This document shows positions 1 to 64,000 of a DNA stretch of 64,000 nucleotides, piece by piece. Position numbers and translations under genes: made by a program. Every line of letters starts with the position of its first letter. The first letter of the stretch is position 1. A model generated the notes under the pieces. The model had not been told where the DNA came from and did no database searches. It saw only the letters and a list, made by a program, of their open reading frames with translations. This stretch comes from an uncultured Candidatus Binatia bacterium (GTDB taxonomy: Bacteria > Desulfobacterota > Binatia > UBA9968 > JAJDTQ01). The DNA is taken from positions 3,488,001-3,552,000 of the forward strand of contig OZ251459.1 in NCBI GenBank assembly GCA_965242525.1, written 5' to 3'.

Positions 1-71
1 ACGCACGGCGCGGCGGTTCTCCCGGTTGGAGAGTTTGCCGTAACGATGGCTCGAACAGAGAGGAGTACTAC

Positions 72-1064
72 ATGAGGATAGTCAAAGCGGGCGTGTTGGC
101 AGGGGCGCTCATGGCGGTTGGCCTGGGGAGCGCGGCCCACGCGGCCTGCGGCAAGGTCACGATTGCAGAGATGTCGTGGGCGTCCGCGGGCGTGGCGGCC
201 CACGTCCAGGACGTGATTCTATCGAAGGGCTACGGCTGCCAGTCCGAGCTGGTGCCGGGCAACACGGTGCCCACGGTCACCTCCATGACCGAGAAGAGCG
301 AGCCGGACATCGCGCCGGAGATCTGGCTCAACTCGGCGCGGGAGCCCATCGAGAAGGCCGTGGCCGAGGGCCGGCTCAAGATCGCCGGAGAGATCCTTTC
401 GGACGGCGGCGACGAGGGCTGGCTGGTTCCGACTTACGTGGTGGAGAAGCACCCGGAACTGACGACCCTGCAGGCCGTGCTCGAGCGGCGCGACCTGTTC
501 CCCGACAAGGAGGACCCGGGCAAGGGCCGTTTCTACACCTGCCCATCGGGCTGGGCCTGCCAGATCATCAACGCCAACCTCTACAAGGCGTTCGGTCTGG
601 AGAAGGCCGGCTTCAACCTGTTCGACCCCGGTTCCGGCGAGGGGCTGGCGGCCGCCATCGCCAAGGCGTACGAACGCCGGGAGCCCATCTTCACCTACTA
701 CTGGGCGCCCACGTCGGTGCTGGGCCGGTATCCCATGGTCAAGCTCGGCGGCATGAAGCACGACCCGGAGTCCTGGCCCTGTGTCATCGACAAGGACTGC
801 GATGACCCCAAACCCAACCTGTGGCCGAAATCGGTGGTCTATACCGTGGTGACCGCCGGCTTTGCCGAGGCCGCGCCGGAGGCGTTCCGGTTCGTCTCCA
901 GCTTCTCGTGGCCCAACAAGCTGGTGAACTCGCTGCTGGCGTGGAAGGACGACAACCAGGCCACCGGACGCGAGACCGCGGAGTATTTCCTCAAGAACCA
1001 CGAGTCGGTGTGGACGGCGTGGGTCACCGCGGACGCCGCGGCCAAGGTGAAGGCAGGGCTCTGA
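72..1064 (+). CDS. Glycine betaine/proline-type ABC transporter substrate-binding protein (OpuAC/ProX family)
   Basis: Signal peptide; motifs AEMSWAS, PDIAPEIW, CPSGWAC and YYWAP; RBS AGGAG upstream; followed by permease and ATPase. Confidence 0.9.
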   Translation: MRIVKAGVLAGALMAVGLGSAAHAACGKVTIAEMSWASAGVAAHVQDVILSKGYGCQSELVPGNTVPTVTSMTEKSEPDIAPEIWLNSAREPIEKAVAEGRLKIAGEILSDGGDEGWLVPTYVVEKHPELTTLQAVLERRDLFPDKEDPGKGRFYTCPSGWACQIINANLYKAFGLEKAGFNLFDPGSGEGLAAAIAKAYERREPIFTYYWAPTSVLGRYPMVKLGGMKHDPESWPCVIDKDCDDPKPNLWPKSVVYTVVTAGFAEAAPEAFRFVSSFSWPNKLVNSLLAWKDDNQATGRETAEYFLKNHESVWTAWVTADAAAKVKAGL

Positions 1065-1092
1065 TCCTCCGAGATGACGGAGAAGGCGGCCG

Positions 1093-1974
1093 ATGATTAG
1101 CTGGCTCTGGGAGTTCCCGACGCTCGACGAGCGCGCGTTGCGGGGCCTCAAGAAGTCTTTCGACACGGGATACCGTCTGTTTTCCCGGAACTACGGCGAC
1201 GCCATCGAGGGCGCGTTCGATCCGTTGCTGTATTTCCTGATCTGGTTCGAGCGGCTTCTCCTGGGCGCGCCCTGGTGGCTGGTGATCCTCGTGATCGCCG
1301 GACTGTGCCTTGCGGCGAGCCGGAGCCTTCGGCTCACGATCGGGGTCGTGGCCGCCTTCTTCGTCATCGGCTTTCTCGGCATGTGGGGGGACACCATGCG
1401 CACCCTCGCAATCATCTTCGTCTCCACGCTGATGGCCATCGCCATCGGCATTCCCCTGGGCATCGCCATGGCCCGCTCGGACCGGATCCAGGCCATCGTC
1501 ACGCCGATCCTCGACGTCATGCAGACCATGCCCAGCTTCGTCTATCTGATCCCGGTGGTGATGCTGTTCGGCCTCGGCAAGATACCCGGCCTCATCGCGG
1601 TGGTGATCTACGCGGTGCCGCCGGTCATCCGGCTCACCAACCTCGGCATCCGGCTGGTGGACGCGGAAGTGCTGGAGGCGGCCCACGCCTTCGGCGCCGG
1701 CCGGTGGAAGCTGCTGTTCGGCGTCCAGTTGCCGCTGGCCCTTCCGAACGTCATGGCCGGCGTCAACCAGACCATCATGATGGCCCTGGCCATGGTGGTG
1801 ATCGCCTCCATGATCGGGGTCAAGGGGCTGGGCGAGCCGGTGCTCCGGGCGGTCAACAACCAGTACTTCGCCCTCGGCCTCTTCAACGGCGCCGCGGTGG
1901 TGACCCTGGCCATCGTGTTCGACCGGATCACCCAGAGCTACGGACGGCGGATGCAGGAGAAGAGTCGGACGTGA
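1093..1974 (+). CDS. Glycine betaine/proline ABC transporter permease (ProW-like)
   Basis: Hydrophobic; ILDVMQTMPSFVYLIP and EAA loop (EAAHAFGA...VQLPLALP). Confidence 0.92.
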   Translation: MISWLWEFPTLDERALRGLKKSFDTGYRLFSRNYGDAIEGAFDPLLYFLIWFERLLLGAPWWLVILVIAGLCLAASRSLRLTIGVVAAFFVIGFLGMWGDTMRTLAIIFVSTLMAIAIGIPLGIAMARSDRIQAIVTPILDVMQTMPSFVYLIPVVMLFGLGKIPGLIAVVIYAVPPVIRLTNLGIRLVDAEVLEAAHAFGAGRWKLLFGVQLPLALPNVMAGVNQTIMMALAMVVIASMIGVKGLGEPVLRAVNNQYFALGLFNGAAVVTLAIVFDRITQSYGRRMQEKSRT

Positions 1975-3092
1975 TGGCAACGGACTCCCCGAACACCGAC
2001 CACCACGCGGGCTACGGCGTCTCCCCGGAAGACGGCTCCCCGGGCAACGCCGACGCCTCCGGTATCGACATCAAGGCGTTGTACAAGGTGTTCGGGGGCG
2101 ACCCCGCTTCCGCCATGCAGCTCGTGCACGACGGGGTGGGCAAGCAGGACCTCCTGGAGTCCCACGGGCACGTGCTCGGCCTGCGCGACATCAACCTGAG
2201 CATCGCGCCGCAGAGCATCCAGGTCGTCATGGGGCTGAGCGGTTCCGGGAAATCGACCCTCATCCGGCACATCAACCGCCTGATCGACCCCACCGAGGGC
2301 GAGGTCCGCATCGGGGACGAGGACGTGCTGGCCCTGGACGAGACCGCGCTCCGTCAGCTACGCCGGCACCGGGTCAGCATGGTGTTCCAGCGCTTCGCGC
2401 TCTTTCCCCACAAGACCATCCTGGAGAACGTGAGCTACGGTCTGGCCATGCAGGGGGTGGCCAGCGAGCAGCGCGAGGCCCGGGCGGGACGGTGGATCGA
2501 GCGGGTGGGGCTCAGCGGTTACGAGGAGTCGTACCCGCATCAACTGTCCGGCGGCATGCAACAGCGGGTGGGGCTCGCCCGAGCCTTGGCCACCGACGCC
2601 CAGATCCTGTTGATGGACGAGGCCTTCAGCGCGCTGGACCCGCTCATCCGTGCGGACATGCAGGCGCTCCTGCTGGAGCTCCAGCAGGAATTGAAGAAGA
2701 CCATCGTCTTCGTCACCCACGACCTCGAAGAAGCCATCGAGATCGGCGACCGCATCGCCATCCTGCGAGACGGCGAGATCGTGCAGAACGGCGATTCCCA
2801 GGAGATCGTCCTCGAACCGGCCGACGACTACATCTCCGACTTCACCCGCAAGATCAACCGCGGCCGCGTCATTCGCGTGGGCTCGATCATGGATCCCGTC
2901 CGCCCCGGCCTGAAGGAGCCGCTGGTCTGTTCCCGGGACATGCCGCTGGAACAGGCGCTGCCGATGGTGAGCGCTGCGCCCAACGAAGAGCTGGCGGTGG
3001 TGGACGAGGAGGGCCTCGTGGTGGGCTCGATCACGTTCGTGCGGATTCTCCTGGGCCTCGCCGGGCGGCGGTTGCCGGACTCGAAGCGCTGA
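1974..3092 (+). CDS. Glycine betaine/proline ABC transporter ATP-binding protein (ProV-like, C-terminal CBS region)
   Basis: Walker A GLSGSGKS, signature LSGGMQQRV, Walker B LLMDE; ATG 1974 overlaps the permease stop (TGATG); the 1275 start in the ORF track is spurious. Confidence 0.92.
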   Translation: MATDSPNTDHHAGYGVSPEDGSPGNADASGIDIKALYKVFGGDPASAMQLVHDGVGKQDLLESHGHVLGLRDINLSIAPQSIQVVMGLSGSGKSTLIRHINRLIDPTEGEVRIGDEDVLALDETALRQLRRHRVSMVFQRFALFPHKTILENVSYGLAMQGVASEQREARAGRWIERVGLSGYEESYPHQLSGGMQQRVGLARALATDAQILLMDEAFSALDPLIRADMQALLLELQQELKKTIVFVTHDLEEAIEIGDRIAILRDGEIVQNGDSQEIVLEPADDYISDFTRKINRGRVIRVGSIMDPVRPGLKEPLVCSRDMPLEQALPMVSAAPNEELAVVDEEGLVVGSITFVRILLGLAGRRLPDSKR

Positions 3093-3127
3093 CGCGGATC
3101 AGCCGCGGACGGGGAAGGCGCGGGGTC

Positions 3128-3202
<75 letters not shown>

Positions 3203-3237
3203 TCTGGGTAAGGTCATATGCCATCCCGTCAACGATG

Positions 3238-5031
<1,794 letters not shown>

Positions 5032-5038
5032 GAGTGAC

Positions 5039-5066
5039 TTGAGAATCCGCCCCAATACGGTATGAT
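5039..5066 (+). promoter_or_regulatory. Putative sigma70 promoter upstream of the yefM-yoeB pair
   Basis: TTGAGA-16bp-TATGAT. Confidence 0.45.
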
Positions 5067-5200
5067 GGTTCGTGTATCCTGAATCGCCCTGTCCTGACGG
5101 ACTTCACCGGAGTATGGAACCCTGGCCCTGGTTCGGGTCTTTTCCCAGGTTCCTTTGGGGACGGCAATGAGGACGGTCTGGACGTTCGGAGGATTCTCCC

Positions 5201-5476
5201 ATGAATAGCACCACCTACACACGAGCGAGGGCAGATTTTGCCTCGATCTGTGACGAAGTTGTCGCCACGCGCGAACCCGTAATCATCAAGCGGCGCAACG
5301 CAGAGGACGTAGCGTTGGTCTCAGCGGACGAGTTGGCCAGTCTGATCGAGACCGCCCACCTCTTGAGATCGCCTCGAAACGCCAAACGCCTTCTGACTGC
5401 CCTTGGCCGTGCACAACGCCACGAGTTGCCTCCCTCTTCCGTGGAAGACCTTCGCAAGAAAATCGGCCTCGACTGA
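5201..5476 (+). CDS. yefM: Phd/YefM family antitoxin
   Basis: TTYTRARADFASICDEV, PVIIKRR and SLIETAHLLRSPRNAKRL are typical YefM motifs. Confidence 0.92.
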   Translation: MNSTTYTRARADFASICDEVVATREPVIIKRRNAEDVALVSADELASLIETAHLLRSPRNAKRLLTALGRAQRHELPPSSVEDLRKKIGLD

Positions 5477-5482
5477 AAGAGC

Positions 5483-5628
5483 GTGACGGCTGATTCCATC
5501 CACGGACGAACCGCGGTACTTCATCCCGAGTTCGTTGACGACCTGCGCCATTGGGTCAAGACGAATCGCAAGATCGCCTTGCGCGTCCTTGACCTGATCG
5601 ACGCCATAATGCGTCAAGCTCCGTCGAA
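5483..5628 (+). pseudogene. yoeB: Truncated Txe/YoeB toxin (N-terminal ~44 aa only)
   Basis: FVDDLRHWVKTNRKIALRVLDLIDAIMR matches the YoeB N-terminus, but the expected P-F-x-G-x-G-K-P-E-x-L continuation is absent; the frame runs into the antisense of the next gene. Confidence 0.8.
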
Positions 5629-6645
5629 CTATGATTTGTTGTCCCGACGGGTAGCTGATACTTTTGCTCTGGCTTTCTCGAAGAACTCTGGATTTTTGCG
5701 ATAGCGGTCTAAGAGCCATTTCAGAAACGCTTCGCTGTATTGGCCTGGAGAACCTGGTACTTTCCCTTGATAGAAAAAGTCCGTGCGGCTTTTTACTCCG
5801 TGTACTTTATTGATACATTGAACGTCATACGAGTTTACACTACTCTCCGGCAGCCCTGCATTGAAGCGTGCAATCAAGTCCTTTTGACGAAGCGGATGTG
5901 TCACGCTCGGGTCAGTGGGCTTCAATATGACTTGACTCTGTTGGCCACTTGTCGGCCCTGTCGTGAGCGCGATATCGGCCGCATCCGCTTTTTTCGTAAG
6001 GACGAGTTTGTAGTCTATAGGAATTAAGAATTCATTGTGGTGTTGTAGGTCACTGTACTCTTGTCTGATCCTTGCGCAGTATTCGGCAAGGAAAACCGCT
6101 GTGTCTCGTCCGAGACTTCGCCGGAGAACCTTGTCGTTCATATCCAACTGATCAGGAGCGACGTCGTACACAAGACTCATCATTCCTGCCGGGAACCGGT
6201 CGGCGAGCGATATGCCGAACCATGTATTGAGACGTTTGTGGTAGTTGATTACGCATGCCTGAAATAGGCACATCACGTCACGTGGAATACTGTTGACAAC
6301 AAGATGAACAGATTGGTCGCGTAGATCCGCCACCTGTTCTATATTGCGTCTAACTGGATCAGTATCATTAGGCATAATCTGCTTCAGACAGTCTCGTAAA
6401 GAAAGAGTTCTTTTGACTTTCTCGCTCTGGTTTCTATAGTAGATGAAGCGACGATTGCCTTTTTCTACTATGATTCGAGCTTTGAGCAACAACTCCCACG
6501 CATTGCAAATCAGATAACAAAACGTTTCTAAGCGGTACTGGATCGAGAGTCGGTTGATGGTCTCCAATGAAAGAACATATGCTTCGACACTTTTGTTGAG
6601 CAAGCGCCCTTTGAGACCTGGATTTCCACGCTGAATTTTCGTCAT
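5629..6645 (-). CDS. DUF3644-like protein with a HEPN-type RxxxxH motif (putative defence RNase)
   Basis: KSVEAYVLSLETINR...NAWELLLKA N-terminus; LRDQSVH motif; clearly lower GC than flanking genes; directly downstream of mod. Confidence 0.7.
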   Translation of the reverse strand: MTKIQRGNPGLKGRLLNKSVEAYVLSLETINRLSIQYRLETFCYLICNAWELLLKARIIVEKGNRRFIYYRNQSEKVKRTLSLRDCLKQIMPNDTDPVRRNIEQVADLRDQSVHLVVNSIPRDVMCLFQACVINYHKRLNTWFGISLADRFPAGMMSLVYDVAPDQLDMNDKVLRRSLGRDTAVFLAEYCARIRQEYSDLQHHNEFLIPIDYKLVLTKKADAADIALTTGPTSGQQSQVILKPTDPSVTHPLRQKDLIARFNAGLPESSVNSYDVQCINKVHGVKSRTDFFYQGKVPGSPGQYSEAFLKWLLDRYRKNPEFFEKARAKVSATRRDNKS

Positions 6646-6740
6646 GAGCTATAATCCTGACTTGTAACAGAGTTTACCATCCCACAACCACTCGATCACC
6701 TGAAAACAACGGAATAGGCGCTTCTGGAAAAGAGGCAACA

Positions 6741-9698
6741 TTACACCCGGAACACCTTCATCACTTCGTCGCCCAGGTGGTTGATGACCTTGACGGCGAT
6801 GCGGCCGGACTTGGGCTTCTCGAACGGGCGGGAGGTGTCGCTGTGGAGCGTAGCCCAGGCGTCCGGGTCGATTTCGGCCTTCAGGGTGGTCTTGAGGGAC
6901 TTGTAGGGGTCGTTGGCGCCGAGGAAGTAGGCGTGGCGGACGAAGAAACTCTCCTCGTTGTAGTCGGTGTCGATGAACCAGCAGGCGATGCCGTCCGGGC
7001 CGTCGGAGCGGACCTCTCCGGTCTGGGGATGGAACACGTCCACCCCGTTGATCTTGACTTGGAGCCGGTCGGCGTCCGCGGGAAGGATCTCGATGTCCGG
7101 CTCCCCGAAGACGACGAAGAGGTTGCCCTTGCCGGTGTTCTTCAGGTCGTCCGCCATGTGGAGGTCGGCGTTCATCCGGGCCTTGAGCACGGGGACGCGG
7201 CCGAGCTGGTCGAACTCCGAGGAGTGGGCGTCATAGCTGAACGCGCAGGCGATGAGCACGTCGAAATCGGCGTCGCCCGCCTCCCGGGCCGCAGCCACGA
7301 GGTCGGGTCTGGAAACGGTGCCGAACTCGGGGCCGATGAAGACCGCGGCGCGCTGCTCCCTGCCCTTGGCCCCGTTCTCTTCTCCCCCGAACCGGCCTTC
7401 GGCGCAAACGTGCCGGCCCGGCCACGGCCGGAGGGACGAAAACCGGATGCGGTCGTCCTTGTGGGCCTGCTGGACCCCGGCCGTCCTGAGTTGGTCCAGG
7501 ATCATCGAAGCGAAATCGTGAGGTTGTCCGTAGCCGGGAGCTGTCTCCGCGGCCAATTCGATCAGTTCGTCGTCCTCGTCCAGGCCCAGGACCCGGTGCG
7601 GCGACAGGCTATCGACCGTGAACGGACCGGCCACGCGCACCACGCTCCTGGCCTCACAGGGTTTGTCGTAGAGGTACTCGTAATCCGCCTTGGCCGCGAT
7701 GGAGGCGTCGGTCTCCTGCTGCCGGGCCATGCGCTGCTCCCACCATTGGGCGTGCAGGGCGGCCGGGGCCTCCGGCCAAGGGTCCGCGGGACGGGGCGGA
7801 AGCGTGTCGAGGGTGTAGTCGCGCTTGAGGCTGGCGTTGAGGTCTCGCAGAAGCCGCTGTGCCTGCGAGGCGTCGCGCCCTTCCTTCCCGCGTTCCGCCT
7901 GGAGCCTGGAAAAGAGCGCTTGCGCCGCCGGACTCCACGGGTCTTCGGCGTGGCGGGGGATCTCCCACTCCTCCCAGCTCGTGTTCATGGCCTCGTTGAG
8001 CTTCCGGCGCAGAGGCTCCAGCTTCTGCTGGCGCCTCTCCCATATGACGTCGATCTCGGCGTTGTTGGCGATGGACTTGAGGGTGATGTGCGGCACCCGC
8101 TCATAGACGAAGCCGTGGCGGATGTCGCCGTGGGCGGCCGCTTCGGACGGGACCTTGCCGGCGAGTTCCGCTTCCTTCCGCTGCCCCTCCGGGCTGTCCG
8201 CCAGGAGGTAGTAGGGATAGCGGGCGCCCATGACGCGGGTGCGGGCCAGCGCCAAGGCGACGCGGGAGGTGTCGATGGTGATCCAGCGGCGGCCCCATTG
8301 TTCGGCGACGTAGGCGGTGGTGCCGGAGCCGCAGGTGGGATCGAGCACGAGGTCGCCGGGATCTGTGGTCATGACAAGACAACGTGCTATTACTTGATTG
8401 GAGGTTTGAACAACGTAGCGCTTGGGATCTGATCGTGACTGAACTCCCCATGTATCGTCCCAGAAGGAAGAAATGGGGAATACAGGGAAGTCATCCAGAT
8501 ACCTTATGTATGCTATGGATATTCCCTCACTGACAATGCGATTGCTCCGCGCCAATCGATCAATTCCGATTTGGCTGGTCTTCCAGAAGCCAGACCTTGG
8601 ATGTCGAGTTGTTCCTTGAAAGGCATAGGGAAACCTACTTGTCTCTCCGCCACTCTGCGAAACCAATGGGCTCGGTCGAAAAAACCTGGTGCCGACAGGA
8701 ACTCTATCCCTTTCCGGCATGGTTGTTCTCGTTACTCGTTCGCCGGAAGGTAGCTCAACGCTGTTGTATTTTGTGCCACCCTCAACCCCTACTGCTTTTG
8801 CTTTGTACAGTTGCCTGAACTTGACCGTTACTCGATTCTTCGCGTACCACAACAAAAAATCGAATGTTGAGGATAGAAGTTCGCTTGTCTGACTGCTGGT
8901 CGTTACAAACGGAATGATTGAACATGCATTTTCTTGACCAAACACCTCATCCATCACCGCCCTTACCCGATGCACGTTCTCATCCCCAATCTGCACGAAC
9001 ACCGAACCGCTCTCCGTCAACAGGTCCCGCGCCACCGTCAGCCGGTCCCGCAGGTACGTCAGGTACGAATGGATCCCGTCCCGCCACGTGTCCCGGAACG
9101 CCTTGACCTGCTCCGGCTCGCGGGTGATGTGGTCGGCCTTGCCGTCCTTCACGTCCCGGCTGGTGGTGGACCACTGGAAGTTGGAGTTGAACTTGATGCC
9201 GTAGGGCGGGTCGATGTAGATGCACTGGACCTTGCCGCGCAATCCCTCCCGTTCCGCCAGGGACGCCATCGCCTGCAGGCTGTCCCCCAGGATCATGCGG
9301 TTCGACCAGTTGGCGTCGTGCCGGTAGAACTCGGTCCGGGCCGCATCGGACGGCAGACCGTTGAAGTCGGCGAACAGGTCGAACTGGCTGCCGCTCGCCT
9401 GTCCGTCGGCCCCGCCGTGCCGCATCAGGTCGTCGATCAACGCCTTGGGGTGGACCTTCTCCTGGATGAACAGCGGCGGCGCCTGCACCACCAGGTCCGA
9501 CCAGTCCTGAGCGTCCTTGCCGCGCCAGACGAGTTGCGGGTCCAGGTCCCGGTTGCGCCGCTCGTAGGCGACCCGGACGGGGTTCTGGTCGTCCTTCGCC
9601 ATCACCGACTGGTACTCGGCCGTCGGGATGTTCTTGCGCGACGCCTCGTCATGGGTCAGGGTCTCGACGGACTTGAGAGGTCTCGATCGTCCAGCCAT
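6741..9698 (-). CDS. mod: Type III R-M system adenine DNA methyltransferase (Mod)
   Basis: IYIDPPYGIKFNSN (motif IV) precedes VLDPTCGSGTT (motif I); C-terminal RIAVKVINHLGDEVMKV; likely start ATG 9698. Confidence 0.9.
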   Translation of the reverse strand: MAGRSRPLKSVETLTHDEASRKNIPTAEYQSVMAKDDQNPVRVAYERRNRDLDPQLVWRGKDAQDWSDLVVQAPPLFIQEKVHPKALIDDLMRHGGADGQASGSQFDLFADFNGLPSDAARTEFYRHDANWSNRMILGDSLQAMASLAEREGLRGKVQCIYIDPPYGIKFNSNFQWSTTSRDVKDGKADHITREPEQVKAFRDTWRDGIHSYLTYLRDRLTVARDLLTESGSVFVQIGDENVHRVRAVMDEVFGQENACSIIPFVTTSSQTSELLSSTFDFLLWYAKNRVTVKFRQLYKAKAVGVEGGTKYNSVELPSGERVTRTTMPERDRVPVGTRFFRPSPLVSQSGGETSRFPYAFQGTTRHPRSGFWKTSQIGIDRLARSNRIVSEGISIAYIRYLDDFPVFPISSFWDDTWGVQSRSDPKRYVVQTSNQVIARCLVMTTDPGDLVLDPTCGSGTTAYVAEQWGRRWITIDTSRVALALARTRVMGARYPYYLLADSPEGQRKEAELAGKVPSEAAAHGDIRHGFVYERVPHITLKSIANNAEIDVIWERRQQKLEPLRRKLNEAMNTSWEEWEIPRHAEDPWSPAAQALFSRLQAERGKEGRDASQAQRLLRDLNASLKRDYTLDTLPPRPADPWPEAPAALHAQWWEQRMARQQETDASIAAKADYEYLYDKPCEARSVVRVAGPFTVDSLSPHRVLGLDEDDELIELAAETAPGYGQPHDFASMILDQLRTAGVQQAHKDDRIRFSSLRPWPGRHVCAEGRFGGEENGAKGREQRAAVFIGPEFGTVSRPDLVAAAREAGDADFDVLIACAFSYDAHSSEFDQLGRVPVLKARMNADLHMADDLKNTGKGNLFVVFGEPDIEILPADADRLQVKINGVDVFHPQTGEVRSDGPDGIACWFIDTDYNEESFFVRHAYFLGANDPYKSLKTTLKAEIDPDAWATLHSDTSRPFEKPKSGRIAVKVINHLGDEVMKVFRV

Positions 9699-10209
9699 GT
9701 ACAGGACCTTTCTACAAGAGCTTGCCGTTCGACCCTGCCCTGCGGTCAAGCAGCATCCCGGTCGCGTGTGCTTCTTCCATGCCGTCACCATAACAGAAAT
9801 CGTCGTCTGCATCACCGGAGGCATGACGGCAGTCCGGCGCATGCCGCCATCCCCAGTGACGGGAGCGGCAGGAGCACCGGCCGATGCCGCCCGGTGGCCT
9901 TCGGTGACGGCCTTGGAGTCTCCCTGTTGCCAAGTCCCTCGGATACCGTGCCACCTCGCCTCACATCCGGTTGACCCTGCGTTCTCCAGGCCGCGGCGAC
10001 GCCTGCGGTTGACGGTCGAGGGTCACGGTGGTAAAGTCCATCCCTGTGTATGGCTTGGCACCGGCCTCTCGACGTTACCGTGGCGTGTTACGGCTACTCG
10101 AAACGGTGTTCTTCTCGGTGCGCCGTCACGGACTATCGGAAGAGGCCCTACGCCCGACCAATCGGGGCACGTTCCACGGCGACGCTGCTCGCCCTCTGGA
10201 GGGCCGAAC

Positions 10210-10644
10210 ATGCGACACATACTTGACACCACGGAGTTGCTTGTCGCCAGTTGGATACTGGCAGGCGACGACGACCGGGACGATCGGATACCTACCTCAC
10301 ATGGCATCCTGGATCGGGCGCTCAAGACCGCTTTGGAGCAAGAGGCATTCCCGCCCTGGGTCCGCGATCATCTCCACTTCGTGGATTCCCGGGTCGGACT
10401 CCAATGCGTAGAGTTGCCCGAGCTACTGGATTGGGCGCAACGGGCACAGATCACGACGGCGCCGAACCCTTCCTATCAATCGGCCCAGGTACAGATCAGT
10501 GGCAAGGCGGCTCGACGGATACTGTCGGACCTCGAAGTTACGGAGGATGACGCCATCAAGTGGGGCAAACTCCTTCGGGATGCCGTATCCGAAGCGAACC
10601 GTGCGATAAACGCCTGGCCCGAGTCGGCCATCGAAGATCACTGA
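10210..10644 (+). CDS. Hypothetical protein (144 aa) inserted antisense between res and mod
   Basis: RBS GGAGGG before ATG 10210; globular-looking composition unlike the shadow ORFs; no family recognised. Confidence 0.65.
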   Translation: MRHILDTTELLVASWILAGDDDRDDRIPTSHGILDRALKTALEQEAFPPWVRDHLHFVDSRVGLQCVELPELLDWAQRAQITTAPNPSYQSAQVQISGKAARRILSDLEVTEDDAIKWGKLLRDAVSEANRAINAWPESAIEDH

Positions 10645-10778
10645 TCCAACGCTTACTCGCGGGACCCCGTATCGCCCGGCCGGAATACGGTGGACGGGAG
10701 GGAGACTTGCCCGGCGTTTCAGGATTTCGTGTGGGTTGTGCACTCCCTCCCATGCGAATTCCCGCGAAAGCCCCACCT

Positions 10779-10936
10779 CGTCATTCCCGCGAAAGCGGGA
10801 ATCCACTTTACCAGATCCGCGGAACGGGATTCGACGTGACACCGACATACATGGCGCCATGTGGTTTGCCCACAAGGATGGAAACACAGAGAGTTTTCAT
10901 AAGAATCTGTGGATTCCCGCTTTCGCGGGAATGACG
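10779..10936. repeat. Inverted pair of REP family B palindromes (REPIN-like)
   Basis: CGTCATTCCCGCGAAAGCGGGAATCCA (10779-10805) and its exact reverse complement (10910-10936); partial copies near 10756 and 10949. Confidence 0.9.
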
Positions 10937-11127
10937 GTGGTGGGCGGCCGCGGGAATGACAGCCTGACCCCTGTCGCTCTACTTTTCCCTCCTACCCTGC
11001 CCAGACAAAAGCCGGAAGAGCCATTCATGGCAGGCCAGACGCTACAGCCTGTCCCTGTGCTCTCGAGTCCAAGTTGTCGTCGTCGGATATCGCCCAACCG
11101 ACGAGGCAGGTCTTCTCCCGTTGCCGA

Positions 11128-11952
11128 GTCGTAAACCAGCTTGGACGTGGAGGTGTTGTTGCACACCACGATGAAGCACGGCGGAACCCCGATGTCGGCT
11201 TCCCGCCAGAGACGAAATACCTTCTCGTAGTGGCCGTAGAGGGCGTCCAGCGCGGTCAACAGTTCGGCAGGCAGGCTCAGAGGGTCCAGGGTCTTCGCCT
11301 TGCCGCGCCCCCTCCTGGGCATCTTCCCCCGGATGTGCTCCCACAGGTTGCGGAGCTTGGGCATGTCCTCGCCCGGCACGTTGTCCGCCACCGGCACCCG
11401 GGGAATCTTGCCGGCGCCCGTGGCCAGCTTGAGGGCGAGCCGCTGCAACTCCGGGTTGGCGTCGTCGTTGGCGCCGGCCAAGTGGTCGAGAAACCCCCTG
11501 CCGGTCTCGCCCGCGTTCGGCGCTACCTCGGTGAGCCAGATGGCGGTCTCCACCGCTTCGACCTGGCAGAAGAACGGACGGACGTCGCTGAATCGGTGGC
11601 TCCGCCAGTGCCGGAGCAGACGGGCGGTCTCCGGCGTCACCTGCCACCGGCCCGGGTCCGCGATGCTGCACCACCGGTCCACCTGCCGACGAACGGAGTC
11701 GATGAGGGCCGTGTGCTCGTACCGCTGCCGCTCGGTGGAAAGGCCCCGGCCTTCGTTGAACAGGACCGAGGTCCGCTCCTCCGCCTTTCCCCTTCGCTTC
11801 CTGGGCTTCGGGACGGGCGTGATGAACTGGGCGGGCCTTCGGCTTTCGACGAAATTCTGGGTGGGCTGCCCGGTCTCGTCCAGCTCCCAATGGCGCGTCG
11901 GGTACTCGTAAGGCGAGTTGAGCACGGGCCGGTCGAAGAACGGATTGGTCAA
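11128..11952 (-). pseudogene. res: Type III restriction endonuclease (Res) remnant with an internal deletion and 3' truncation
   Basis: NSPYEYPTRHWELD and RPFFCQVEAVET motifs; Walker A LATGAGK joined directly to IPRVPVADN with no DExH region; similarity ends at CNNTSTSKLVYD; no nuclease domain. Confidence 0.85.
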
Positions 11953-12272
11953 GACGATGCACCCCCCGGAGGATTGGCCATGGGTCACCGGAGCCTCGAG
12001 GACTTTACCATACCTGCCTGAACGCTGCCGAATAGATCACTCCCGACGGCTCTGCGTCTTGACGCAAGCGACCCGTGGGACCGCTGAATCGCCCGGCCCC
12101 TCCGCTCGACCCCGCCGGATCCCCCGCGGTACGGCGGGGTCGTGGGGAGGGAATCCCGTGCGCCGAGGCCGGGGGTGATCACCAGGAAGCCGCGGGTTTT
12201 CGTCCGGGGGTCCTTGACAGGGGCGCCGTAAAATCGGTTAATCGCACCATCAAACCGGAGAGGAGGCATCTC

Positions 12273-13313
12273 ATGGTCCAAAGGATTCTCGTTCTGGCGG
12301 CAGGGTTGACGCTCCTGGCGAGCCCCGCCTGGGGCGACGCGGTGGCGGACTTCTACAAGGGCAAGACGGTCCGCATCGTGGTCGGGTATGGGCCGGGGGG
12401 CACCACGGACCTCACCACGCGGCTGATCGCCGGGGTCCTGTCGAAGCACATCCCGGGAAGCCCGCGCATCGTGGTGCAGAACAAGCCGGGCGGCGGCAGC
12501 ATGCTGACGGCCAACACCGTGTTCAACAACGAGCCCAGGGACGGCACCGTGATCGCGGCCATCAGCAGCGGCCTCGTCCCCAAGCAGGCCCGCGGTGAGC
12601 CCGGGGTCCGGTTCGACGCCCGGAAGTTCCAGTGGGTCGCCAGCGGGTTCGACACCTCGTCCATGTGCGCCATCCGCACCGACGCCGGGGTGGACAACCT
12701 CAACGAGGCGATGAAGAAGCAGCTCACCATGTCGAGCTTCAGCAAGGGCGGCCTTTCGCACGTGGAGCCGGTGATCTTCAACGCGGTGTTCGGCACCAAG
12801 TTCAAGGTCATCACCGGATACCCCAGCGGCGGCGCCCAGCGTCTGGCGGTGAAGAACGGCGAGGTCAACGGCTTCTGCACCACGTTCCAGACGGTGAAGA
12901 GCACCGAGCTCGCCATGTTCGAAGGCGCGGCCAAGTGCTGCAAGGTGCTGATCATCGCGGGCGCGGAGAAAGAGGACCACCCGCTGCTGGAGGGCGTGCC
13001 CGCGGCCGAACAGTTGGCCAGGGAGATGGGCAAGAGCGCGGACGACCTGTCCATGCTGAAGGCCATGAACGCCACCAACCGCATCAGCATCGTCCACGCG
13101 TTCCCGCCCGGGGTGCCGTCGGACCGCGTGGAGGCCATGCGCGACGCCTTCCTGAAGGCCTACAACGATCCGCAGGTCCAGGAGTTGGCAATGAAGTCCA
13201 AGCGTGAGCTGAAGCCCAAGCGCGGGGACCAGGTGGCCAAGATCGTCAACGAGTTGCTCGCCACCCCCCAGTCGGTCCTCGACAGGATGCAGGAAATCAT
13301 CTCCGAGAACTGA
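12273..13313 (+). CDS. tctC: Tripartite tricarboxylate transporter substrate-binding protein (TctC/Bug)
   Basis: Signal peptide; FYKGKTVRIVVGYGPGGTTD, VVQNKPGGG, PRDGT; RBS GGAGG. Confidence 0.9.
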   Translation: MVQRILVLAAGLTLLASPAWGDAVADFYKGKTVRIVVGYGPGGTTDLTTRLIAGVLSKHIPGSPRIVVQNKPGGGSMLTANTVFNNEPRDGTVIAAISSGLVPKQARGEPGVRFDARKFQWVASGFDTSSMCAIRTDAGVDNLNEAMKKQLTMSSFSKGGLSHVEPVIFNAVFGTKFKVITGYPSGGAQRLAVKNGEVNGFCTTFQTVKSTELAMFEGAAKCCKVLIIAGAEKEDHPLLEGVPAAEQLAREMGKSADDLSMLKAMNATNRISIVHAFPPGVPSDRVEAMRDAFLKAYNDPQVQELAMKSKRELKPKRGDQVAKIVNELLATPQSVLDRMQEIISEN

Positions 13314-13449
13314 AGACCCACGGAGCGCCGCATGGGCGGCCTCGGGTCCCCGTTCCGCGCCCTCCGCCGGGGGGCGTCGAGCGGGGACCCGCGGGCCGCC
13401 GCCGCGAACCTGAAGACCGTCAACCGTCCGTCCCCGCCGCGGTAACGCC

Positions 13450-14958
13450 ATGTTCGAAGCCTTCATCGGAGGTCTGCTCGACGTATTCAACCAGACCACG
13501 TTCGCGCTGATGCTCGTGGGCATCTTCCTCGGGTTCATCGTGGGCATCCTGCCGGGCATCGGCAGCCCCGGCGCGGTGGCCCTCATGCTGCCGTTCATCT
13601 TCAGCATGGACCCGGTGCAGGCGTTCGCGTTCCTGCTCGGCATGTACGCGGTGACCGGGACCACCGGCGACATCACCTCCATCCTGTTCGGCGTGCCCGG
13701 GGAGGTGGTGTCCACCGCCACCATCATCGACGGGCACCCCATGGCCAAGCGCGGCCAGGCGGGCCGGGCCCTGGGCGCGGCGCTCATGAGCTCGCTCGTG
13801 GGCGCCGTCGTGGGCGCGTTCTCCCTGGCCGCGGCCATCCCCATCGTCACCCCGCTGGTGCTGTCGTTCAAGTCCCCCGAGTTCTTCTCGCTGGCCATCC
13901 TGGGGATCTGCTTCCTGGCGGCCCTGAGCGGCGACAACAAGCTCAAGGGGGTGCTGGCCGGCGGGCTCGGGCTCATGCTCTCCACCGTGGGCCTCGACTA
14001 CCAGGAGAACATCGAGCGCTACACCTTCGGGCTGGTGAACCTCTGGGAGGGCCTCGGCCTCATCGCCGCGGCCGTGGGGCTGTTCGCCGTTCCCGAGATC
14101 GTGGAGCTGTGGGTCAAGGGCTCCAGCATCGCCGAAGCCCGCGTGGGCAAGCTGGGAGGCGTATGGCAGGGGGTGAAGGACACCTTCGTCCACCTGGGGA
14201 TCACGATCCGGTGCAGCATGATCGGCACCTTCTTCGGCCTGGTCCCCGGGGTCAGCGCGGCCCTGTCCCAGTGGGTTTCCTACGCCCACGCGGTCCAGAG
14301 CGCCTCGGACCGGAGCGGCTTCGGCAAGGGCGACGTCCGCGGCGTCCTGGGGCCGGGCGCGGCCAACAACTCCGGCATCGGCGCGGCCATGATCCCCACC
14401 GTGGCCTTCGGCGTGCCCGGCAGCGCCACCACCGCCATCCTGCTCGGCGCCTTCATCATCCAGGGGCTGCAACCGGGGCCGAAGATGCTGACCGAGCACC
14501 TGACCCTGACCTTCTCCATGGTCTGGCTCATCGTCATATCCAACGTCATCACGGTCACCGTATGCCTGCTGTTCCTGAACCATTTGGCGAAGATCACCCA
14601 GATACGCGGGTCGCTGCTCATCCCGGCCCTGTTCATGCTCATCTACCTTGCGGGTTTCGCCAACACCAACTCCTACTTCGCCATGACCACGACCCTGGTG
14701 TTCGGGGTGGCCGGCGTGGTCATGGTGAACCACGGCTGGCCGCGTCCGCCCCTGGTCCTCGGGCTGGTGCTCGGTCCCCTGGTGGAGCGGAACCTGTTCA
14801 TCTCCTACGAGATCTACGGGTTGAGCTTCCTGCTGCGGCCCATCGTCATGGCCACCTTCGCCATCGCCTTCACCGTGCTCTTCCTGCCCGGGATACAGGA
14901 CTGGATGGCGCGGCGGAGCAGGCCCAAGGAGGTCCCGGTTGAGCCGCAACCGAGTTGA
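13450..14958 (+). CDS. tctA: Tripartite tricarboxylate transporter permease TctA
   Basis: GILPGIG, TIIDGHPMAKRGQAGRAL, GAANNS and GVPGSATTAILLG motifs. Confidence 0.93.
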   Translation: MFEAFIGGLLDVFNQTTFALMLVGIFLGFIVGILPGIGSPGAVALMLPFIFSMDPVQAFAFLLGMYAVTGTTGDITSILFGVPGEVVSTATIIDGHPMAKRGQAGRALGAALMSSLVGAVVGAFSLAAAIPIVTPLVLSFKSPEFFSLAILGICFLAALSGDNKLKGVLAGGLGLMLSTVGLDYQENIERYTFGLVNLWEGLGLIAAAVGLFAVPEIVELWVKGSSIAEARVGKLGGVWQGVKDTFVHLGITIRCSMIGTFFGLVPGVSAALSQWVSYAHAVQSASDRSGFGKGDVRGVLGPGAANNSGIGAAMIPTVAFGVPGSATTAILLGAFIIQGLQPGPKMLTEHLTLTFSMVWLIVISNVITVTVCLLFLNHLAKITQIRGSLLIPALFMLIYLAGFANTNSYFAMTTTLVFGVAGVVMVNHGWPRPPLVLGLVLGPLVERNLFISYEIYGLSFLLRPIVMATFAIAFTVLFLPGIQDWMARRSRPKEVPVEPQPS

Positions 14959-15490
14959 CATACTCATCGGCCTGTTCCTGGTGGCGCTGCTCGCGTGGGC
15001 GGTGTGGGAGGCCCAGGACTGGCGGGCCCGCACCCGGTTCTTCCCCTGGGCCATCGGCTTCCCGGTGCTGGCGCTGTCGGCGGTCCACCTGGGCCTCAGC
15101 GTGTGGACGGCCATGCGCCCGCCGAAGCCCGAGGAGGGTCGGGAAGAGCCGGTGGAACCGGCCGCGGACGCCGGGCCTCCCCCGGACCCGAGCCTCGTCC
15201 GCAGGCGCACCCTGGAGATCTCCGCCTGGGCCGTGGCCTTCGCCCTGGGCCTGTGGCTGCTGGGGTTCAAGGTGGGCGGCCTGGTCCTCAGCCCCGCCTT
15301 CCTGCGGTTCCAGGCCCGCGAGACCTGGACCACGAGCCTCGTCTATGGCTTCGGCGTTTACCTGTTCTTCTTCGCTGGCCTGGAGACGGCCCTGGCGTTC
15401 CCGCTGCCCCCCGGACTCATCGCCCGGTCCCTGGGCCTCCAGTCCTTCGACTCCTACCTGGTGGACCCGATCCTGGACCTGTTCCGCTGA
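14939..15490 (+). CDS. tctB: Tripartite tricarboxylate transporter TctB family protein
   Basis: About 4-5 TM helices, FFPW and PLPPG motifs; overlaps the tctA end; TTG start. Confidence 0.82.
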   Translation: MSRNRVDILIGLFLVALLAWAVWEAQDWRARTRFFPWAIGFPVLALSAVHLGLSVWTAMRPPKPEEGREEPVEPAADAGPPPDPSLVRRRTLEISAWAVAFALGLWLLGFKVGGLVLSPAFLRFQARETWTTSLVYGFGVYLFFFAGLETALAFPLPPGLIARSLGLQSFDSYLVDPILDLFR

Positions 15491-15505
15491 CCCTCCGGCA
15501 CGACC

Positions 15506-15534
15506 TTGACGCAGGGCAGGGTTTTCCGTAAAAT
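15506..15534 (+). promoter_or_regulatory. Sigma70 promoter for the RHH-methyltransferase pair
   Basis: TTGACG-17bp-TAAAAT, overlapped by short repeats CGTAAAAT/CGTAAAT/GATGAAAT. Confidence 0.65.
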
Positions 15535-15539
15535 CGTAA

Positions 15540-15758
15540 ATGATGAAATACGGCGCAGGAAGGAAGTCGCAGCGGAATCCGATGGTGCGCGAGCAGTCCC
15601 CGAAGTTTGGGATGCCGGGGGCCATGAAGCGCCTCACCATCGACGTTCCCGCAGAGCTCCACGCCAACGTCAAGGCGGGCTGTGCAAGGCGAGGGGTCAA
15701 GATGTCGGACGCCATCAGAGACCTTCTGGAACGAAATTTCGGAGAGGCCGAGCCATGA
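15540..15758 (+). CDS. Ribbon-helix-helix (ParG-like) DNA-binding protein; start uncertain (15540 leaderless or 15624)
   Basis: [35 protein letters not shown] fits the RHH pattern; its stop overlaps the next ATG (ATGA). Confidence 0.75.
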
Positions 15759-16570
15759 GCCGAGGACGGACCGGGACGCTCTTCGACCCTCCCGATGGAG
15801 GACGCACGCCTTCGGGAAGGAAGAGCCCCGACGGTGCGGCCACGTCGGACCTGGTGTTCTCCGTCTATGTCGGAAACAACGCCGACGTCTTCCCGCACGT
15901 GTTGAAGCTCCACGTGGCGGCCGGGGCCAAGATCGCGGACGTGACGTATGGCAAGGGAGTCTTCTGGAAGAAGGTGGACACCGGTGAGTACCAATTCTTT
16001 CCCTCCGACATTGCGGACGGAGTGGACTGTCGGCATCTGCCATACGAGGACGCGTCGTTCGACGCCGTCGTCTTCGATCCGCCCTACATGGAGGGGTTCT
16101 ACCGGAACGGCGGCTCGGTCAAGGCCGGCGACGGCACCCACAACGCGTTCCGTGACCACTATTCCAACGGCGACGAGACTCCCAGGGCCGACGGAGGCAA
16201 GTGGCACGCGGCCGTCCTGGAGATCTACCTCGAAGGCGGCAGGGAGGCGCACCGGATACTGAGGGACGGCGGGTCGTTCATCGTCAAATGCCAGGACGAG
16301 GTCAGCGCAAACAGGCAGAACCTGACGCACGTGGAGATCATCCATTCATTCGCAGAGGTCGGCTTCTTCTGCAAGGATCTGTTCGTGCTGGTACGTCCCA
16401 ACAAACCCGGAATGAGCCGGGTCATCCATCAGGTGCACGCGAGAAAGAACCACTCCTGTTTCCTGGTCTTCGTCAAGATCCCGCAAGGCAAGGGTCGCGG
16501 ACGCCGACGTCCGTCCTTCCCGCTAAATCCTACTCCGGAAACTCTGAACAATTGTCCCCGTTCGTCCTGA
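15755..16570 (+). CDS. Small amino (N6-A/N4-C) DNA methyltransferase, orphan
   Basis: SAM motif [12 protein letters not shown], catalytic [24 protein letters not shown]; stop codon lies inside the adjacent MITE. Confidence 0.8.
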
Positions 16571-16649
16571 GCGTAGCGAAGCGAAGTCGAAGGACGCGCT
16601 TTCCCGCAGGGAGAGGGAGTTTCAAGCCGGAATTGATCAGACGTTCCCT
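16537..16649 (-). mobile_element. MITE family A, full copy
   Basis: Ends GGAAACTCTGAACAAT and AATTGATCAGACGTTCCCT enclose the REP-like core. Confidence 0.78.
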
Positions 16650-16650
16650 C

Positions 16651-16677
16651 CGTCATTCCCGCGAAAGCGGGAATCCA
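16651..16677 (+). repeat. REP family B palindrome
   Basis: CGTCATTCCCGCGAAAGCGGGAATCCA, identical to 10779-10805. Confidence 0.9.
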
Positions 16678-16700
16678 CTGGTCATTGCCCTGCGAGCCTT

Positions 16701-17366
16701 TCAGTCTCTTGTCCTGTTTCCCTTTGCCTCGCCGGTCGTTGGCGCTTTTCGCCCGGGCGGTTTGCGCTTCTGCTTCGGCCGTGTTTCCGGCGGGTTCGTC
16801 TGCCGGCCGCATTCCCGATGGCGGAAGCAGTCCACGATGTGGTCGTTCACCATGCCGGTGGCCTGCATGTGGGCATAGACGATGGTGGAGCCGACGAAGC
16901 TGAAGCCGCGTTGCTTCATGTCCCGGCTGACGGCGTCGGAAAGGGTGGTGGAGGCCGGCACGTCCTTCATGGACTTCCAGCGGTTGCGGATGGGCTTGCC
17001 GTCGATGAAGCGCCACATGTAGCGGGCAAAGCTGCCCCACGCTTCCTGCACCGCCAGAAAGGCGCGGGCGTTCCGCCTGGCGCTGTGCACCTTGAGGCGG
17101 TTGCGGATGATGCGCGGGTCCTGCAACAGCCGCTGGAGCTTGCGGTCGCCGTAGCGGGCCACCTTGCCCACGTCGAACCCGTCGAAGGCCGCCCGATACC
17201 CCTCGCGCTTGCGCAGGACCGTGATCCAGGCCAAGCCCGCCTGCGCCCCCTCCAGCACCAGGAACTCGAACAGGGTCCGGTCGTCGTGAACCGGCACGCC
17301 CCATTCCTCGTCGTGGTACCTCACGTAAAGCTCATCGGTTCCGCACCAACTGCAACGTGTGGCCAT
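16701..17366 (-). CDS. tag: DNA-3-methyladenine glycosylase I
   Basis: RCSWC, YHDEEWGVP, LEGAQAGLAW, IIRNRLK and MQATGMVNDH..C motifs. Confidence 0.96.
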   Translation of the reverse strand: MATRCSWCGTDELYVRYHDEEWGVPVHDDRTLFEFLVLEGAQAGLAWITVLRKREGYRAAFDGFDVGKVARYGDRKLQRLLQDPRIIRNRLKVHSARRNARAFLAVQEAWGSFARYMWRFIDGKPIRNRWKSMKDVPASTTLSDAVSRDMKQRGFSFVGSTIVYAHMQATGMVNDHIVDCFRHRECGRQTNPPETRPKQKRKPPGRKAPTTGEAKGNRTRD

Positions 17367-17515
17367 GGCGTGTGTCCGGGGGAAGGCGAGGCTCTGCCCC
17401 CAGTCCCGATTGTCCAGGGTTTCCTATATCTTCTGGCTTGCATTGCCAAGGGAATCCATTGAAGATGCGAGTCGCAGGGTTTCATCACCATGCTTGGTCC
17501 CCGCAAGGAGGTCCC

Positions 17516-18070
17516 ATGAAACGCTTTCGACTGGTTCTGCTGGCCGTGGTCGCCGGTGCCGCCGCCGCGCTGCTGTCTGGCCCGGCTCATGCGGGTGCGG
17601 TGGTGGAAGTGGTGCTGGTGGATCGCCTGGACGATCCCCGGGGTTACTGTCTGGACATCCTGGGCTACAAGCGGCGGGCCAAGGTCGAACGGGGGCTGCA
17701 GGGCCACAGTTGCTACAGCTACCAGGGGGAGGTGGGCGTGGACCAGGGGTTCGACCGCGAGGCCGTCGAGGCGGGCCGGTTCCGTATGCCGGGCTTCGAC
17801 GTCTGCATGGCCGCGGACGCAGTGCAGCCGGGCGCACGGCTGGGTCTGGCGAAGTGCGGCGATTCGCCGGAGCAGAGCTTCTCGCTGACGGCGCAGGGTG
17901 AGATCGTTCCCGGAGGCGCGCCAAGCCTCTGCGTGACGGTCGCAGGCGGTGAAGGCGCGCCCGGAGGGGGCGGCAGGCCCGTGCACCTCAAGCGTCGCCT
18001 GACCCTGGAGCCTTGCGACGAAGGCCGCTCCCGGCACCAGCGGTGGCGGCTTCGCAGCGAAGCCGATTAG
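17516..18070 (+). CDS. Secreted ricin-B/beta-trefoil lectin-like protein
   Basis: Signal peptide; repeated CLDI/CM/LCVT segments with L..C...Q.F/W (HQRW); RBS AAGGAGG. Confidence 0.75.
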   Translation: MKRFRLVLLAVVAGAAAALLSGPAHAGAVVEVVLVDRLDDPRGYCLDILGYKRRAKVERGLQGHSCYSYQGEVGVDQGFDREAVEAGRFRMPGFDVCMAADAVQPGARLGLAKCGDSPEQSFSLTAQGEIVPGGAPSLCVTVAGGEGAPGGGGRPVHLKRRLTLEPCDEGRSRHQRWRLRSEAD

Positions 18071-18108
18071 CCGCGGCCCGGAAGCCGCGGGGGGACGGGG
18101 TCCGGCGG

Positions 18109-19185
18109 CTACGCCAGACTGAACAGTGCCGCGGGATTCCGTTGGGTGATCTTCTCGTACTGGGGCGCGGTGATGCTCCCCTGTTCCTTCAGGTTGCGAA
18201 GCGCCTCGATCTCGGTGGACTGGTCGTTGTGGCCGTAGTCCGTGCCGATGACGATGTTGTCCTCGCCGGAATACCGGAAGACGTAGTCCACGTCGTCGTC
18301 CGTCTGGCATGATACGTACTGCCGGTATTCCTTGAGCGGGTTGTCCGGCAACTCTTTGCCCTTGGCGCCCCAACGGCGCTGCAGGTCCTTGACCACGTAG
18401 GGTATCCACAGCGCCGCGGCCTCGGCCCAGTGGAACCGGAGTTTCGGGAAGCGTTCCGGCAGCCCTCCCATGATGACCGAGTGGAACGCGCCGATGACGG
18501 GGATGCGGAACTTCCAGAAGCTGCCGCCGCCGTTGTACTGGGACACGAGGTCGAGTTCCCGGGGGTTGCCGTTGCCCACGTGGACGCCCACCGCCATGTC
18601 GAGTCGGCACATCTCCTCGTACAGGGGGTAGAAATAGGGGTCGGTCAGGAGCCGACGTCCCTCGATGCCGCGCATGAAGACCCCGCAGGCGCCCTGCTCC
18701 TTGCAGAACCGCAACTCTTCGAGGGCCGCGCCCATGTCCAGCAGCGGCAGCACGCAGATCCACCGCAGCCGGCCCTTGCCCTGCCGGTGCAGGTCGGCCA
18801 GCCAGCGGTTGTAGCCCCTGGTGATGGCGACCTCCCAATCGGGCTTTTCGGTGATCTGCTCGATGAAGATGGTCGGATAGAGGACCTGGACGTCCACGCC
18901 GAGCTCGTCCATGTGCTCGAGCCGCGCCTCCACGTTCTCCATCTCGCGGGTCTCGCGGGGCGTGAACATGACGCGGCCGGTGCGGTCGGCGACTTCGTCC
19001 AGCTCCCGGGCCGTCATGACGATGCGCACCAAGCCGCGGATCTTCCCGTCGATGAACCAGTATTCGCCTCCCTGTTCACCGCTGGGCTTGACGATGACCG
19101 GACGGTATTTCCGGTCCGCCGCATCCATGTAGTCCCAGGTGTGTTCCGACTCCACCACGTGGGCGTCGGCGTCGATGGTCGGCAT
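18109..19185 (-). CDS. Amidohydrolase family protein (Amidohydro_2 / ACMSD-like)
   Basis: IDADAHVVE, MDELGVDVQVLYPT, YNRWLAD and GTDYGH motifs. Confidence 0.9.
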   Translation of the reverse strand: MPTIDADAHVVESEHTWDYMDAADRKYRPVIVKPSGEQGGEYWFIDGKIRGLVRIVMTARELDEVADRTGRVMFTPRETREMENVEARLEHMDELGVDVQVLYPTIFIEQITEKPDWEVAITRGYNRWLADLHRQGKGRLRWICVLPLLDMGAALEELRFCKEQGACGVFMRGIEGRRLLTDPYFYPLYEEMCRLDMAVGVHVGNGNPRELDLVSQYNGGGSFWKFRIPVIGAFHSVIMGGLPERFPKLRFHWAEAAALWIPYVVKDLQRRWGAKGKELPDNPLKEYRQYVSCQTDDDVDYVFRYSGEDNIVIGTDYGHNDQSTEIEALRNLKEQGSITAPQYEKITQRNPAALFSLA

Positions 19186-19190
19186 GGTCC

Positions 19191-19673
19191 CTACCTCGCT
19201 TCCTTGCGCTTGCCGCCCAGCCAAGCCTGCACTTCCAGTTCGGCGACGGCTCCGGGTATCAGATCGCTCACCCCCACGTCGCTCCAGACGGGATAGGGCT
19301 CCTTCACGTAGCGCTTCTTGACCTCGTTGAAGAGCGGGAAGGTCTTCCTGAAGTCGAGGCGGTAGCTTCTCAGCAGCACCACGTTGTCGAAGCCGATGCC
19401 GGCTTTCTCCAGGGTCGCCTGGATCTGTTCGAAGATGCTGACGAAGTTGGCTTTCAGGGCCGCGTCGTCGGCGTCCCGGGCGACCGGCGCGCCGGTGACG
19501 CCCGAAAGGTAGAGCATGTCGCCCACTCGCACCGCCGGCGCGAAGCCCACCGCGTCATAGACCTTCCGGTTCTCGGGAACGAAGACCTCGGGCGCAACCT
19601 TCTCCTCGGCGGCGAGGGCGGAAAGCGGCGCCAGCGACGCCGCCACGAAAACCAGCGCGGCAAAGTATTTCAC
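19191..19673 (-). CDS. RidA/YjgF family protein with signal peptide
   Basis: FAPAVRVGDMLYLSG, PYPVWSDVGV, AELEVQA; GTG start after RBS GGAGGAG; AxA cleavage site. Confidence 0.82.
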   Translation of the reverse strand: MKYFAALVFVAASLAPLSALAAEEKVAPEVFVPENRKVYDAVGFAPAVRVGDMLYLSGVTGAPVARDADDAALKANFVSIFEQIQATLEKAGIGFDNVVLLRSYRLDFRKTFPLFNEVKKRYVKEPYPVWSDVGVSDLIPGAVAELEVQAWLGGKRKEAR

Positions 19674-19854
19674 GTGCTCCTCCCGTCCGTGGAGAAAATG
19701 GGAGACCGTCCGAATCCTGGCAGTTCCGGCCGAAAAGAGGCTGGCCATCCGGGAGACCTCGCGGGGCTGTCGAAGGCGTCCGGGGTTCCAGCATCCGAGG
19801 GCATCCGTGGGCGCGTCAAGAAACCCGCCGAAGGGGGTTATAGGTCAGGTAGGG

Positions 19855-19907
19855 GAGAAAGGGAAACGCCGCCCACGGGCAACCTGGGCGTCTCTGGGCG
19901 GCGTCTC
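19855..19907 (-). terminator. Putative intrinsic terminator of the lipoprotein gene
   Basis: Stem GAGACGCCGCCCA/TGGGCGGCGTTTC followed by a pyrimidine tract on the minus strand. Confidence 0.55.
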
Positions 19908-19914
19908 GTGGGTG

Positions 19915-20928
19915 TCATCGGCAGTAATAGCTCTTCCGACCTTCAAATGAGCAGTGGGAAAGCTCCGGCGCCGGTGTCCGGGAAGAGTCCGAGTATGACA
20001 CCCCCCATGCTCCCGACCCCAACGTTCCACGCTCCACCAATCCACTCTCCAGCGCTCTACTCGGGGAATCCCGTCCGGCGCGCGTCCAGAAGTATCCACC
20101 GGCCGTGGAACCGCTAGTAAGGCCGACCACGGCAGGCACGGTTCCAAGGGTGTCGAACTTATAACCATATTCATCGCCTTCGACTCTCATGGTGTCGAGA
20201 CTCCACATCTCATGCTCCTCGCGCTCTATGTTGCTGGAATACAGCCTCATGCCTTCCCACGTGCGGTTGAACTCGCCCGGGATATTGATCGTTACGTCAA
20301 TATCACCGCCATCGTAGTACATAGAGGCCGTTCCCGTGTACAGAAGGTCCGTTCCCTCGTAATTTAGGAATGCTTTGCCTTCATAAGTGCCTATGAACGA
20401 CAGGGGCTCAGTAAGAAACTCATAAGCAAAAGGTGACCTGGTGCGCCGAAGAAGCGGGCTGTCCGGGTCCAACCAAACCAGCGAGCTGCCGGGACCTTCC
20501 CACAAGTCCAGACCCCCCTCCGAGGGAAGCGACAGGGTTCCCTCCGGGGTTGGGAGGTCCCCTATGACCGGAACAGGTGTTGACGTTCCCGGTGCTGGCG
20601 TTCCCGGCGGGTCAGTAACGGTTCCCGTTGGGCCGGTAACGGAGATAGTAACCCTGCCGCCCGTAACGGTAGCAACCCCGCTGTCAGAGACCTCGATAGT
20701 GCAGTCTGCCCCTGTGCACGTAGCGACGACCCGAACTCCCCCACTGTTGTAAATCGTCCGGCTCCGGCCAACAGGGATCGTACCCGATTCCAGACTATGA
20801 CCCTCCGGGAGTCCCGCCAGGACAGTCTGTGTTGGCGTTGGCGTCATGGAAGCGGTCTTGCCACCGCCTCCGCACCCGGCCAGCATCAACGCGCCTGCTA
20901 CTGCCAACGCCAGGATCGTTCCCTTCAT
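19915..20928 (-). CDS. Hypothetical lipoprotein (beta-rich, Thr/Pro linker)
   Basis: Lipobox LAGC then GGGG, RBS GGAGG; lower GC than neighbours. Confidence 0.75.
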   Translation of the reverse strand: MKGTILALAVAGALMLAGCGGGGKTASMTPTPTQTVLAGLPEGHSLESGTIPVGRSRTIYNSGGVRVVATCTGADCTIEVSDSGVATVTGGRVTISVTGPTGTVTDPPGTPAPGTSTPVPVIGDLPTPEGTLSLPSEGGLDLWEGPGSSLVWLDPDSPLLRRTRSPFAYEFLTEPLSFIGTYEGKAFLNYEGTDLLYTGTASMYYDGGDIDVTINIPGEFNRTWEGMRLYSSNIEREEHEMWSLDTMRVEGDEYGYKFDTLGTVPAVVGLTSGSTAGGYFWTRAGRDSPSRALESGLVERGTLGSGAWGVSYSDSSRTPAPELSHCSFEGRKSYYCR

Positions 20929-21327
20929 TGGACCTCCCCCCTTTCATGGCGGCGGCGTGCAGCAAAGGAGATAACGGGGATACTGCATGCCCCGGTAATG
21001 GAGGACCGCACGCCGCCCGCTACAACGTCGAGGCTCCAACCCGACACTACGACCTTCCGCCCGTCCTGTCAATCCCTCTCCCCAAATCCACCACCCAATG
21101 TCCCCGACCCCCCTTTTCTCTTCCCGGTACTGGATTCCCAACGGTCCTTGCCTCATAATACTTGCACCTCGTTGGTGATGGCTCTTCTCTTTTTCAACTC
21201 CATCCTGACCCGCTCCACCGCGGGCGCCACCGAGGTGCTCCCCTTTGGTGGTGGGTCCGGGGCTCCGGCGCAGCGTAAGCCCGCGCATGGCCGGCGCGCC
21301 CGCAGCGGCGTGGGTCGAAGGAGTGGG

Positions 21328-21876
21328 ATGAAGCGCATCTGTGTCTTTTCGGGGTCCAGCACGGGCGCTCTCGACGACTATTCGCAGACCGCGGCGTCGC
21401 TGGGCCGCGAGCTCGCCCGGCGGGGCATCGGGGTGGTTTACGGCGGCGCCTCCGTGGGGCTGATGGGGTGCGTGGCCGACGCGGCCCTGGACGCGGGCGG
21501 CGAAGTCATCGGCGTCATCCCCGAGGCCATGGCGGTGGACCGCCTGATGCATTCGGGGCTGACCGAGCTTCGGGTGGTGGCCTCCATGCACCAGCGCAAG
21601 GCCATGATGGAGCGGCTGTCGGACGGTTTCATCGCCCTGCCGGGGGGCTACGGCACGCTGGAGGAGCTGGCGGAGATGATCACGTGGCTGCAACTCGGCA
21701 TCCACTCCAAACCCTGCGGCGTGCTCAACGTCAGGGACTACTATGGCCACCTGGTCCGCTTCCTCGACCACGCGGTGGAGCACGGGTTCCTCAAGCGGAA
21801 GCACCGCGACAAGCTCCTCGTGGCCGACAGCGCGGACGCCATGGTGGACGCGCTCCACCGCTTCCCGCGGTCTTGA
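21328..21876 (+). CDS. LOG family nucleotide 5'-monophosphate nucleosidase (TIGR00730-type)
   Basis: RICVFSGS, VYGGASVGLMG, MHQRKAMM and LPGGYGTLEE motifs. Confidence 0.93.
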   Translation: MKRICVFSGSSTGALDDYSQTAASLGRELARRGIGVVYGGASVGLMGCVADAALDAGGEVIGVIPEAMAVDRLMHSGLTELRVVASMHQRKAMMERLSDGFIALPGGYGTLEELAEMITWLQLGIHSKPCGVLNVRDYYGHLVRFLDHAVEHGFLKRKHRDKLLVADSADAMVDALHRFPRS

Positions 21877-21895
21877 CGCGCCTGCGGCCGAGGGC

Positions 21896-23395
21896 TCACC
21901 GACGGGTCCGGGCGAACCCCCTGCGCGCCGCCGCGGCCAAGGCCGCCAGCGTCATCACCCAGGCGAACCAGTCGCCGTAGCGCACGTACAGGGTCCCGGT
22001 CTCCATCAGGGGCACGGCGGCGGTCAGCACTCCCTCCGAGAAGAGCGGCAGCGGCTCGGACATGCGGCCGGCGGGGTCGATGACCGTAGTGACGCCGGTG
22101 TTGGTGGAACGGACCAGGGCCCGGCGGGTCTCGATGGCGCGCCACCGCGCCAGCCGCGCGTGCTGCCACGGCGCCGCGCTGCGGCCGTACCAGGCGTCGT
22201 TGGTCAGGTTCACGAGCAGGTTCGCCCGCTCGTTCCCGACGAAGCGGCGCGACAACGCCGGCATCAGGTCCTCGTAGCAGATGAGGGGCGCCACGCGCGC
22301 GCCTCCCGGCAGCGCGAAGGCGCTCTCGATGGCCCCCGGGGTGAAGCCCTCGCCGATGGGCGGCATGCCCGGCAGGTCGCCGAGGAGCCACGCCAGGGGG
22401 ATGTACTCGCCGAAGGCCAGAAGCACCCGCTTGTGGTAGCGGCCCAGCACGCCCCCGTCGGGGTCCACCGCGAAGGCGCTGTTGTAGGTGCGGGTGCGGC
22501 CCCCCGGCTCCCGCCGGTAGCTGACGGCGCCCACGATCATGTGGGGATGGCGCGCCGGCAGGATCCCCTGCGGGATCTTCCCGGCGTTCTCCGGCACCCA
22601 CTGCTCCACCGCGGACTCGGGCCAGATGACCAGGTCTGCGTTGCGGTTCCTCTCCGAGAGGTCCCGGTAGGTCTGGAGGTTGGTCTCGAGGAACGCGGCC
22701 TTGCCCTTCCGCTTGATGTCGATGTTCCCCTGCACCACCGCCACGTGGAGCTTCTCAGCGGCGCTTGCGGCCGCGGTGACCTGCTGGAGCCGCACTTGGC
22801 CGTACGCCAGGGCCGCCGCCAGGAGCGCGCAGGACGCGGCCCCGGCGCGGACCGCGGACCGGAGGTCGCCGTCCCCCCGCCAAGCGCGAAGGAACCGGTA
22901 GAGGGCGGCGCCGCACCACAGCAACACGAACGTGGTCCCGTAGTGGCCCACGAGGTCCGCGGACTGGTTGAGCGAGGTGAACAGGGTCTGGCTGGTGGCG
23001 AGATACCAGGGGAAGAGGTTGGGGAACCAGAACTCCAGCGCCACCCAGAACACCGGCGGGAACAGCCCCAGGGGACCCAGCCCGCACAGGCGCACCAGGC
23101 CCGCCAACGCAACGAAAGGCAGGGCCGAGTAAACGGTGAAGAGGACGAACGCCGCGGCCGCCAGTGCATAGTTCACTCCGCCGAACACGTGGATGGTATA
23201 GACCAGCCAGTGGAACCCCAGGGCGATGGTGCCCAGCCCGGTGAGGGCGCCTGCCCGGAGCGCCTGCCGCCAGTCCCGGGCGCCCTCCACCGCGGCCAGG
23301 AAGGGCGCCGGCGCGAGCCAAGCCAGCGGGAAGAGGACCGGCCACAGGAACGGGAGGGCGATGAACGCTGCGGCGAGGAGGGGCCACGGAGACAT
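21896..23395 (-). CDS. lnt: Apolipoprotein N-acyltransferase
   Basis: Multiple TM helices; VQGNI, IWPES, YHKRVLLAFGEY, ICYED, TNDAWYG, RAIE. Confidence 0.95.
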   Translation of the reverse strand: MSPWPLLAAAFIALPFLWPVLFPLAWLAPAPFLAAVEGARDWRQALRAGALTGLGTIALGFHWLVYTIHVFGGVNYALAAAAFVLFTVYSALPFVALAGLVRLCGLGPLGLFPPVFWVALEFWFPNLFPWYLATSQTLFTSLNQSADLVGHYGTTFVLLWCGAALYRFLRAWRGDGDLRSAVRAGAASCALLAAALAYGQVRLQQVTAAASAAEKLHVAVVQGNIDIKRKGKAAFLETNLQTYRDLSERNRNADLVIWPESAVEQWVPENAGKIPQGILPARHPHMIVGAVSYRREPGGRTRTYNSAFAVDPDGGVLGRYHKRVLLAFGEYIPLAWLLGDLPGMPPIGEGFTPGAIESAFALPGGARVAPLICYEDLMPALSRRFVGNERANLLVNLTNDAWYGRSAAPWQHARLARWRAIETRRALVRSTNTGVTTVIDPAGRMSEPLPLFSEGVLTAAVPLMETGTLYVRYGDWFAWVMTLAALAAAARRGFARTRR

Positions 23396-23493
23396 GAACC
23401 CGGCAGTTTACGCACCTCGGGAGCGGGCGTCAACGCGGACCGCAAACGGACCGTCGAATCCCGTTGACAGGGTAATTCCCCAACGACTAATGT

Positions 23494-23600
23494 AGGGAAC
23501 CTCTGAACGATTGCCCCCGTTCGTCCCGAGCGAAGCGAAGTCGAAGGACGCGCTTTTCCATGGGGAGAGGCGCCTCGATCCGGAATTGTTCGGAGGTTGC
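23494..23600 (-). mobile_element. MITE family A, full copy in the 5' leader of the amidohydrolase gene
   Basis: Ends AGGGAACCTCTGAACGATT and AATTGTTCGGAGGTTGC; same core; just downstream of TTGACA (23464). Confidence 0.78.
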
Positions 23601-23633
23601 GAAGGCGCGGTCGAACGGAAAGGGGGAACGGAA

Positions 23634-24665
23634 ATGGGCCAAGCATACGTGGACGCCGACGGGCACATCATGGAGCCCGAGAGCGAGATCAACGAGTTCG
23701 TGGACGACGCGTTCCTGGGCCGGGGCCGGCTGAGCTTCCGCCAGATGCTGCCGAGCCTGGACAAGTTCCATACGCCGAGGACCCGCTCCGTGGAGCAGCA
23801 GGGGACCTTCGACGCGAGCGTGGGACCCGAGCGGTGGCTCGAATTCCTGGAGAAGACCGGGATCGAGAGCTCCGTGCTCTATCCCACGGCCGGCCTCTCC
23901 TACGGCCAAGTGCACTTCCCCGAGTGGGCGGCGGCGTACGCGCGCGCCTACAACGATTGGCTGGCGGACAAGTACATGAAGTTCAGCGACCGGCTCAAGG
24001 GGGTCGCGCTGATCCCGCTCCAGGACGTGCCGGCGTCGGTGGAAGAGCTCCGCCGGGCGGTCAAGGACCTGGGCATGGTGGCCGCCATGCTTCCGTCCAA
24101 CGGCCTGGACCGGCACTTCGGCTCCGAGCAGTTCTGGCCGCTCTACGAAGAGGCCGAGAAGCTCGACTGCGCCCTTGCGGTCCACGGCGGCTGCTACGGC
24201 GACCTGGGCTTCAACTCGTTCAAGGTCTTTCCGGCCACGCGCGCGCTGGGCATGCCGTTCCCCCTGGCCATCCACATGACCGGGATGATGTCGGAAGGCG
24301 TGTTCGACCGCTTCCCGGAACTGCGGGTGGGCTTTCTCGAGGGCGGCACCTCGTGGATTCCGCTGGTGCTGGACCGGTTGAACCGCGAGGTGGAGTACGG
24401 CGGCCTGCGTCTCGACCGCGCGCCCATCGACTACTTCCGCAGCGGGCGGGTGTTCATCGGATGCGAGGGCAACGAGGACGTCCTGACCTACTGCGTCAAC
24501 CGGATCGGGCACGAGGTCTTCATGTTCTGCTCCGACTTCCCGCACGAGATCACCATGGACAACTGCATGGAGGAGATCGACGAGATCCGCGACCGGGAAG
24601 AGCTCACGGACGCGCAGAAGCAGGCGATCCTCGGGGACAACGCGCGGAACTTCTACAAGATCTGA
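23634..24665 (+). CDS. Amidohydrolase family protein (Amidohydro_2)
   Basis: VDADGHIME, SVLYPT, RAYNDWLAD, FLEGG and SDFPH motifs. Confidence 0.9.
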   Translation: MGQAYVDADGHIMEPESEINEFVDDAFLGRGRLSFRQMLPSLDKFHTPRTRSVEQQGTFDASVGPERWLEFLEKTGIESSVLYPTAGLSYGQVHFPEWAAAYARAYNDWLADKYMKFSDRLKGVALIPLQDVPASVEELRRAVKDLGMVAAMLPSNGLDRHFGSEQFWPLYEEAEKLDCALAVHGGCYGDLGFNSFKVFPATRALGMPFPLAIHMTGMMSEGVFDRFPELRVGFLEGGTSWIPLVLDRLNREVEYGGLRLDRAPIDYFRSGRVFIGCEGNEDVLTYCVNRIGHEVFMFCSDFPHEITMDNCMEEIDEIRDREELTDAQKQAILGDNARNFYKI

Positions 24666-24970
24666 TCCCACAGAAGGCCCGGCGAGGGGCGGGGGCCGCG
24701 GGACCTCCACCCCGCAGATGTCCCCGCCGGACCCGCGGCCCCCGCGCCCCGTCCCGGCGCGTCATGCCACCGCCGCTTGACGTCCCCGGACCGAAGGGTT
24801 ACCATAGGGATGTCCCAATGGGGCAGACCCCATCGTAAGTCTCACCTTGCGAAGCCTACTCGAAGGAACGACCGACCGAGACCGTGGTTCAGAACGAGAT
24901 CTTGCCATGTCCGACTCCTTTTGAAGTTCGCGCCCAGGGTGTATGGCCATAACCTCCAGGAGGAGAACAC

Positions 24971-25249
24971 ATGGAAGGCAGGAAACTCTACGTCGGCGGG
25001 TTGCCGTACTCGACCACGGACATGCAGCTCACCCAGATCTTTTCGGAACACGGCAACGTCGAGTCCGCCCAGGTGATCATCGACAAGTTCACGGGCCGCT
25101 CCCGGGGCTTCGGCTTCGTGGAAATGGGATCTTCGGACGAGGCGGAGGCCGCGGTCAGCGCCCTCAACGAGACCCAGCTCGAAGGACGCACCATTACCGT
25201 CAACGAGGCCCGACCCCAGCGCCGGGACTTCGGCGGCGGCCGCCGCTAG
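24971..25249 (+). CDS. RRM-domain RNA-binding protein
   Basis: RNP2 KLYVGGL, RNP1 RGFGFVEM, VNEARP; RBS AGGAGG; candidate promoter TTGACG-17-TACCAT at 24777-24805. Confidence 0.95.
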   Translation: MEGRKLYVGGLPYSTTDMQLTQIFSEHGNVESAQVIIDKFTGRSRGFGFVEMGSSDEAEAAVSALNETQLEGRTITVNEARPQRRDFGGGRR

Positions 25250-25443
25250 CGGGCGCGGGACGCGCGTCCCGCCACAGCCAGTTCGGTCCATCTCGTCACG
25301 ACGGGGCGCAGGGTCGGTCGCCCCTCGCATGACCGCAAGCCGCGGGGCGTCCGCGTCCCGCGGCCCGGTTCCACCCTTCCGCGGCGTGGACGGCTCCACG
25401 CGCGCCGTCCCATCTTGACATCGGTTTCCGGTCAACCTTATAT

Positions 25444-25544
25444 GGGAACCTCTGGACGATCGAGACATGCTAGGAGGGATGCCCCCATCCCGGCATTCCT
25501 GTCCCCGTTCGTCCCGAGCGCAGCGAAGCGGAGTCGAAGGACGC
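25444..25544 (-). mobile_element. MITE family A copy (one end retained)
   Basis: GGGAACCTCTGGACGATC end plus core CCCCGTTCGTCCCGAGCGCAGCGAAGCGGAGTCGAAGGACGC. Confidence 0.7.
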
Positions 25545-25572
25545 TCCGGGCCGGAGCGAAAGGAGATGCGAG

Positions 25573-26694
25573 ATGGCCACAGGCGACGCGTTCGGCACGG
25601 CCAGCCACATCAGGCAGGTGGCCCGCATGGACCTGCCCGGGGGCGGCAAGATCGAGGTCGACAGGGGCTTCGCCTACGTGGGGCACATGGACCCGCCCCA
25701 GGGCACCTCGGTCATCGACGTGCGCGACCCCAGGAACCCCAGGCTCGTGGCCCGGCTCGACGTGCCCAAGGGCATCCACTCGCACAAGGCCGCGGTGCGC
25801 GACGGGGTGATGATCGTCAACTACGAGCGCTACGAGAACGAGGCCGAGGCCCAGGGGGGCCTCAAGGTGTTCGACGTCTCGGACCCGGCCAAACCCCGTG
25901 AGGTGTCGTTCTTCGAGGCTGCGGCCAAGGGCGTCCACCGCTTCACCTTCGACGGCCGCTACGCCTACTTCTCGCCCGTGATGGAAGGATACGTGGGCAA
26001 CATCGCCATGATCCTGGACTTGGCGGACCCCGCCAACCCGCAGGAAGTGGGCCGGTGGTGGATGCCGGGGCAGTGGGTGGGCGGCGGCGAGGAGCCCGCG
26101 TGGCCCGGCACCCTGCACCGATGCCACCACCCCATCCGCCGGGGCGACCGCCTCTACGTGAGCTACTGGCACGGCGGCTTCGTGATCCTGGACATCTCCG
26201 ACATGGGCCGGCCCCGGCTCGTGAGCCATCTCGACTGGAGCCCGCCCTATCCTTCGCCCACGCACACGACCCTGCCCATGCCCGAGAAGCTCATGGGCCG
26301 GGACATCCTCGTGGTCACCGACGAGGAAGCCCAGAAGGCCGCGCCCCTGCCCTACGCCTTCATGTGGGTGGTGGACATCACGGACGAGACCCGTCCCGTG
26401 CCCATCTCCACGTTCATGCCGCCCGCCAACGGCGAACCCGCGGGCCGCTACGGCGCGCACCAGCCCGCGGAGCAGGTCCATGGCAACGTCCTCTACGTGA
26501 CCTGGTTCAGCGGCGGCCTGCGCGCGGTGGACGTGTCGAACCCGTACCGGCCCCGGGAGGTGGGCCATTACGTGCCCCTGCCCGGCAAGGGACAGGACAC
26601 GGTCCAGAGCAACGACGTGTTCCAGGACGAGGACGGCCTGCTGTACCTCATCGACCGGCTCGACGGGCTGGAGATCCTCGAACCCGACCTGTAG
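25573..26694 (+). CDS. LVIVD repeat (beta-propeller) protein
   Basis: Repeated G..(V/I)(I/F/L)D(V/I)SDP..P motifs, YAY, GAHQ. Confidence 0.88.
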   Translation: MATGDAFGTASHIRQVARMDLPGGGKIEVDRGFAYVGHMDPPQGTSVIDVRDPRNPRLVARLDVPKGIHSHKAAVRDGVMIVNYERYENEAEAQGGLKVFDVSDPAKPREVSFFEAAAKGVHRFTFDGRYAYFSPVMEGYVGNIAMILDLADPANPQEVGRWWMPGQWVGGGEEPAWPGTLHRCHHPIRRGDRLYVSYWHGGFVILDISDMGRPRLVSHLDWSPPYPSPTHTTLPMPEKLMGRDILVVTDEEAQKAAPLPYAFMWVVDITDETRPVPISTFMPPANGEPAGRYGAHQPAEQVHGNVLYVTWFSGGLRAVDVSNPYRPREVGHYVPLPGKGQDTVQSNDVFQDEDGLLYLIDRLDGLEILEPDL

Positions 26695-26714
26695 GTCCGG
26701 TGCGCCGCGAACCC

Positions 26715-29123
26715 ATGGCCGAACGCGACGACCGCCGCGAGCCGCCCGCGGCTCTGGGCCACCTCCGGGTGGTGGAGCTGGGGGACACGCCCGCGGCCTA
26801 CGCCGGCCGGCTACTGGCCGACCTCGGGGCCGACGTGGTCAAGGTGGAGCCGCCCTGCGGCGCTCCCGAACGAAGGCTCCCGCCCTTCGCCGAGGGCGTC
26901 GAACACGCGGAGCGGAGCCTGACCTTCCTCCACGCCAACACCAACAAGCGCAGCCTGGCGCTGGACCTCGACGCGGCCGGCGACCGGGACACGTTCACCA
27001 AGCTGTTGCTGTCCTCGGACGTACTCGTGGAGGCCACGCCCCCGGGCCGGCTGGAGTCCTGGGGGATCACCGACGGTTGGCTCCGGGAGACCCACCCGGG
27101 GCTGGTCACCGTGTCCCTGACGCCCTTCGGCCGCACCGGCCCCTACCGCGGCTACAAGGGCAGCGACGCCATCGCCAACGGCGCCGGCGGCTTCCTCTAC
27201 GGCCAGGGAGACGACCAGCGAGGGCCGTGCACCGCGCCTTCCCACCTCGCCTACCAAGTGGCGGGCTGCGCGGCCGCGGCCTTGGCCGTGGCCGCGGCGC
27301 GCCACCGGCGGCTCACGGGCGCAGGCCAGCGGGTGGACGTGTCGTTGCAGGAGGCGCTGACCTTCACCAACAGCAGCGCCATCGCGCGCTACACCCAGGA
27401 GCACCGGATGCAGCGGCGTCCCGGGGCCAAGACCTACGGCGGCGCGGTGACCAACATCTACCGCTGCAAGGACGGCCGCTACGTCCACTTCACCGCCAAC
27501 CTGCCCCACATGTGGCGCGAACTGACCCGGAACTGGATGCCCGGCACGGTCCTGTCGGAACCCGAATGGGAGGACGCGGGATACCGCGACGCCCGGAGCG
27601 ACGAAGCCTCCGCGGTGGTGGCGGAGTTCATCAGCGGTTTCACCGCGGACGAGTTCGTGGCCGAGGCCCAGCGCCGCCACCTGTCCGCGGCCCCGCTCAA
27701 CACGGTGGGGGAGTTCGTGGAGGGCGAGCAGTTGGCCGCGCGCCAGTGGCTCCAGGAGGTCGAGCACCCGGTGGTCGGCCGCTACCGGGCGCCGGGGTTC
27801 CCCATGCGGCTTTCGCGCACTCCCATGCGCGTGCGCCGCCCGGCCCCGCTGCTGGACCAGCACCGGCAGGAAGTGCTGGCCGAGTTGGAGCAGGGCCGGG
27901 ACCCCGGGCCGCCCGCGGAGCGCGCGCACGCGGACCCCGGCGACGCCATGCTCGCGGGGCTGCGCATGGCCGACCTGACCCAGCAGTTCGCCGGCCCCCT
28001 GGGCACCGCCATCCTCGGCTACTACGGCATGGAGGTGGTCAAGGTCGAGTCCAACACGGTGGCGGCCAGAGGCCGGAGCGGCGCCGCCCACGCCGACATG
28101 AACCGGGCCAAGCTCGGCTGCACCCTGAACCTGCGGCACCCCCGGGGCAAGGACCTCTTCCGGCGCTTGGTGGAACGGTCCCAGGTGGTGGTGGAGAACT
28201 TCAGCGTGGGGGTCATGGAGCGGCTCGGGTTCGACTACGAGTCGTTGCGGCAGGTGAACCCCGGCGTCATCCAGGTGTCCATGCCCGGCTGGGGCCGGGA
28301 AGGGCCGCTGCGCTCGTGGGTGGCCTGGGGCTGGCAACTCCTGGCCTACACCGGGCTCATGCGCCTGTGGGGCTACCCCGACTCGCCCATGCGCGCCCGC
28401 TGCAAGATCGCCTGGCCGGATCGGGTGGGCGCGGTCACCATGGCCCTGGGGGTGGCCGCCGCGGTGGAGCACCGGGAGCGCACCGGAGAGGGGCAGTTCA
28501 TCGAGGCCGCAATGCTGGAGGCCCAGGGCGCCATGATGGGACCCGCCATCCTGGACTATACGGTGAACGGCAACGAGTGGGAGACCCTGGGCTACCGGGA
28601 GACCCTGGGACATCCCTACGCCCCCTACGGCTGCTACCCCTGCGCCGGGAACGACGACTGGATCATCATCGCCTGCGAGACCGAGGAGGAGTGGCAGGCC
28701 ATGGTCCGGGTCATCGGCCCCGGATCATGGGCCGGCGACCCGCGCTTCGGGGACCGGGAAGGACGGCGGGAACACCGGGAGGCGCTGGACGGGAAGCTCT
28801 CGGAGTGGACCCGGACCCAGACCGCGCGCCAAGCCTTTCGTCGCCTGCAGGAGGCGGGCGTGGCCGCGGGCGTCCCCATGTCCGGCGAGGACCTCTACTA
28901 CGACCTCCACCTGCGCGAGCGCGGCCACGTGGTGGAGATCGACGAGCCTCCCTGGGGCCGGGTGGGCCACCACGGACTGCCCGGCATCCCGTCCCGCTCG
29001 CGGGCGAGCGCCGCGGCGCCGGCGCCGTGGATCGGCGCGCACAACGATTACGTGCTGGGCCAAGTGCTGGGGTTGAGCGCGGAGGAGATCGCCGCGCTGG
29101 AGGAAGCCGAAGCCGTCAAGTAG
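26715..29123 (+). CDS. Two-domain family III CoA-transferase (CaiB/BaiF)
   Basis: Two tandem CaiB domains: LADLGADVVKVEPP/NTNKRS and YYGMEVVKVES/NRAK/VVVENFS. Confidence 0.9.
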   Translation: MAERDDRREPPAALGHLRVVELGDTPAAYAGRLLADLGADVVKVEPPCGAPERRLPPFAEGVEHAERSLTFLHANTNKRSLALDLDAAGDRDTFTKLLLSSDVLVEATPPGRLESWGITDGWLRETHPGLVTVSLTPFGRTGPYRGYKGSDAIANGAGGFLYGQGDDQRGPCTAPSHLAYQVAGCAAAALAVAAARHRRLTGAGQRVDVSLQEALTFTNSSAIARYTQEHRMQRRPGAKTYGGAVTNIYRCKDGRYVHFTANLPHMWRELTRNWMPGTVLSEPEWEDAGYRDARSDEASAVVAEFISGFTADEFVAEAQRRHLSAAPLNTVGEFVEGEQLAARQWLQEVEHPVVGRYRAPGFPMRLSRTPMRVRRPAPLLDQHRQEVLAELEQGRDPGPPAERAHADPGDAMLAGLRMADLTQQFAGPLGTAILGYYGMEVVKVESNTVAARGRSGAAHADMNRAKLGCTLNLRHPRGKDLFRRLVERSQVVVENFSVGVMERLGFDYESLRQVNPGVIQVSMPGWGREGPLRSWVAWGWQLLAYTGLMRLWGYPDSPMRARCKIAWPDRVGAVTMALGVAAAVEHRERTGEGQFIEAAMLEAQGAMMGPAILDYTVNGNEWETLGYRETLGHPYAPYGCYPCAGNDDWIIIACETEEEWQAMVRVIGPGSWAGDPRFGDREGRREHREALDGKLSEWTRTQTARQAFRRLQEAGVAAGVPMSGEDLYYDLHLRERGHVVEIDEPPWGRVGHHGLPGIPSRSRASAAAPAPWIGAHNDYVLGQVLGLSAEEIAALEEAEAVK

Positions 29124-29204
29124 CCCGCAGGCAGGGCGTGGATGGCGTGGATCCTGCGGGGTGCGGCCCCTGCGTCTTCCGGACCCCCTCCGCTAATTCC
29201 TGCG

Positions 29205-30089
29205 TCACTCCTCCCGGGAACGGGGGCCGAAGGGCTCGGGCCGGAACGGCCGGTCGCGGGCCTCGAAGAAAGCGCGCAGCCCGCCCCGTTTCCGGGCTTC
29301 CTCCAACCGCTTGTTGAACTCTTCCCGCTTGGTGAGCCGCGCCATGGCGCTCAGCTCCGCGTTGAGCAGCCACGCCTTGTGGAGTCCCATCATCTCCAGC
29401 CCCTGGGTGGCGATGGCGAGGTTGATCTTGACCGTCTCCGGCGGCACCAGCGCCACCCGCTCGACCATGCGGAAGCACTCCTCCAGCAGATCCTCCCGGG
29501 GCGCCACCTCGTTGACCAGGCCGATGCGGAGCGCCTCCCGGGCGTCCACGTGGTCGCCGGTGAGGGCGTAGCGCAGGGCGTTCTTGGGGCCGGCCAGCAT
29601 CACCCAGACGAAGTCCGTGCCCGCGGCGTGCCGCACCTGCGGCTGGCCGAACACCGCGTCGTCCGCGGCAACCGTGAGGTGGCAGGTGAGGGCCAGCCAG
29701 GAAGCGGCCCCGAGGCACCAGCCGTTGACCGCGCCGATGATGGGCTTGGGGTACTCCCAGCGGTAGAGCCGGCGCCGCAGCATCTCCTCCCGGTCCCGGT
29801 CCCGGAGCTGGTCGAACTCCCGGTACAGGGGCACGCCCTCCGGCAGGGCCTGGGGCCAGACGGTGTCGGGGGCGCCTTCCCGGGACATGTCCTCGCCCGC
29901 GGAGAAACAGTCGCCCGCGCCGGTGAGGACCACTCCCCTCACTTCGGGGTCCTCCCTGGCCTCGGCCAGGGCTGCGTCGAGCTCCGCCAGCAGCGCCGGG
30001 TTCAGGGCGTTGCGCCGTTCCGGACGGTTGAGGGTGACGAGCGCGCCGCAGCGCCGCTTTTCGTAGAGGATGTTCCGATAGGTGGACAT
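29205..30089 (-). CDS. Enoyl-CoA hydratase/isomerase (crotonase) family protein
   Basis: TLNRPERRNAL, FSAGED, KPIIGAVNG, EALRIGLVNEV. Confidence 0.9.
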   Translation of the reverse strand: MSTYRNILYEKRRCGALVTLNRPERRNALNPALLAELDAALAEAREDPEVRGVVLTGAGDCFSAGEDMSREGAPDTVWPQALPEGVPLYREFDQLRDRDREEMLRRRLYRWEYPKPIIGAVNGWCLGAASWLALTCHLTVAADDAVFGQPQVRHAAGTDFVWVMLAGPKNALRYALTGDHVDAREALRIGLVNEVAPREDLLEECFRMVERVALVPPETVKINLAIATQGLEMMGLHKAWLLNAELSAMARLTKREEFNKRLEEARKRGGLRAFFEARDRPFRPEPFGPRSREE

Positions 30090-30114
30090 GGGGTCTCCTT
30101 GCCTGGCCGCGGCG

Positions 30115-30993
30115 TCAGTCCTTGGGCTTCGACCTCGGCCCGAAGGGCTCGGGTTGGAACGGTCCGTCGCGCAGTTGCAGGTACTCCCGGATGTTCTTCT
30201 CCCGGGCCTCGTTCAGGGGACGGCGGTGCTCCTCCCGCAGCATGACGTGGGCGGGGGCCGATAGCTGGGAGTCCAGCAGGAGGGCGTCGCGCAGGCCCAT
30301 CATCTCCATTCCCAGTGTGGCGATGGCGAGGTTGATCTTCACCGTCTCCGGCGGCACCAGGGCGATGCGCTCCACCAGCTCGAAGCACTCGTCCAGCAGC
30401 CGGTCGTGGGGCGTTACCTTGATGACCAAGCCGATGCGCAGGGCCTCATGGGCGTCGATGTGGTCCCCCACCAGGCCGTAGCGGAGCGAGTTCTTGACCC
30501 CCGCGAGCAGGGTCCACAAAAAGCTCGTGTTGGAGCCGTGGCGCACCTCGGGCTGGGCGAACACCGCGTTCTCCGACGCGATGGTGATGTGGGTGCACAG
30601 GGCGAGCCACGAACCCGCGCCCATGGCCCAGCCGTTGACGGCGCCGATCACCGGCTTGTCCAGTTCCCACAGCCGCAGGAACTCGTTGCCCTCGCGCCCG
30701 CGCCAGGAATCGATCCAGTCGGAAGCGGACTGTCCAGCGGGCACACCGTAAGGCCATTCGAGGTCGCGCCGCCGGCCGGGCTTGGGTCCCTGGTCCATGC
30801 CCGCGGAAAAGGCGCGCCCGGCGCCGGTGAGGACGATGGCGCGAACATCGGGATCGGCCACGGCCTCGTCCAGCGCGGCCGACAACTCGGTCTGGACCGT
30901 GGGGCTGATGGCGTTCATCACCTGCGGGCGGTTGAGGGTGATGAGCGCGCCCGAGCCGCGCTTCTCGTAGAGGATCTCGGAGTAGTCTCCCAT
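30115..30993 (-). CDS. Enoyl-CoA hydratase/isomerase (crotonase) family protein, paralogue of the adjacent gene
   Basis: TLNRPQVMNAI, FSAGMD, KPVIGAVNG, FAQPE; shares RIALVPPETVKINLAIAT-like and PEPFGPRS segments with its neighbour. Confidence 0.9.
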   Translation of the reverse strand: MGDYSEILYEKRGSGALITLNRPQVMNAISPTVQTELSAALDEAVADPDVRAIVLTGAGRAFSAGMDQGPKPGRRRDLEWPYGVPAGQSASDWIDSWRGREGNEFLRLWELDKPVIGAVNGWAMGAGSWLALCTHITIASENAVFAQPEVRHGSNTSFLWTLLAGVKNSLRYGLVGDHIDAHEALRIGLVIKVTPHDRLLDECFELVERIALVPPETVKINLAIATLGMEMMGLRDALLLDSQLSAPAHVMLREEHRRPLNEAREKNIREYLQLRDGPFQPEPFGPRSKPKD

Positions 30994-31116
30994 GGGTAGG
31001 CCCCTCTCCTTGGGCGCAGCGCAACCGGACCGCGGTCCACATGCCGTTGACGCGCCGCGGGACAGGACACTAGCAGATCGGACCGGGCATGGCGAGCATG
31101 AGGCTATCGTTCGAGG

Positions 31117-31752
31117 CTACCGTTCCTTCTTCCAGACGATCCGGTAGATGCCGGCCACCTTCGAGAGCGGCAGGACGATGGGGTCGTAGCCGTGGGCGAC
31201 GCTGAGGAGCACCAGGTTGTCGGTCTCCTTCCTGACCCGCTTGATCAGGTACTCGCCTTCCACGGTCTTCACCACGCAGTAGTCGCCGGAGCGCCATTCC
31301 CTGCCCGGCGAACACACCACGACCTCCCTGTTTTCGTAACGCGGGCTCATGGAGTCGCCGCGGACCTCCACCCCGAAGGCGTAGGCGTCCTCCAGGTCGT
31401 AGGGCCGCGCCACCCGGCTCCACCCCTCTCCCACCGGGAAGCCGTCCTCGGAGAACTCGCCCCGGCCCGCGCCCGCACGCCCCACCACCGGCAGGTCGTC
31501 CGGCACGTGGCCGGACACGTCCCGCACCTGGTCGCTGGTGGACAGCAGCCACTCCAGGGAGACCCCGCACACCGCGGCCAAACGATGGAGGATCGCGGAC
31601 TGCGGCGCCCGGTCCCCGGCCATGTAGTTATAGACCGCGGTCTTGGAGACCCCCGCCCGGGCCGCCACCTCTGCGGGATCCCGGCCCGACAGGGCGAGGG
31701 TGATGCGGCGCGCGAGGTCCGTCCTGGGCAACCTTGTCTTTTGCCTTGGCAT
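31117..31752 (-). CDS. XRE-family HTH / peptidase S24 (CI/LexA-like) repressor
   Basis: HTH EVAARAGVSKTAVYNY, Ala-Gly cleavage site GRAGAG, catalytic Ser (GDSM) and Lys (IKR). Confidence 0.92.
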   Translation of the reverse strand: MPRQKTRLPRTDLARRITLALSGRDPAEVAARAGVSKTAVYNYMAGDRAPQSAILHRLAAVCGVSLEWLLSTSDQVRDVSGHVPDDLPVVGRAGAGRGEFSEDGFPVGEGWSRVARPYDLEDAYAFGVEVRGDSMSPRYENREVVVCSPGREWRSGDYCVVKTVEGEYLIKRVRKETDNLVLLSVAHGYDPIVLPLSKVAGIYRIVWKKER

Positions 31753-31780
31753 GGTGTATCCGTGCCCGACTGAAAAAAAG

Positions 31781-31821
31781 GCTTGACAAGATAGTAATCA
31801 ATTGTTAACTATAAGTCAAGC
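31781..31821. promoter_or_regulatory. 41-bp imperfect palindrome holding overlapping divergent sigma70 promoters (operator)
   Basis: GCTTGACAAGATAGTAATCAATTGTTAACTATAAGTCAAGC; minus strand TTGACT-17-TACTAT; plus strand TTGACA-16-TTAACT. Confidence 0.78.
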
Positions 31822-31879
31822 GCAAGGCAGAACCCGAAAACCGAAAGCGCGAACCGAACCGAGCAAAGGAGCGGAAACG

Positions 31880-32161
31880 ATGGCAAGCGGGACGAAACGG
31901 CATCTGAAACCGGTGCCGCGGGGGAAAGGCCCGAAGAAATGGGTCGAGGTGGACGCTTCCCTGATAGGGCTGTCGGTCCTTGCCGCCCTGAACAACTTGG
32001 ACCAGGGCGAGGACGGGGAAACGGACGTGGACGTGGGCGGCCGCACCGTCCGGATTCGCTTCGACCCGCTGAAGAAGCGCATCCTGATGTTCGAACTCAA
32101 GAAGCAGCCCCGGAACCGCACTTCCCGCCTCGCCAGCCCCAAGACCAAGACCATCCACTGA
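31880..32161 (+). CDS. Small basic hypothetical protein (93 aa), divergent from the repressor
   Basis: RBS AAGGAG before ATG 31880; GC3-rich codons; no family recognised. Confidence 0.7.
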   Translation: MASGTKRHLKPVPRGKGPKKWVEVDASLIGLSVLAALNNLDQGEDGETDVDVGGRTVRIRFDPLKKRILMFELKKQPRNRTSRLASPKTKTIH

Positions 32162-32171
32162 AACCGGCCCC

Positions 32172-32244
32172 GGCAGGGAACCGGGCTCCGGGCCGCGGCG
32201 AGGAGAGGACTCCAGCCGAGGGCCGCAAGCCCGGTTCCCCTGCC
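32172..32244. other. Long stem-loop (terminator or structured RNA)
   Basis: Arms GGCAGGGAACCGGGCT and AGCCCGGTTCCCCTGCC with additional inner pairing. Confidence 0.55.
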
Positions 32245-32299
32245 TCTGTATCCCTTCCAGCCTCCGCAGCCATCGCCGGCCCTGACCTTGGGCGCCGCT

Positions 32300-32397
32300 T
32301 TCTCGCAGGCCATTATCCGGGCGCGCATCGTGCAGATGCGCTACTACACCGCCTCGCGTAACCGCACCGGTCGCCGGGAAGTGGACCCCTACAGGTC
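32300..32397 (+). pseudogene. WYL-domain fragment
   Basis: QAIIRARIVQMRYYTASRNRTGRREVDPYR fits the WYL start pattern AI...V.M.Y......R.VDPY; cut off next to a MITE. Confidence 0.65.
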
Positions 32398-32420
32398 CTG
32401 TATCACGATGGTTCTCTGTC

Positions 32421-32547
32421 AAGGAGACTCTAAACAATCGGGCAAGGGGCATGAGCGCGTCCTTCGACTCCGCTTCGCTACGCTCAGGACGAACGGGGTC
32501 AGGAGGAGGAAATTCATCCTCCTGTCTCGATTGTTCAGACGTTCCTT
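32421..32547 (+). mobile_element. MITE family A, full copy (subtype 2)
   Basis: Ends AAGGAGACTCTAAACAATC and GATTGTTCAGACGTTCCTT enclose the core. Confidence 0.78.
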
Positions 32548-32749
32548 CAAGAGGCTTCTTCATCCGAAGTCAATGGCCAACAGCATGGAAACCAAGGTCG
32601 TCGCCCAGGCCGACGACGACGCGAGGCGACGTCATCAACCACATCAGGGGAGGATTCGAGCGGCTCCGGGACACTATGACAAGGGTACAGACCGCGGGGC
32701 GCCCTCCCCGAGGGGATCGGACCGCGTAGAGGAGAGATCCAGCGAAGAG

Positions 32750-32799
32750 CCCCGTTCGTCCTGAGCGTAGCGAAGCAAAGTCGAAGGATGCGCTTTCCC
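32750..32799 (-). repeat. Family A core without terminal repeats
   Basis: CCCCGTTCGTCCTGAGCGTAGCGAAGCAAAGTCGAAGGATGCGCTTTCCC. Confidence 0.8.
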
Positions 32800-32896
32800 G
32801 TAATCGCCTTTGCCGCACCGGCACGGACTGCTACAAGAGACCGCGGAACAGGCCGTGCGGAGAGGCTGCGGCCAGGGACCGGAAAGGAGACGCGAC

Positions 32897-33271
32897 ATGG
32901 GGGACGACGCGCGCAAGGCGTTCGAGGAGGTTTCGCTGGGGGCCGCGAACAGGGCCTACGACATCATCGCCGACCTGGACCCCGAATACGCCAGGCATCT
33001 CGCGGGGTTGTTCGTGGACGGGACCTTCGGACGCGAAGGCGCCCTCGACCGGAAGACCAAGGAGTTGATCATGGTCGGCATCACCTGCGCGCTGAACCGC
33101 GCGCGGGGCGTCCGGCTCCACAGCGAGCGCGCCCTCGAGCTGGGGGCCACGCCCCGGCAAGTCCTGGAAGCGGTGGAAGTGGCGGCCATACCCGGCGGCA
33201 TGCCGGGGCTGTGGCTCGGGGCCGAGACCCTGGAGGAGATCCTGCGCGAGAAGGGCATCGAGTTCGAATGA
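32897..33271 (+). CDS. Carboxymuconolactone decarboxylase/AhpD family protein
   Basis: LDRKTKELIMVGI, H.ERALELGAT..QVLE, GGMP; RBS AAGGAG. Confidence 0.88.
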   Translation: MGDDARKAFEEVSLGAANRAYDIIADLDPEYARHLAGLFVDGTFGREGALDRKTKELIMVGITCALNRARGVRLHSERALELGATPRQVLEAVEVAAIPGGMPGLWLGAETLEEILREKGIEFE

Positions 33272-34470
33272 TCCCGGCCAACGGCCCGCTGCACGGGGTC
33301 CGGGTGCTGGACCTGTCGAGGGTCCTGGCCGGACCCTACTGCACCATGTTCCTGGGGGACCTGGGCGCCGACGTGGTGAAGGTCGAGCACCCGGGCGCCG
33401 GGGACGACACCCGAAGCTGGGGGCCGCCGTTCCAGGGGGGCGAGAGCGCCTACTTCCTGTGCGTCAACCGCAACAAGCGGAGCGTCACCCTGGACCTCAA
33501 GACCCCGGACGGCATGGAGTTGCTGCGCCGGCTGGCCCTGGAAGCGGACGTGCTGATGGAGAACTTCCGGCCCGGCACGCTGGCGGGCTGGGGACTGTCC
33601 GAAGCGGAGGTCCGGCGGCGGAACCCGCGGCTCATCTACGCGGCGCTCTCGGCCTTCGGCGCCAGCGGACCCATGAAGGACCGTCCCGGCTACGACTTGG
33701 CGGTCCAGGCCTGGGGCGGCTTGATGAGCGTCACCGGCCCGGCCGACGGCGAGCCCTCCAAGGTGGGCGTGGCCATCATCGACGTGGTGGCCGGCCTCAT
33801 GCTGGGCAAGTCCATTGCCGCGGCCCTCTACGCCAGGGAACGGACCGGCCGGGGACAACGCATCGAGACCTCCCTCATGGAGGCGGAGGTGGCGAGCCTC
33901 GTCAACGCCGGGAGCAACTACCTGGTCACCGGCGAGGCGCCCGGCCGCTGGGGCAACGCCCATCCCAACATCGTGCCCTACCAGAGCTTCGCCACCGCGG
34001 ACGGCCATCTCGTGGTGGCGGTGGCCAACGAGGCCATCTGGACGCGGTTCTGTCGGGGGGTGGGCAAGCCCGAACTGGCCGCGGACCCCCGGTTCGACAC
34101 CAACGCGCACAGGGTGGAGAACCGGGACGCGCTCCTCGCCGTCCTCGACGGCATGTTCCGAACGCGCCTCCAGCGGGAGTGGGTGGAGTTGCTGAACCGC
34201 ATCGGAGTCCCCTGCTCCCCGGTGCAGGACATCCGCCAGGTGTTCGATTCCCCCCAGGTGCGGGAAAGGGAGATGCTCCGGGAGATCGACCATCCCACCG
34301 CGGGCAAGGTGCGCATGGCGGGGCTGCCGGTGAAGTTCTCCGAGACTCCGGCCGCCATCCGGCTCCCGCCGCCGCTGCTGGGGGAGCACAACGACCGCGT
34401 GCTGAAGGACTGGCTCGGTCTGGACGACGCCGACGTGGCGGAGTTGCGCAGCAGGGGAGCGCTGGGCTAG
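33268..34470 (+). CDS. Family III CoA-transferase (CaiB/BaiF/Frc-like)
   Basis: GVRVLDLSRVLAGP, NRNKRS, ENFRPG, catalytic Asp in IIDVVAG, PPLLGEH; ATGA overlap with the upstream gene. Confidence 0.93.
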   Translation: MIPANGPLHGVRVLDLSRVLAGPYCTMFLGDLGADVVKVEHPGAGDDTRSWGPPFQGGESAYFLCVNRNKRSVTLDLKTPDGMELLRRLALEADVLMENFRPGTLAGWGLSEAEVRRRNPRLIYAALSAFGASGPMKDRPGYDLAVQAWGGLMSVTGPADGEPSKVGVAIIDVVAGLMLGKSIAAALYARERTGRGQRIETSLMEAEVASLVNAGSNYLVTGEAPGRWGNAHPNIVPYQSFATADGHLVVAVANEAIWTRFCRGVGKPELAADPRFDTNAHRVENRDALLAVLDGMFRTRLQREWVELLNRIGVPCSPVQDIRQVFDSPQVREREMLREIDHPTAGKVRMAGLPVKFSETPAAIRLPPPLLGEHNDRVLKDWLGLDDADVAELRSRGALG

Positions 34471-34490
34471 CAGCGAGAGCCCGTCCGATC

Positions 34491-34648
34491 AAGGGAACGC
34501 CTGGTAATTCCGATTCGAACTCCCCCTCCCTGTGGAAAAGCGCGTCCTTCGACTTCGCTTCGCTACGCTCAGGACGAACGGGGAGAGACCCGGGGGGGCG
34601 GACTGATCTACGTCCTGCGGCGCGCTACGCTCAGGACGAACGAGGAGA
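34491..34648 (+). mobile_element. MITE family A copy plus a partial second core (34623-34648)
   Basis: End AAGGGAACGCCTGGTAATTCC, core 34535-34586, repeat of CGCTACGCTCAGGACGAACG. Confidence 0.75.
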
Positions 34649-34848
34649 GACCTCTGCATAAAGCGGAGCAGACCGGCATGGATGGCGAATTCAATGCATC
34701 GAAGCCCCACGCCCTCCACCAAATCTTCCATCAACCCCATTTCTATCCAAAACTCCCGAAATCCCACTTCAGGAACCTCTGAACTCGAGGTGTCCAGGAT
34801 GGATCCCCTCACCTTCCGATTTCTCGCTATCCACGAACTGGATAAAAA

Positions 34849-34969
34849 CCTGAACAATCGAGGTATCCAAAGTGGATTCCCTCACCCTGACCCTATCTCC
34901 GTTCGTCCTGAGCGTAGCGAAGTCGAAGGACGCGCTCATGGCCCTGCCCTGATTGATCAGAGGTTCCTT
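34849..34969 (-). mobile_element. MITE family A copy (subtype 2)
   Basis: CCTGAACAATCG ... core ... GATTGATCAGAGGTTCCTT; reverse-complement match to 32421-32547. Confidence 0.75.
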
Positions 34970-35040
34970 TAAGCAGAGGTCTCGGTGATAATGGTCCAGG
35001 GTTTCCCGGTCGGGAATCCAGCGCGGCGAGGAGGGACGCA

Positions 35041-35499
35041 ATGCGGCATGGCATGACCTGCGAGGAGTTTCGCCCGGGCGACGTCCACCGGACCGCCCGG
35101 CGCACCGTCACGGAGACCGACGTGGTCCAGTTCGTCAACCTGGCCGGCCTCACGGAGCCCCTGTTCATGGACGCCGAGTACATGCGGGACGAGACCGAGT
35201 ACGGCGAGCGCATCGCTCCCGGAAGCCTGACCTTCGCCCTGGCAGAGGGACTGACCACCCAGACCGGGATGCTGCACGGCACGGGCCTGGCTTTCGTCGG
35301 ACTCGCGGGCATGCGCCTGTACCGGCCGGTGAAGGTCGGGGACACCGTAAGCGTCGAGATCGAGGTACGGGACGTCCGGCCCACGCGCTCCCGCAACGCG
35401 GGCATCGTCCGCTGCCGGCAGGTGGTGAAGAACCAGCGAGGGGAGACGGTGATGGACTACACGGTGGACCGCCTGATCCGAGGCAAGCCCCCCTCGTGA
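35041..35499 (+). CDS. MaoC/PaaZ-like hotdog-fold dehydratase
   Basis: RRTVTETDVVQF, PLFMDAEY, YGERIAPG, PVKVGDTV, NQRGETV. Confidence 0.9.
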   Translation: MRHGMTCEEFRPGDVHRTARRTVTETDVVQFVNLAGLTEPLFMDAEYMRDETEYGERIAPGSLTFALAEGLTTQTGMLHGTGLAFVGLAGMRLYRPVKVGDTVSVEIEVRDVRPTRSRNAGIVRCRQVVKNQRGETVMDYTVDRLIRGKPPS

Positions 35500-35591
35500 C
35501 GGAAGGCGCCCGGAGCGCGTCGTGACGGGACTCGGGTGGCGCGCGGCGGCAACCTCGTGACCGAAGGCGCCCGGGGTCCGGAGGCCCGGCG

Positions 35592-36644
35592 TCATTTGGG
35601 GGTCCGGCGGTCGCCGGCCGGAGCCTCGGGGAAGAGCACTTTCCGGAGCTTCACCGCGAACGCCGGACTCATCTCGAACAAGCCCTTGACGCGCCTGGCG
35701 ATCTCGGCGCCAGGCACCGGCCGGACGTCCAGCCCCTGCTTGCGGGCCTCGGCGAGGAACGCCGGGTCCGCCGCGGTGTCGGCAAACGCCTTGCGGAGGA
35801 CCGCCGCGGTCTCGTCCGGCGTCCCGGGCGGAAGCGAATAGGCGCGCGCGATGGTGGCGGGATCGTGCACGCCGTGGACCATGAGGAGGCGGGCGTCCTC
35901 GGACTCGGCCAAGTCCGGGGCGTTGGGGACCGACGGCAGGTCCGGATGAGGCTCGGTCATGGCCTGGAGCACCACTCTGGCGTCTCCCGCGGCCAGCATC
36001 TTCCGCCACGCCTCCTCCATGGCCCGCCAGTATCCGCAACCGCCCTCCACTTCCCGACTCTGCGCGGCCAGACGCACCTTCACCGGCCCCCCGTACCCGT
36101 CGATGAGCTTGACGGGCAGACCCAGGGCCGCGGCGAAGACCCGCGCCATGTTGGCGGCCACGTCGTTCCGGCCGACGCCTCCCAGCTTGACGGGCCGCTC
36201 GGCGCCGGCCCAAGCCGCCAAGTCCGCGGCGCCGCTCGCCCGGGTCAGGACGCAGACGGGGTGCAGGGGGGCCAACGCCCCCACCCAGGCGAACCGCCGG
36301 GTGTCGAACTGGACTTCCCGGCTGCCGAATACCTGGTCGAGGACGAGGGCGCCGGGCCAGTGGCCGACGGTCCGTCCGTCGGGCCTGGCGTTGCGGTAGA
36401 TGTGCTCGGCCGCCACCGAGCCGCCGCCGCCGGCCATGTTCTCCACCGCCACGCGGGGCCGGTCCGGCAGATGGCGGCCCATGTGCGCCGCAAGCGTGCG
36501 TGTGTATCTGTCGAAGACGCTCTGGGCGCCGGCCCCCACCACGAACGTCAGGGGGGGCGGCTGGGCGGAAGCGTGGGCGCCGAAGACCGGCGGGAAGGCC
36601 AGCAGCAAGGCTGCGACGAGAATACCGGGGGAGAGGATCGCCAC
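35592..36644 (-). CDS. TctC/Bug family substrate-binding protein (divergent)
   Basis: FDRYTRTLAAHMGRHLP, VENMAGGGG, ARPDG, YSLPPGTP. Confidence 0.85.
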   Translation of the reverse strand: MAILSPGILVAALLLAFPPVFGAHASAQPPPLTFVVGAGAQSVFDRYTRTLAAHMGRHLPDRPRVAVENMAGGGGSVAAEHIYRNARPDGRTVGHWPGALVLDQVFGSREVQFDTRRFAWVGALAPLHPVCVLTRASGAADLAAWAGAERPVKLGGVGRNDVAANMARVFAAALGLPVKLIDGYGGPVKVRLAAQSREVEGGCGYWRAMEEAWRKMLAAGDARVVLQAMTEPHPDLPSVPNAPDLAESEDARLLMVHGVHDPATIARAYSLPPGTPDETAAVLRKAFADTAADPAFLAEARKQGLDVRPVPGAEIARRVKGLFEMSPAFAVKLRKVLFPEAPAGDRRTPK

Positions 36645-36696
36645 CGCCGTCCACCTCTCGGCGGGATCCCGTGGGCCGGGGCCCGCGGGCGTCCGC

Positions 36697-37839
36697 TCAG
36701 GCGCCGTTCAATTGCGGCATGACCTCCTTGTGGAACCGGTCCAGGGAATCGATCACCTTGTCGTGGGCCAGGTTGCCGATGTGGAACATGCCCATGAAGT
36801 GCTCGGCGCCGATCTGGCTCATCTGCCGGTTGACCTGCCGCGCCACGGTGTCGGGGCTGCCGGCGATGACGAACCCCGTCTCCAGGAGCTGCTCCCAGCT
36901 CATGGGATGGAAGTTGACGCGCTCCTGGTTGCCTTCGCGGAAGTAGTTGAAGGACTTGGCGCTGACCATGGCCTCCTTCACCTTCCGCTGGTCCATGGCG
37001 ACGTCCGTCTTGGCCTCGTTGAAGCCCCGGTTCCACAGCGTGAAGAAGTACCGGAGCGGCGGCTCCGCAACCGCGCGTGCCTGTTCGTCGGTCTCGCCCA
37101 CGTAGATGTGGCGGCAGAGGACGAACTTGTCGGGGCCGCTCTCCCACCCCTGTTCCCCGGCCATGCGGCGGTAGTAGCCGAAGGTGTCCTCGATCTGGTC
37201 CGTGGTCTGATAGACCTGGGCGATGGGGATCTTGCGCTGGACGCACCATTCGATGGACTCGGCGCTGCGCGCCGCCACCCAGACGGGCGGGTGCGGCTGC
37301 TGCATGGGCCTGGGCCAGATGGCGCAGTTCTCGAACTGGAAGAACTCGCCCCGGTAGCTCCATACCGGCTCGGTCCAGGCCGTCATGATGACGTCGAACG
37401 CCTCGCCGAACCGCCCCCGGGACTCCTGGGGCTTGACGTTGTACCACAGGTATTCCGACGGGATGCCGCGGACGAACCCCGCGATCAACCGTCCCTGGGA
37501 CAGGCAGTCGAGCATGGCGTATTCCTCGGCCACGCGCACCGGGTGCTGCCGCAGCGGCAGGATGTTGCCGAGGACGCCGATCTTGATGCGTCGGGTCTTC
37601 TGGCTCAGGGCCGCGGCGATGAGGTTGGGCGAAGGCATGGTGCCGTAGGCGCTGTAGTGGTGCTCGTTGAAGACCACGCCCTCAAACCCCAACTCCTCGC
37701 AATAGGCCATTTCCTCCAGGTGCTCCCGGTAGTTGCGCGAGCCCACCGGCGGATCGAAGTAGGTGCTCGGAACCGGCGTGCCCGGGACGTCCTCGGGAAC
37801 TTCCGGGTACGCCAGCAGGTCGAAGTTATAGACTTTCAT
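36697..37839 (-). CDS. LLM-class (luciferase-like) flavin-dependent oxidoreductase
   Basis: EELGFEGVVFNEHH, HPVRVAEEYAMLD, GRLIAGF, PRPMQQPHPP. Confidence 0.93.
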   Translation of the reverse strand: MKVYNFDLLAYPEVPEDVPGTPVPSTYFDPPVGSRNYREHLEEMAYCEELGFEGVVFNEHHYSAYGTMPSPNLIAAALSQKTRRIKIGVLGNILPLRQHPVRVAEEYAMLDCLSQGRLIAGFVRGIPSEYLWYNVKPQESRGRFGEAFDVIMTAWTEPVWSYRGEFFQFENCAIWPRPMQQPHPPVWVAARSAESIEWCVQRKIPIAQVYQTTDQIEDTFGYYRRMAGEQGWESGPDKFVLCRHIYVGETDEQARAVAEPPLRYFFTLWNRGFNEAKTDVAMDQRKVKEAMVSAKSFNYFREGNQERVNFHPMSWEQLLETGFVIAGSPDTVARQVNRQMSQIGAEHFMGMFHIGNLAHDKVIDSLDRFHKEVMPQLNGA

Positions 37840-38014
37840 GAGGGTGCTTCTCCTTTGCGGGCCGCCTTCCCGCGGGCGCGGGCCGGCCGCGTCTCCGTCC
37901 TGGGAGTCCTGACACGGGAGACTAGTCCCATCCCCCGGCCACTGTCAATCGACGGCGCCCCCGGGGACCCGCCGAAGCGGGCGGAAGGTCCCGGACCGCC
38001 GGGCCGGCCGCGGG

Positions 38015-40014
38015 TCATCCCGTCAGCATCCCCGTGAGCACGCCCGGCGGGAACGGAAGGCTCAACGAATGGACGAAGACCGCGTAGAAGCCCGCCCAAC
38101 CGAACAACGCCAGCAGGACGCTGGTGAGCCATCTCTCCCCGGCGCCCGCCTTGAGGAAGAGGAAGGTGCAGAGCGGGACCGTGACGGAGAAGCCGAGCAG
38201 CCAGATGGAGGCGAAGAAGCCGAGGATCCAGCCCACGATGGCCGCGGTCCGCCTGACGGTCCGGGTTTCGACGGGCCCGGGCGCTCCCCCGCGCCGGAAG
38301 AACCCCGCCACGTCGAGCCCCGACTGGGCAAGCGCCAGGACCAGCCCCGGGAACCCGATGGCCCAGGGGAAGAGGCTCGCCCGGAAGCCCCAGTCCCGGG
38401 ACTGCCACACGCCCCAGGCGAACCCCGCCACGATGAGCAGGGAGAAGGCCATGTGCCAGACGGTGAGGGGCGCCGCGGCCTCCGCGGTCGGCTTCGCGGC
38501 CTCCGGGTCTCCCGCGGGCCCTCGCCCGGCGTCCCGCCGACGCTGGTAGAGGGGGTAGAGTATGCCCGCCAGGATATGGCGCCGATGACCAGCACCCCCG
38601 GAAAGCCCAGCCACGCCCAGCCGTAGTTGTCGGTGGCCAGGAACAGGTTCTTCTCCGCCAGGGAACCGAGCACGAGACCCAGCAGGAGCGGCGGGCGCGG
38701 CCAGTCGAGCTGCACCATGACCCACCCCAGTAGCCCGAAGGCCAGCACCACGATGAGGTCCTCGAACGCGTTGTTCTGGGCGAAGCCCCCCAGGTAGATG
38801 AGCACCAGCAGGAAGGGGATGACCAGGCTGCCGCGGACCTCGGTGATGCGCGCCAGTTGCTTGAGGAAGACGAAGCAGACGGAGACCGTGATGACGTTGG
38901 AGACCACGACGATCCACACGAACGAGAACGTCAGGTCCAGGTGGCCGCCCTGGCTTGCGGGCAGGAGCATCGGGGGTCCGGGGACCAGGCCCTGGATGAT
39001 GAAGGCCCCGAGGAGGATGGCCATGGTGACGCTGCCGGGCACGCCGAACGCGATGGTGGGCACCAGCGCGCCCCCCAGGTTGGAGTTGTTGGCTGCGCCC
39101 GGCCCCAGCACCCCTTCCACCGCCCCCTTGCCGAAGCGGTCCTTGTCGGGCGAGGTCTGGACCGCGTGGGCGTACGCCACCCACTGGGAGACGGCGCCGC
39201 CCATGCCCGGGATGATCCCGATGTAGGTGCCGATGGCGCTGCAACGCAGCACCAGGGCCCAGTGGCGGAAGGTGTCCTTGACCCCCTCCATGACGCCGCC
39301 CAGCTTCTCCACCTTCTCTTCGGCGATGCTGGACCCCTTGACCGACAACTCGATGACCTCGGGGATGGCGAACAGCCCCAGGGTGACGGGCACCAGCTTG
39401 ATGCCGTCCCAGAGGTAGAGGTTGTCGAAGGTGAACCGTTCGATGCCCGATATGGGGTCGAGTCCCACGGTGGCGAGCATGAGGCCCAGGGCCGCGGCGG
39501 TGAGGCCCCGGACCACGGCTCCGCCGCTGAGGGAGGCCAGGAACGTGACCCCCAGCAGCGCGAGCATGAAGAACTCCGGCGACCCGATGGCGAGCACCAG
39601 GGGACGGACCACGGGAATGGCCAGGGCCAGCGCGAAGGCGCCGAAGACGGCGCCCACCAGCGAGCTCATGAGAGAGGCCCCCAGGGCGCGCCCGGCCTCG
39701 CCCTTCTTGGCCATGGGGTGTCCGTCCACGATGGTGGACGCGGTAATGGCTTCGCCCGGGATGCCGAAGAGTATGGAGGTGATGTCCCCGGTGGTGGCGG
39801 TGACCGCGGACATGCCCAGCAGGAAGGCGAAGGCCTCCACCGCCTCCATCTTGAAGATGAACGGCAGCATCAGCGCCAGCGTGACCGGTCCGCCGAGGCC
39901 GGGCAGGATGCCCACGGCGAAGCCGATCACGATGCCCAGGAGCATCAGCGTGAAGGTCGTCGCAGTGAAGACTTGTGCCAGGCCTCCCGCAAAGGCCTGA
40001 AGCATTTCACCCAT
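38015..40014 (-). pseudogene. tctA: TctA-TctB fusion permease interrupted by a 1-nt frameshift near 38575
   Basis: The TctA frame reads ...FPGVLVIGAI and the hydrophobic continuation ILAGILYPLY...SLFPW...LPFPPG lies in another frame; the span is 2000 nt, one short of 667 codons. Confidence 0.8.
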
Positions 40015-40082
40015 GATGATGGATTTCTCCCGGGCGCACGCTCATGTGCGCCCGGGAGACGGTTGCCTCGTCCGAGGCGTGG

Positions 40083-41114
40083 TTACTTCTTGGGCAGGAG
40101 GATGTCCTTCAACAGGGCCACCGTGGCGGCGTCCATGTCGTAGAGACCCTTCATCTTCCCGGCGACCCAGTTGCCGTCTTGCGGGTTCAACTCCAGTTTC
40201 GACTTCTTGGCGTCGGCGATCAGCGCAGGGTCGCTGAAGGTGGCCATGAACGCCTTCTGGAGGGTCTTCACCCGGTCCGCGGGCACTCCCGGCGGCAGGC
40301 TGTAGGGCCGCGAGATGGCGCGGTAGACGTCGTTGGCCACTCCCAGCAGCGTCTTGCCCCTCTCCCCCTTGGCCAGCTTGCCCGCCAACGCCACGTCGGG
40401 CAGGTCCGGGTGGGGCTCCGGGGTCACCTGGAGTACGGGCTTGACGTTGCCGCTCTCGATGCCCTGCCTCCAGGTCGGCTTGATGGACTGCCATGCCCAG
40501 CAGCCGCCGTCGATCTCGCCCCGTTCGGCCGCCACCCGGATCAGCGCGGTGCCGCCGTATCCCTCGATGATCTGCATGGGCAGGTCGGTGGCGGCCTTGA
40601 CCAGCTTGGGCACGTCGTCCGTGGTGGAGCCCGGGCCGGTGGCGCCGATCTTGATGGGGCGCTTGGACTTGAGCCAGTCCTCGATGCTGTTGATGCCGCT
40701 GGCCTTGGTCAGCGCGCAGGTGTTGTCGTCGGTGACCGGGGCCCCGAGCCAGTTGAACTTGCGTCCGTCGAACTTGGCGCCCTTGCTGCCCAGCACCTGC
40801 TGGAGCACCAGCGGTCCGATCCAGTTGCCGACGGTAAGGCCGTCGGGCTTGGCCTTGTTGTAGATGTAGTTGGCGGCGATCAGGCTGCCGGCCCCGGTCA
40901 TGTTCTGGACCAGGGTCTTGGGATTGCCGGGCACGTGCTTGCCCATGTGGCGGGCGATGAGCCGGGTGTAGGTGTCGAAGCCGCCGCCCGGGGAGAACCC
41001 GACCACGAACCGGATGGTCTTGCCCTCGAAGAAGTCCGCTCCCACGGAGAGGGAGGGGAGCAGCGCCAGGACGAGCCCGGACAACATGACGGCGCGGAGA
41101 AAACGACTGACCAT
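40083..41114 (-). CDS. tctC: TctC/Bug family substrate-binding protein
   Basis: FFEGKTIRFVVGFSPGGGFD, VQNMTGAGS, KPDGLT; RBS AGGAGG. Confidence 0.92.
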   Translation of the reverse strand: MVSRFLRAVMLSGLVLALLPSLSVGADFFEGKTIRFVVGFSPGGGFDTYTRLIARHMGKHVPGNPKTLVQNMTGAGSLIAANYIYNKAKPDGLTVGNWIGPLVLQQVLGSKGAKFDGRKFNWLGAPVTDDNTCALTKASGINSIEDWLKSKRPIKIGATGPGSTTDDVPKLVKAATDLPMQIIEGYGGTALIRVAAERGEIDGGCWAWQSIKPTWRQGIESGNVKPVLQVTPEPHPDLPDVALAGKLAKGERGKTLLGVANDVYRAISRPYSLPPGVPADRVKTLQKAFMATFSDPALIADAKKSKLELNPQDGNWVAGKMKGLYDMDAATVALLKDILLPKK

Positions 41115-41218
41115 AAGGAGCCTCCTGTGTCGATGGTGGGACACGACGATGGTTATCGAGTTTCCCTTTCTGTCACAAATCCGGGGCAAAGGAAAGGACC
41201 GAAAATGTTTCGCAGGGG

Positions 41219-41263
41219 TTGCGCTTGGCGAAAAAGGTCTTAAACTTAGCGAACGATCGTTTG
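41219..41263 (+). promoter_or_regulatory. Putative promoter and palindromic operator upstream of the boxB-like gene
   Basis: TTGCGC-16-TAAACT followed by the near-palindrome CGAACGATCGTTTG (41250-41263). Confidence 0.5.
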
Positions 41264-41289
41264 AAAAATCCATGCAAGGAGACGCGGGA

Positions 41290-42390
41290 ATGAACAGGAT
41301 CGCCACTTTCGACGACTGGACCGACTGCTTCAGGGAATGGCAGAAGGACATCGGGTACGACGCGGACCTGCTGGGGGACTACAGGTTCGAGACCAAGCTC
41401 GGGGACCTCCACAGCGAGGAGGTGGAGTTCGGCGACTACCGGGGCGGACGCAAGTGGGAGCGCGCAGGCCAGATACCCAACCAGGCCGTCCGGGACGCGC
41501 TGCTCACGCTCATCGTCTATCAGGGCGACACCGAGTTCGCCTCGGTGGAGCAGCAGAAGAACCTCCTGGACAACGCCCCCACCGAGTACGACCGGCAGGC
41601 GCTGATCCGCGTCAACAGCGACGAGATGAGGCACGGCTGGCAGATGTGCTACCTGCTGGTGAACTACTTCGGCGACACCGGCAAGCTGGAGGCGCGGAAA
41701 CTGCTGGAGCGCAGGGCCAACGAACAGCAACGCCTCCTGGGGTCGTTCAACCAGCCGGTCCACAACTGGCTGGACTTCTTCACCTACACCCAGTTCGTGG
41801 ACCGGGACGGCAAGTTCCAGCTCACCATGCTCAGCCACTCGGCTTTCGCGCCCCTGGCCCGCAGCGTCTCGGCCATGCTGAAGGAGGAGTTCTTCCACAT
41901 GTTCACCGGGAACACCGGGCTCACGCGCATCGTGAGGGCGAACCGGATCCCCGTGCCCATCATCCAGAAGTACTTCAACAAGTGGCTGTCCACCGCCTAC
42001 GACCTCTTCGGCACCGACCGCTCCTCGTCGGCCCAGTGGGCCTACGTGTGGGGTTTGAAAGGCCGCTTCGACGAGGCCGCGGCCGGGCAGCCCGCGGACC
42101 GGGAGAGGCTCAACGAGACGGCCCGCGCCCACTACCTGGACGAATGCCGGGGACTCGTGGACAACCTCAACCGCTTCGTCCCCGAAGGGGAGCCCCGGCT
42201 CCGGATCCCGGACGTGAAGTTCAACCGCTCCATCGGCGACCACGCCGGCATGACCTACGGCGTCGATGGCGATTTGCTCTCCGACACGGAATATGAGAAA
42301 CATCTTTCCGAGGCGCTCCCCGGGGCAGAGGACGAACGTGTCCTGGACGAGGTCTTCCGGGAGAAGGACTGGGTGCTTCAGATGAACTAG
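41290..42390 (+). CDS. boxB: BoxB-like diiron aryl-CoA epoxidase subunit (short form, 366 aa)
   Basis: QGDTEFASVEQQ, DEMRH, RLLGSFN, DRDGKFQL, EEFFHMF and FNRSIG match BoxB signature segments and diiron ligands. Confidence 0.8.
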   Translation: MNRIATFDDWTDCFREWQKDIGYDADLLGDYRFETKLGDLHSEEVEFGDYRGGRKWERAGQIPNQAVRDALLTLIVYQGDTEFASVEQQKNLLDNAPTEYDRQALIRVNSDEMRHGWQMCYLLVNYFGDTGKLEARKLLERRANEQQRLLGSFNQPVHNWLDFFTYTQFVDRDGKFQLTMLSHSAFAPLARSVSAMLKEEFFHMFTGNTGLTRIVRANRIPVPIIQKYFNKWLSTAYDLFGTDRSSSAQWAYVWGLKGRFDEAAAGQPADRERLNETARAHYLDECRGLVDNLNRFVPEGEPRLRIPDVKFNRSIGDHAGMTYGVDGDLLSDTEYEKHLSEALPGAEDERVLDEVFREKDWVLQMN

Positions 42391-42505
42391 CGTTTCCCCG
42401 CCGCATCCGCCGGGCCGGCGCCGCGGCCCCGGTCGAACGTGTCCCAGGAGCACGCATGGCAGGACGGGCGGCGGGCGCTCCCCGGCCATGCGCAAGGAGA
42501 ACCCG

Positions 42506-42829
42506 GTGAAACGATTCTGCCTCGTCTGCCAGAACGTGGACTGCAAGAGTCGAGGCTCCGAAGAGCTGATGCGCGACTTGCGGCAACGGGCGGCGGACAA
42601 GGGCCTGGACGACGTGGAAGTGCGTTCCTACATGTGCTTCGGGGCGTGCCAGGAAGGCCCCAACATGGTCCTCTACCCCGACAAGTTCTGGTACGCCAGC
42701 GTGAAGCGGGAGGACCTGGACGACATCGTGGCGCACTTGGCCGGCGGCCCGCCCGTGGACCGGCTGGACAAGATCGACCCTTCCCTCAAGGAGCTCATCT
42801 ACCAGTTGCTGGACACCGGGGTCTTTTAG
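42506..42829 (+). CDS. Thioredoxin-like [2Fe-2S] ferredoxin (NuoE/HydC-type domain)
   Basis: C-x4-C (CQNVDC) and C-x3-C (CFGAC) followed by EGPNM..YP...WY; RBS AAGGAG before GTG. Confidence 0.88.
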   Translation: MKRFCLVCQNVDCKSRGSEELMRDLRQRAADKGLDDVEVRSYMCFGACQEGPNMVLYPDKFWYASVKREDLDDIVAHLAGGPPVDRLDKIDPSLKELIYQLLDTGVF

Positions 42830-42834
42830 CCGTC

Positions 42835-44070
42835 ATGGAAGGCATCCTGTTCCCGCGAGGCGTGGCCGAGGGACTCGAAGGCCTCGACGCCTATCGTTCC
42901 AGGGACGGCTACCGGGCCCTGGAGCGCAGCCTGCGCGAGCTTTCCCCCCAGGCGGTGATCGCGGAGTTGGAGCGGTCCGGCCTGCGCGGCAGGGGAGGCG
43001 CCGGGTTCCCCACCGCCCGGAAACTCGCCCTGACCCTGGAAAGCCCGGAAACGCCCCGCTACGTGGTGATGAACGGCGGCGAGGACGAACCCGGAAGCCG
43101 CAAGGACCGGGTGCTCATGGAGAACGTCCCCCACCTCGTCCTGGAGGGGGTGGTCCTGGCGGCCTACGCGGTGCAGGCGGAGAAAGCCTACCTCTACATC
43201 AACCGCGGCTACGAAGCGGCCGCGCGCGCCATGGCGACGGCCATGGACGAAGCCAGGGAAGCGGGTTACTGGGGCGAGGACGTCCTGGGTTCCGGTTTCG
43301 GCCTGGAGATCGTGACCGTGGCCGCGCCTTCCAACTACGTGGCGGGGGAGGACACCGCGGCCCTGGAGGTCATCGAGGGGAAGGACCCGCTGCCGCGGCG
43401 GAAGCCGCCCTTCCCCGTCACCGCCGGACTGTTCGGCAAGCCCAGCCTGGTCAACAACGTGGAGACCCTGGCCAACGTCGCGCCGATCCTCGCCCGGGGG
43501 CCGGAATGGTACCGCTCCTTCGGGGCCGGGGAGAGCCCCGGCACCATGCTCTTCTCCCTGGGGGACGAGATGGAAAGGCCGGGCGTCTATGAGCTGCCTT
43601 TCGGGACCCCCTTGCGCTACCTGCTGGAGGAATGCGGCGGCGGGCTGAAAGAGGGCAAGCGCGTCAAGGCCGTCCTTCCGGGCGGGCCGTCGTCGGGGTT
43701 CCTGCGGCCCGAAAACCTCGACGTGCCGCTGGACCACGCCTCCCTGCGCGACGCGGGATCGTCCATCGGATGCGGCGTGGTCAAGGTCCTTGCCGAAGGG
43801 GATTCCGTGCTGGACGAGGTGGCGCGCATCGCGGACTTCTTCGCCCGGGAGTCCTGCGGCCAATGCCCGGCCTGCCGCATGGAGACCAACATGCTGGCGG
43901 CGCTGCTCAGGAAGGTGCAGCAGGGACAGGGCAACGACGCCCTGGTGGAGCAGTTCGGCAAGGTGCTGGAGTTCAACCGGGGGAAGGGGTTCTGCAGCCT
44001 CATCCACATGCCGGGTCCGCCCATCGAGAGCGCGGTCCGGCTGTTCCCCGAAGAGTTCCGCGGCGCGTGA
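42835..44070 (+). CDS. Stand-alone NuoF-like FMN/[4Fe-4S] NAD(P)H oxidoreductase
   Basis: GLRGRGGAGFP, EPGS.KDR, YVAGEDTA, PRRKPPFP, NNVET and ESCGQCPACR...FC; no other nuo genes nearby. Confidence 0.9.
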   Translation: MEGILFPRGVAEGLEGLDAYRSRDGYRALERSLRELSPQAVIAELERSGLRGRGGAGFPTARKLALTLESPETPRYVVMNGGEDEPGSRKDRVLMENVPHLVLEGVVLAAYAVQAEKAYLYINRGYEAAARAMATAMDEAREAGYWGEDVLGSGFGLEIVTVAAPSNYVAGEDTAALEVIEGKDPLPRRKPPFPVTAGLFGKPSLVNNVETLANVAPILARGPEWYRSFGAGESPGTMLFSLGDEMERPGVYELPFGTPLRYLLEECGGGLKEGKRVKAVLPGGPSSGFLRPENLDVPLDHASLRDAGSSIGCGVVKVLAEGDSVLDEVARIADFFARESCGQCPACRMETNMLAALLRKVQQGQGNDALVEQFGKVLEFNRGKGFCSLIHMPGPPIESAVRLFPEEFRGA

Positions 44071-44085
44071 CCGCGGCGGCCCGCT

Positions 44086-44271
44086 TCAGAGGTCGAGGCT
44101 CTTTCGCGGCAGGTTGAAGACCACGCCTTCGCCGTTCCGCACCAGGCAGGTGTCGTTGCTCCACTCCTTGATGACCTCCACCTCGTCTCCCGGCGAGAAC
44201 GACGCGTCCTCGACCCCGGCGTTCTTGGTGGACTGGTACTTGAAGGTAAACGCTTCCTTGACGGTGGCCAT
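44086..44271 (-). CDS. Small hypothetical protein (61 aa), SH3-like pattern
   Basis: RBS GGAGG; sequence SFSPGDEVEVIKEW...LVRNGEGVVFNLP...L; GC3-rich codons. Confidence 0.65.
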   Translation of the reverse strand: MATVKEAFTFKYQSTKNAGVEDASFSPGDEVEVIKEWSNDTCLVRNGEGVVFNLPRKSLDL

Positions 44272-44309
44272 CCGAGGCCCCTCCCTTCTCCGTGGACCGC
44301 GCGCCGCGT

Positions 44310-45002
44310 TCAGGCCCTGTCCGGGCTTCGCCAGCTCCCGCGGCGGCCGGGGAGCCGCAACGCCCTCTCCAGGCCCTTCAGGAAAGCCGCGCGGGGGACC
44401 TCCCTGGCGCCGAGGCGCAGCATGTGGGAAGTTGTAACCTGCGCATCGATGAAATGGAAGCCCCAGCCCGAGAGCCGGTGGACGAGACCCGCCAACGCCG
44501 CCTTGGAGGCGTCGGTCTCCCTGTGGAACATGGACTCGCCGAAGAACCCCCCGCCGAGGGCCACGCCATAGACCCCGCCCACGAGCTCCGAGCCGATCCA
44601 GGTCTCCACCGAATGGGCCACTCCGGCGTCGTGGAGACGCACGTAGGCCCTCTCCATCTCCCGGGTGATCCACGTGCCGCCCTGACCGCGCCGCGGGACC
44701 GACGCGCAAGCGCGGATCACGCCCCGGAAGTCCTCGTCGAAGGTGACCCGGAACCGCCCCCGGTTCAGGACCCGCCGCAGGCGCCGGGAGACGTGGAACT
44801 CGCGCAGGTCGAGGACGCACCGGGGGTCCGGCGACCACCACAGGATCGGCTGGCCCTCGCCGTACCAGGGAAAGATACCCATCGAGTACGCCAGCACGAG
44901 GCGCGCGGTCCCCAGGTCGCCTCCCACCGCCAGGAGCCCGTTGGTCTCGGCCTCCTCCGGCGAGGGAAAGGCCAGTTCCCGGTTCAGGCGATAGACGGGC
45001 AT
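44310..45002 (-). CDS. aat: Leucyl/phenylalanyl-tRNA--protein transferase
   Basis: GLLAVGGDL, AYSMGIFPW, WWSPDPR, AHSVE, FFGESMF, DASK. Confidence 0.96.
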   Translation of the reverse strand: MPVYRLNRELAFPSPEEAETNGLLAVGGDLGTARLVLAYSMGIFPWYGEGQPILWWSPDPRCVLDLREFHVSRRLRRVLNRGRFRVTFDEDFRGVIRACASVPRRGQGGTWITREMERAYVRLHDAGVAHSVETWIGSELVGGVYGVALGGGFFGESMFHRETDASKAALAGLVHRLSGWGFHFIDAQVTTSHMLRLGAREVPRAAFLKGLERALRLPGRRGSWRSPDRA

Positions 45003-45040
45003 GCGTTCCCCGTTCGTACCGAGCCCGCGTCGGTGCAGGC

Positions 45041-45120
45041 GCCCCCCACCCCGGCCCTCCCCCTCGAAGGGGGGAGGGAATCGGATCGCGAAGCACCCTC
45101 CCCAAGGGAATCGGATCGCG
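45041..45120. repeat. REP family C palindrome plus a local 16-bp direct repeat
   Basis: CCCCACCCCGGCCCTCCCCCTCGAAGGGGGGAGGG hairpin; AGGGAATCGGATCGCG at 45075 and 45105. Confidence 0.7.
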
Positions 45121-45131
45121 TAGCGAAGGTC

Positions 45132-45222
45132 TCCGTTCGTCCTGAGCGTAGCGAAGCGAAGTCGAAGGACGCGCTTTCCCACGGGGAGAAGGAAATCGAG
45201 CCGGAATGGACCATACGTTCCA
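45132..45222 (-). mobile_element. MITE family A copy (degenerate end)
   Basis: Core followed by CCCACGGGGAGAAGG...CCGGAATGGACCATACGTTCC, colinear with the 16537-16649 copy. Confidence 0.72.
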
Positions 45223-45274
45223 TAATGGATGCAAGGAACCCGTCTTGCTGGTATATTCCCTTGGGGGGACGGAC

Positions 45275-45643
45275 ATGTTCAAGCGGATCGACCACGTGGC
45301 GCTCCACGTCGCGGACCTGGAGCGCGCCATCGCTTTCTACGAGGAGCACTTCGGTTTCCGGAAGTACTTCCAGCACCAGGCCACCGCGGGGATGCAGATC
45401 GCGTACCTCAGGCTGGGGGACACCGTGCTGGAGTTGACCCACAGGAGCGACGGCTCCATGACCGGGTTCCATTTCTGCTTGGAGACCGACAGCTTCGACG
45501 ACACGGTGGCCGAGCTCCGAAGACGCGGCGTGCCGTTGCTGCGGGCGCCCCACGAGACCGCGGCGCGGGAGCCCAGGGAGCAGGGTTGGCGTCGGGTGGT
45601 CTTCGGAGGCCCCGACGGGGAGCAGATCGAGCTGCGCGGCTGA
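45275..45643 (+). CDS. VOC/glyoxalase family protein
   Basis: RIDHVALHVADLERAIAFY, HFCL, FGGPDGEQIEL. Confidence 0.92.
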   Translation: MFKRIDHVALHVADLERAIAFYEEHFGFRKYFQHQATAGMQIAYLRLGDTVLELTHRSDGSMTGFHFCLETDSFDDTVAELRRRGVPLLRAPHETAAREPREQGWRRVVFGGPDGEQIELRG

Positions 45644-45688
45644 CCGCGGGGTCCACCGTCCCGGGCCTCGGCGCGGGAGATCGGAGCC

Positions 45689-46000
45689 ATGATGGCGGAC
45701 CAGGAACCTCGGACCATCAAGGTGGATTGCCCCTGCTGCGGGGCCGTCCTGATGGTGGACCCTTCGCTGGCGGTGGTGCTGCGCCACGAACTGCCCCCGC
45801 CCCAGCACAAGGCCCCCGAACTCAAGGACGCGGGCCGTCGGCTCCGGGAAGAGGCGACGCAACGCGACCAGAAGTACCGCCACATCCTTGACGCGGAAAA
45901 GGACAAGGGCAAGGTGCTGGACCGCAAGTTCCAGGAACTCCTCAAGAAGGCCAGGGACGAGCCCATCGAGAAGCCCCTGAAGGACATCGACCTGGACTAG
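45689..46000 (+). CDS. Hypothetical protein with a CPCC knuckle and coiled coil
   Basis: VDCPCCGAVL.VDP, charged helical C-terminus ending DIDLD. Confidence 0.75.
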   Translation: MMADQEPRTIKVDCPCCGAVLMVDPSLAVVLRHELPPPQHKAPELKDAGRRLREEATQRDQKYRHILDAEKDKGKVLDRKFQELLKKARDEPIEKPLKDIDLD

Positions 46001-46023
46001 GATTCCCCGCGGACGCCCACGCT

Positions 46024-46071
46024 CGTCGTTCCCGCGAAAGCATGTCCTCGCGGAAGCGGGGACGGGAATCC
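46024..46071. repeat. REP family B copy with a nested hairpin
   Basis: CGTCGTTCCCGCGAAAG + CATGTCCTCGCGGAAGCGGGGAC + GGGAATCC, between convergent genes. Confidence 0.65.
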
Positions 46072-46086
46072 GGGTTGTCTCTTCCG

Positions 46087-46416
46087 CTAGCCTTCCCGTT
46101 TCAGGGACTCGGGGAAGTAGCGGGACGGGGACCAGACCTGGGCGTTGAAGTTGCGGCAGCCGAGGATTCGGAGCTCGCGCATGATCCGCACGTAGTCCTG
46201 CGATTCCAGGAAACTCTCCCACGCCTGGAGGGAGTCGAGTTCGATCATGATGGCCACCTGGGGGCTGACCTCCAGGGGGTTGCGGAGGTTGCGGATCTCC
46301 CGGACCCCGGGGTGCGCCAGCGCCATGGGCAGCCAGTCGTTCTTGGCCTTGTTGCTGTAGATGGTCAGGTTGGCCTTCTGGTCCGGGAGGTCCCACTGGA
46401 TGATGTAATAGACCAT
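46087..46416 (-). CDS. Hypothetical protein, probable dimeric alpha-beta barrel (EthD/ABM-like)
   Basis: RBS AAGGAG; HPGVREIR and IELDSLQAWESFLES pattern; last gene of the ligB-ligA-SDR run. Confidence 0.65.
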   Translation of the reverse strand: MVYYIIQWDLPDQKANLTIYSNKAKNDWLPMALAHPGVREIRNLRNPLEVSPQVAIMIELDSLQAWESFLESQDYVRIMRELRILGCRNFNAQVWSPSRYFPESLKREG

Positions 46417-46442
46417 GGCTGGCGCTCCTTGCGCAGACGGCC

Positions 46443-47234
46443 TCAGGTGACCGCTCTGACGAGTCCGCCGTCGATGAGCAGCGTGGTCCCGGTGATGTAG
46501 CTGGCCCGCTCCGAGCCGAGGAAGACCACCAGGTCCGCCACTTCCCCGGCCTGCCCGTAACGGCCCAGGGCGATCTCCGCCCTGCTCTGCTTCTGGACCT
46601 CCTCCAGGGGCAGGCCGAGCCTCTTGGCCCGGGCCACGTTGAGGCTGTGGTGCCGCTCGGTGTCGATGCGTCCGGGCAGGACGGTGTTGACGAGGATGTT
46701 GTCGGGGGCGAGCTCCCGGGACAGGGTCTTGGCCCAGCCCACCACGCCCGTGCGGAACGTGTTGGAGAGGATCAGCCCCGGAATGGGCTCCTTGACGCCG
46801 TAGGAGGTGATGTTGACGATGCGCCCCGCCCCCGCCTTCTTCATGTGGGGGACCGCCTCCCGGGTCAGCCGCACCGTGCCCATGAGGCTCAGGTCGAAGG
46901 CCTTGGCCCAGTCGTCCTCGCTCAACGCGTCGAACGCCCCGAACGGCGGCCCGCCGGCGTTGTTGACCACCACGTCCACGCGCCCGAAGGCCTCGACGCT
47001 CCCGGCCACGTAGTTGCGGATGTCGTCGTAACGGGACATGTCCGCCGCGGTGGCGAGGACTTCGCCGCCGGTGGCCTTGCGGATCTCTTCCGCAGCGCGT
47101 TCCAGGGCCTCCCCGCCCCTGGCGCAGACGCTCACCTTTGCGCCTTCCCGGGCGAAACCCTCGGCGATGGCCCGTCCCATGCCCTGACTCGCGCCGGCCA
47201 CCAGCGCCACCTTGCCCGCCAATCCCATCTCCAT
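46443..47234 (-). CDS. SDR family oxidoreductase
   Basis: GASQGMG, VNNAGGPP, GRIVNITS, LSNTFR (no YxxxK), SYITG. Confidence 0.92.
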   Translation of the reverse strand: MEMGLAGKVALVAGASQGMGRAIAEGFAREGAKVSVCARGGEALERAAEEIRKATGGEVLATAADMSRYDDIRNYVAGSVEAFGRVDVVVNNAGGPPFGAFDALSEDDWAKAFDLSLMGTVRLTREAVPHMKKAGAGRIVNITSYGVKEPIPGLILSNTFRTGVVGWAKTLSRELAPDNILVNTVLPGRIDTERHHSLNVARAKRLGLPLEEVQKQSRAEIALGRYGQAGEVADLVVFLGSERASYITGTTLLIDGGLVRAVT

Positions 47235-47307
47235 CCGGGGCTCCTCGTCGGTTCGAGGGAGTCCGCGGCGCGCCGCCCCATGCAGCGCGCCCGGCGGACG
47301 CCCGCCT

Positions 47308-47553
47308 TCACTTCTGGGTCCAGTAGATGTTGCGGTCGAACTCCGGGTCCAGCCGCATGAGGTAGAGCGCCAACATGCCGTGGGCGCCCAAGGGCCGCAG
47401 CCGCTTGGGGTCGCCGCTCTTGATGGCCGCCACCTCCTCGGCGTCCAGGTCATACCCGGACAACGCCTCTTCCAGGTCGGTCCTGGCCCGGCCCAGGGCG
47501 TCGGGGTCCATCTTCAAGTCGAACAGGAACCGGTTGAGTTGGTAGCGGCTCAT
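47308..47553 (-). CDS. LigA-like small subunit of an extradiol dioxygenase
   Basis: Y.LN.FL..L, YDLDAEE..AI..GD...L..LGAH; adjacent to the LigB-type gene. Confidence 0.78.
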   Translation of the reverse strand: MSRYQLNRFLFDLKMDPDALGRARTDLEEALSGYDLDAEEVAAIKSGDPKRLRPLGAHGMLALYLMRLDPEFDRNIYWTQK

Positions 47554-47595
47554 CGGTGCTCCCCAATGCCTGCGCTGTGGTCCCTGCTTAGCGGA

Positions 47596-48459
47596 TCAGA
47601 TCCGCCAACTGGCGAAGCCCCACCCGGTGGCCACGTGGTCGGGCATGTAGAAGGTCTCCGACGCCGGGGCGTCGCTCACCGCGCCCACCGTGACCATCCA
47701 GTTGAGGAACTCGGAGTTCCCGGACTGCCGCAACTGTTCCAGCGTCAAACCGGCCAGGGCGGGGCCCTCCCCGGCGCGCATCCGCCGGAGCAGGTCTTCG
47801 TCGAAACTCGTGTCGATCTCGCCGATGCGGGGGGATCCCGGGAAGTGCGACAGCCCGCCGGTGGCGAGCATGGCCACCCGGACCGAAGCGTCGTCCGCCA
47901 CCTGCCGGATCAGGCGCCCCAGGGCGTAGCACCGGGCGGGGGTGGGCAGCGGTTCGATCCACGTGTTCACGAATATGGGCAGGATGGGGATCTCCGGTTC
48001 GGGCAGGAGGAAATGCAGCGGCACGGTCTGGGTGTGCTGCAACTCCACGTCCTCGCCGAAGGACAGGTCCAGTCCCGCGGCGACCCCCGCCTCGAGGATG
48101 GCGCGGCCGAGCTCCGGGTGGTTCCGGTAGTGGAACTCGTGCCGGGTGAAGCGGCCCCGGACCTCGTCCGCCAGCGTCACGAAGAAGGTGGGGATATTGT
48201 CGAAGAAGAAGTTGACGAACTGGTCGTTGGCCACGACGATGAGCACGTCGGGCTTGGCCGCCTGGAGGTCGGAGCGAAGCACCGAAAAAGCGTTTTCCGC
48301 GTCCCGCCGCAGCTTCTGCTGCGCCTCCAGGGAAGGCTTGGCTCCGGCCGCCTCGGGCGCCATGCGGTAGTGCAGGCTCATGAACTCTTCCCACTCGGGA
48401 CCCGGGTCCAGGAGGATGTTGGGCGCATGGCTCGCGGCCAACGCAGAGACGAACGGCAT
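47596..48459 (-). CDS. LigB-type (class III) extradiol ring-cleavage dioxygenase
   Basis: ASHAP, KPDVLIVVANDQ, ATGGLSH, GNSEFLNW. Confidence 0.88.
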   Translation of the reverse strand: MPFVSALAASHAPNILLDPGPEWEEFMSLHYRMAPEAAGAKPSLEAQQKLRRDAENAFSVLRSDLQAAKPDVLIVVANDQFVNFFFDNIPTFFVTLADEVRGRFTRHEFHYRNHPELGRAILEAGVAAGLDLSFGEDVELQHTQTVPLHFLLPEPEIPILPIFVNTWIEPLPTPARCYALGRLIRQVADDASVRVAMLATGGLSHFPGSPRIGEIDTSFDEDLLRRMRAGEGPALAGLTLEQLRQSGNSEFLNWMVTVGAVSDAPASETFYMPDHVATGWGFASWRI

Positions 48460-48574
48460 TCGCAATCCTTTCCGGAGCGTGCAGAAAACGACGCTAGATG
48501 GTATAATCCGATCCGGGAAATTTCAACCGGCTCCGCCGCAGGGCCGCGGGGACGGAGACAACGGGGACGCTTCC

Positions 48575-49555
48575 ATGAAGGTTGTTCTTTTCATCGTGTG
48601 GATAGTGTGCGGGTTGGCGGCTTTCGCCCCCTCGGCCGCGGCATACGAATGGACGCCGGGCAGCACGGTGTTCGAGTACCGCGAGCCCGCGGAAGGCGGG
48701 GAGGACCGAAGCCTCGGCTCCACCATCATCGGGACCCCCAGGGTGCACTTGGCCAAGGCCAAAGACACCCTGCTGGACATCGCGCGCCTCCATCATCTCG
48801 GTTACCGGGAGTTGCGCCGCGCCAACCCGGACACGGACCCCTGGTTGCCCGGCGCGGGGACCCGGGTCACCCTCCCCGCCCGATGGATCCTTCCCGCGGG
48901 TCCACGGAAGGGGCTGGTCCTCAACATGCCCGAGATGAGGCTCTACCGCTACCTGCCCGACTCCAGGGTCATGACCTTTCCGTTGGGGGTGGGCGTGGAG
49001 GGCGAGGAGACGCCGGCCGGAAAGTACCGCATCGGCCAGAAGCGCACCAACCCGATCTGGTACGTGCCGGTCTCCATCCAGGAAGAGATGGAGATCCCGC
49101 GCAAGATCGTCCCTCCGGGACCCGACAACCCCCTGGGCAAGTACTGGATGCGGCTGTCGAGCACCACCTACGGCATCCACGGCACCAACAACCCCTGGGC
49201 CATCGGCCGCCGCGTGACCCACGGTTGCATCCGCCTCTACCCCGAGGACATCGCGTACCTGTATCCGCAACTCTCCGAGGGCACGCCGGTGCGGGTCATC
49301 TACCAGCACGCCAAAGTCGGCATCCGCAACGGCGACGCCTATTTCCAGATCTACCGGGACGGGGGAGCGGGGAACGGAGTCGTGGGAGACGGCGAGCTCA
49401 TGGCGGACATCATCCGGCAGGTCGCCAGGCTGGAACTCCGCGCCGATTTGCGGAAGGTCCGGGAACTCCTGCTCGAGGTGGCCGACGGGGCCATGACGCC
49501 CCTGCCCATGATGCCCGCGGCGCCCCTGGAAACGGCCGCCCGCACCAACCTCTGA
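48575..49555 (+). CDS. L,D-transpeptidase (ErfK/YbiS family, LysM-like N-terminus)
   Basis: ANPDTDPWLP, NMPEMRLY, PGPDNPLG, GIHGTN, THGCIRL. Confidence 0.94.
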   Translation: MKVVLFIVWIVCGLAAFAPSAAAYEWTPGSTVFEYREPAEGGEDRSLGSTIIGTPRVHLAKAKDTLLDIARLHHLGYRELRRANPDTDPWLPGAGTRVTLPARWILPAGPRKGLVLNMPEMRLYRYLPDSRVMTFPLGVGVEGEETPAGKYRIGQKRTNPIWYVPVSIQEEMEIPRKIVPPGPDNPLGKYWMRLSSTTYGIHGTNNPWAIGRRVTHGCIRLYPEDIAYLYPQLSEGTPVRVIYQHAKVGIRNGDAYFQIYRDGGAGNGVVGDGELMADIIRQVARLELRADLRKVRELLLEVADGAMTPLPMMPAAPLETAARTNL

Positions 49556-49606
49556 GAGGCGCGCTCCCGAAGCGCACGGCCGCGGGGACCAGCGCCCGCG
49601 GTGCGC

Positions 49607-50461
49607 TCACGTCCGGTACTTCTCGTCCAGGTCGTATTTTTCCTGGAGTCCCACGATCTCGTGGAACTCGTCGAAGGGCAGCAGGCCGTCCATGAGGGCC
49701 TCGGCCGTGCCCTTCTCCCGCAGGTGGGAGTAGTAGCGCTGGAGGGCCAGGGCCGCGGAGTACAGCGGACCCACGGGCCACACCACCAGGGCAAAGCCCA
49801 GGTCCCGGAGCTCCGCGGGCTCCATCAGCGGCGTGACCCCGCGCTCGATCATGTTGGCCACCAGCGGCCCGGGCACGCTGTCGGCGATCTGCCGCATCTC
49901 CTCCCGGCTCTCCGGCGCTTCGATGAAGACCGCGTCGGCCCCGTTCTCCTTGAAGGCGACGCCGCGCCGGATGGCTTCGTCGATGCCCAGGGCTTGGCGC
50001 GCGTCGGTCCGCGCCACGATGAACAGGTCGCCATCCCCTCGGGCCGCCGCCGCGGCGTTGAGCTTCTTCAGGTATTCGTCCAGGGGCACCACCTGCTTGC
50101 CCCTCATGTGGCCGCAGCGCTTGGGCCAGACCTGGTCCTCCAGGAACATGCCCGCGGCCCCCGCACGGGACAGCTCGTTCACGGTGCGGACCACGTTCAC
50201 CGCGTTGCCGTAGCCGGTGTCGGAATCGACGATGACGGGGGTCTGAACCGCGCCGCAGATGCGGTAGATAGTGCCCAGCATCTCCGTCTGCGTCAGGATG
50301 CCGAAGTCGGGCTCTCCCAGGAGCGTGGCCGAGATGCCGTAGCCGGTGGTGAAGATGACGTCGAAACCGGCGCGCGCGGCGATGCGGGCGCTCAGGGCGT
50401 CATAGACCCCGGGCATGACCACGATCCCCTTCCGGTCGAGGGCTTCCTTGACTCTGCTCAT
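49607..50461 (-). CDS. Isocitrate lyase/PEP mutase family protein (PrpB or dimethylmalate lyase-like)
   Basis: PGVYDALSA, DSDTGYG, EDQVWPKRCGH, IVARTDA. Confidence 0.92.
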   Translation of the reverse strand: MSRVKEALDRKGIVVMPGVYDALSARIAARAGFDVIFTTGYGISATLLGEPDFGILTQTEMLGTIYRICGAVQTPVIVDSDTGYGNAVNVVRTVNELSRAGAAGMFLEDQVWPKRCGHMRGKQVVPLDEYLKKLNAAAAARGDGDLFIVARTDARQALGIDEAIRRGVAFKENGADAVFIEAPESREEMRQIADSVPGPLVANMIERGVTPLMEPAELRDLGFALVVWPVGPLYSAALALQRYYSHLREKGTAEALMDGLLPFDEFHEIVGLQEKYDLDEKYRT

Positions 50462-50533
50462 GGGGGGCCTCCCACTCGGTTCGTTCGGGGCAAGGAGACC
50501 GGCGCCGGGAGTCCGGGGAGGGGCGCCTCGCTG

Positions 50534-50818
50534 CTATTCCGCGGGGATCTCCACGATCACGTCGCCCAGCACCTTGGCGACGCATCCCAGACGGTCGGCT
50601 TCGTCGGCGTCGAGCATGGACAGGGTCAGCTCTTCGTTGTCGTCCATGGGACTCAGGTTGTTCCCGCCGGAGAGGATCGTCACCCGGTCCGTGCCGCAGA
50701 TGGCCTCGGTGCAGTCGTGGCGGAGCTCGACCCCGTTCCGCACCGCGGCCACCAGTATGGTGGTGCCGTCTTCCACCTCGAAACTCTGCCCCAGCGGCAT
50801 GAAAGTGACCCTTGGCAT
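50534..50818 (-). CDS. [2Fe-2S] ferredoxin (Fer2 fold) with Cys-to-Asp at the third ligand
   Basis: G.TIL.AA...G...HDCTEAICGTDRV...RLGC; codon GAC confirmed in the sequence. Confidence 0.82.
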   Translation of the reverse strand: MPRVTFMPLGQSFEVEDGTTILVAAVRNGVELRHDCTEAICGTDRVTILSGGNNLSPMDDNEELTLSMLDADEADRLGCVAKVLGDVIVEIPAE

Positions 50819-50903
50819 GGCGCGTTTGTAAGAGACGCCCGGAGGGAAGTCAAGCCGCGGCCCGCCCTCCGCCCGGCCGCGGCGTTCCCCGGTTCGCAAT
50901 CCC

Positions 50904-51626
50904 TCACAGGTCCACCACCATCCCGTCCTCCGCGGTGGCTACGGGCAGGGAGCCGCGCCGGGCCAGCATCTCCTCTCCCATGTGGGTCAGGATCAACCGC
51001 TTGCATTCCAGGCGGTCCCGGTGCGCCGCGATCTGTGCGTAGCTCATGTGCGACGACGAAGGGGCGTCGTAGTGGCAACATTCGCAGATGAACAGGTCCG
51101 CGCCCCGGCTGTGGTCGATGAACCGGTCCGTCCAGCTCGAATCGCCGGAGAACAGCACGGTGCGGCCCGCCGCCGTCACCCGGAGCCCGAGAGAAACCGC
51201 GTCGGTCTGGTGCGGGACCCGGAAGGCCAGCACCTCGGCCCCCGCCACCGTGGCCGCGGCGTCCGGGCGCAGCACCGGAAAGGCCGCGAACGGCAGGTCC
51301 TTCTCTCCGTACATGAGCTTCATGAGGCCGCGCACGCGCTGCTCGGTCCCCGGGGGACCGGCTATGGGAAGGGGGCGGCTGCGGCGCCGTTCGTAGAGGA
51401 AATGGATGAAGAGGAAGGGCAGGCCGCCGAAATGGTCGCCGTGCAGGTGGCTCAGGAACACCGCGTCCAGGTCCGCGGGGTCCAGCCCGGCGCGCTTGAG
51501 GGCGGCCAGGGTGGATGAGCCGCAGTCGAGCAGGTACAGCCCCGTCCGGTCCTCCAGCAGGTACGCGGTCTGGTTCCTGCCGCCGCTGCCGAAGGCGTCT
51601 CCGGTGCCCAGGAAGTGGACTCTCAC
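50904..51626 (-). CDS. MBL-fold metallo-hydrolase (RNase Z-like)
   Basis: FLGTGDAFGSGGR, LLDCG, SHLHGDHFGG, FSGDS, LILTHM; start uncertain. Confidence 0.88.
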   Translation of the reverse strand: MRVHFLGTGDAFGSGGRNQTAYLLEDRTGLYLLDCGSSTLAALKRAGLDPADLDAVFLSHLHGDHFGGLPFLFIHFLYERRRSRPLPIAGPPGTEQRVRGLMKLMYGEKDLPFAAFPVLRPDAAATVAGAEVLAFRVPHQTDAVSLGLRVTAAGRTVLFSGDSSWTDRFIDHSRGADLFICECCHYDAPSSSHMSYAQIAAHRDRLECKRLILTHMGEEMLARRGSLPVATAEDGMVVDL

Positions 51627-51737
51627 GGGGCCGAGACTAGCAGCACCCCCCGGACCTTGGCAACGCGCGCCCGGTCTGACAGATTCATGGGGCCGGACGG
51701 AACCCTGCAACGCCGGCACCGAACCCGCGGCTTTTCC

Positions 51738-54700
51738 ATGAAGATCGTCCTCGGACCCTACCACCCCCAACTGGAAGACGCGCTGGCGCAGGAGGTCCGC
51801 GCCCGGCGGGAGCGGGACCCGCTGGCGCCCCTGCTGCTGACGGTCCCTTCCGACGCCCTGCGCCGCCGGGTGAAGATCCTCCTGGCCCAGGAGCACGGCC
51901 TCCACCTGCTGCATTTCCACGTGCGCACCTTCTCCCAGCTCACCCGGACCCTGTTCCACGAGGTCCACGGTCCCGGGCCGCCGCCCCTGCGCGACGAGAC
52001 GTTCATGGAGGAAGCCCTGAGGCGCGCGGCGTCGGGCGGCGACCCGGCCCGGGGACGGTTCGCCCGCATGACGGAGAACGAAGGCGCGTGCGCCGCCCTG
52101 TGGCAAAGCCTGCGGGACCTGAAGGACGGCATGGTGGATCCCGACGTGGCGCTGGAGGCGTTGCACGAGGGCCATTTCGGGGCTAGGGACCGGGACGCGC
52201 TGGGGGACCTGTTTCGCCTGTACCGGGAGGCGCGGCGCCGTTTCCCCGAGTGGCGCGCCCACGACCGCCAGGACCTGGACGGGATGGTGTTGCCGCACGC
52301 GCCCGCCTCCCCCTACCTGGCGCAGTTCCGGCATGTTTACTACTACGGTTTCTACGACCTGACCCAGAGCCAGTTGGAGCTGTTCCGCACCGTGGCCGGC
52401 GCGCACCCGGTGACGCTCTTCTATCCCCTGGTCCTCGGCGACCCCGACTGGTCCTTTGCCCGGGACTTCTACGACCGCTACCTCCGGGGACTCGCCGGGG
52501 CGGACGAGGTGGTGGACCTGCTCGACCCCGGCGCGGGGCGCGGCGCCGGAATTGCGGGGGAGCCGGCGCCCGCGCAGTTGCTCGATCCCGGCGCGGGGGC
52601 CGGCCCCTCTCCCGATGGCCACACCCGGGAAACCGGTACCCAAGACGGCGCCCCCGGCGCGGGGCCCGGCTCCTCCCCCGACGGCCACACCGCGGACCCG
52701 GGCCGCGGCTTGCCGCGGCCCGCCCGGCGCGAGACCTTCAGTTGCGCAGGACCGCGGGACGAGGTCCTCACCGCGGCCAAGAAAGTGCTCGCGCTGGTGG
52801 AGGAGGAAGGCTTCGACTTCGGGCAGGTGGGCGTGGCGGCCCGCACCCTCGACCCCTACCTCTCCTGGGTGCAGGAGACCTTCCCGAAGCACGGCATCCC
52901 GTTCGACGCGCCGGCGCAGACGCCCCTGTCCCGGTTCAGCCGCGTCCGGGCCCTGTTGGCGCTCCTGGACCTGCCCGGGCAGGACTATCCGCGGGCCGGC
53001 GTCATCGACTTGGTGTCCTCCCACGACTTCCGGTTCCGGGTCGTCCCCGGCCCGGCCGTGGCCCCCCGGCCGGACCTCTGGGACGCGGCCACCCGGTACC
53101 TGCGCATCACCCGCGGCATGGACGAATGGCGCCGGCTGGAGCGCTACCTGGACCGCGGTCTCACCCTGCCCCTGAGGGACGAAGAGGAGGGCCGCCGGCT
53201 GCAGGTCGCGCCGGCCCAACTGGCCATGCTGTGGAACACCGTCCGCGCCCTGCACGAGCATCTGGGCGCGCTGCCCGAAGAAGGCCCCTGGTCGGAGTTC
53301 GGCGAGCGCTGGCGCACGGTCATGGACCGATTCCTCAACCGGGCCGGGGACGAGACCGCGGCCGGGGCGGAGGCCGTGGAAGAGGCACTGGGCGAGGCAT
53401 TCGCCGGGCTGGACGCCCTGGAGGCCATCGCCCCGGTGGTGTCCGCGGCGGAGTTCGCCGCGTTCCTGCGCCAGCGCCTGATGCGGGCGTCGGTGCGGCC
53501 GGCGCAGGCGCACGTGCAGGGCGTGCAGGTCATGGACGCCGGGTCTGCGCGCGGCGTCCCCTTCCGGGCGCTCTTCCTCCTGGGCATGAACGAGGGCGTC
53601 TTCCCCCGCGCCATCCGCGAGGACCCGTTCCTGCGGGACCGGGACCGGCGCGTGCTGGAAACGGTGCTGGGCTGCAAGGTCTCCTCCAAGCTGGCGGGGT
53701 ACGACGAGGAGAAGCTGCTGTTCGCGTTGCTGGCCAACGCCGCGTCCGACCGCCTCTATTGCCTCTACTCGCGCTCGGACGCGGCCGGCCGCGAACTGGC
53801 CCCGTCCTGGTATCTCCCCGCCTCCGACAGCCCCGCCGGGGTCCGGCGCATCCCCAAGGGCGTCCTCGGCAAGCGGGACGCGCCGCCCTTCGACGACCTC
53901 CGCTGGCTCCTGCCGGAGGAACTGGCGGTGCGGCGGGCCCTGTGCGGGGAAGACCCCGGGCCGCTGGTGCGCCTGTGCGGCTGGTCCACCGAGGGCTACG
54001 AAAGGAGCGCCGCGGCCATCCGTAAGCTGGAGGACGGGGCCGGCGCCGCACGTTCATACGACGGCGTCACCGGCCCCCACCCGGAGGCGTGGAAAGAGCT
54101 ATGGGAGCGCGGGCTGTCTCCCACCACACTGGAGACTTACGGACGCTGTCCGTTCCGGTACTTCGCGCGCCGCATGCTCGGCCTGGAACGGCTGGACCGG
54201 CCGGAGGACGAGGAGCCGCTGGACGCCCTGGAACAGGGTCAACTCTGCCACGAGATCCTGCAGGCGTTCCACGAAGGCTTCGACCCCGCGGACCCGGAGG
54301 GCTGGAGCGCACGGCTCGACCGGGCCGCGGCCGAGGCCCTGTCCGAGTACGAAGGGCGCTGTCCCACCGGCTATCCCGCGGCCTGGGAGGTGGCCAGGGA
54401 GCAGGTCACGGAGCTGCTCAGGGAGGTGGTCCGGGCGGACCTGGACGAGATGGCGGGGTCGGGCTTCCGCCCCGCGGAGGCCGAAACCGACATGGAGACG
54501 CGGCTCGGCCCGGAGTGGCCCGAGGACCTGCGCGGCCTGCCGGTCCACGGACGCCTGGACCGGCTCGACTACCACCGGCGGGACAACCGCTACCGCGTCA
54601 TCGACTACAAGCACAAGAGCAGCGCGAGGCCCGGCCCGGAGGACAACGACCCGGTGCTCTCGGCCATACGCGGACAGAAGCTGCAACTGCCCCTCTACGC

Positions 54701-55046
54701 GCTGCTGGCCGCGGCCCACGCCAGCGAGCGGGGGCCGGCGCCGGCCGCGGCCGTCGAAGCGGCCTGGTACTTCATCGCCCGGCGCTGGGAGGACGGCCCC
54801 CTGTCCCCCCGCGAATTCGCCGCGGAGACGTGGCGGCAGCCGGAGGGCCAGCGCATCCGGGACACGGTGGCGCAGTTGCTGGGGGGCATCCGCGCCGGGG
54901 AGTTCTTCATCATGCCCGGCCCCTATTGCCGCTACTGCGAGGTGTCGGAGGTCTGCCGGAAGGGCCATTCCCCCTCCGCCATGCGGGCCAAACGGCATCC
55001 GGCCGCAGAAGCGTTGGCGCAAACCCGCAAGCAGAAGAAGGCCTGA
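51738..55046 (+). CDS. addB: AddB-like helicase-nuclease subunit B
   Basis: Inactive helicase-like body (GFYDLT, ARG..F..LFLLGMNEG.FP), nuclease GRLDRLD...IDYK...QLPLY, Fe-S cysteines RCPF and CRYC..SEVC. Confidence 0.85.
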   Translation: MKIVLGPYHPQLEDALAQEVRARRERDPLAPLLLTVPSDALRRRVKILLAQEHGLHLLHFHVRTFSQLTRTLFHEVHGPGPPPLRDETFMEEALRRAASGGDPARGRFARMTENEGACAALWQSLRDLKDGMVDPDVALEALHEGHFGARDRDALGDLFRLYREARRRFPEWRAHDRQDLDGMVLPHAPASPYLAQFRHVYYYGFYDLTQSQLELFRTVAGAHPVTLFYPLVLGDPDWSFARDFYDRYLRGLAGADEVVDLLDPGAGRGAGIAGEPAPAQLLDPGAGAGPSPDGHTRETGTQDGAPGAGPGSSPDGHTADPGRGLPRPARRETFSCAGPRDEVLTAAKKVLALVEEEGFDFGQVGVAARTLDPYLSWVQETFPKHGIPFDAPAQTPLSRFSRVRALLALLDLPGQDYPRAGVIDLVSSHDFRFRVVPGPAVAPRPDLWDAATRYLRITRGMDEWRRLERYLDRGLTLPLRDEEEGRRLQVAPAQLAMLWNTVRALHEHLGALPEEGPWSEFGERWRTVMDRFLNRAGDETAAGAEAVEEALGEAFAGLDALEAIAPVVSAAEFAAFLRQRLMRASVRPAQAHVQGVQVMDAGSARGVPFRALFLLGMNEGVFPRAIREDPFLRDRDRRVLETVLGCKVSSKLAGYDEEKLLFALLANAASDRLYCLYSRSDAAGRELAPSWYLPASDSPAGVRRIPKGVLGKRDAPPFDDLRWLLPEELAVRRALCGEDPGPLVRLCGWSTEGYERSAAAIRKLEDGAGAARSYDGVTGPHPEAWKELWERGLSPTTLETYGRCPFRYFARRMLGLERLDRPEDEEPLDALEQGQLCHEILQAFHEGFDPADPEGWSARLDRAAAEALSEYEGRCPTGYPAAWEVAREQVTELLREVVRADLDEMAGSGFRPAEAETDMETRLGPEWPEDLRGLPVHGRLDRLDYHRRDNRYRVIDYKHKSSARPGPEDNDPVLSAIRGQKLQLPLYALLAAAHASERGPAPAAAVEAAWYFIARRWEDGPLSPREFAAETWRQPEGQRIRDTVAQLLGGIRAGEFFIMPGPYCRYCEVSEVCRKGHSPSAMRAKRHPAAEALAQTRKQKKA
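52518..52701 (+). repeat. In-frame imperfect tandem duplications inside addB
   Basis: LLDPGAG x2 and PGAG(A/P)G(P/S)SPDGHT x2; DNA CCCGGCGCGGGG repeated three times. Confidence 0.7.
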
Positions 55047-55049
55047 CCC

Positions 55050-58000
55050 ATGACGGTTCCCCCGCCCGCAGACGAGCCGGAACGCTTGCGAGCCGTCACC
55101 ACGTTCGACCGCAACGTGGTGGTGACCGCGGGCGCGGGCACCGGCAAGACCACGCTGCTGGTGGAGCGGTGCGTGAACCTGCTCATGCGCGAGCCGGCGC
55201 CCGTGCCCATGAACGAGCTGGCGGCCCTCACCTTCACCAACAAGGCGGCCAACGAGATGAAGGCGCGCCTGCGGGCGCATCTGGAAGCCCTGGCCGGGTC
55301 CGGTCCCCACCGGCCCCGGTCCCCGGACGACGCCAGACAGGGAGAGACGGAAGTCCTGTGCGAACGCTACGGCCTCACCACCGACGAGGTCCGCCGCCGC
55401 GCCCGGGAAGCGTTGCAGCGCATGGAGCAGAGCCACATCGGCACCCTCCACAGTTTCGCCGCCTCCATGCTGCGGCTCCATCCACTGGAGGCGGGGTTGG
55501 AGCCGAACTTCCGGGATGGCGACAACCGCCTCCTGGACAGGCGCTTCGACGCCTGCTGGACCCGCTGGCTCGACGACGAGCTGTCCGGGACCGGACCGCG
55601 AACCGGGGAATGGAAAGACATCCTGGGCCGCCATCCGCTGGCCCGGCTGCGGGAGCTGGCGCGGGCCCTCTGCGACGAGAACGTGGACCTGGAGGCGGTC
55701 CGCGGCGGCGCTTCCGATGGCGCAGGCGGCCCCCTCCGCGACTGGCTGCGGCGGATGGACGAAACCGCGGCCGACCTCCTCGCGCGCCATCCCGAGCAAC
55801 GGAAGATCGAGCAGGCGGTGGCCGCGGCGCAGAGGGTGGTACGGACGGCCGCGGACCCTGGGAAGGAACCGCTGGACGACGAAGGGACGACGCTCTTGGG
55901 CAGCCTCCCGAAACCGCCCAAGGGCTGGTCCCGGGAGGATTTCGAGCTCGCGAGCAGCCTGTGGACGGCCGCGCGGCCATTGGCTCGGATCGACGACGCA
56001 GAGGTAGGCCGGCTATGCGCGCTGCTGGCGCCGTTCGCCCAGGGGTGCCGCGAGGAGTTCTCCCGCAGCGGCCTGGCGACGTTCGACGGTCTGCTGGTGC
56101 GGGCCAGGGACCTCCTGCGCGGCCACCCGCGCATCCGGGAGGACCTGAAGGAGCGTTTCAAGGCCATACTGGTGGACGAGTTCCAGGATACCGACCCGCT
56201 CCAGTACGAGATCCTCCTGTGGCTGTGCGAGGAGCCTTCCGGGCGCGCCGAAGAATGGCGCCACGTGCGCCTCGCCCCGGGCAAGCTGTTCGTGGTCGGG
56301 GACCCCAAGCAGTCCATCTACGGCTTCCGGGGGGCGGACATGGAGGCGTACCTCCACGTGGTCAAGGAGATGATCGAAGCCCAGCAGGGCGTGGAATGCC
56401 GGCTGACCGTGAACTTCCGCAGCGACCCCCGGATCCTGGACGTGGTGAACGGCGTATTCGAGAAGATCATGGAGGAACGGCCCGATCTCCAGCCCGGGCA
56501 CATCCCGCTCCAACCGGGCCTCGGCAGCGCCGACGAGGAAGCCGCGGCGCCGGTGCGGGTGCGCCGGGTAACGGCCCCGGGCCGGACCCCGGACGCGGAG
56601 GAGGCCCGTCGGCTGGAGGCGCGTTCGCTGGCCCGCTGGGTGCACGAGGAAGTGGCGGGAGGCCGGACCTTCTTCCGTGACCGGGACGGCAAGCGGGTGC
56701 AGGCGCAGCCGGGCCACGTGGCCTATCTCATGCGCGCCTTGACCGACGTGCAGACCTACCTGGAACCCCTGCGCCGGCGCGGCATTGGCTACGTGGTGGA
56801 AGGCGAGCGGGACTTCTACGCCGCCCAGGAGGTGGTGGACGCCGTCAACCTGCTGCGGACCCTGGCCGACCCCTACGACCGGGTGGCCCTGGTGGGTGTG
56901 CTCCGCTCGCCCCTGGGCGGGCATGACGACGTGGAGATCCTGGCCCTGGGCCGGCAAAGCCTGCTCGACTACCGCCTGGCCGAGGGGGCTCGACGGGGGG
57001 AACTGCCCCCGGCCGCGGTGGACCTCTACCAACGTCTCCTCCGGCTCCACCGGGAGGTCCGTTTCCTGGAAGCCGGCAGCGCGGTGGACCGAGTGTTTGA
57101 GGAACTGCCGCTGTCGGTGCTGGCGGCGAGCGCGGGTTCGGGGCCGCAGGCCGTGGCCAACCTGGAGAAGGTCCGCCTGGTGGCCCGGGAGGCAGGCGCG
57201 GACGGCGCCGGGACGCTCAAGGACGTGGCCGCGGAGTTCGAGCGCCGGGTACGGAAAAGCGAAGACGAGGCCGAGAGCGCCCTGGAGGAGGAGACCCCGG
57301 ACGCGGTGAGGGTGATGAGCATCCACAAGGCCAAGGGCCTGGAGTTTCCGGTGGTGGTGCTGGTGGACGCCCTGAACGAAGGGAACAGGGGAGGGGAACC
57401 GCAAGTGAAGGTGTGGCAGGACTGGTCCACCGGTCTGGCGGGCCTGCGCCTGGACGACCTGTGGAGCCTGCCCGGAGCCTTCCTCCGGGCGAAACAGCGC
57501 GAGCGGGAGGAATACGAACGGCGCCGCCTGCTCTACGTGGCCATGACGCGGCCCTGCCAACAACTGGTGGTGTCCTTCGGCGACCGGAACCGGGCGGGCG
57601 GGGACAGCCTGCTTTCGATGCTGAAGGAGGCCGCGGGAGCCGACCTGACCGATGGGGCCTCGCACACGGCGGCCTGCGGCGCCGGAGAGATCGAAGTGGA
57701 GGTGGTGGAAGAAGATCTGGACAACCTGGAACCCGGGGAACCGGGGGAACCTAGCGCCCCGCCCGCAGAGGCGACCCCCGACGCCGCAGACTGGTCCGGC
57801 TACGAGGACTTGTGGCGCGGCCGCCGGGAGCGTTGCGAAGCCCGCGGCCGAGCGCCGCTCTTCCTGAGCCCCACCGGTCTCAAGGAAGCCGGCGAGTCGG
57901 CGCCGGCGGAGCGTCCACACGGCTTGCAGCGCCCCCGGGGCTTGCAGCGCGATACTGCGCTGGAGCTGGGAAAGGCTGCCCACCGGATACTGGAGCACTG

Positions 58001-58517
58001 GGACTTCCAGACCCCCCGACCCGCGGAGGACCTCGAAGAAGCCATCGCCTGGCACGCCTCCGGGTTGCCGCGGCAGCAGCAAGCGGCGGTGGTCGAGGAG
58101 TTGAAGGCCATGTGGGCCGGCCTGATGGACTCTCCCATATACGAGGAGTTGCGCACCGCCCGCATCCTGGGCCGCGAGATGCCTTTCGTCCTTCCCTGGG
58201 AGGGGGGCAAGATCATGGAGGGCGTCATCGACGTGGTGTATGAGTGCGGGGACCGGCTCTACGTGGCCGACTACAAGACGGACCGCGTGGACGACGAGGA
58301 CACCGCCCGGGTCATCGAGGAGTACGGCCAGCAGGCGCGGATCTACACCGAGGCCGTGAGACGCAGCCTGGACCGGGAGGTGGCCGGGTTCCGGCTGCTG
58401 CTCCTGCGGCTGGGCCGCGGGGTGACCGTCCCCGTTGGCGCCCGCGGCGGGGACTTGCTCGGGGAGGCCCGGATCGGGGAAGATAGGGAGGGGTTGCCGT
58501 CACGAGGCGAGACCTGA
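55050..58517 (+). CDS. addA: AddA-like UvrD helicase with RecB-type nuclease
   Basis: AGAGTGKT, LTFTNKAA, VDEFQDT, VGDPKQSIY, HKAKGLEF, LLYVAMTR, GVID...DYKT. Confidence 0.92.
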   Translation: MTVPPPADEPERLRAVTTFDRNVVVTAGAGTGKTTLLVERCVNLLMREPAPVPMNELAALTFTNKAANEMKARLRAHLEALAGSGPHRPRSPDDARQGETEVLCERYGLTTDEVRRRAREALQRMEQSHIGTLHSFAASMLRLHPLEAGLEPNFRDGDNRLLDRRFDACWTRWLDDELSGTGPRTGEWKDILGRHPLARLRELARALCDENVDLEAVRGGASDGAGGPLRDWLRRMDETAADLLARHPEQRKIEQAVAAAQRVVRTAADPGKEPLDDEGTTLLGSLPKPPKGWSREDFELASSLWTAARPLARIDDAEVGRLCALLAPFAQGCREEFSRSGLATFDGLLVRARDLLRGHPRIREDLKERFKAILVDEFQDTDPLQYEILLWLCEEPSGRAEEWRHVRLAPGKLFVVGDPKQSIYGFRGADMEAYLHVVKEMIEAQQGVECRLTVNFRSDPRILDVVNGVFEKIMEERPDLQPGHIPLQPGLGSADEEAAAPVRVRRVTAPGRTPDAEEARRLEARSLARWVHEEVAGGRTFFRDRDGKRVQAQPGHVAYLMRALTDVQTYLEPLRRRGIGYVVEGERDFYAAQEVVDAVNLLRTLADPYDRVALVGVLRSPLGGHDDVEILALGRQSLLDYRLAEGARRGELPPAAVDLYQRLLRLHREVRFLEAGSAVDRVFEELPLSVLAASAGSGPQAVANLEKVRLVAREAGADGAGTLKDVAAEFERRVRKSEDEAESALEEETPDAVRVMSIHKAKGLEFPVVVLVDALNEGNRGGEPQVKVWQDWSTGLAGLRLDDLWSLPGAFLRAKQREREEYERRRLLYVAMTRPCQQLVVSFGDRNRAGGDSLLSMLKEAAGADLTDGASHTAACGAGEIEVEVVEEDLDNLEPGEPGEPSAPPAEATPDAADWSGYEDLWRGRRERCEARGRAPLFLSPTGLKEAGESAPAERPHGLQRPRGLQRDTALELGKAAHRILEHWDFQTPRPAEDLEEAIAWHASGLPRQQQAAVVEELKAMWAGLMDSPIYEELRTARILGREMPFVLPWEGGKIMEGVIDVVYECGDRLYVADYKTDRVDDEDTARVIEEYGQQARIYTEAVRRSLDREVAGFRLLLLRLGRGVTVPVGARGGDLLGEARIGEDREGLPSRGET

Positions 58518-58520
58518 CAC

Positions 58521-60962
58521 ATGGCCCTGAAGAAGTCCCAGATCTATTCCTCCCTGTGGCAAAGCTGCGACGAGTTGCGCGGCGGCATGGACGCCTCGCA
58601 GTACAAGGACTACGTCCTGACGCTGCTGTTCATGAAGTACGTCTCGGACCGGTACGCCGGGAGGGCCGACGCCCTCATCCGGGTGCCTGCGGGCGGCGGC
58701 TTCGCCGACATGGCGGCGTCGAAGGGCGGCAAGGAGGTCGGCGACCGGATCAACAAGATCATCGGCCGGCTTGCCGAGGCCAACGACCTGAAGGGAGTCA
58801 TCGACCAGGCCGACTTCAACGACGAGAGCAAGCTCGGCGCGGGCAAGGAGATGCAGGACCGGCTGTCCCGGCTGGTGGCCATCTTCGAGGGGTTGGACTT
58901 CCGCGCCAACCGGGCCGGGGGCGACGACCTGCTGGGCGACGCCTACGAGTACCTGATGCGCCACTTCGCCACCGAGTCGGGCAAGAGCAAGGGGCAGTTC
59001 TACACGCCCGCGGAGGTCTCGCGCGTCATGGCGAAGGTGATCGGCATGGGCCCGGACACCCGCCAGGACCAGACCATCTACGACCCCACCTGCGGTTCCG
59101 GCTCGCTGCTGCTCAAGGCTGCGGACGAAGCGCCCCGCGGCATCAGCATCTACGGCCAGGAGATGGACAACGCCACCTGGGCGCTGGCGCGCATGAACAT
59201 GATTCTGCACGGCTGCCCGACCGCGGAGTTGTGGCGCGACAACACGCTGGCCGCCCCGTATTTCAAGAACCCGGGCGGCGGCCTCAAGACCTTCGACTTC
59301 GCGGTGGCCAACCCGCCCTTTTCCGCCAAGGCGTGGTCCAACGGCCTCGACCCGGCCCACGACGAGTTCGGGCGTTTCGAGTACGGCGTCCCCCCGGTGA
59401 AGAACGGCGACTACGCCTTCCTGCTGCACCTGGTCAAGTCGCTCAAGAGCAAGGGCAAGGGCGCCATCATCCTGCCCCACGGCGTGCTGTTCCGCGGCAA
59501 CCGGGAGGCCGGGATCCGCAAGGAACTCGTCCGGCGGGGGTTCGTCAAGGGGGTCATCGGCCTGCCCGCCAACCTGTTCTACGGCACCGGCATCCCGGCC
59601 TGCATCCTGGTCATCGACAAGGAGCACGCCCACGCCCGCAAGGGCGTCTTCATGATCGACGCGAGCCGGGGTTTCCTCAAGGACGGCAACAAGAACCGGC
59701 TGCGCGAGCAGGACATCCACCGCATGGTGGACGTGTTCGACCGGCAGGTCGAGTCCCCGGGCTACTCGCGCATGGTTCCCGCGGCAGAGATCGCCGACCC
59801 TGCCAACGACTACAACCTGAACATCCCGCGCTACGTCGATTCCGGCCAGCCGGAAGACCTGCACGACCTGGACGCGCACCTGAAGGGCGGCATCCCCGAA
59901 CGGGACCTGGACGCCCTGGACGGCTACTGGACCGCCTTCCCCTCGCTGCGCCAAGCCCTGTTCGAGGGCAACGGCCGGCCCGGCTACAGCGAGCCCCGCG
60001 TCGAGACCCGGCAGGTCAAGGCCGCCATCCTCGGCCATCCCGATTTCGCGTCCTACGCCGAGCGCGTCGCCTCGGTGTTCGACGCTTGGCGCAAGGCCCA
60101 CAGGCCGCGCCTTCGAGGGATCGAGGCCGGCGCGCTTCCCGGGAAGGTCATCGACGCCCTGTCGGAAGACCTGCTCAAGCGCTTTGCCGGCCTGCCCCTG
60201 CTGGACCCCTACGACGTGTACCAACGGCTGATGGACTACTGGACCGACGCCATGCAGGACGACGTCTATCTCATCGCCGCGTCCGGCTGGGTCGAGGCCG
60301 CCAAGCCCCAAGACCTCCTCGACCACCGGGGAAAGAGGCTCCGGGAAACGCCGGACCTGACCATCGGGCGCAGGAAGTACAAGATGGACTTGGTCCCCCC
60401 GGCGCTGGTGGCCGCCCGCTACTTCGCCGGCGAACAGGCCGCCATCGAGGCGCTGCAGGACAGACAGGAGGCCGCGGCCCGTAATCTGGAGGAGCTCGTC
60501 GAGGAGCACACCGGCGAAGGCGGGCTGCTGGAAGACGCCGCCAACGACAAGGGCAAGGTGACCCGGAGCGCGGTGAAGGACCGGCTCAAGGCCATCGCGG
60601 ACGAGCCGGAAAGCGGCGAGGAACGGGACGCCCTGACGCGCTGCCTGACCCTGATGGACGCCGAAGCGGAGACGAGCAAGGCTGCGAAGGACGCCCGGAC
60701 CGCGTTGGACGAGCAGGCGCTGGCCCGCTACGCCACCCTCACCGAGGCCGAGGTCAAGACGCTGGCGGTCGAGGACAAGTGGTTCGCCAGCATCCGGGAC
60801 GCGGTGGAGGGCGAAGTGCAGCGGCTGACCCAGGGCCTGGCCGGGCGGGTGAAGGAACTGGAGGAGCGCTACGCCAAACCGCTGCCGGAGTTGGAGCGGG
60901 AGGTGAAGACGCTCGGCAAGAAGGTCGAGGGACACTTGAAGCGGATGGGGTTGTCGTTGTGA
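58521..60962 (+). CDS. hsdM: Type I R-M methyltransferase subunit M
   Basis: LWQSCDELRGGMD, GQFYTP, YDPTCGSG, ANPPF, PHGVLFRG, YNLNIPRY. Confidence 0.96.
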   Translation: MALKKSQIYSSLWQSCDELRGGMDASQYKDYVLTLLFMKYVSDRYAGRADALIRVPAGGGFADMAASKGGKEVGDRINKIIGRLAEANDLKGVIDQADFNDESKLGAGKEMQDRLSRLVAIFEGLDFRANRAGGDDLLGDAYEYLMRHFATESGKSKGQFYTPAEVSRVMAKVIGMGPDTRQDQTIYDPTCGSGSLLLKAADEAPRGISIYGQEMDNATWALARMNMILHGCPTAELWRDNTLAAPYFKNPGGGLKTFDFAVANPPFSAKAWSNGLDPAHDEFGRFEYGVPPVKNGDYAFLLHLVKSLKSKGKGAIILPHGVLFRGNREAGIRKELVRRGFVKGVIGLPANLFYGTGIPACILVIDKEHAHARKGVFMIDASRGFLKDGNKNRLREQDIHRMVDVFDRQVESPGYSRMVPAAEIADPANDYNLNIPRYVDSGQPEDLHDLDAHLKGGIPERDLDALDGYWTAFPSLRQALFEGNGRPGYSEPRVETRQVKAAILGHPDFASYAERVASVFDAWRKAHRPRLRGIEAGALPGKVIDALSEDLLKRFAGLPLLDPYDVYQRLMDYWTDAMQDDVYLIAASGWVEAAKPQDLLDHRGKRLRETPDLTIGRRKYKMDLVPPALVAARYFAGEQAAIEALQDRQEAAARNLEELVEEHTGEGGLLEDAANDKGKVTRSAVKDRLKAIADEPESGEERDALTRCLTLMDAEAETSKAAKDARTALDEQALARYATLTEAEVKTLAVEDKWFASIRDAVEGEVQRLTQGLAGRVKELEERYAKPLPELEREVKTLGKKVEGHLKRMGLSL

Positions 60963-62107
60963 GCCGGGAACTCGATTTCGAGCGGCTTGTCGAGCTGTGT
61001 CGGCAGGCCCACGAGGAAACGCGGCGCTCCGCGGCCCGGGCCGCGGACGCCTACCTGGTGACGCGCAACTGGCTGCTCGGCCGGTACATCGTCGAGTACG
61101 AGCAGCGCGGCGCGGACCGCAGCACGCTCTACGGCGAGAAGCTGATCGAGCGCTTGGCCAACGAACTCACGGCCAGCGGGCTGAAGGGCTGCTCCCCCAC
61201 CAACCTGCGGAAGTTCCGGGAGTTCTACCGCGCCTACCCGGAGATTCGACAGACACCGTCTGTTGAATCCATCGCCAACCTGCCGCCCGAGATTCAACAG
61301 ACAGTGTCTGTTGAATCTCTCCGGACCTCCACGGGCATCGCATCGGCCCTGTCCTCATCCATGGACAACCGGTTCTCCCTCGGCTGGTCCCACTACGTCA
61401 CCCTCCTGACCATCGGCCGCGCCGAAGAGCGCGCCTTCTACGAGGTCGAGGCGGCCCAAAGTCAGTGGAGCGTGCGCGAACTGAAACGGCAGATCGCCAG
61501 TTCCCTGTACGAGCGGCTGGCGCTGAGCCGCGACAAGGAAGAAGTCCACCGGCTTTCCCGCGAGGGACAGGTGGTCGAGAAAGCGTCGGACCTCATCAAG
61601 GATCCCCTCGTGCTGGAGTTTCTCGGCCTGGAAGAAAGGCTCGCCTATTCCGAGACCGAGATGGAAACGGCCATCATCGACCGCCTCCAACACTTCCTGC
61701 TCGAATTGGGCAAGGGCTTCCTGTTCGAGGCGCGCCAGAAGCGGTTCACCTTCGACAACAGCCATTTCTTCGTGGACCTCGTGTTCTACAACCGCCTGCT
61801 GCACTGCTACGTCCTGATAGACCTCAAGCGCGGCGAACTGACCCATCAGGACCTGGGCCAGATGCAGATGTACGTCAACTACTTCGACCGCTACGTGAAG
61901 ACCGACGCCGAACTCCCTACCGTCGGCATCGTCCTCTGCGGCGGCAAGAACGACGCCGTGGTGGAACTGACCCTCCCGCAAGACGCCAACATCTACGCCT
62001 CGCAATACCAACTCTACCTGCCCTCGAAACAGGAATTGGAGGCGCAACTGGCGAGCATCCAGCGAGAACTCGACGACGGGGAAGGCGAAAGTGAAGGAAA
62101 TGGATAA
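60959..62107 (+). CDS. YhcG/DUF1016 PD-(D/E)XK nuclease family protein
   Basis: NW..G.YIVEYEQ.G..R..YG, LGWSHY, WSVREL, KDPLVLEFL, LLELGKGF, VDLVFYN, GQMQMY; GTGA overlap with hsdM. Confidence 0.93.
   Translation: MSRELDFERLVELCRQAHEETRRSAARAADAYLVTRNWLLGRYIVEYEQRGADRSTLYGEKLIERLANELTASGLKGCSPTNLRKFREFYRAYPEIRQTPSVESIANLPPEIQQTVSVESLRTSTGIASALSSSMDNRFSLGWSHYVTLLTIGRAEERAFYEVEAAQSQWSVRELKRQIASSLYERLALSRDKEEVHRLSREGQVVEKASDLIKDPLVLEFLGLEERLAYSETEMETAIIDRLQHFLLELGKGFLFEARQKRFTFDNSHFFVDLVFYNRLLHCYVLIDLKRGELTHQDLGQMQMYVNYFDRYVKTDAELPTVGIVLCGGKNDAVVELTLPQDANIYASQYQLYLPSKQELEAQLASIQRELDDGEGESEGNG
61243..61317. repeat. Two 27-bp in-frame DNA palindromes inside yhcG
   Basis: GATTCGACAGACACCGTCTGTTGAATC (61243-61269) and perfect GATTCAACAGACA-G-TGTCTGTTGAATC (61291-61317). 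Confidence 0.88.
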
Positions 62108-62261
62108 GGCCCCGACCGCCTTACGGGAAGCACAGACAAGTGACGAAGAACGGAAGGTGGAGGCGTTCGACAGGAAGGTCAAGAGGCACTTGAAGCGGAT
62201 GGGGTTGTCGCTGTGAGCCGGGGATTCTATTTTGAGCGGCTTGTCGAACAAGGAGGAGCGC

Positions 62262-62486
62262 ATGAAACATACAGTGAAAGCCGTCTATGAAAATGGCGTC
62301 TTCAAACCGCTAATAGCGCCCGGGATTCCCCATGGACAGCAAGTCCGCCTGGAAATAGAGCCTCTGGGCGAACCATCGGTCATGGATGTACTGAAACTGG
62401 CCGCCCAGGTGTACCAAGATCTCTCTGAACAGGACGTTGATGAAATCGAGCGCATGGCTTGCCACCGACGGGAATTTTTTGGATAG
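62262..62486 (+). CDS. AF2212/DUF104-like antitoxin
   Basis: VKAVYENGVFKPL motif; RBS AGGAGG; upstream of a PIN gene. Confidence 0.85.
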   Translation: MKHTVKAVYENGVFKPLIAPGIPHGQQVRLEIEPLGEPSVMDVLKLAAQVYQDLSEQDVDEIERMACHRREFFG

Positions 62487-62497
62487 GCAAACATCCG

Positions 62498-62908
62498 ATG
62501 GCTTTACGGCAAGTGATACTGGATACGGACATTCTTTCTGCGATCATGCGAGAGAATTCTGTCGTACTGTCCAAAGCACGCGCCTATCTTGGGGAGCACG
62601 GATGTTTTACCTTATCTATTATTACCCGCTATGAAATCCTCCGAGGTCTGGCAGCTAAAGAGGCCCGTCGGCAGATGGCAGTTTTTGAAATGTTGTGCAA
62701 TCAGAGCACTATTCTGCCTCTTACAGAAGAAGCGATTGCCAAAGCAGCCGAGATTTACGCTGAGCTTGCTCACCGAGGCCAATTGATCGGAGATGCAGAT
62801 ATTTTGATTGCAGCTTCCGCCATGGTGCAGGAGTTCGGGCTGGTGACCAATAATGAACGTCATTTCCGGCGGATAAAGGGTCTTCAAGTAGAGAACTGGT
62901 TGACGTAG
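62498..62908 (+). CDS. vapC: VapC PIN-domain toxin
   Basis: ILDTDILS, YEILRG, DADILIAA, LVTNNERHF.RI.GL..ENW. Confidence 0.93.
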   Translation: MALRQVILDTDILSAIMRENSVVLSKARAYLGEHGCFTLSIITRYEILRGLAAKEARRQMAVFEMLCNQSTILPLTEEAIAKAAEIYAELAHRGQLIGDADILIAASAMVQEFGLVTNNERHFRRIKGLQVENWLT

Positions 62909-62973
62909 AAAACGGCCCGATGTGCCGCCTCGGAGCCATGTGACATCTCGGCAACGAATTGGGAGGATCGACA

Positions 62974-63198
62974 ATGGAAGACCGGATAACCGTATCGGTC
63001 GATTCCGATGTGGCCAAGGCGTATAGATCGGCTTCGGAGAGTGAGCGTCGCAAACTGGATTTGCTCATCAACTTGCGCTTGCATGAGGCGATAAAGCCTG
63101 GAAAATCGCTACGGGAAATCATGTCGGAAATCAGCCGTAACGCGCAACGCCGCGGCCTGACCCCGGAAATCCTGCAATCCATCCTGGGCGAGAAATGA
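62974..63198 (+). CDS. Putative antitoxin (74 aa)
   Basis: ITVSVDSDVAKAY...SLREIMSEISRNAQRRGLTPEILQSIL; ATGA-coupled to a PIN-like remnant. Confidence 0.7.
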   Translation: MEDRITVSVDSDVAKAYRSASESERRKLDLLINLRLHEAIKPGKSLREIMSEISRNAQRRGLTPEILQSILGEK

Positions 63199-63266
63199 CC
63201 CGCGTCATTTTCAACAGCAACGGCATGAACCTGGGGGGTCGTACGGACATCTTCCTTGAAGAGTAA
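63195..63266 (+). pseudogene. PIN toxin N-terminal remnant
   Basis: MTRVIFNSN resembles the PIN start (R-V-x-x-D-T-N); the frame stops after 23 aa. Confidence 0.5.
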
Positions 63267-63408
63267 CCTTGACAGGCGCTTCTCGATTTGGCTACCTTGA
63301 GATGGAGCCTGGACCGGGACGCCGACCATTCGCCCCGAAAAGTGGCACTGAACCGATCCCAACGGGCAGAATCGAGGACATCCAAACTGCAAACCGGAGG
63401 TAAATCCC

Positions 63409-63648
63409 ATGACTGTCGAAGAAGCCGGGGAGCTGCTTAGGCGCATGTACGAGACCGCGCCATATAGAGAAAAGACCACTTACATTCGCCTGTTCGGCAT
63501 CAAGTATGCAAGCGACCTGGATTCACTATCGCTCAAAGACGTCGTCACAAAAGCCGGCCTTGGAAGGCCCTCCTATGATACAGAGGTCAGAAAAGGCATG
63601 AATCTGGCCAAGTACGTTCAGATGAAAGCTGGCGTGGGCTTGGAATAG
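63409..63648 (+). CDS. Small HTH-like domain protein of a type seen with restriction genes
   Basis: RBS GGAGG; MY..A...EK...I.LFGIKYA...SY.TEV.KG.NLAKYV pattern; candidate promoter TTGACA at 63269. Confidence 0.65.
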   Translation: MTVEEAGELLRRMYETAPYREKTTYIRLFGIKYASDLDSLSLKDVVTKAGLGRPSYDTEVRKGMNLAKYVQMKAGVGLE

Positions 63649-63738
63649 TGACTGTCTGCCTGCCATCGAAACGGAACTGACTGTCGCAACTGATGAGCGT
63701 TCAGGAAGAATTTGGCGGATTTCAGGAGAACCTGACCG

Positions 63739-64000
63739 ATGGATGAGAGACGAGCCGAAATGAGCGTCTCACTATCGGACGGCGCGCCGGGGACAGATGC
63801 CCCGGCTGGCTACGAGTGGACCGAGGTGGGCATGATCCCTCGCGACTGGACGCTTGGGAGGCTTGCGGATTTCGGGGTATTTCGTAGCGGAAGTGGATTT
63901 CCTCTCGTCCATCAAGGACTCCCATCAGGCGACTATCCGTTCTTCAAGGTCTCCGATATGAACAACTACGGCAATGAGTTGTTCATGGAAGTTGCAAATC
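63739..64000 (+). CDS. hsdS: Type I R-M specificity subunit S (5' partial, runs off the window)
   Basis: Not in the ORF track; manual translation gives PAGYEWTEVGMIPRDW...SGSGFP...YPFFKVSDMN; RBS AGGAG at 63724. Confidence 0.9.
   Translation, partial: MDERRAEMSVSLSDGAPGTDAPAGYEWTEVGMIPRDWTLGRLADFGVFRSGSGFPLVHQGLPSGDYPFFKVSDMNNYGNELFMEVAN

Follow-up and report, generated by a model that had tools for sequence, protein, structure and literature searches.

A BoxB-like diiron protein encoded with a thioredoxin-like ferredoxin and a stand-alone NuoF-like flavoprotein: a putative three-component acyl-CoA oxygenase

To our knowledge, the bacterial multicomponent diiron oxygenases (BoxAB, PaaABCDE, and the soluble methane and toluene monooxygenases) take their electrons from FNR-type or related reductases. 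BoxA is an FNR-type reductase with FAD and 4Fe-4S clusters, and PaaE, annotated as a reductase subunit, belongs to the FNR type and carries a plant-type 2Fe-2S cluster. NuoF-type flavoproteins occur in very different company, in the NuoF/NuoE (Nqo1/Nqo2), HydB/HydC, HoxF and FdsB modules. Few functions are known for the class of thioredoxin-like ferredoxins, free single-domain proteins of about 110 residues such as Aquifex aeolicus Fd4 (1F37/1M2A) and the Clostridium and Azotobacter types (NF041612/NF041613). Here we describe a locus in an uncultured Candidatus Binatia bacterium where a BoxB-like protein is encoded together with members of the latter two families. Full-text literature searches turned up neither an oxygenase described as having a NuoF-type reductase nor any account of the trio, in agreement with the initial annotation, which knew of no oxygenase with this architecture.

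The window, the whole stretch of 64,000 nucleotides analysed, carries the trio on the plus strand at 41290-44070. ORFs and family scans agree with the annotation on three co-oriented genes: a short BoxB-like diiron oxygenase, here called type 1 (41290-42390, 366 residues, identified by PF05138, TIGR03225 and fold), a thioredoxin-like [2Fe-2S] ferredoxin (42506-42829, PF01257) and a stand-alone NuoF-like flavoprotein (42835-44070, 411 residues), which starts 5 nt past the ferredoxin stop, as had been noted. An AAGGAG lies 8 nt ahead of the BoxB-like ATG. The ferredoxin ORF can be read as 113 residues from ATG 42488 (42488-42829), but the GTG at 42506, giving 107 residues, is the likelier start because the orthologues L023 and L027 have a stop upstream of it and an AAGGAG lies 8 nt ahead of it. 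Between the BoxB-like and ferredoxin genes the plus strand has no terminator-like site and there is no structured RNA (z-score 0.58), and no match to the sigma-70 consensus was found within 40900-44400.

The diiron protein resembles BoxB in its ligands, its pocket and its fold, and is far from PaaA. All four diiron motifs claimed for it are present in the form described, DTE at 80-82, EMRH at 112-115, DRD at 171-173 and EFFH at 200-203. It matches PF05138 with 55 bits and BoxB (3PER) with E 3e-55, and in the HMMER alignment the six BoxB iron ligands listed in PMC5489048, E120, E150, H153, D211, E240 and H243, fall on E82, E112, H115, D171, E200 and H203. These ligands are invariant in 43 aligned homologues. 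The AF2 model (pLDDT 92.8) has the ferritin-like diiron fold of BoxB from Azoarcus/Aromatoleum evansii (3PER, 3PF7, 3PM5, 3Q1G), with a Foldseek match to 3PM5_A at E 1.5e-24, TMq 0.90, TMt 0.70 and rmsd 2.1. The phenylacetyl-CoA 1,2-epoxidase PaaABC(D)E of E. coli (3PW8, 4IIT) shares PF05138 and is also a diiron acyl-CoA ring epoxidase with a separate reductase. However, the protein is nearer BoxB than PaaA in sequence, tree and structure: it scores 47.8 bits against the PaaA profile TIGR02156 (cut-off 280), PaaA structures reach a TMq of only about 0.54, and in the phylogeny against BoxB and PaaA that the annotation had called for it falls on the BoxB side, with PaaA a far outgroup. A Pfam scan of the adjacent ORFs found no genes for PaaB, PaaC or PaaD.

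It is not a typical BoxB. At about 39% identity overall to canonical BoxB representatives, the protein is about 105 residues shorter, and in the HMMER alignment lacks about 45 N-terminal residues, two internal segments (about 15 and 25) and about 40 C-terminal residues. It scores 238.3 bits against TIGR03225, below the equivalog cut-off of 499.1, its best stretch covering profile positions 68-323 of 471. Of the seven benzoyl-positioning residues listed in PMC5489048, five (Q116, T119, S123, F193 and F203) are kept; the two exceptions are F206, replaced by Y, and T210, replaced by V. Across the 43 rows of the alignment, mostly short forms, conservation of Y166 is 90% or more.

These departures bear on the reaction. 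The pair may reduce the diiron protein while the chemistry is something other than benzoyl-CoA 2,3-epoxidation, such as hydroxylation, desaturation or epoxide deoxygenation, or while the substrate is a substituted aryl-CoA or an alicyclic acyl-CoA. The score below the BoxB cut-off and the two pocket changes are in keeping with this, as are the absence from the genome of a BoxC to take an epoxide onward, the non-catabolic neighbours of the trio, and the number and deep diversification of short forms, to which 5326 of the 8000 candidate proteins scored belong at E<=1e-10. We nevertheless think it somewhat unlikely, as Q116, T119, S123, F193 and F203, which position the ring in BoxB, are all retained, the protein keeps about 39% identity to canonical BoxB and matches its fold with a TM of 0.90, and the genome encodes a member of the benzoate-CoA ligase family (597 bits against a cut-off of 375). 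Close homologues of this ligase are found in 40 of 41 genomes (39 of 40 relatives and this one), with or without a type 1 gene, so that phylogenetic profiling with it was uninformative, and the neighbours of the ligase gene gave generic matches only.

The two partner proteins belong to the families that the annotation called NuoE/NuoF-type, though this description needs qualifying. The small protein is a thioredoxin-like [2Fe-2S] ferredoxin (PF01257, 32.2 bits against a cut-off of 24.8) but not a NuoE orthologue: it scores 31.7 bits against the NuoE profile TIGR01958 (cut-off 142.4), matching positions 63-147 of 148, so that the resemblance is confined to the C-terminal thioredoxin-like part and the N-terminal domain of NuoE is missing. 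Its four cysteines, invariant in 28 orthologues, are spaced C-x4-C...C-x3-C, as in the aligned N-terminal domain of HydB. NuoE has the same spacing. The closest solved relatives are that HydB domain (7Q4V_B, 7.7e-13) and Aquifex Fd4 (1F37, 8e-13). Like the free thioredoxin-like ferredoxins it has one domain and a similar length, with a match to NF041612 at E 1.8e-11, but it lies below both NCBIfam cut-offs (44.5 against 150 and 36.1 against 195). Fd4 has a wider spacing of the first two cysteines, which here are 4 residues apart.

From end to end the NuoF-like protein consists of the FMN, SLBB and N3 [4Fe-4S] domains found in NuoF (Nqo1), HydB, HoxF and FdsB (PF01512, 139 bits, with PF10531 and PF10589). 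The FMN loop GLRGRGGAGFP lies at 49-59, the nucleotide motif GGEDEPG at 81-87 and the N3-type cluster cysteines at 341, 344, 347 and 387. It aligns over its full length to NuoF structures (E. coli NuoF, 7P64_F, 3e-97), and its 404.3 bits against TIGR01959 fall below the cut-off of 558.65. A complete nuo operon, which includes a nuoE and a nuoF, lies elsewhere in the genome (C1:~144000-156000), so the NuoF-like gene, 43% identical to the complex I NuoF, is an extra copy and is ruled out as a complex I subunit. Unlike the known modules, the pair stands alone, outside any nuo, hydrogenase or formate dehydrogenase cluster; as the annotation had claimed, no other subunits of these enzymes occur among the 30 window ORFs scanned with Pfam. 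Unlike HydB, the flavoprotein has no N- or C-terminal ferredoxin domains, and unlike modules of the NuoF and HydB type, its linked partner is a diiron protein that would activate O2. A split, minimal HydB-type diaphorase is a closer parallel for the pair than NuoE/NuoF.

Where BoxB has BoxA and BoxC as partners, this genome has neither, and has the ferredoxin and NuoF-like pair instead. No boxA, boxB or boxC, and no match to TIGR03224 or TIGR03222, was found above cut-off in the genome, which rules out a canonical Box pathway encoded elsewhere in it. The window was free of boxA and boxC, as claimed, the genome-wide matches to boxA, boxC and NuoF paralogues all lying outside it. The check for boxA in related genomes, which the annotation had suggested, found none in 41 genomes (this one and 40 relatives) at E<=1e-10.

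On balance, and with modest confidence, we favour the reading that the trio is a diiron oxygenase of three components that depends on NAD(P)H and O2 and acts on an aromatic (benzoyl-like) acyl-CoA, in which the ferredoxin and NuoF-like pair takes the place of BoxA and, in this genus, probably serves at least one further acceptor. In the scheme that we infer, for activities, direction of electron flow, nucleotide and substrate alike, NAD(P)H would deliver a hydride to the FMN of the NuoF-like protein, whose [4Fe-4S] cluster would pass single electrons to the ferredoxin. The ferredoxin would dock on the short BoxB-like protein and reduce the diiron centre, which would then activate O2, and the ring of the CoA thioester would be epoxidised or otherwise oxygenated.

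The docking step received weak support from complex prediction, another check that had been suggested. The BoxB-like protein and the ferredoxin gave a median ipSAE of 0.56 (runs 0.60, 0.56 and 0.21) against 0.00 for the best of three controls, with a partner pLDDT of at least 85 and the runs agreeing in at least 83% of contacts. According to the benchmark stated for the prediction tool, 58 of 80 solved complexes and 2 of 110 mismatched pairs attain this mark, but those scoring 0.60 or less comprised just 7 of the 80 solved complexes together with both mismatches.

The three genes are conserved as a unit across phyla. Searching with the BoxB-like protein gave 80 genome loci, of which 30, at 70% identity or more, were classed as type 1 and 50, about 60% identical, as type 2. 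At 28 of these type 1 loci the BoxB-like gene is followed immediately by the ferredoxin gene and then by the NuoF-like gene, as here; the remaining two loci stop at a contig edge. The type 1 records bear the labels Binatia, Verrucomicrobiota, Eisenbacteria, Limnocylindrales and 'delta' MAGs. The reciprocal search with the NuoF-like protein gave 80 metagenome loci, 66 of them informative once 14 uninformative ones had been set aside. A BoxB-like gene is present at 64 of the 66, full-length beside the ferredoxin in 53 and running off the contig beside the ferredoxin in 11; the remaining two have only a remnant and belong to the deletion group described below. The linkage thus holds in both directions, a point that the annotation had proposed checking, and this conserved set of genomic partners suggests a defined role for the ferredoxin.

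The type 1 BoxB-like proteins are 70-89% identical (27 aligned rows of the 30 loci). Such high conservation across phyla, and the housekeeping-like neighbourhood in many lineages, could also be expected if the trio were a detoxification system of the NADH oxidase or peroxidase type, in which a ferritin-like diiron protein reduces O2 or H2O2 and has no organic substrate. We regard this as very improbable. Fold and pocket match BoxB, an acyl-CoA oxygenase, rather than rubrerythrin or ferritin, the best Foldseek matches outside BoxB and PaaA having a TMq of 0.45 or less; substrate-positioning residues are conserved; and type 2 relatives are found in acyl-CoA catabolic operons.

Within the genus, however, the pair can outlive its neighbour. 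Ten of the 11 same-genus genomes without a type 1 BoxB-like gene keep the NuoF-like orthologue. In all eight of those ten that were examined the locus is syntenic; the BoxB-like gene has lost about 1 kb there, and the ferredoxin and NuoF-like genes are intact. In well-supported deletion subclades dN/dS is 0.10-0.15 for the NuoF-like gene and 0.03-0.19 for the ferredoxin (dS 0.16-0.40), matching the values from genomes with an intact BoxB-like gene. As the pair stays intact and under purifying selection after the deletion, it appears to have a function that does not need that oxygenase, and is probably not dedicated to the adjacent oxygenase alone. The deletion loci fall into four subclades on a basal polytomy of the NuoF-like DNA tree; the best tree needs three changes, but the well-supported branches allow one, a single ancestral deletion. 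The idea of the initial annotation, that a diaphorase module was recruited as electron donor, is partly supported, by the conserved trio and the lack of boxA, but not as an exclusive arrangement.

The survival of the pair raises the question of its other client. A second short BoxB paralogue, type 1b, lies about 150 kb from the trio. The type 1b clade is sister to type 1 (SH-aLRT 95), and a type 1b/type 2 paralogue is kept in all 41 genomes searched. The pair might then be a general soluble NADH:ferredoxin diaphorase with its main client elsewhere, type 1b being a candidate, and the adjacent BoxB-like protein a dispensable client or a co-regulated neighbour. Purifying selection on the pair after deletion of the BoxB-like gene in cis fits this, as do the position and retention of type 1b, and there are traces of the partners within its clade: a decayed ferredoxin/NuoF pair in L046, and in the L048 genome, an independent lineage, a ferredoxin gene adjoining the BoxB-like gene and a 51%-identical NuoF-like gene inside a cluster for an ALDH, an enoyl-CoA hydratase and a 3-hydroxyacyl-CoA dehydrogenase. 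The L048 arrangement speaks equally for the preferred oxygenase reading. We consider a general diaphorase with its main client elsewhere unlikely, because outside one genus the NuoF-like gene practically never occurs without the type 1 BoxB-like gene, the two exceptions among the 66 informative loci being in the deletion group. Type 1b also has a conserved convergent neighbour of its own, a 4Fe-4S and CCG-domain protein. The search for an orthologous pair elsewhere in genomes of the type 1b clade had a mixed outcome across those checked. Two of them speak against such a client: beside type 1b the L046 genome retains no more than a decayed NuoF-like gene, and in the L055 genome there is no NuoF-like gene.

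Type 2 proteins differ from type 1 in their company. At 48 of the 50 type 2 loci there is no neighbouring ferredoxin/NuoF-like pair, and no NuoF-like orthologue was found genome-wide in any of five type 2 genomes tested, the best matches being 34-43% identical. Borrowing of an orthologous pair encoded elsewhere is thus ruled out in those five genomes. As type 2 relatives in other phyla lack such a pair, the BoxB-like family can apparently be reduced in other ways.

The conserved neighbours of the trio are not catabolic, which counts against the preferred reading: they are a PtsP-like protein, a radical-SAM enzyme, a Leu/Phe-tRNA protein transferase and solute-binding proteins. In the window a divergent group of Tct-type and luciferase-like genes, defined by Pfam and synteny, occupies 35592..41120 on the minus strand: a TctC-like binding protein (40083-41120), TctA with TctB (38015-40014), a luciferase-like monooxygenase (36697-37839) and a second TctC-like protein (35592-36644). 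The divergent Tct transporter operon that had been annotated holds for TctA (415 bits), but both 'TctC' genes are only weakly TctC-like, one scoring 23.7 bits, short of the cut-off of 27, and the second having no Pfam match. Synteny of this context is limited to the genus (L016-L022, L103-L110), and it lies outside the conserved trio; other lineages have the PtsP-like and radical-SAM genes upstream in its place.

The divergent TctC-like and BoxB-like genes are separated by 169 bp of intergenic DNA, within which lies a conserved 31-nt stretch (41166..41197, no strand assigned), a candidate promoter or operator. When intergenic regions were compared with the window by blastn it recurred in four of ten deletion loci (L103, L104, L106 and L107) at 87-94% identity, retained there despite the adjoining deletion of about 1 kb.

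The new point to emerge is that the ferredoxin and NuoF-like pair outlives deletion of the BoxB-like gene in part of the genus while under purifying selection, and this natural 'deletion experiment' offers a handle on which partners depend on which. If our preferred reading of the trio as an oxygenase is right, a diiron oxygenase would here be powered in a different way, by a NuoF-type FMN/[4Fe-4S] protein and a thioredoxin-like ferredoxin. As read from the genes, this arrangement recurs in several bacterial phyla, and it would give the thioredoxin-like ferredoxin class a role.

A broader possibility, which we put forward only tentatively, is that the pair is a minimal diaphorase of the complex-I/hydrogenase type that acts as a free-standing, portable reductase for O2-activating diiron acyl-CoA oxygenases, serving more than one of them in trans, and that short BoxB proteins mark a widespread, BoxA- and BoxC-independent aerobic aromatic-CoA route in uncultured soil and sponge bacteria. 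The pair would then survive loss of the neighbouring BoxB-like gene because other oxygenases are served in trans. It would represent a reductase class for bacterial multicomponent oxygenases of which our literature searches found no description, and the first case of a thioredoxin-like ferredoxin whose physiological role is to carry electrons to an oxygenase. As the short BoxB family is very large and common in records labelled Binatia, Acidobacteriota, Gemmatimonadota and Verrucomicrobiota, this chemistry may bear on the degradation of aromatic acids by uncultured soil- and sponge-associated bacteria.

The three genes lie on the forward strand and, as translated, encode a BoxB-like diiron protein of 366 residues (P0001, 41290-42390), a [2Fe-2S] ferredoxin of 113 residues as called (P0002, 42488-42829) and a NuoF-like flavoprotein of 411 residues (P0003, 42835-44070), with 5 nt between the P0002 stop and the P0003 start. 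In searches with family profiles P0001 matched PF05138 (PaaA_PaaC) and scored 238 bits against the BoxB equivalog TIGR03225, well below the 499-bit cut-off, and only 48 bits against the PaaA model. P0002 passed the threshold for PF01257, the family of thioredoxin-like [2Fe-2S] proteins. P0003 contains the full run of three NuoF domains, can be aligned to NuoF structures along its whole length and scores 404 bits against the NuoF profile (cut-off 558.65). Its FMN loop and nucleotide motif are both retained, along with the four cysteines of cluster N3. The reading frames, family matches and motifs all confirm the three-gene observation of the initial annotation and the diiron ligand motifs it quoted. 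Its description of the second and third genes as a NuoE/NuoF-type module holds for the NuoF part only, as the NuoE models match P0002 weakly and just in their C-terminal half. Among solved structures P0002 comes closest to the free Aquifex ferredoxin Fd4 and to the N-terminal domain of HydB, a hydrogenase subunit, and the term split, minimal HydB-like diaphorase fits the pair better than NuoE/NuoF does. Because orthologues carry stop codons upstream, the sequences indicate that P0002 probably starts at the GTG at 42506, giving a protein of 107 residues.

P0001 resembles BoxB in fold, iron ligands and most of the pocket residues. Its AlphaFold model (pLDDT 92.8) superposes on benzoyl-CoA-bound BoxB with a TMq of 0.90 and an rmsd of 2.1 Å, compared with about 0.54 for PaaA, and it is 39% identical to two canonical BoxB representatives. 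We read a HMMER alignment of P0001 and BoxB against the residues listed in PMC5489048, where the benzoyl-positioning residues include Q116, T119, S123, F193 and F203. All five are retained, as are six of six iron ligands, while F206 is replaced by Y and T210 by V. The iron ligands are invariant across 43 aligned homologues, the two canonical representatives included. P0001 differs from BoxB in being about 105 residues shorter; going by the alignment coordinates, the shortfall is spread over both termini and two internal stretches.

The linkage of the three genes is widely conserved. From at least 591 relatives of P0001 in GTDB genomes we kept 80 loci, of which 30 encode a protein at least 70% identical to P0001 (type 1). 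The ferredoxin and NuoF-like genes follow directly downstream, in the same order, at 28 of these 30, and the remaining two end at a contig edge. Their records are labelled Binatia, Verrucomicrobiia/Udaeobacter, Eisenbacteria, Limnocylindrales and various ‘delta’ MAGs. The other 50 loci (type 2), mainly from Acidobacteriota and Gemmatimonadota, encode proteins 57-63% identical to P0001, and at 48 of them the ferredoxin and NuoF-like neighbours are absent; of the two that differ, L048 has a ferredoxin and L046 a ferredoxin and a decayed NuoF. Seeding with P0003 gave the reciprocal picture: among 80 metagenome loci kept, 53 have the ferredoxin and a full BoxB-like gene, 11 the ferredoxin and a BoxB-like gene cut by the contig end and two a BoxB-like remnant only, with 14 having too little upstream sequence for a call. 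The gene order reported in the initial annotation is thus a conserved one.

For a quick phylogeny by maximum likelihood, with SH-aLRT as its only support measure, we used 35 rows: 10 of 31 type 1 proteins (the 30 loci plus the window’s own), 12 of 51 type 2 proteins, seven other short representatives, three canonical BoxB, E. coli PaaA and PaaC, and the third paralogue of the window’s genome. Type 1 proteins form one clade (SH-aLRT 95), and a clade of Binatia paralogues, type 1b, is its sister (SH-aLRT 95). The canonical BoxB proteins branch separately, on a long stem inside an unresolved radiation of short forms, with PaaA and PaaC far outside them all; in the tree the trio’s diiron protein stands closer to BoxB than to PaaA. 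One database representative, P0163 (367 residues), is a short BoxB homologue 35% identical to P0001 in which, by eye, the iron-ligand positions are replaced, with no DTE or ExxH at the aligned sites; a structural, non-catalytic paralogue of the PaaC kind is one possible reading.

The window’s genome, an assembly of 4.23 Mb that is 99% complete, has MAGs labelled Candidatus Binatia as its nearest named relatives and yielded no boxA, canonical boxB or boxC above cut-off. The boxA gene was likewise found in none of 41 related genomes at E≤1e-10, in agreement with the suggestion that another reductase stands in for BoxA. Elsewhere the genome has a full nuo operon that includes nuoE and nuoF, and a small contig carries a third NuoF-like gene, which is fused. 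P0003 is thus an extra copy; it is 43% identical to the complex I NuoF of the same genome. A benzoate-CoA ligase family gene scores above cut-off, making aromatic CoA esters plausible metabolites. Its presence profile is non-discriminating, with close homologues in 40 of the 41 genomes searched.

The best-supported reading of the trio is a three-component oxygenase. Electrons would pass from NAD(P)H to FMN and the [4Fe-4S] cluster of the NuoF-like protein, then through the [2Fe-2S] ferredoxin into the diiron site of the BoxB-like protein, where O2 would be activated and a benzoyl-like acyl-CoA oxygenated, most likely epoxidised. We infer the substrate, the fate of the product and every activity. 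A complex prediction for P0001 and the ferredoxin, each with its own alignment, gave a median ipSAE of 0.56 (runs 0.60, 0.56 and 0.21; best of three controls 0.00), with partner pLDDT of at least 85 and run-to-run contact agreement of at least 83%. In the calibration of the tool, scores of 0.60 or below came from 7 of 80 solved complexes and from both mismatched pairs that passed (2 of 110), and the model gives weak support to predicted binding of the two proteins.

A natural deletion shows that the pair is not exclusively dedicated to the adjoining oxygenase. The type 1 gene is present in 16 of 16 genomes of the same order and in 13 of 24 of the same genus. Ten of the 11 same-genus genomes missing it keep an orthologue of the NuoF-like gene, its product sharing 81-86% identity with P0003; the eleventh, where none was found, is 93% complete. 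We fetched eight of the ten loci, and all eight are syntenic with the window and lack about 1 kb, roughly 41200-42225. What remains of the BoxB-like gene is the last 30-60 codons, seen by protein search in seven and by DNA search in all eight, while the ferredoxin and NuoF-like genes are full-length and stop-free. The same state occurs on two metagenome contigs, and the NuoF-like DNA tree is compatible with one or several deletion events. Within subclades whose divergence certainly postdates the loss, the NuoF-like gene has a dN/dS of 0.10-0.15 (dS 0.19-0.40) and the ferredoxin gene one of 0.03-0.19, no different from the values in genomes that retain the BoxB-like gene or from those of aat, a neighbouring gene. 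The pair therefore keeps a function without the neighbouring oxygenase. Locus L046 is a second, independent case of uncoupling, with the reductase lost instead of the oxygenase: at 8850-9920 a decaying ferredoxin/NuoF-like pair adjoins a type-1b-like gene, the NuoF-like frame being broken and residues ~60-268 missing.

The obvious candidate client of the pair in the deletion genomes is the type 1b paralogue, found in every same-genus genome examined, deletion genomes included. The window’s genome encodes two further PF05138-family members, of which this short BoxB, 61% identical to P0001, lies about 150 kb away (contig C1, 3681817-3682905; locus L012, 7800-9005, reverse strand) with no ferredoxin or NuoF adjoining. 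Such a role is not general: in three genomes that carry type-1b-like genes, the first encodes a NuoF-like protein 51% identical, in a cluster of aldehyde dehydrogenase, enoyl-CoA hydratase and 3-hydroxyacyl-CoA dehydrogenase genes, the second has only a decayed copy and the third none. No NuoF-like orthologue was found in five type-2-only genomes of other phyla. The convergent neighbour of type 1b, a 4Fe-4S dicluster and CCG domain protein (HdrD/GlcF-like; L012, 6270-7781, forward strand), is a possible alternative redox partner, and its cluster recurs beside BoxB-like genes in L046, L048, L055 and L078 (ORF clustering, 80 loci). The other member, a distant PaaA_PaaC protein of 238 residues with the Sulfolobus protein 4MUD as its nearest match, is encoded just ahead of genes for ETF beta and alpha (contig C1, ~3839822-3842588; locus L013, 6822-9588), so that the genome’s three ferritin-like PaaA/BoxB proteins each have a different electron-transfer module.

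Beyond the trio the neighbourhood is not conserved at the loci examined. The divergent Tct-type transporter of the initial annotation is present in this genus, upstream with a luciferase-like monooxygenase; other lineages have PtsP-like and radical-SAM genes there, and downstream solute-binding proteins, hydrolases or Leu/Phe-tRNA protein transferase. No linked catabolic partner such as BoxC or BoxD was found at the trio loci. The window has aromatic-catabolism genes near the trio that are not conserved with it: a LigB-type extradiol ring-cleavage dioxygenase (47308-48465, reverse strand; PF02900, 112 bits), preceded by an 81-residue ORF that has no LigA-type Pfam match and which we take to resemble a LigA-type small subunit, with an SDR gene and a PEP-mutase/isocitrate-lyase family gene close by. 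Upstream of the Tct genes, 29205-35499 encodes two enoyl-CoA hydratases, an S24/HTH repressor-like protein, a family III CoA-transferase and a MaoC dehydratase; this setting of CoA-ester metabolism does not accompany the trio in lineages beyond the genus. Elsewhere are AddAB-like helicase-nuclease genes (PD-(D/E)XK, UvrD) with a type I HsdM-like N6 methylase gene after them (51615-60962, forward), and, apart from these, a gene for a 1033-residue DNA methylase (6741-9842, reverse). Sequence near-identical to 41150-44100 occurs in public runs from nine studies, several labelled sponge metagenome, which is a lead to habitat; no RNA run is recorded among them.

A full-text literature search, with many subscription papers and supplements outside its reach, found no published account of a NuoF-type module feeding an oxygenase, whether of the BoxB/PaaA type or another. 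New here are the linkage counts from both seeds, the deletion lineage and the test of selection in it, the finding that five type-2-only genomes lack the pair, the tree and the weak docking result. An acyl-CoA diiron oxygenase is a known kind of enzyme, and the novelty would lie in the proposed type of reductase.
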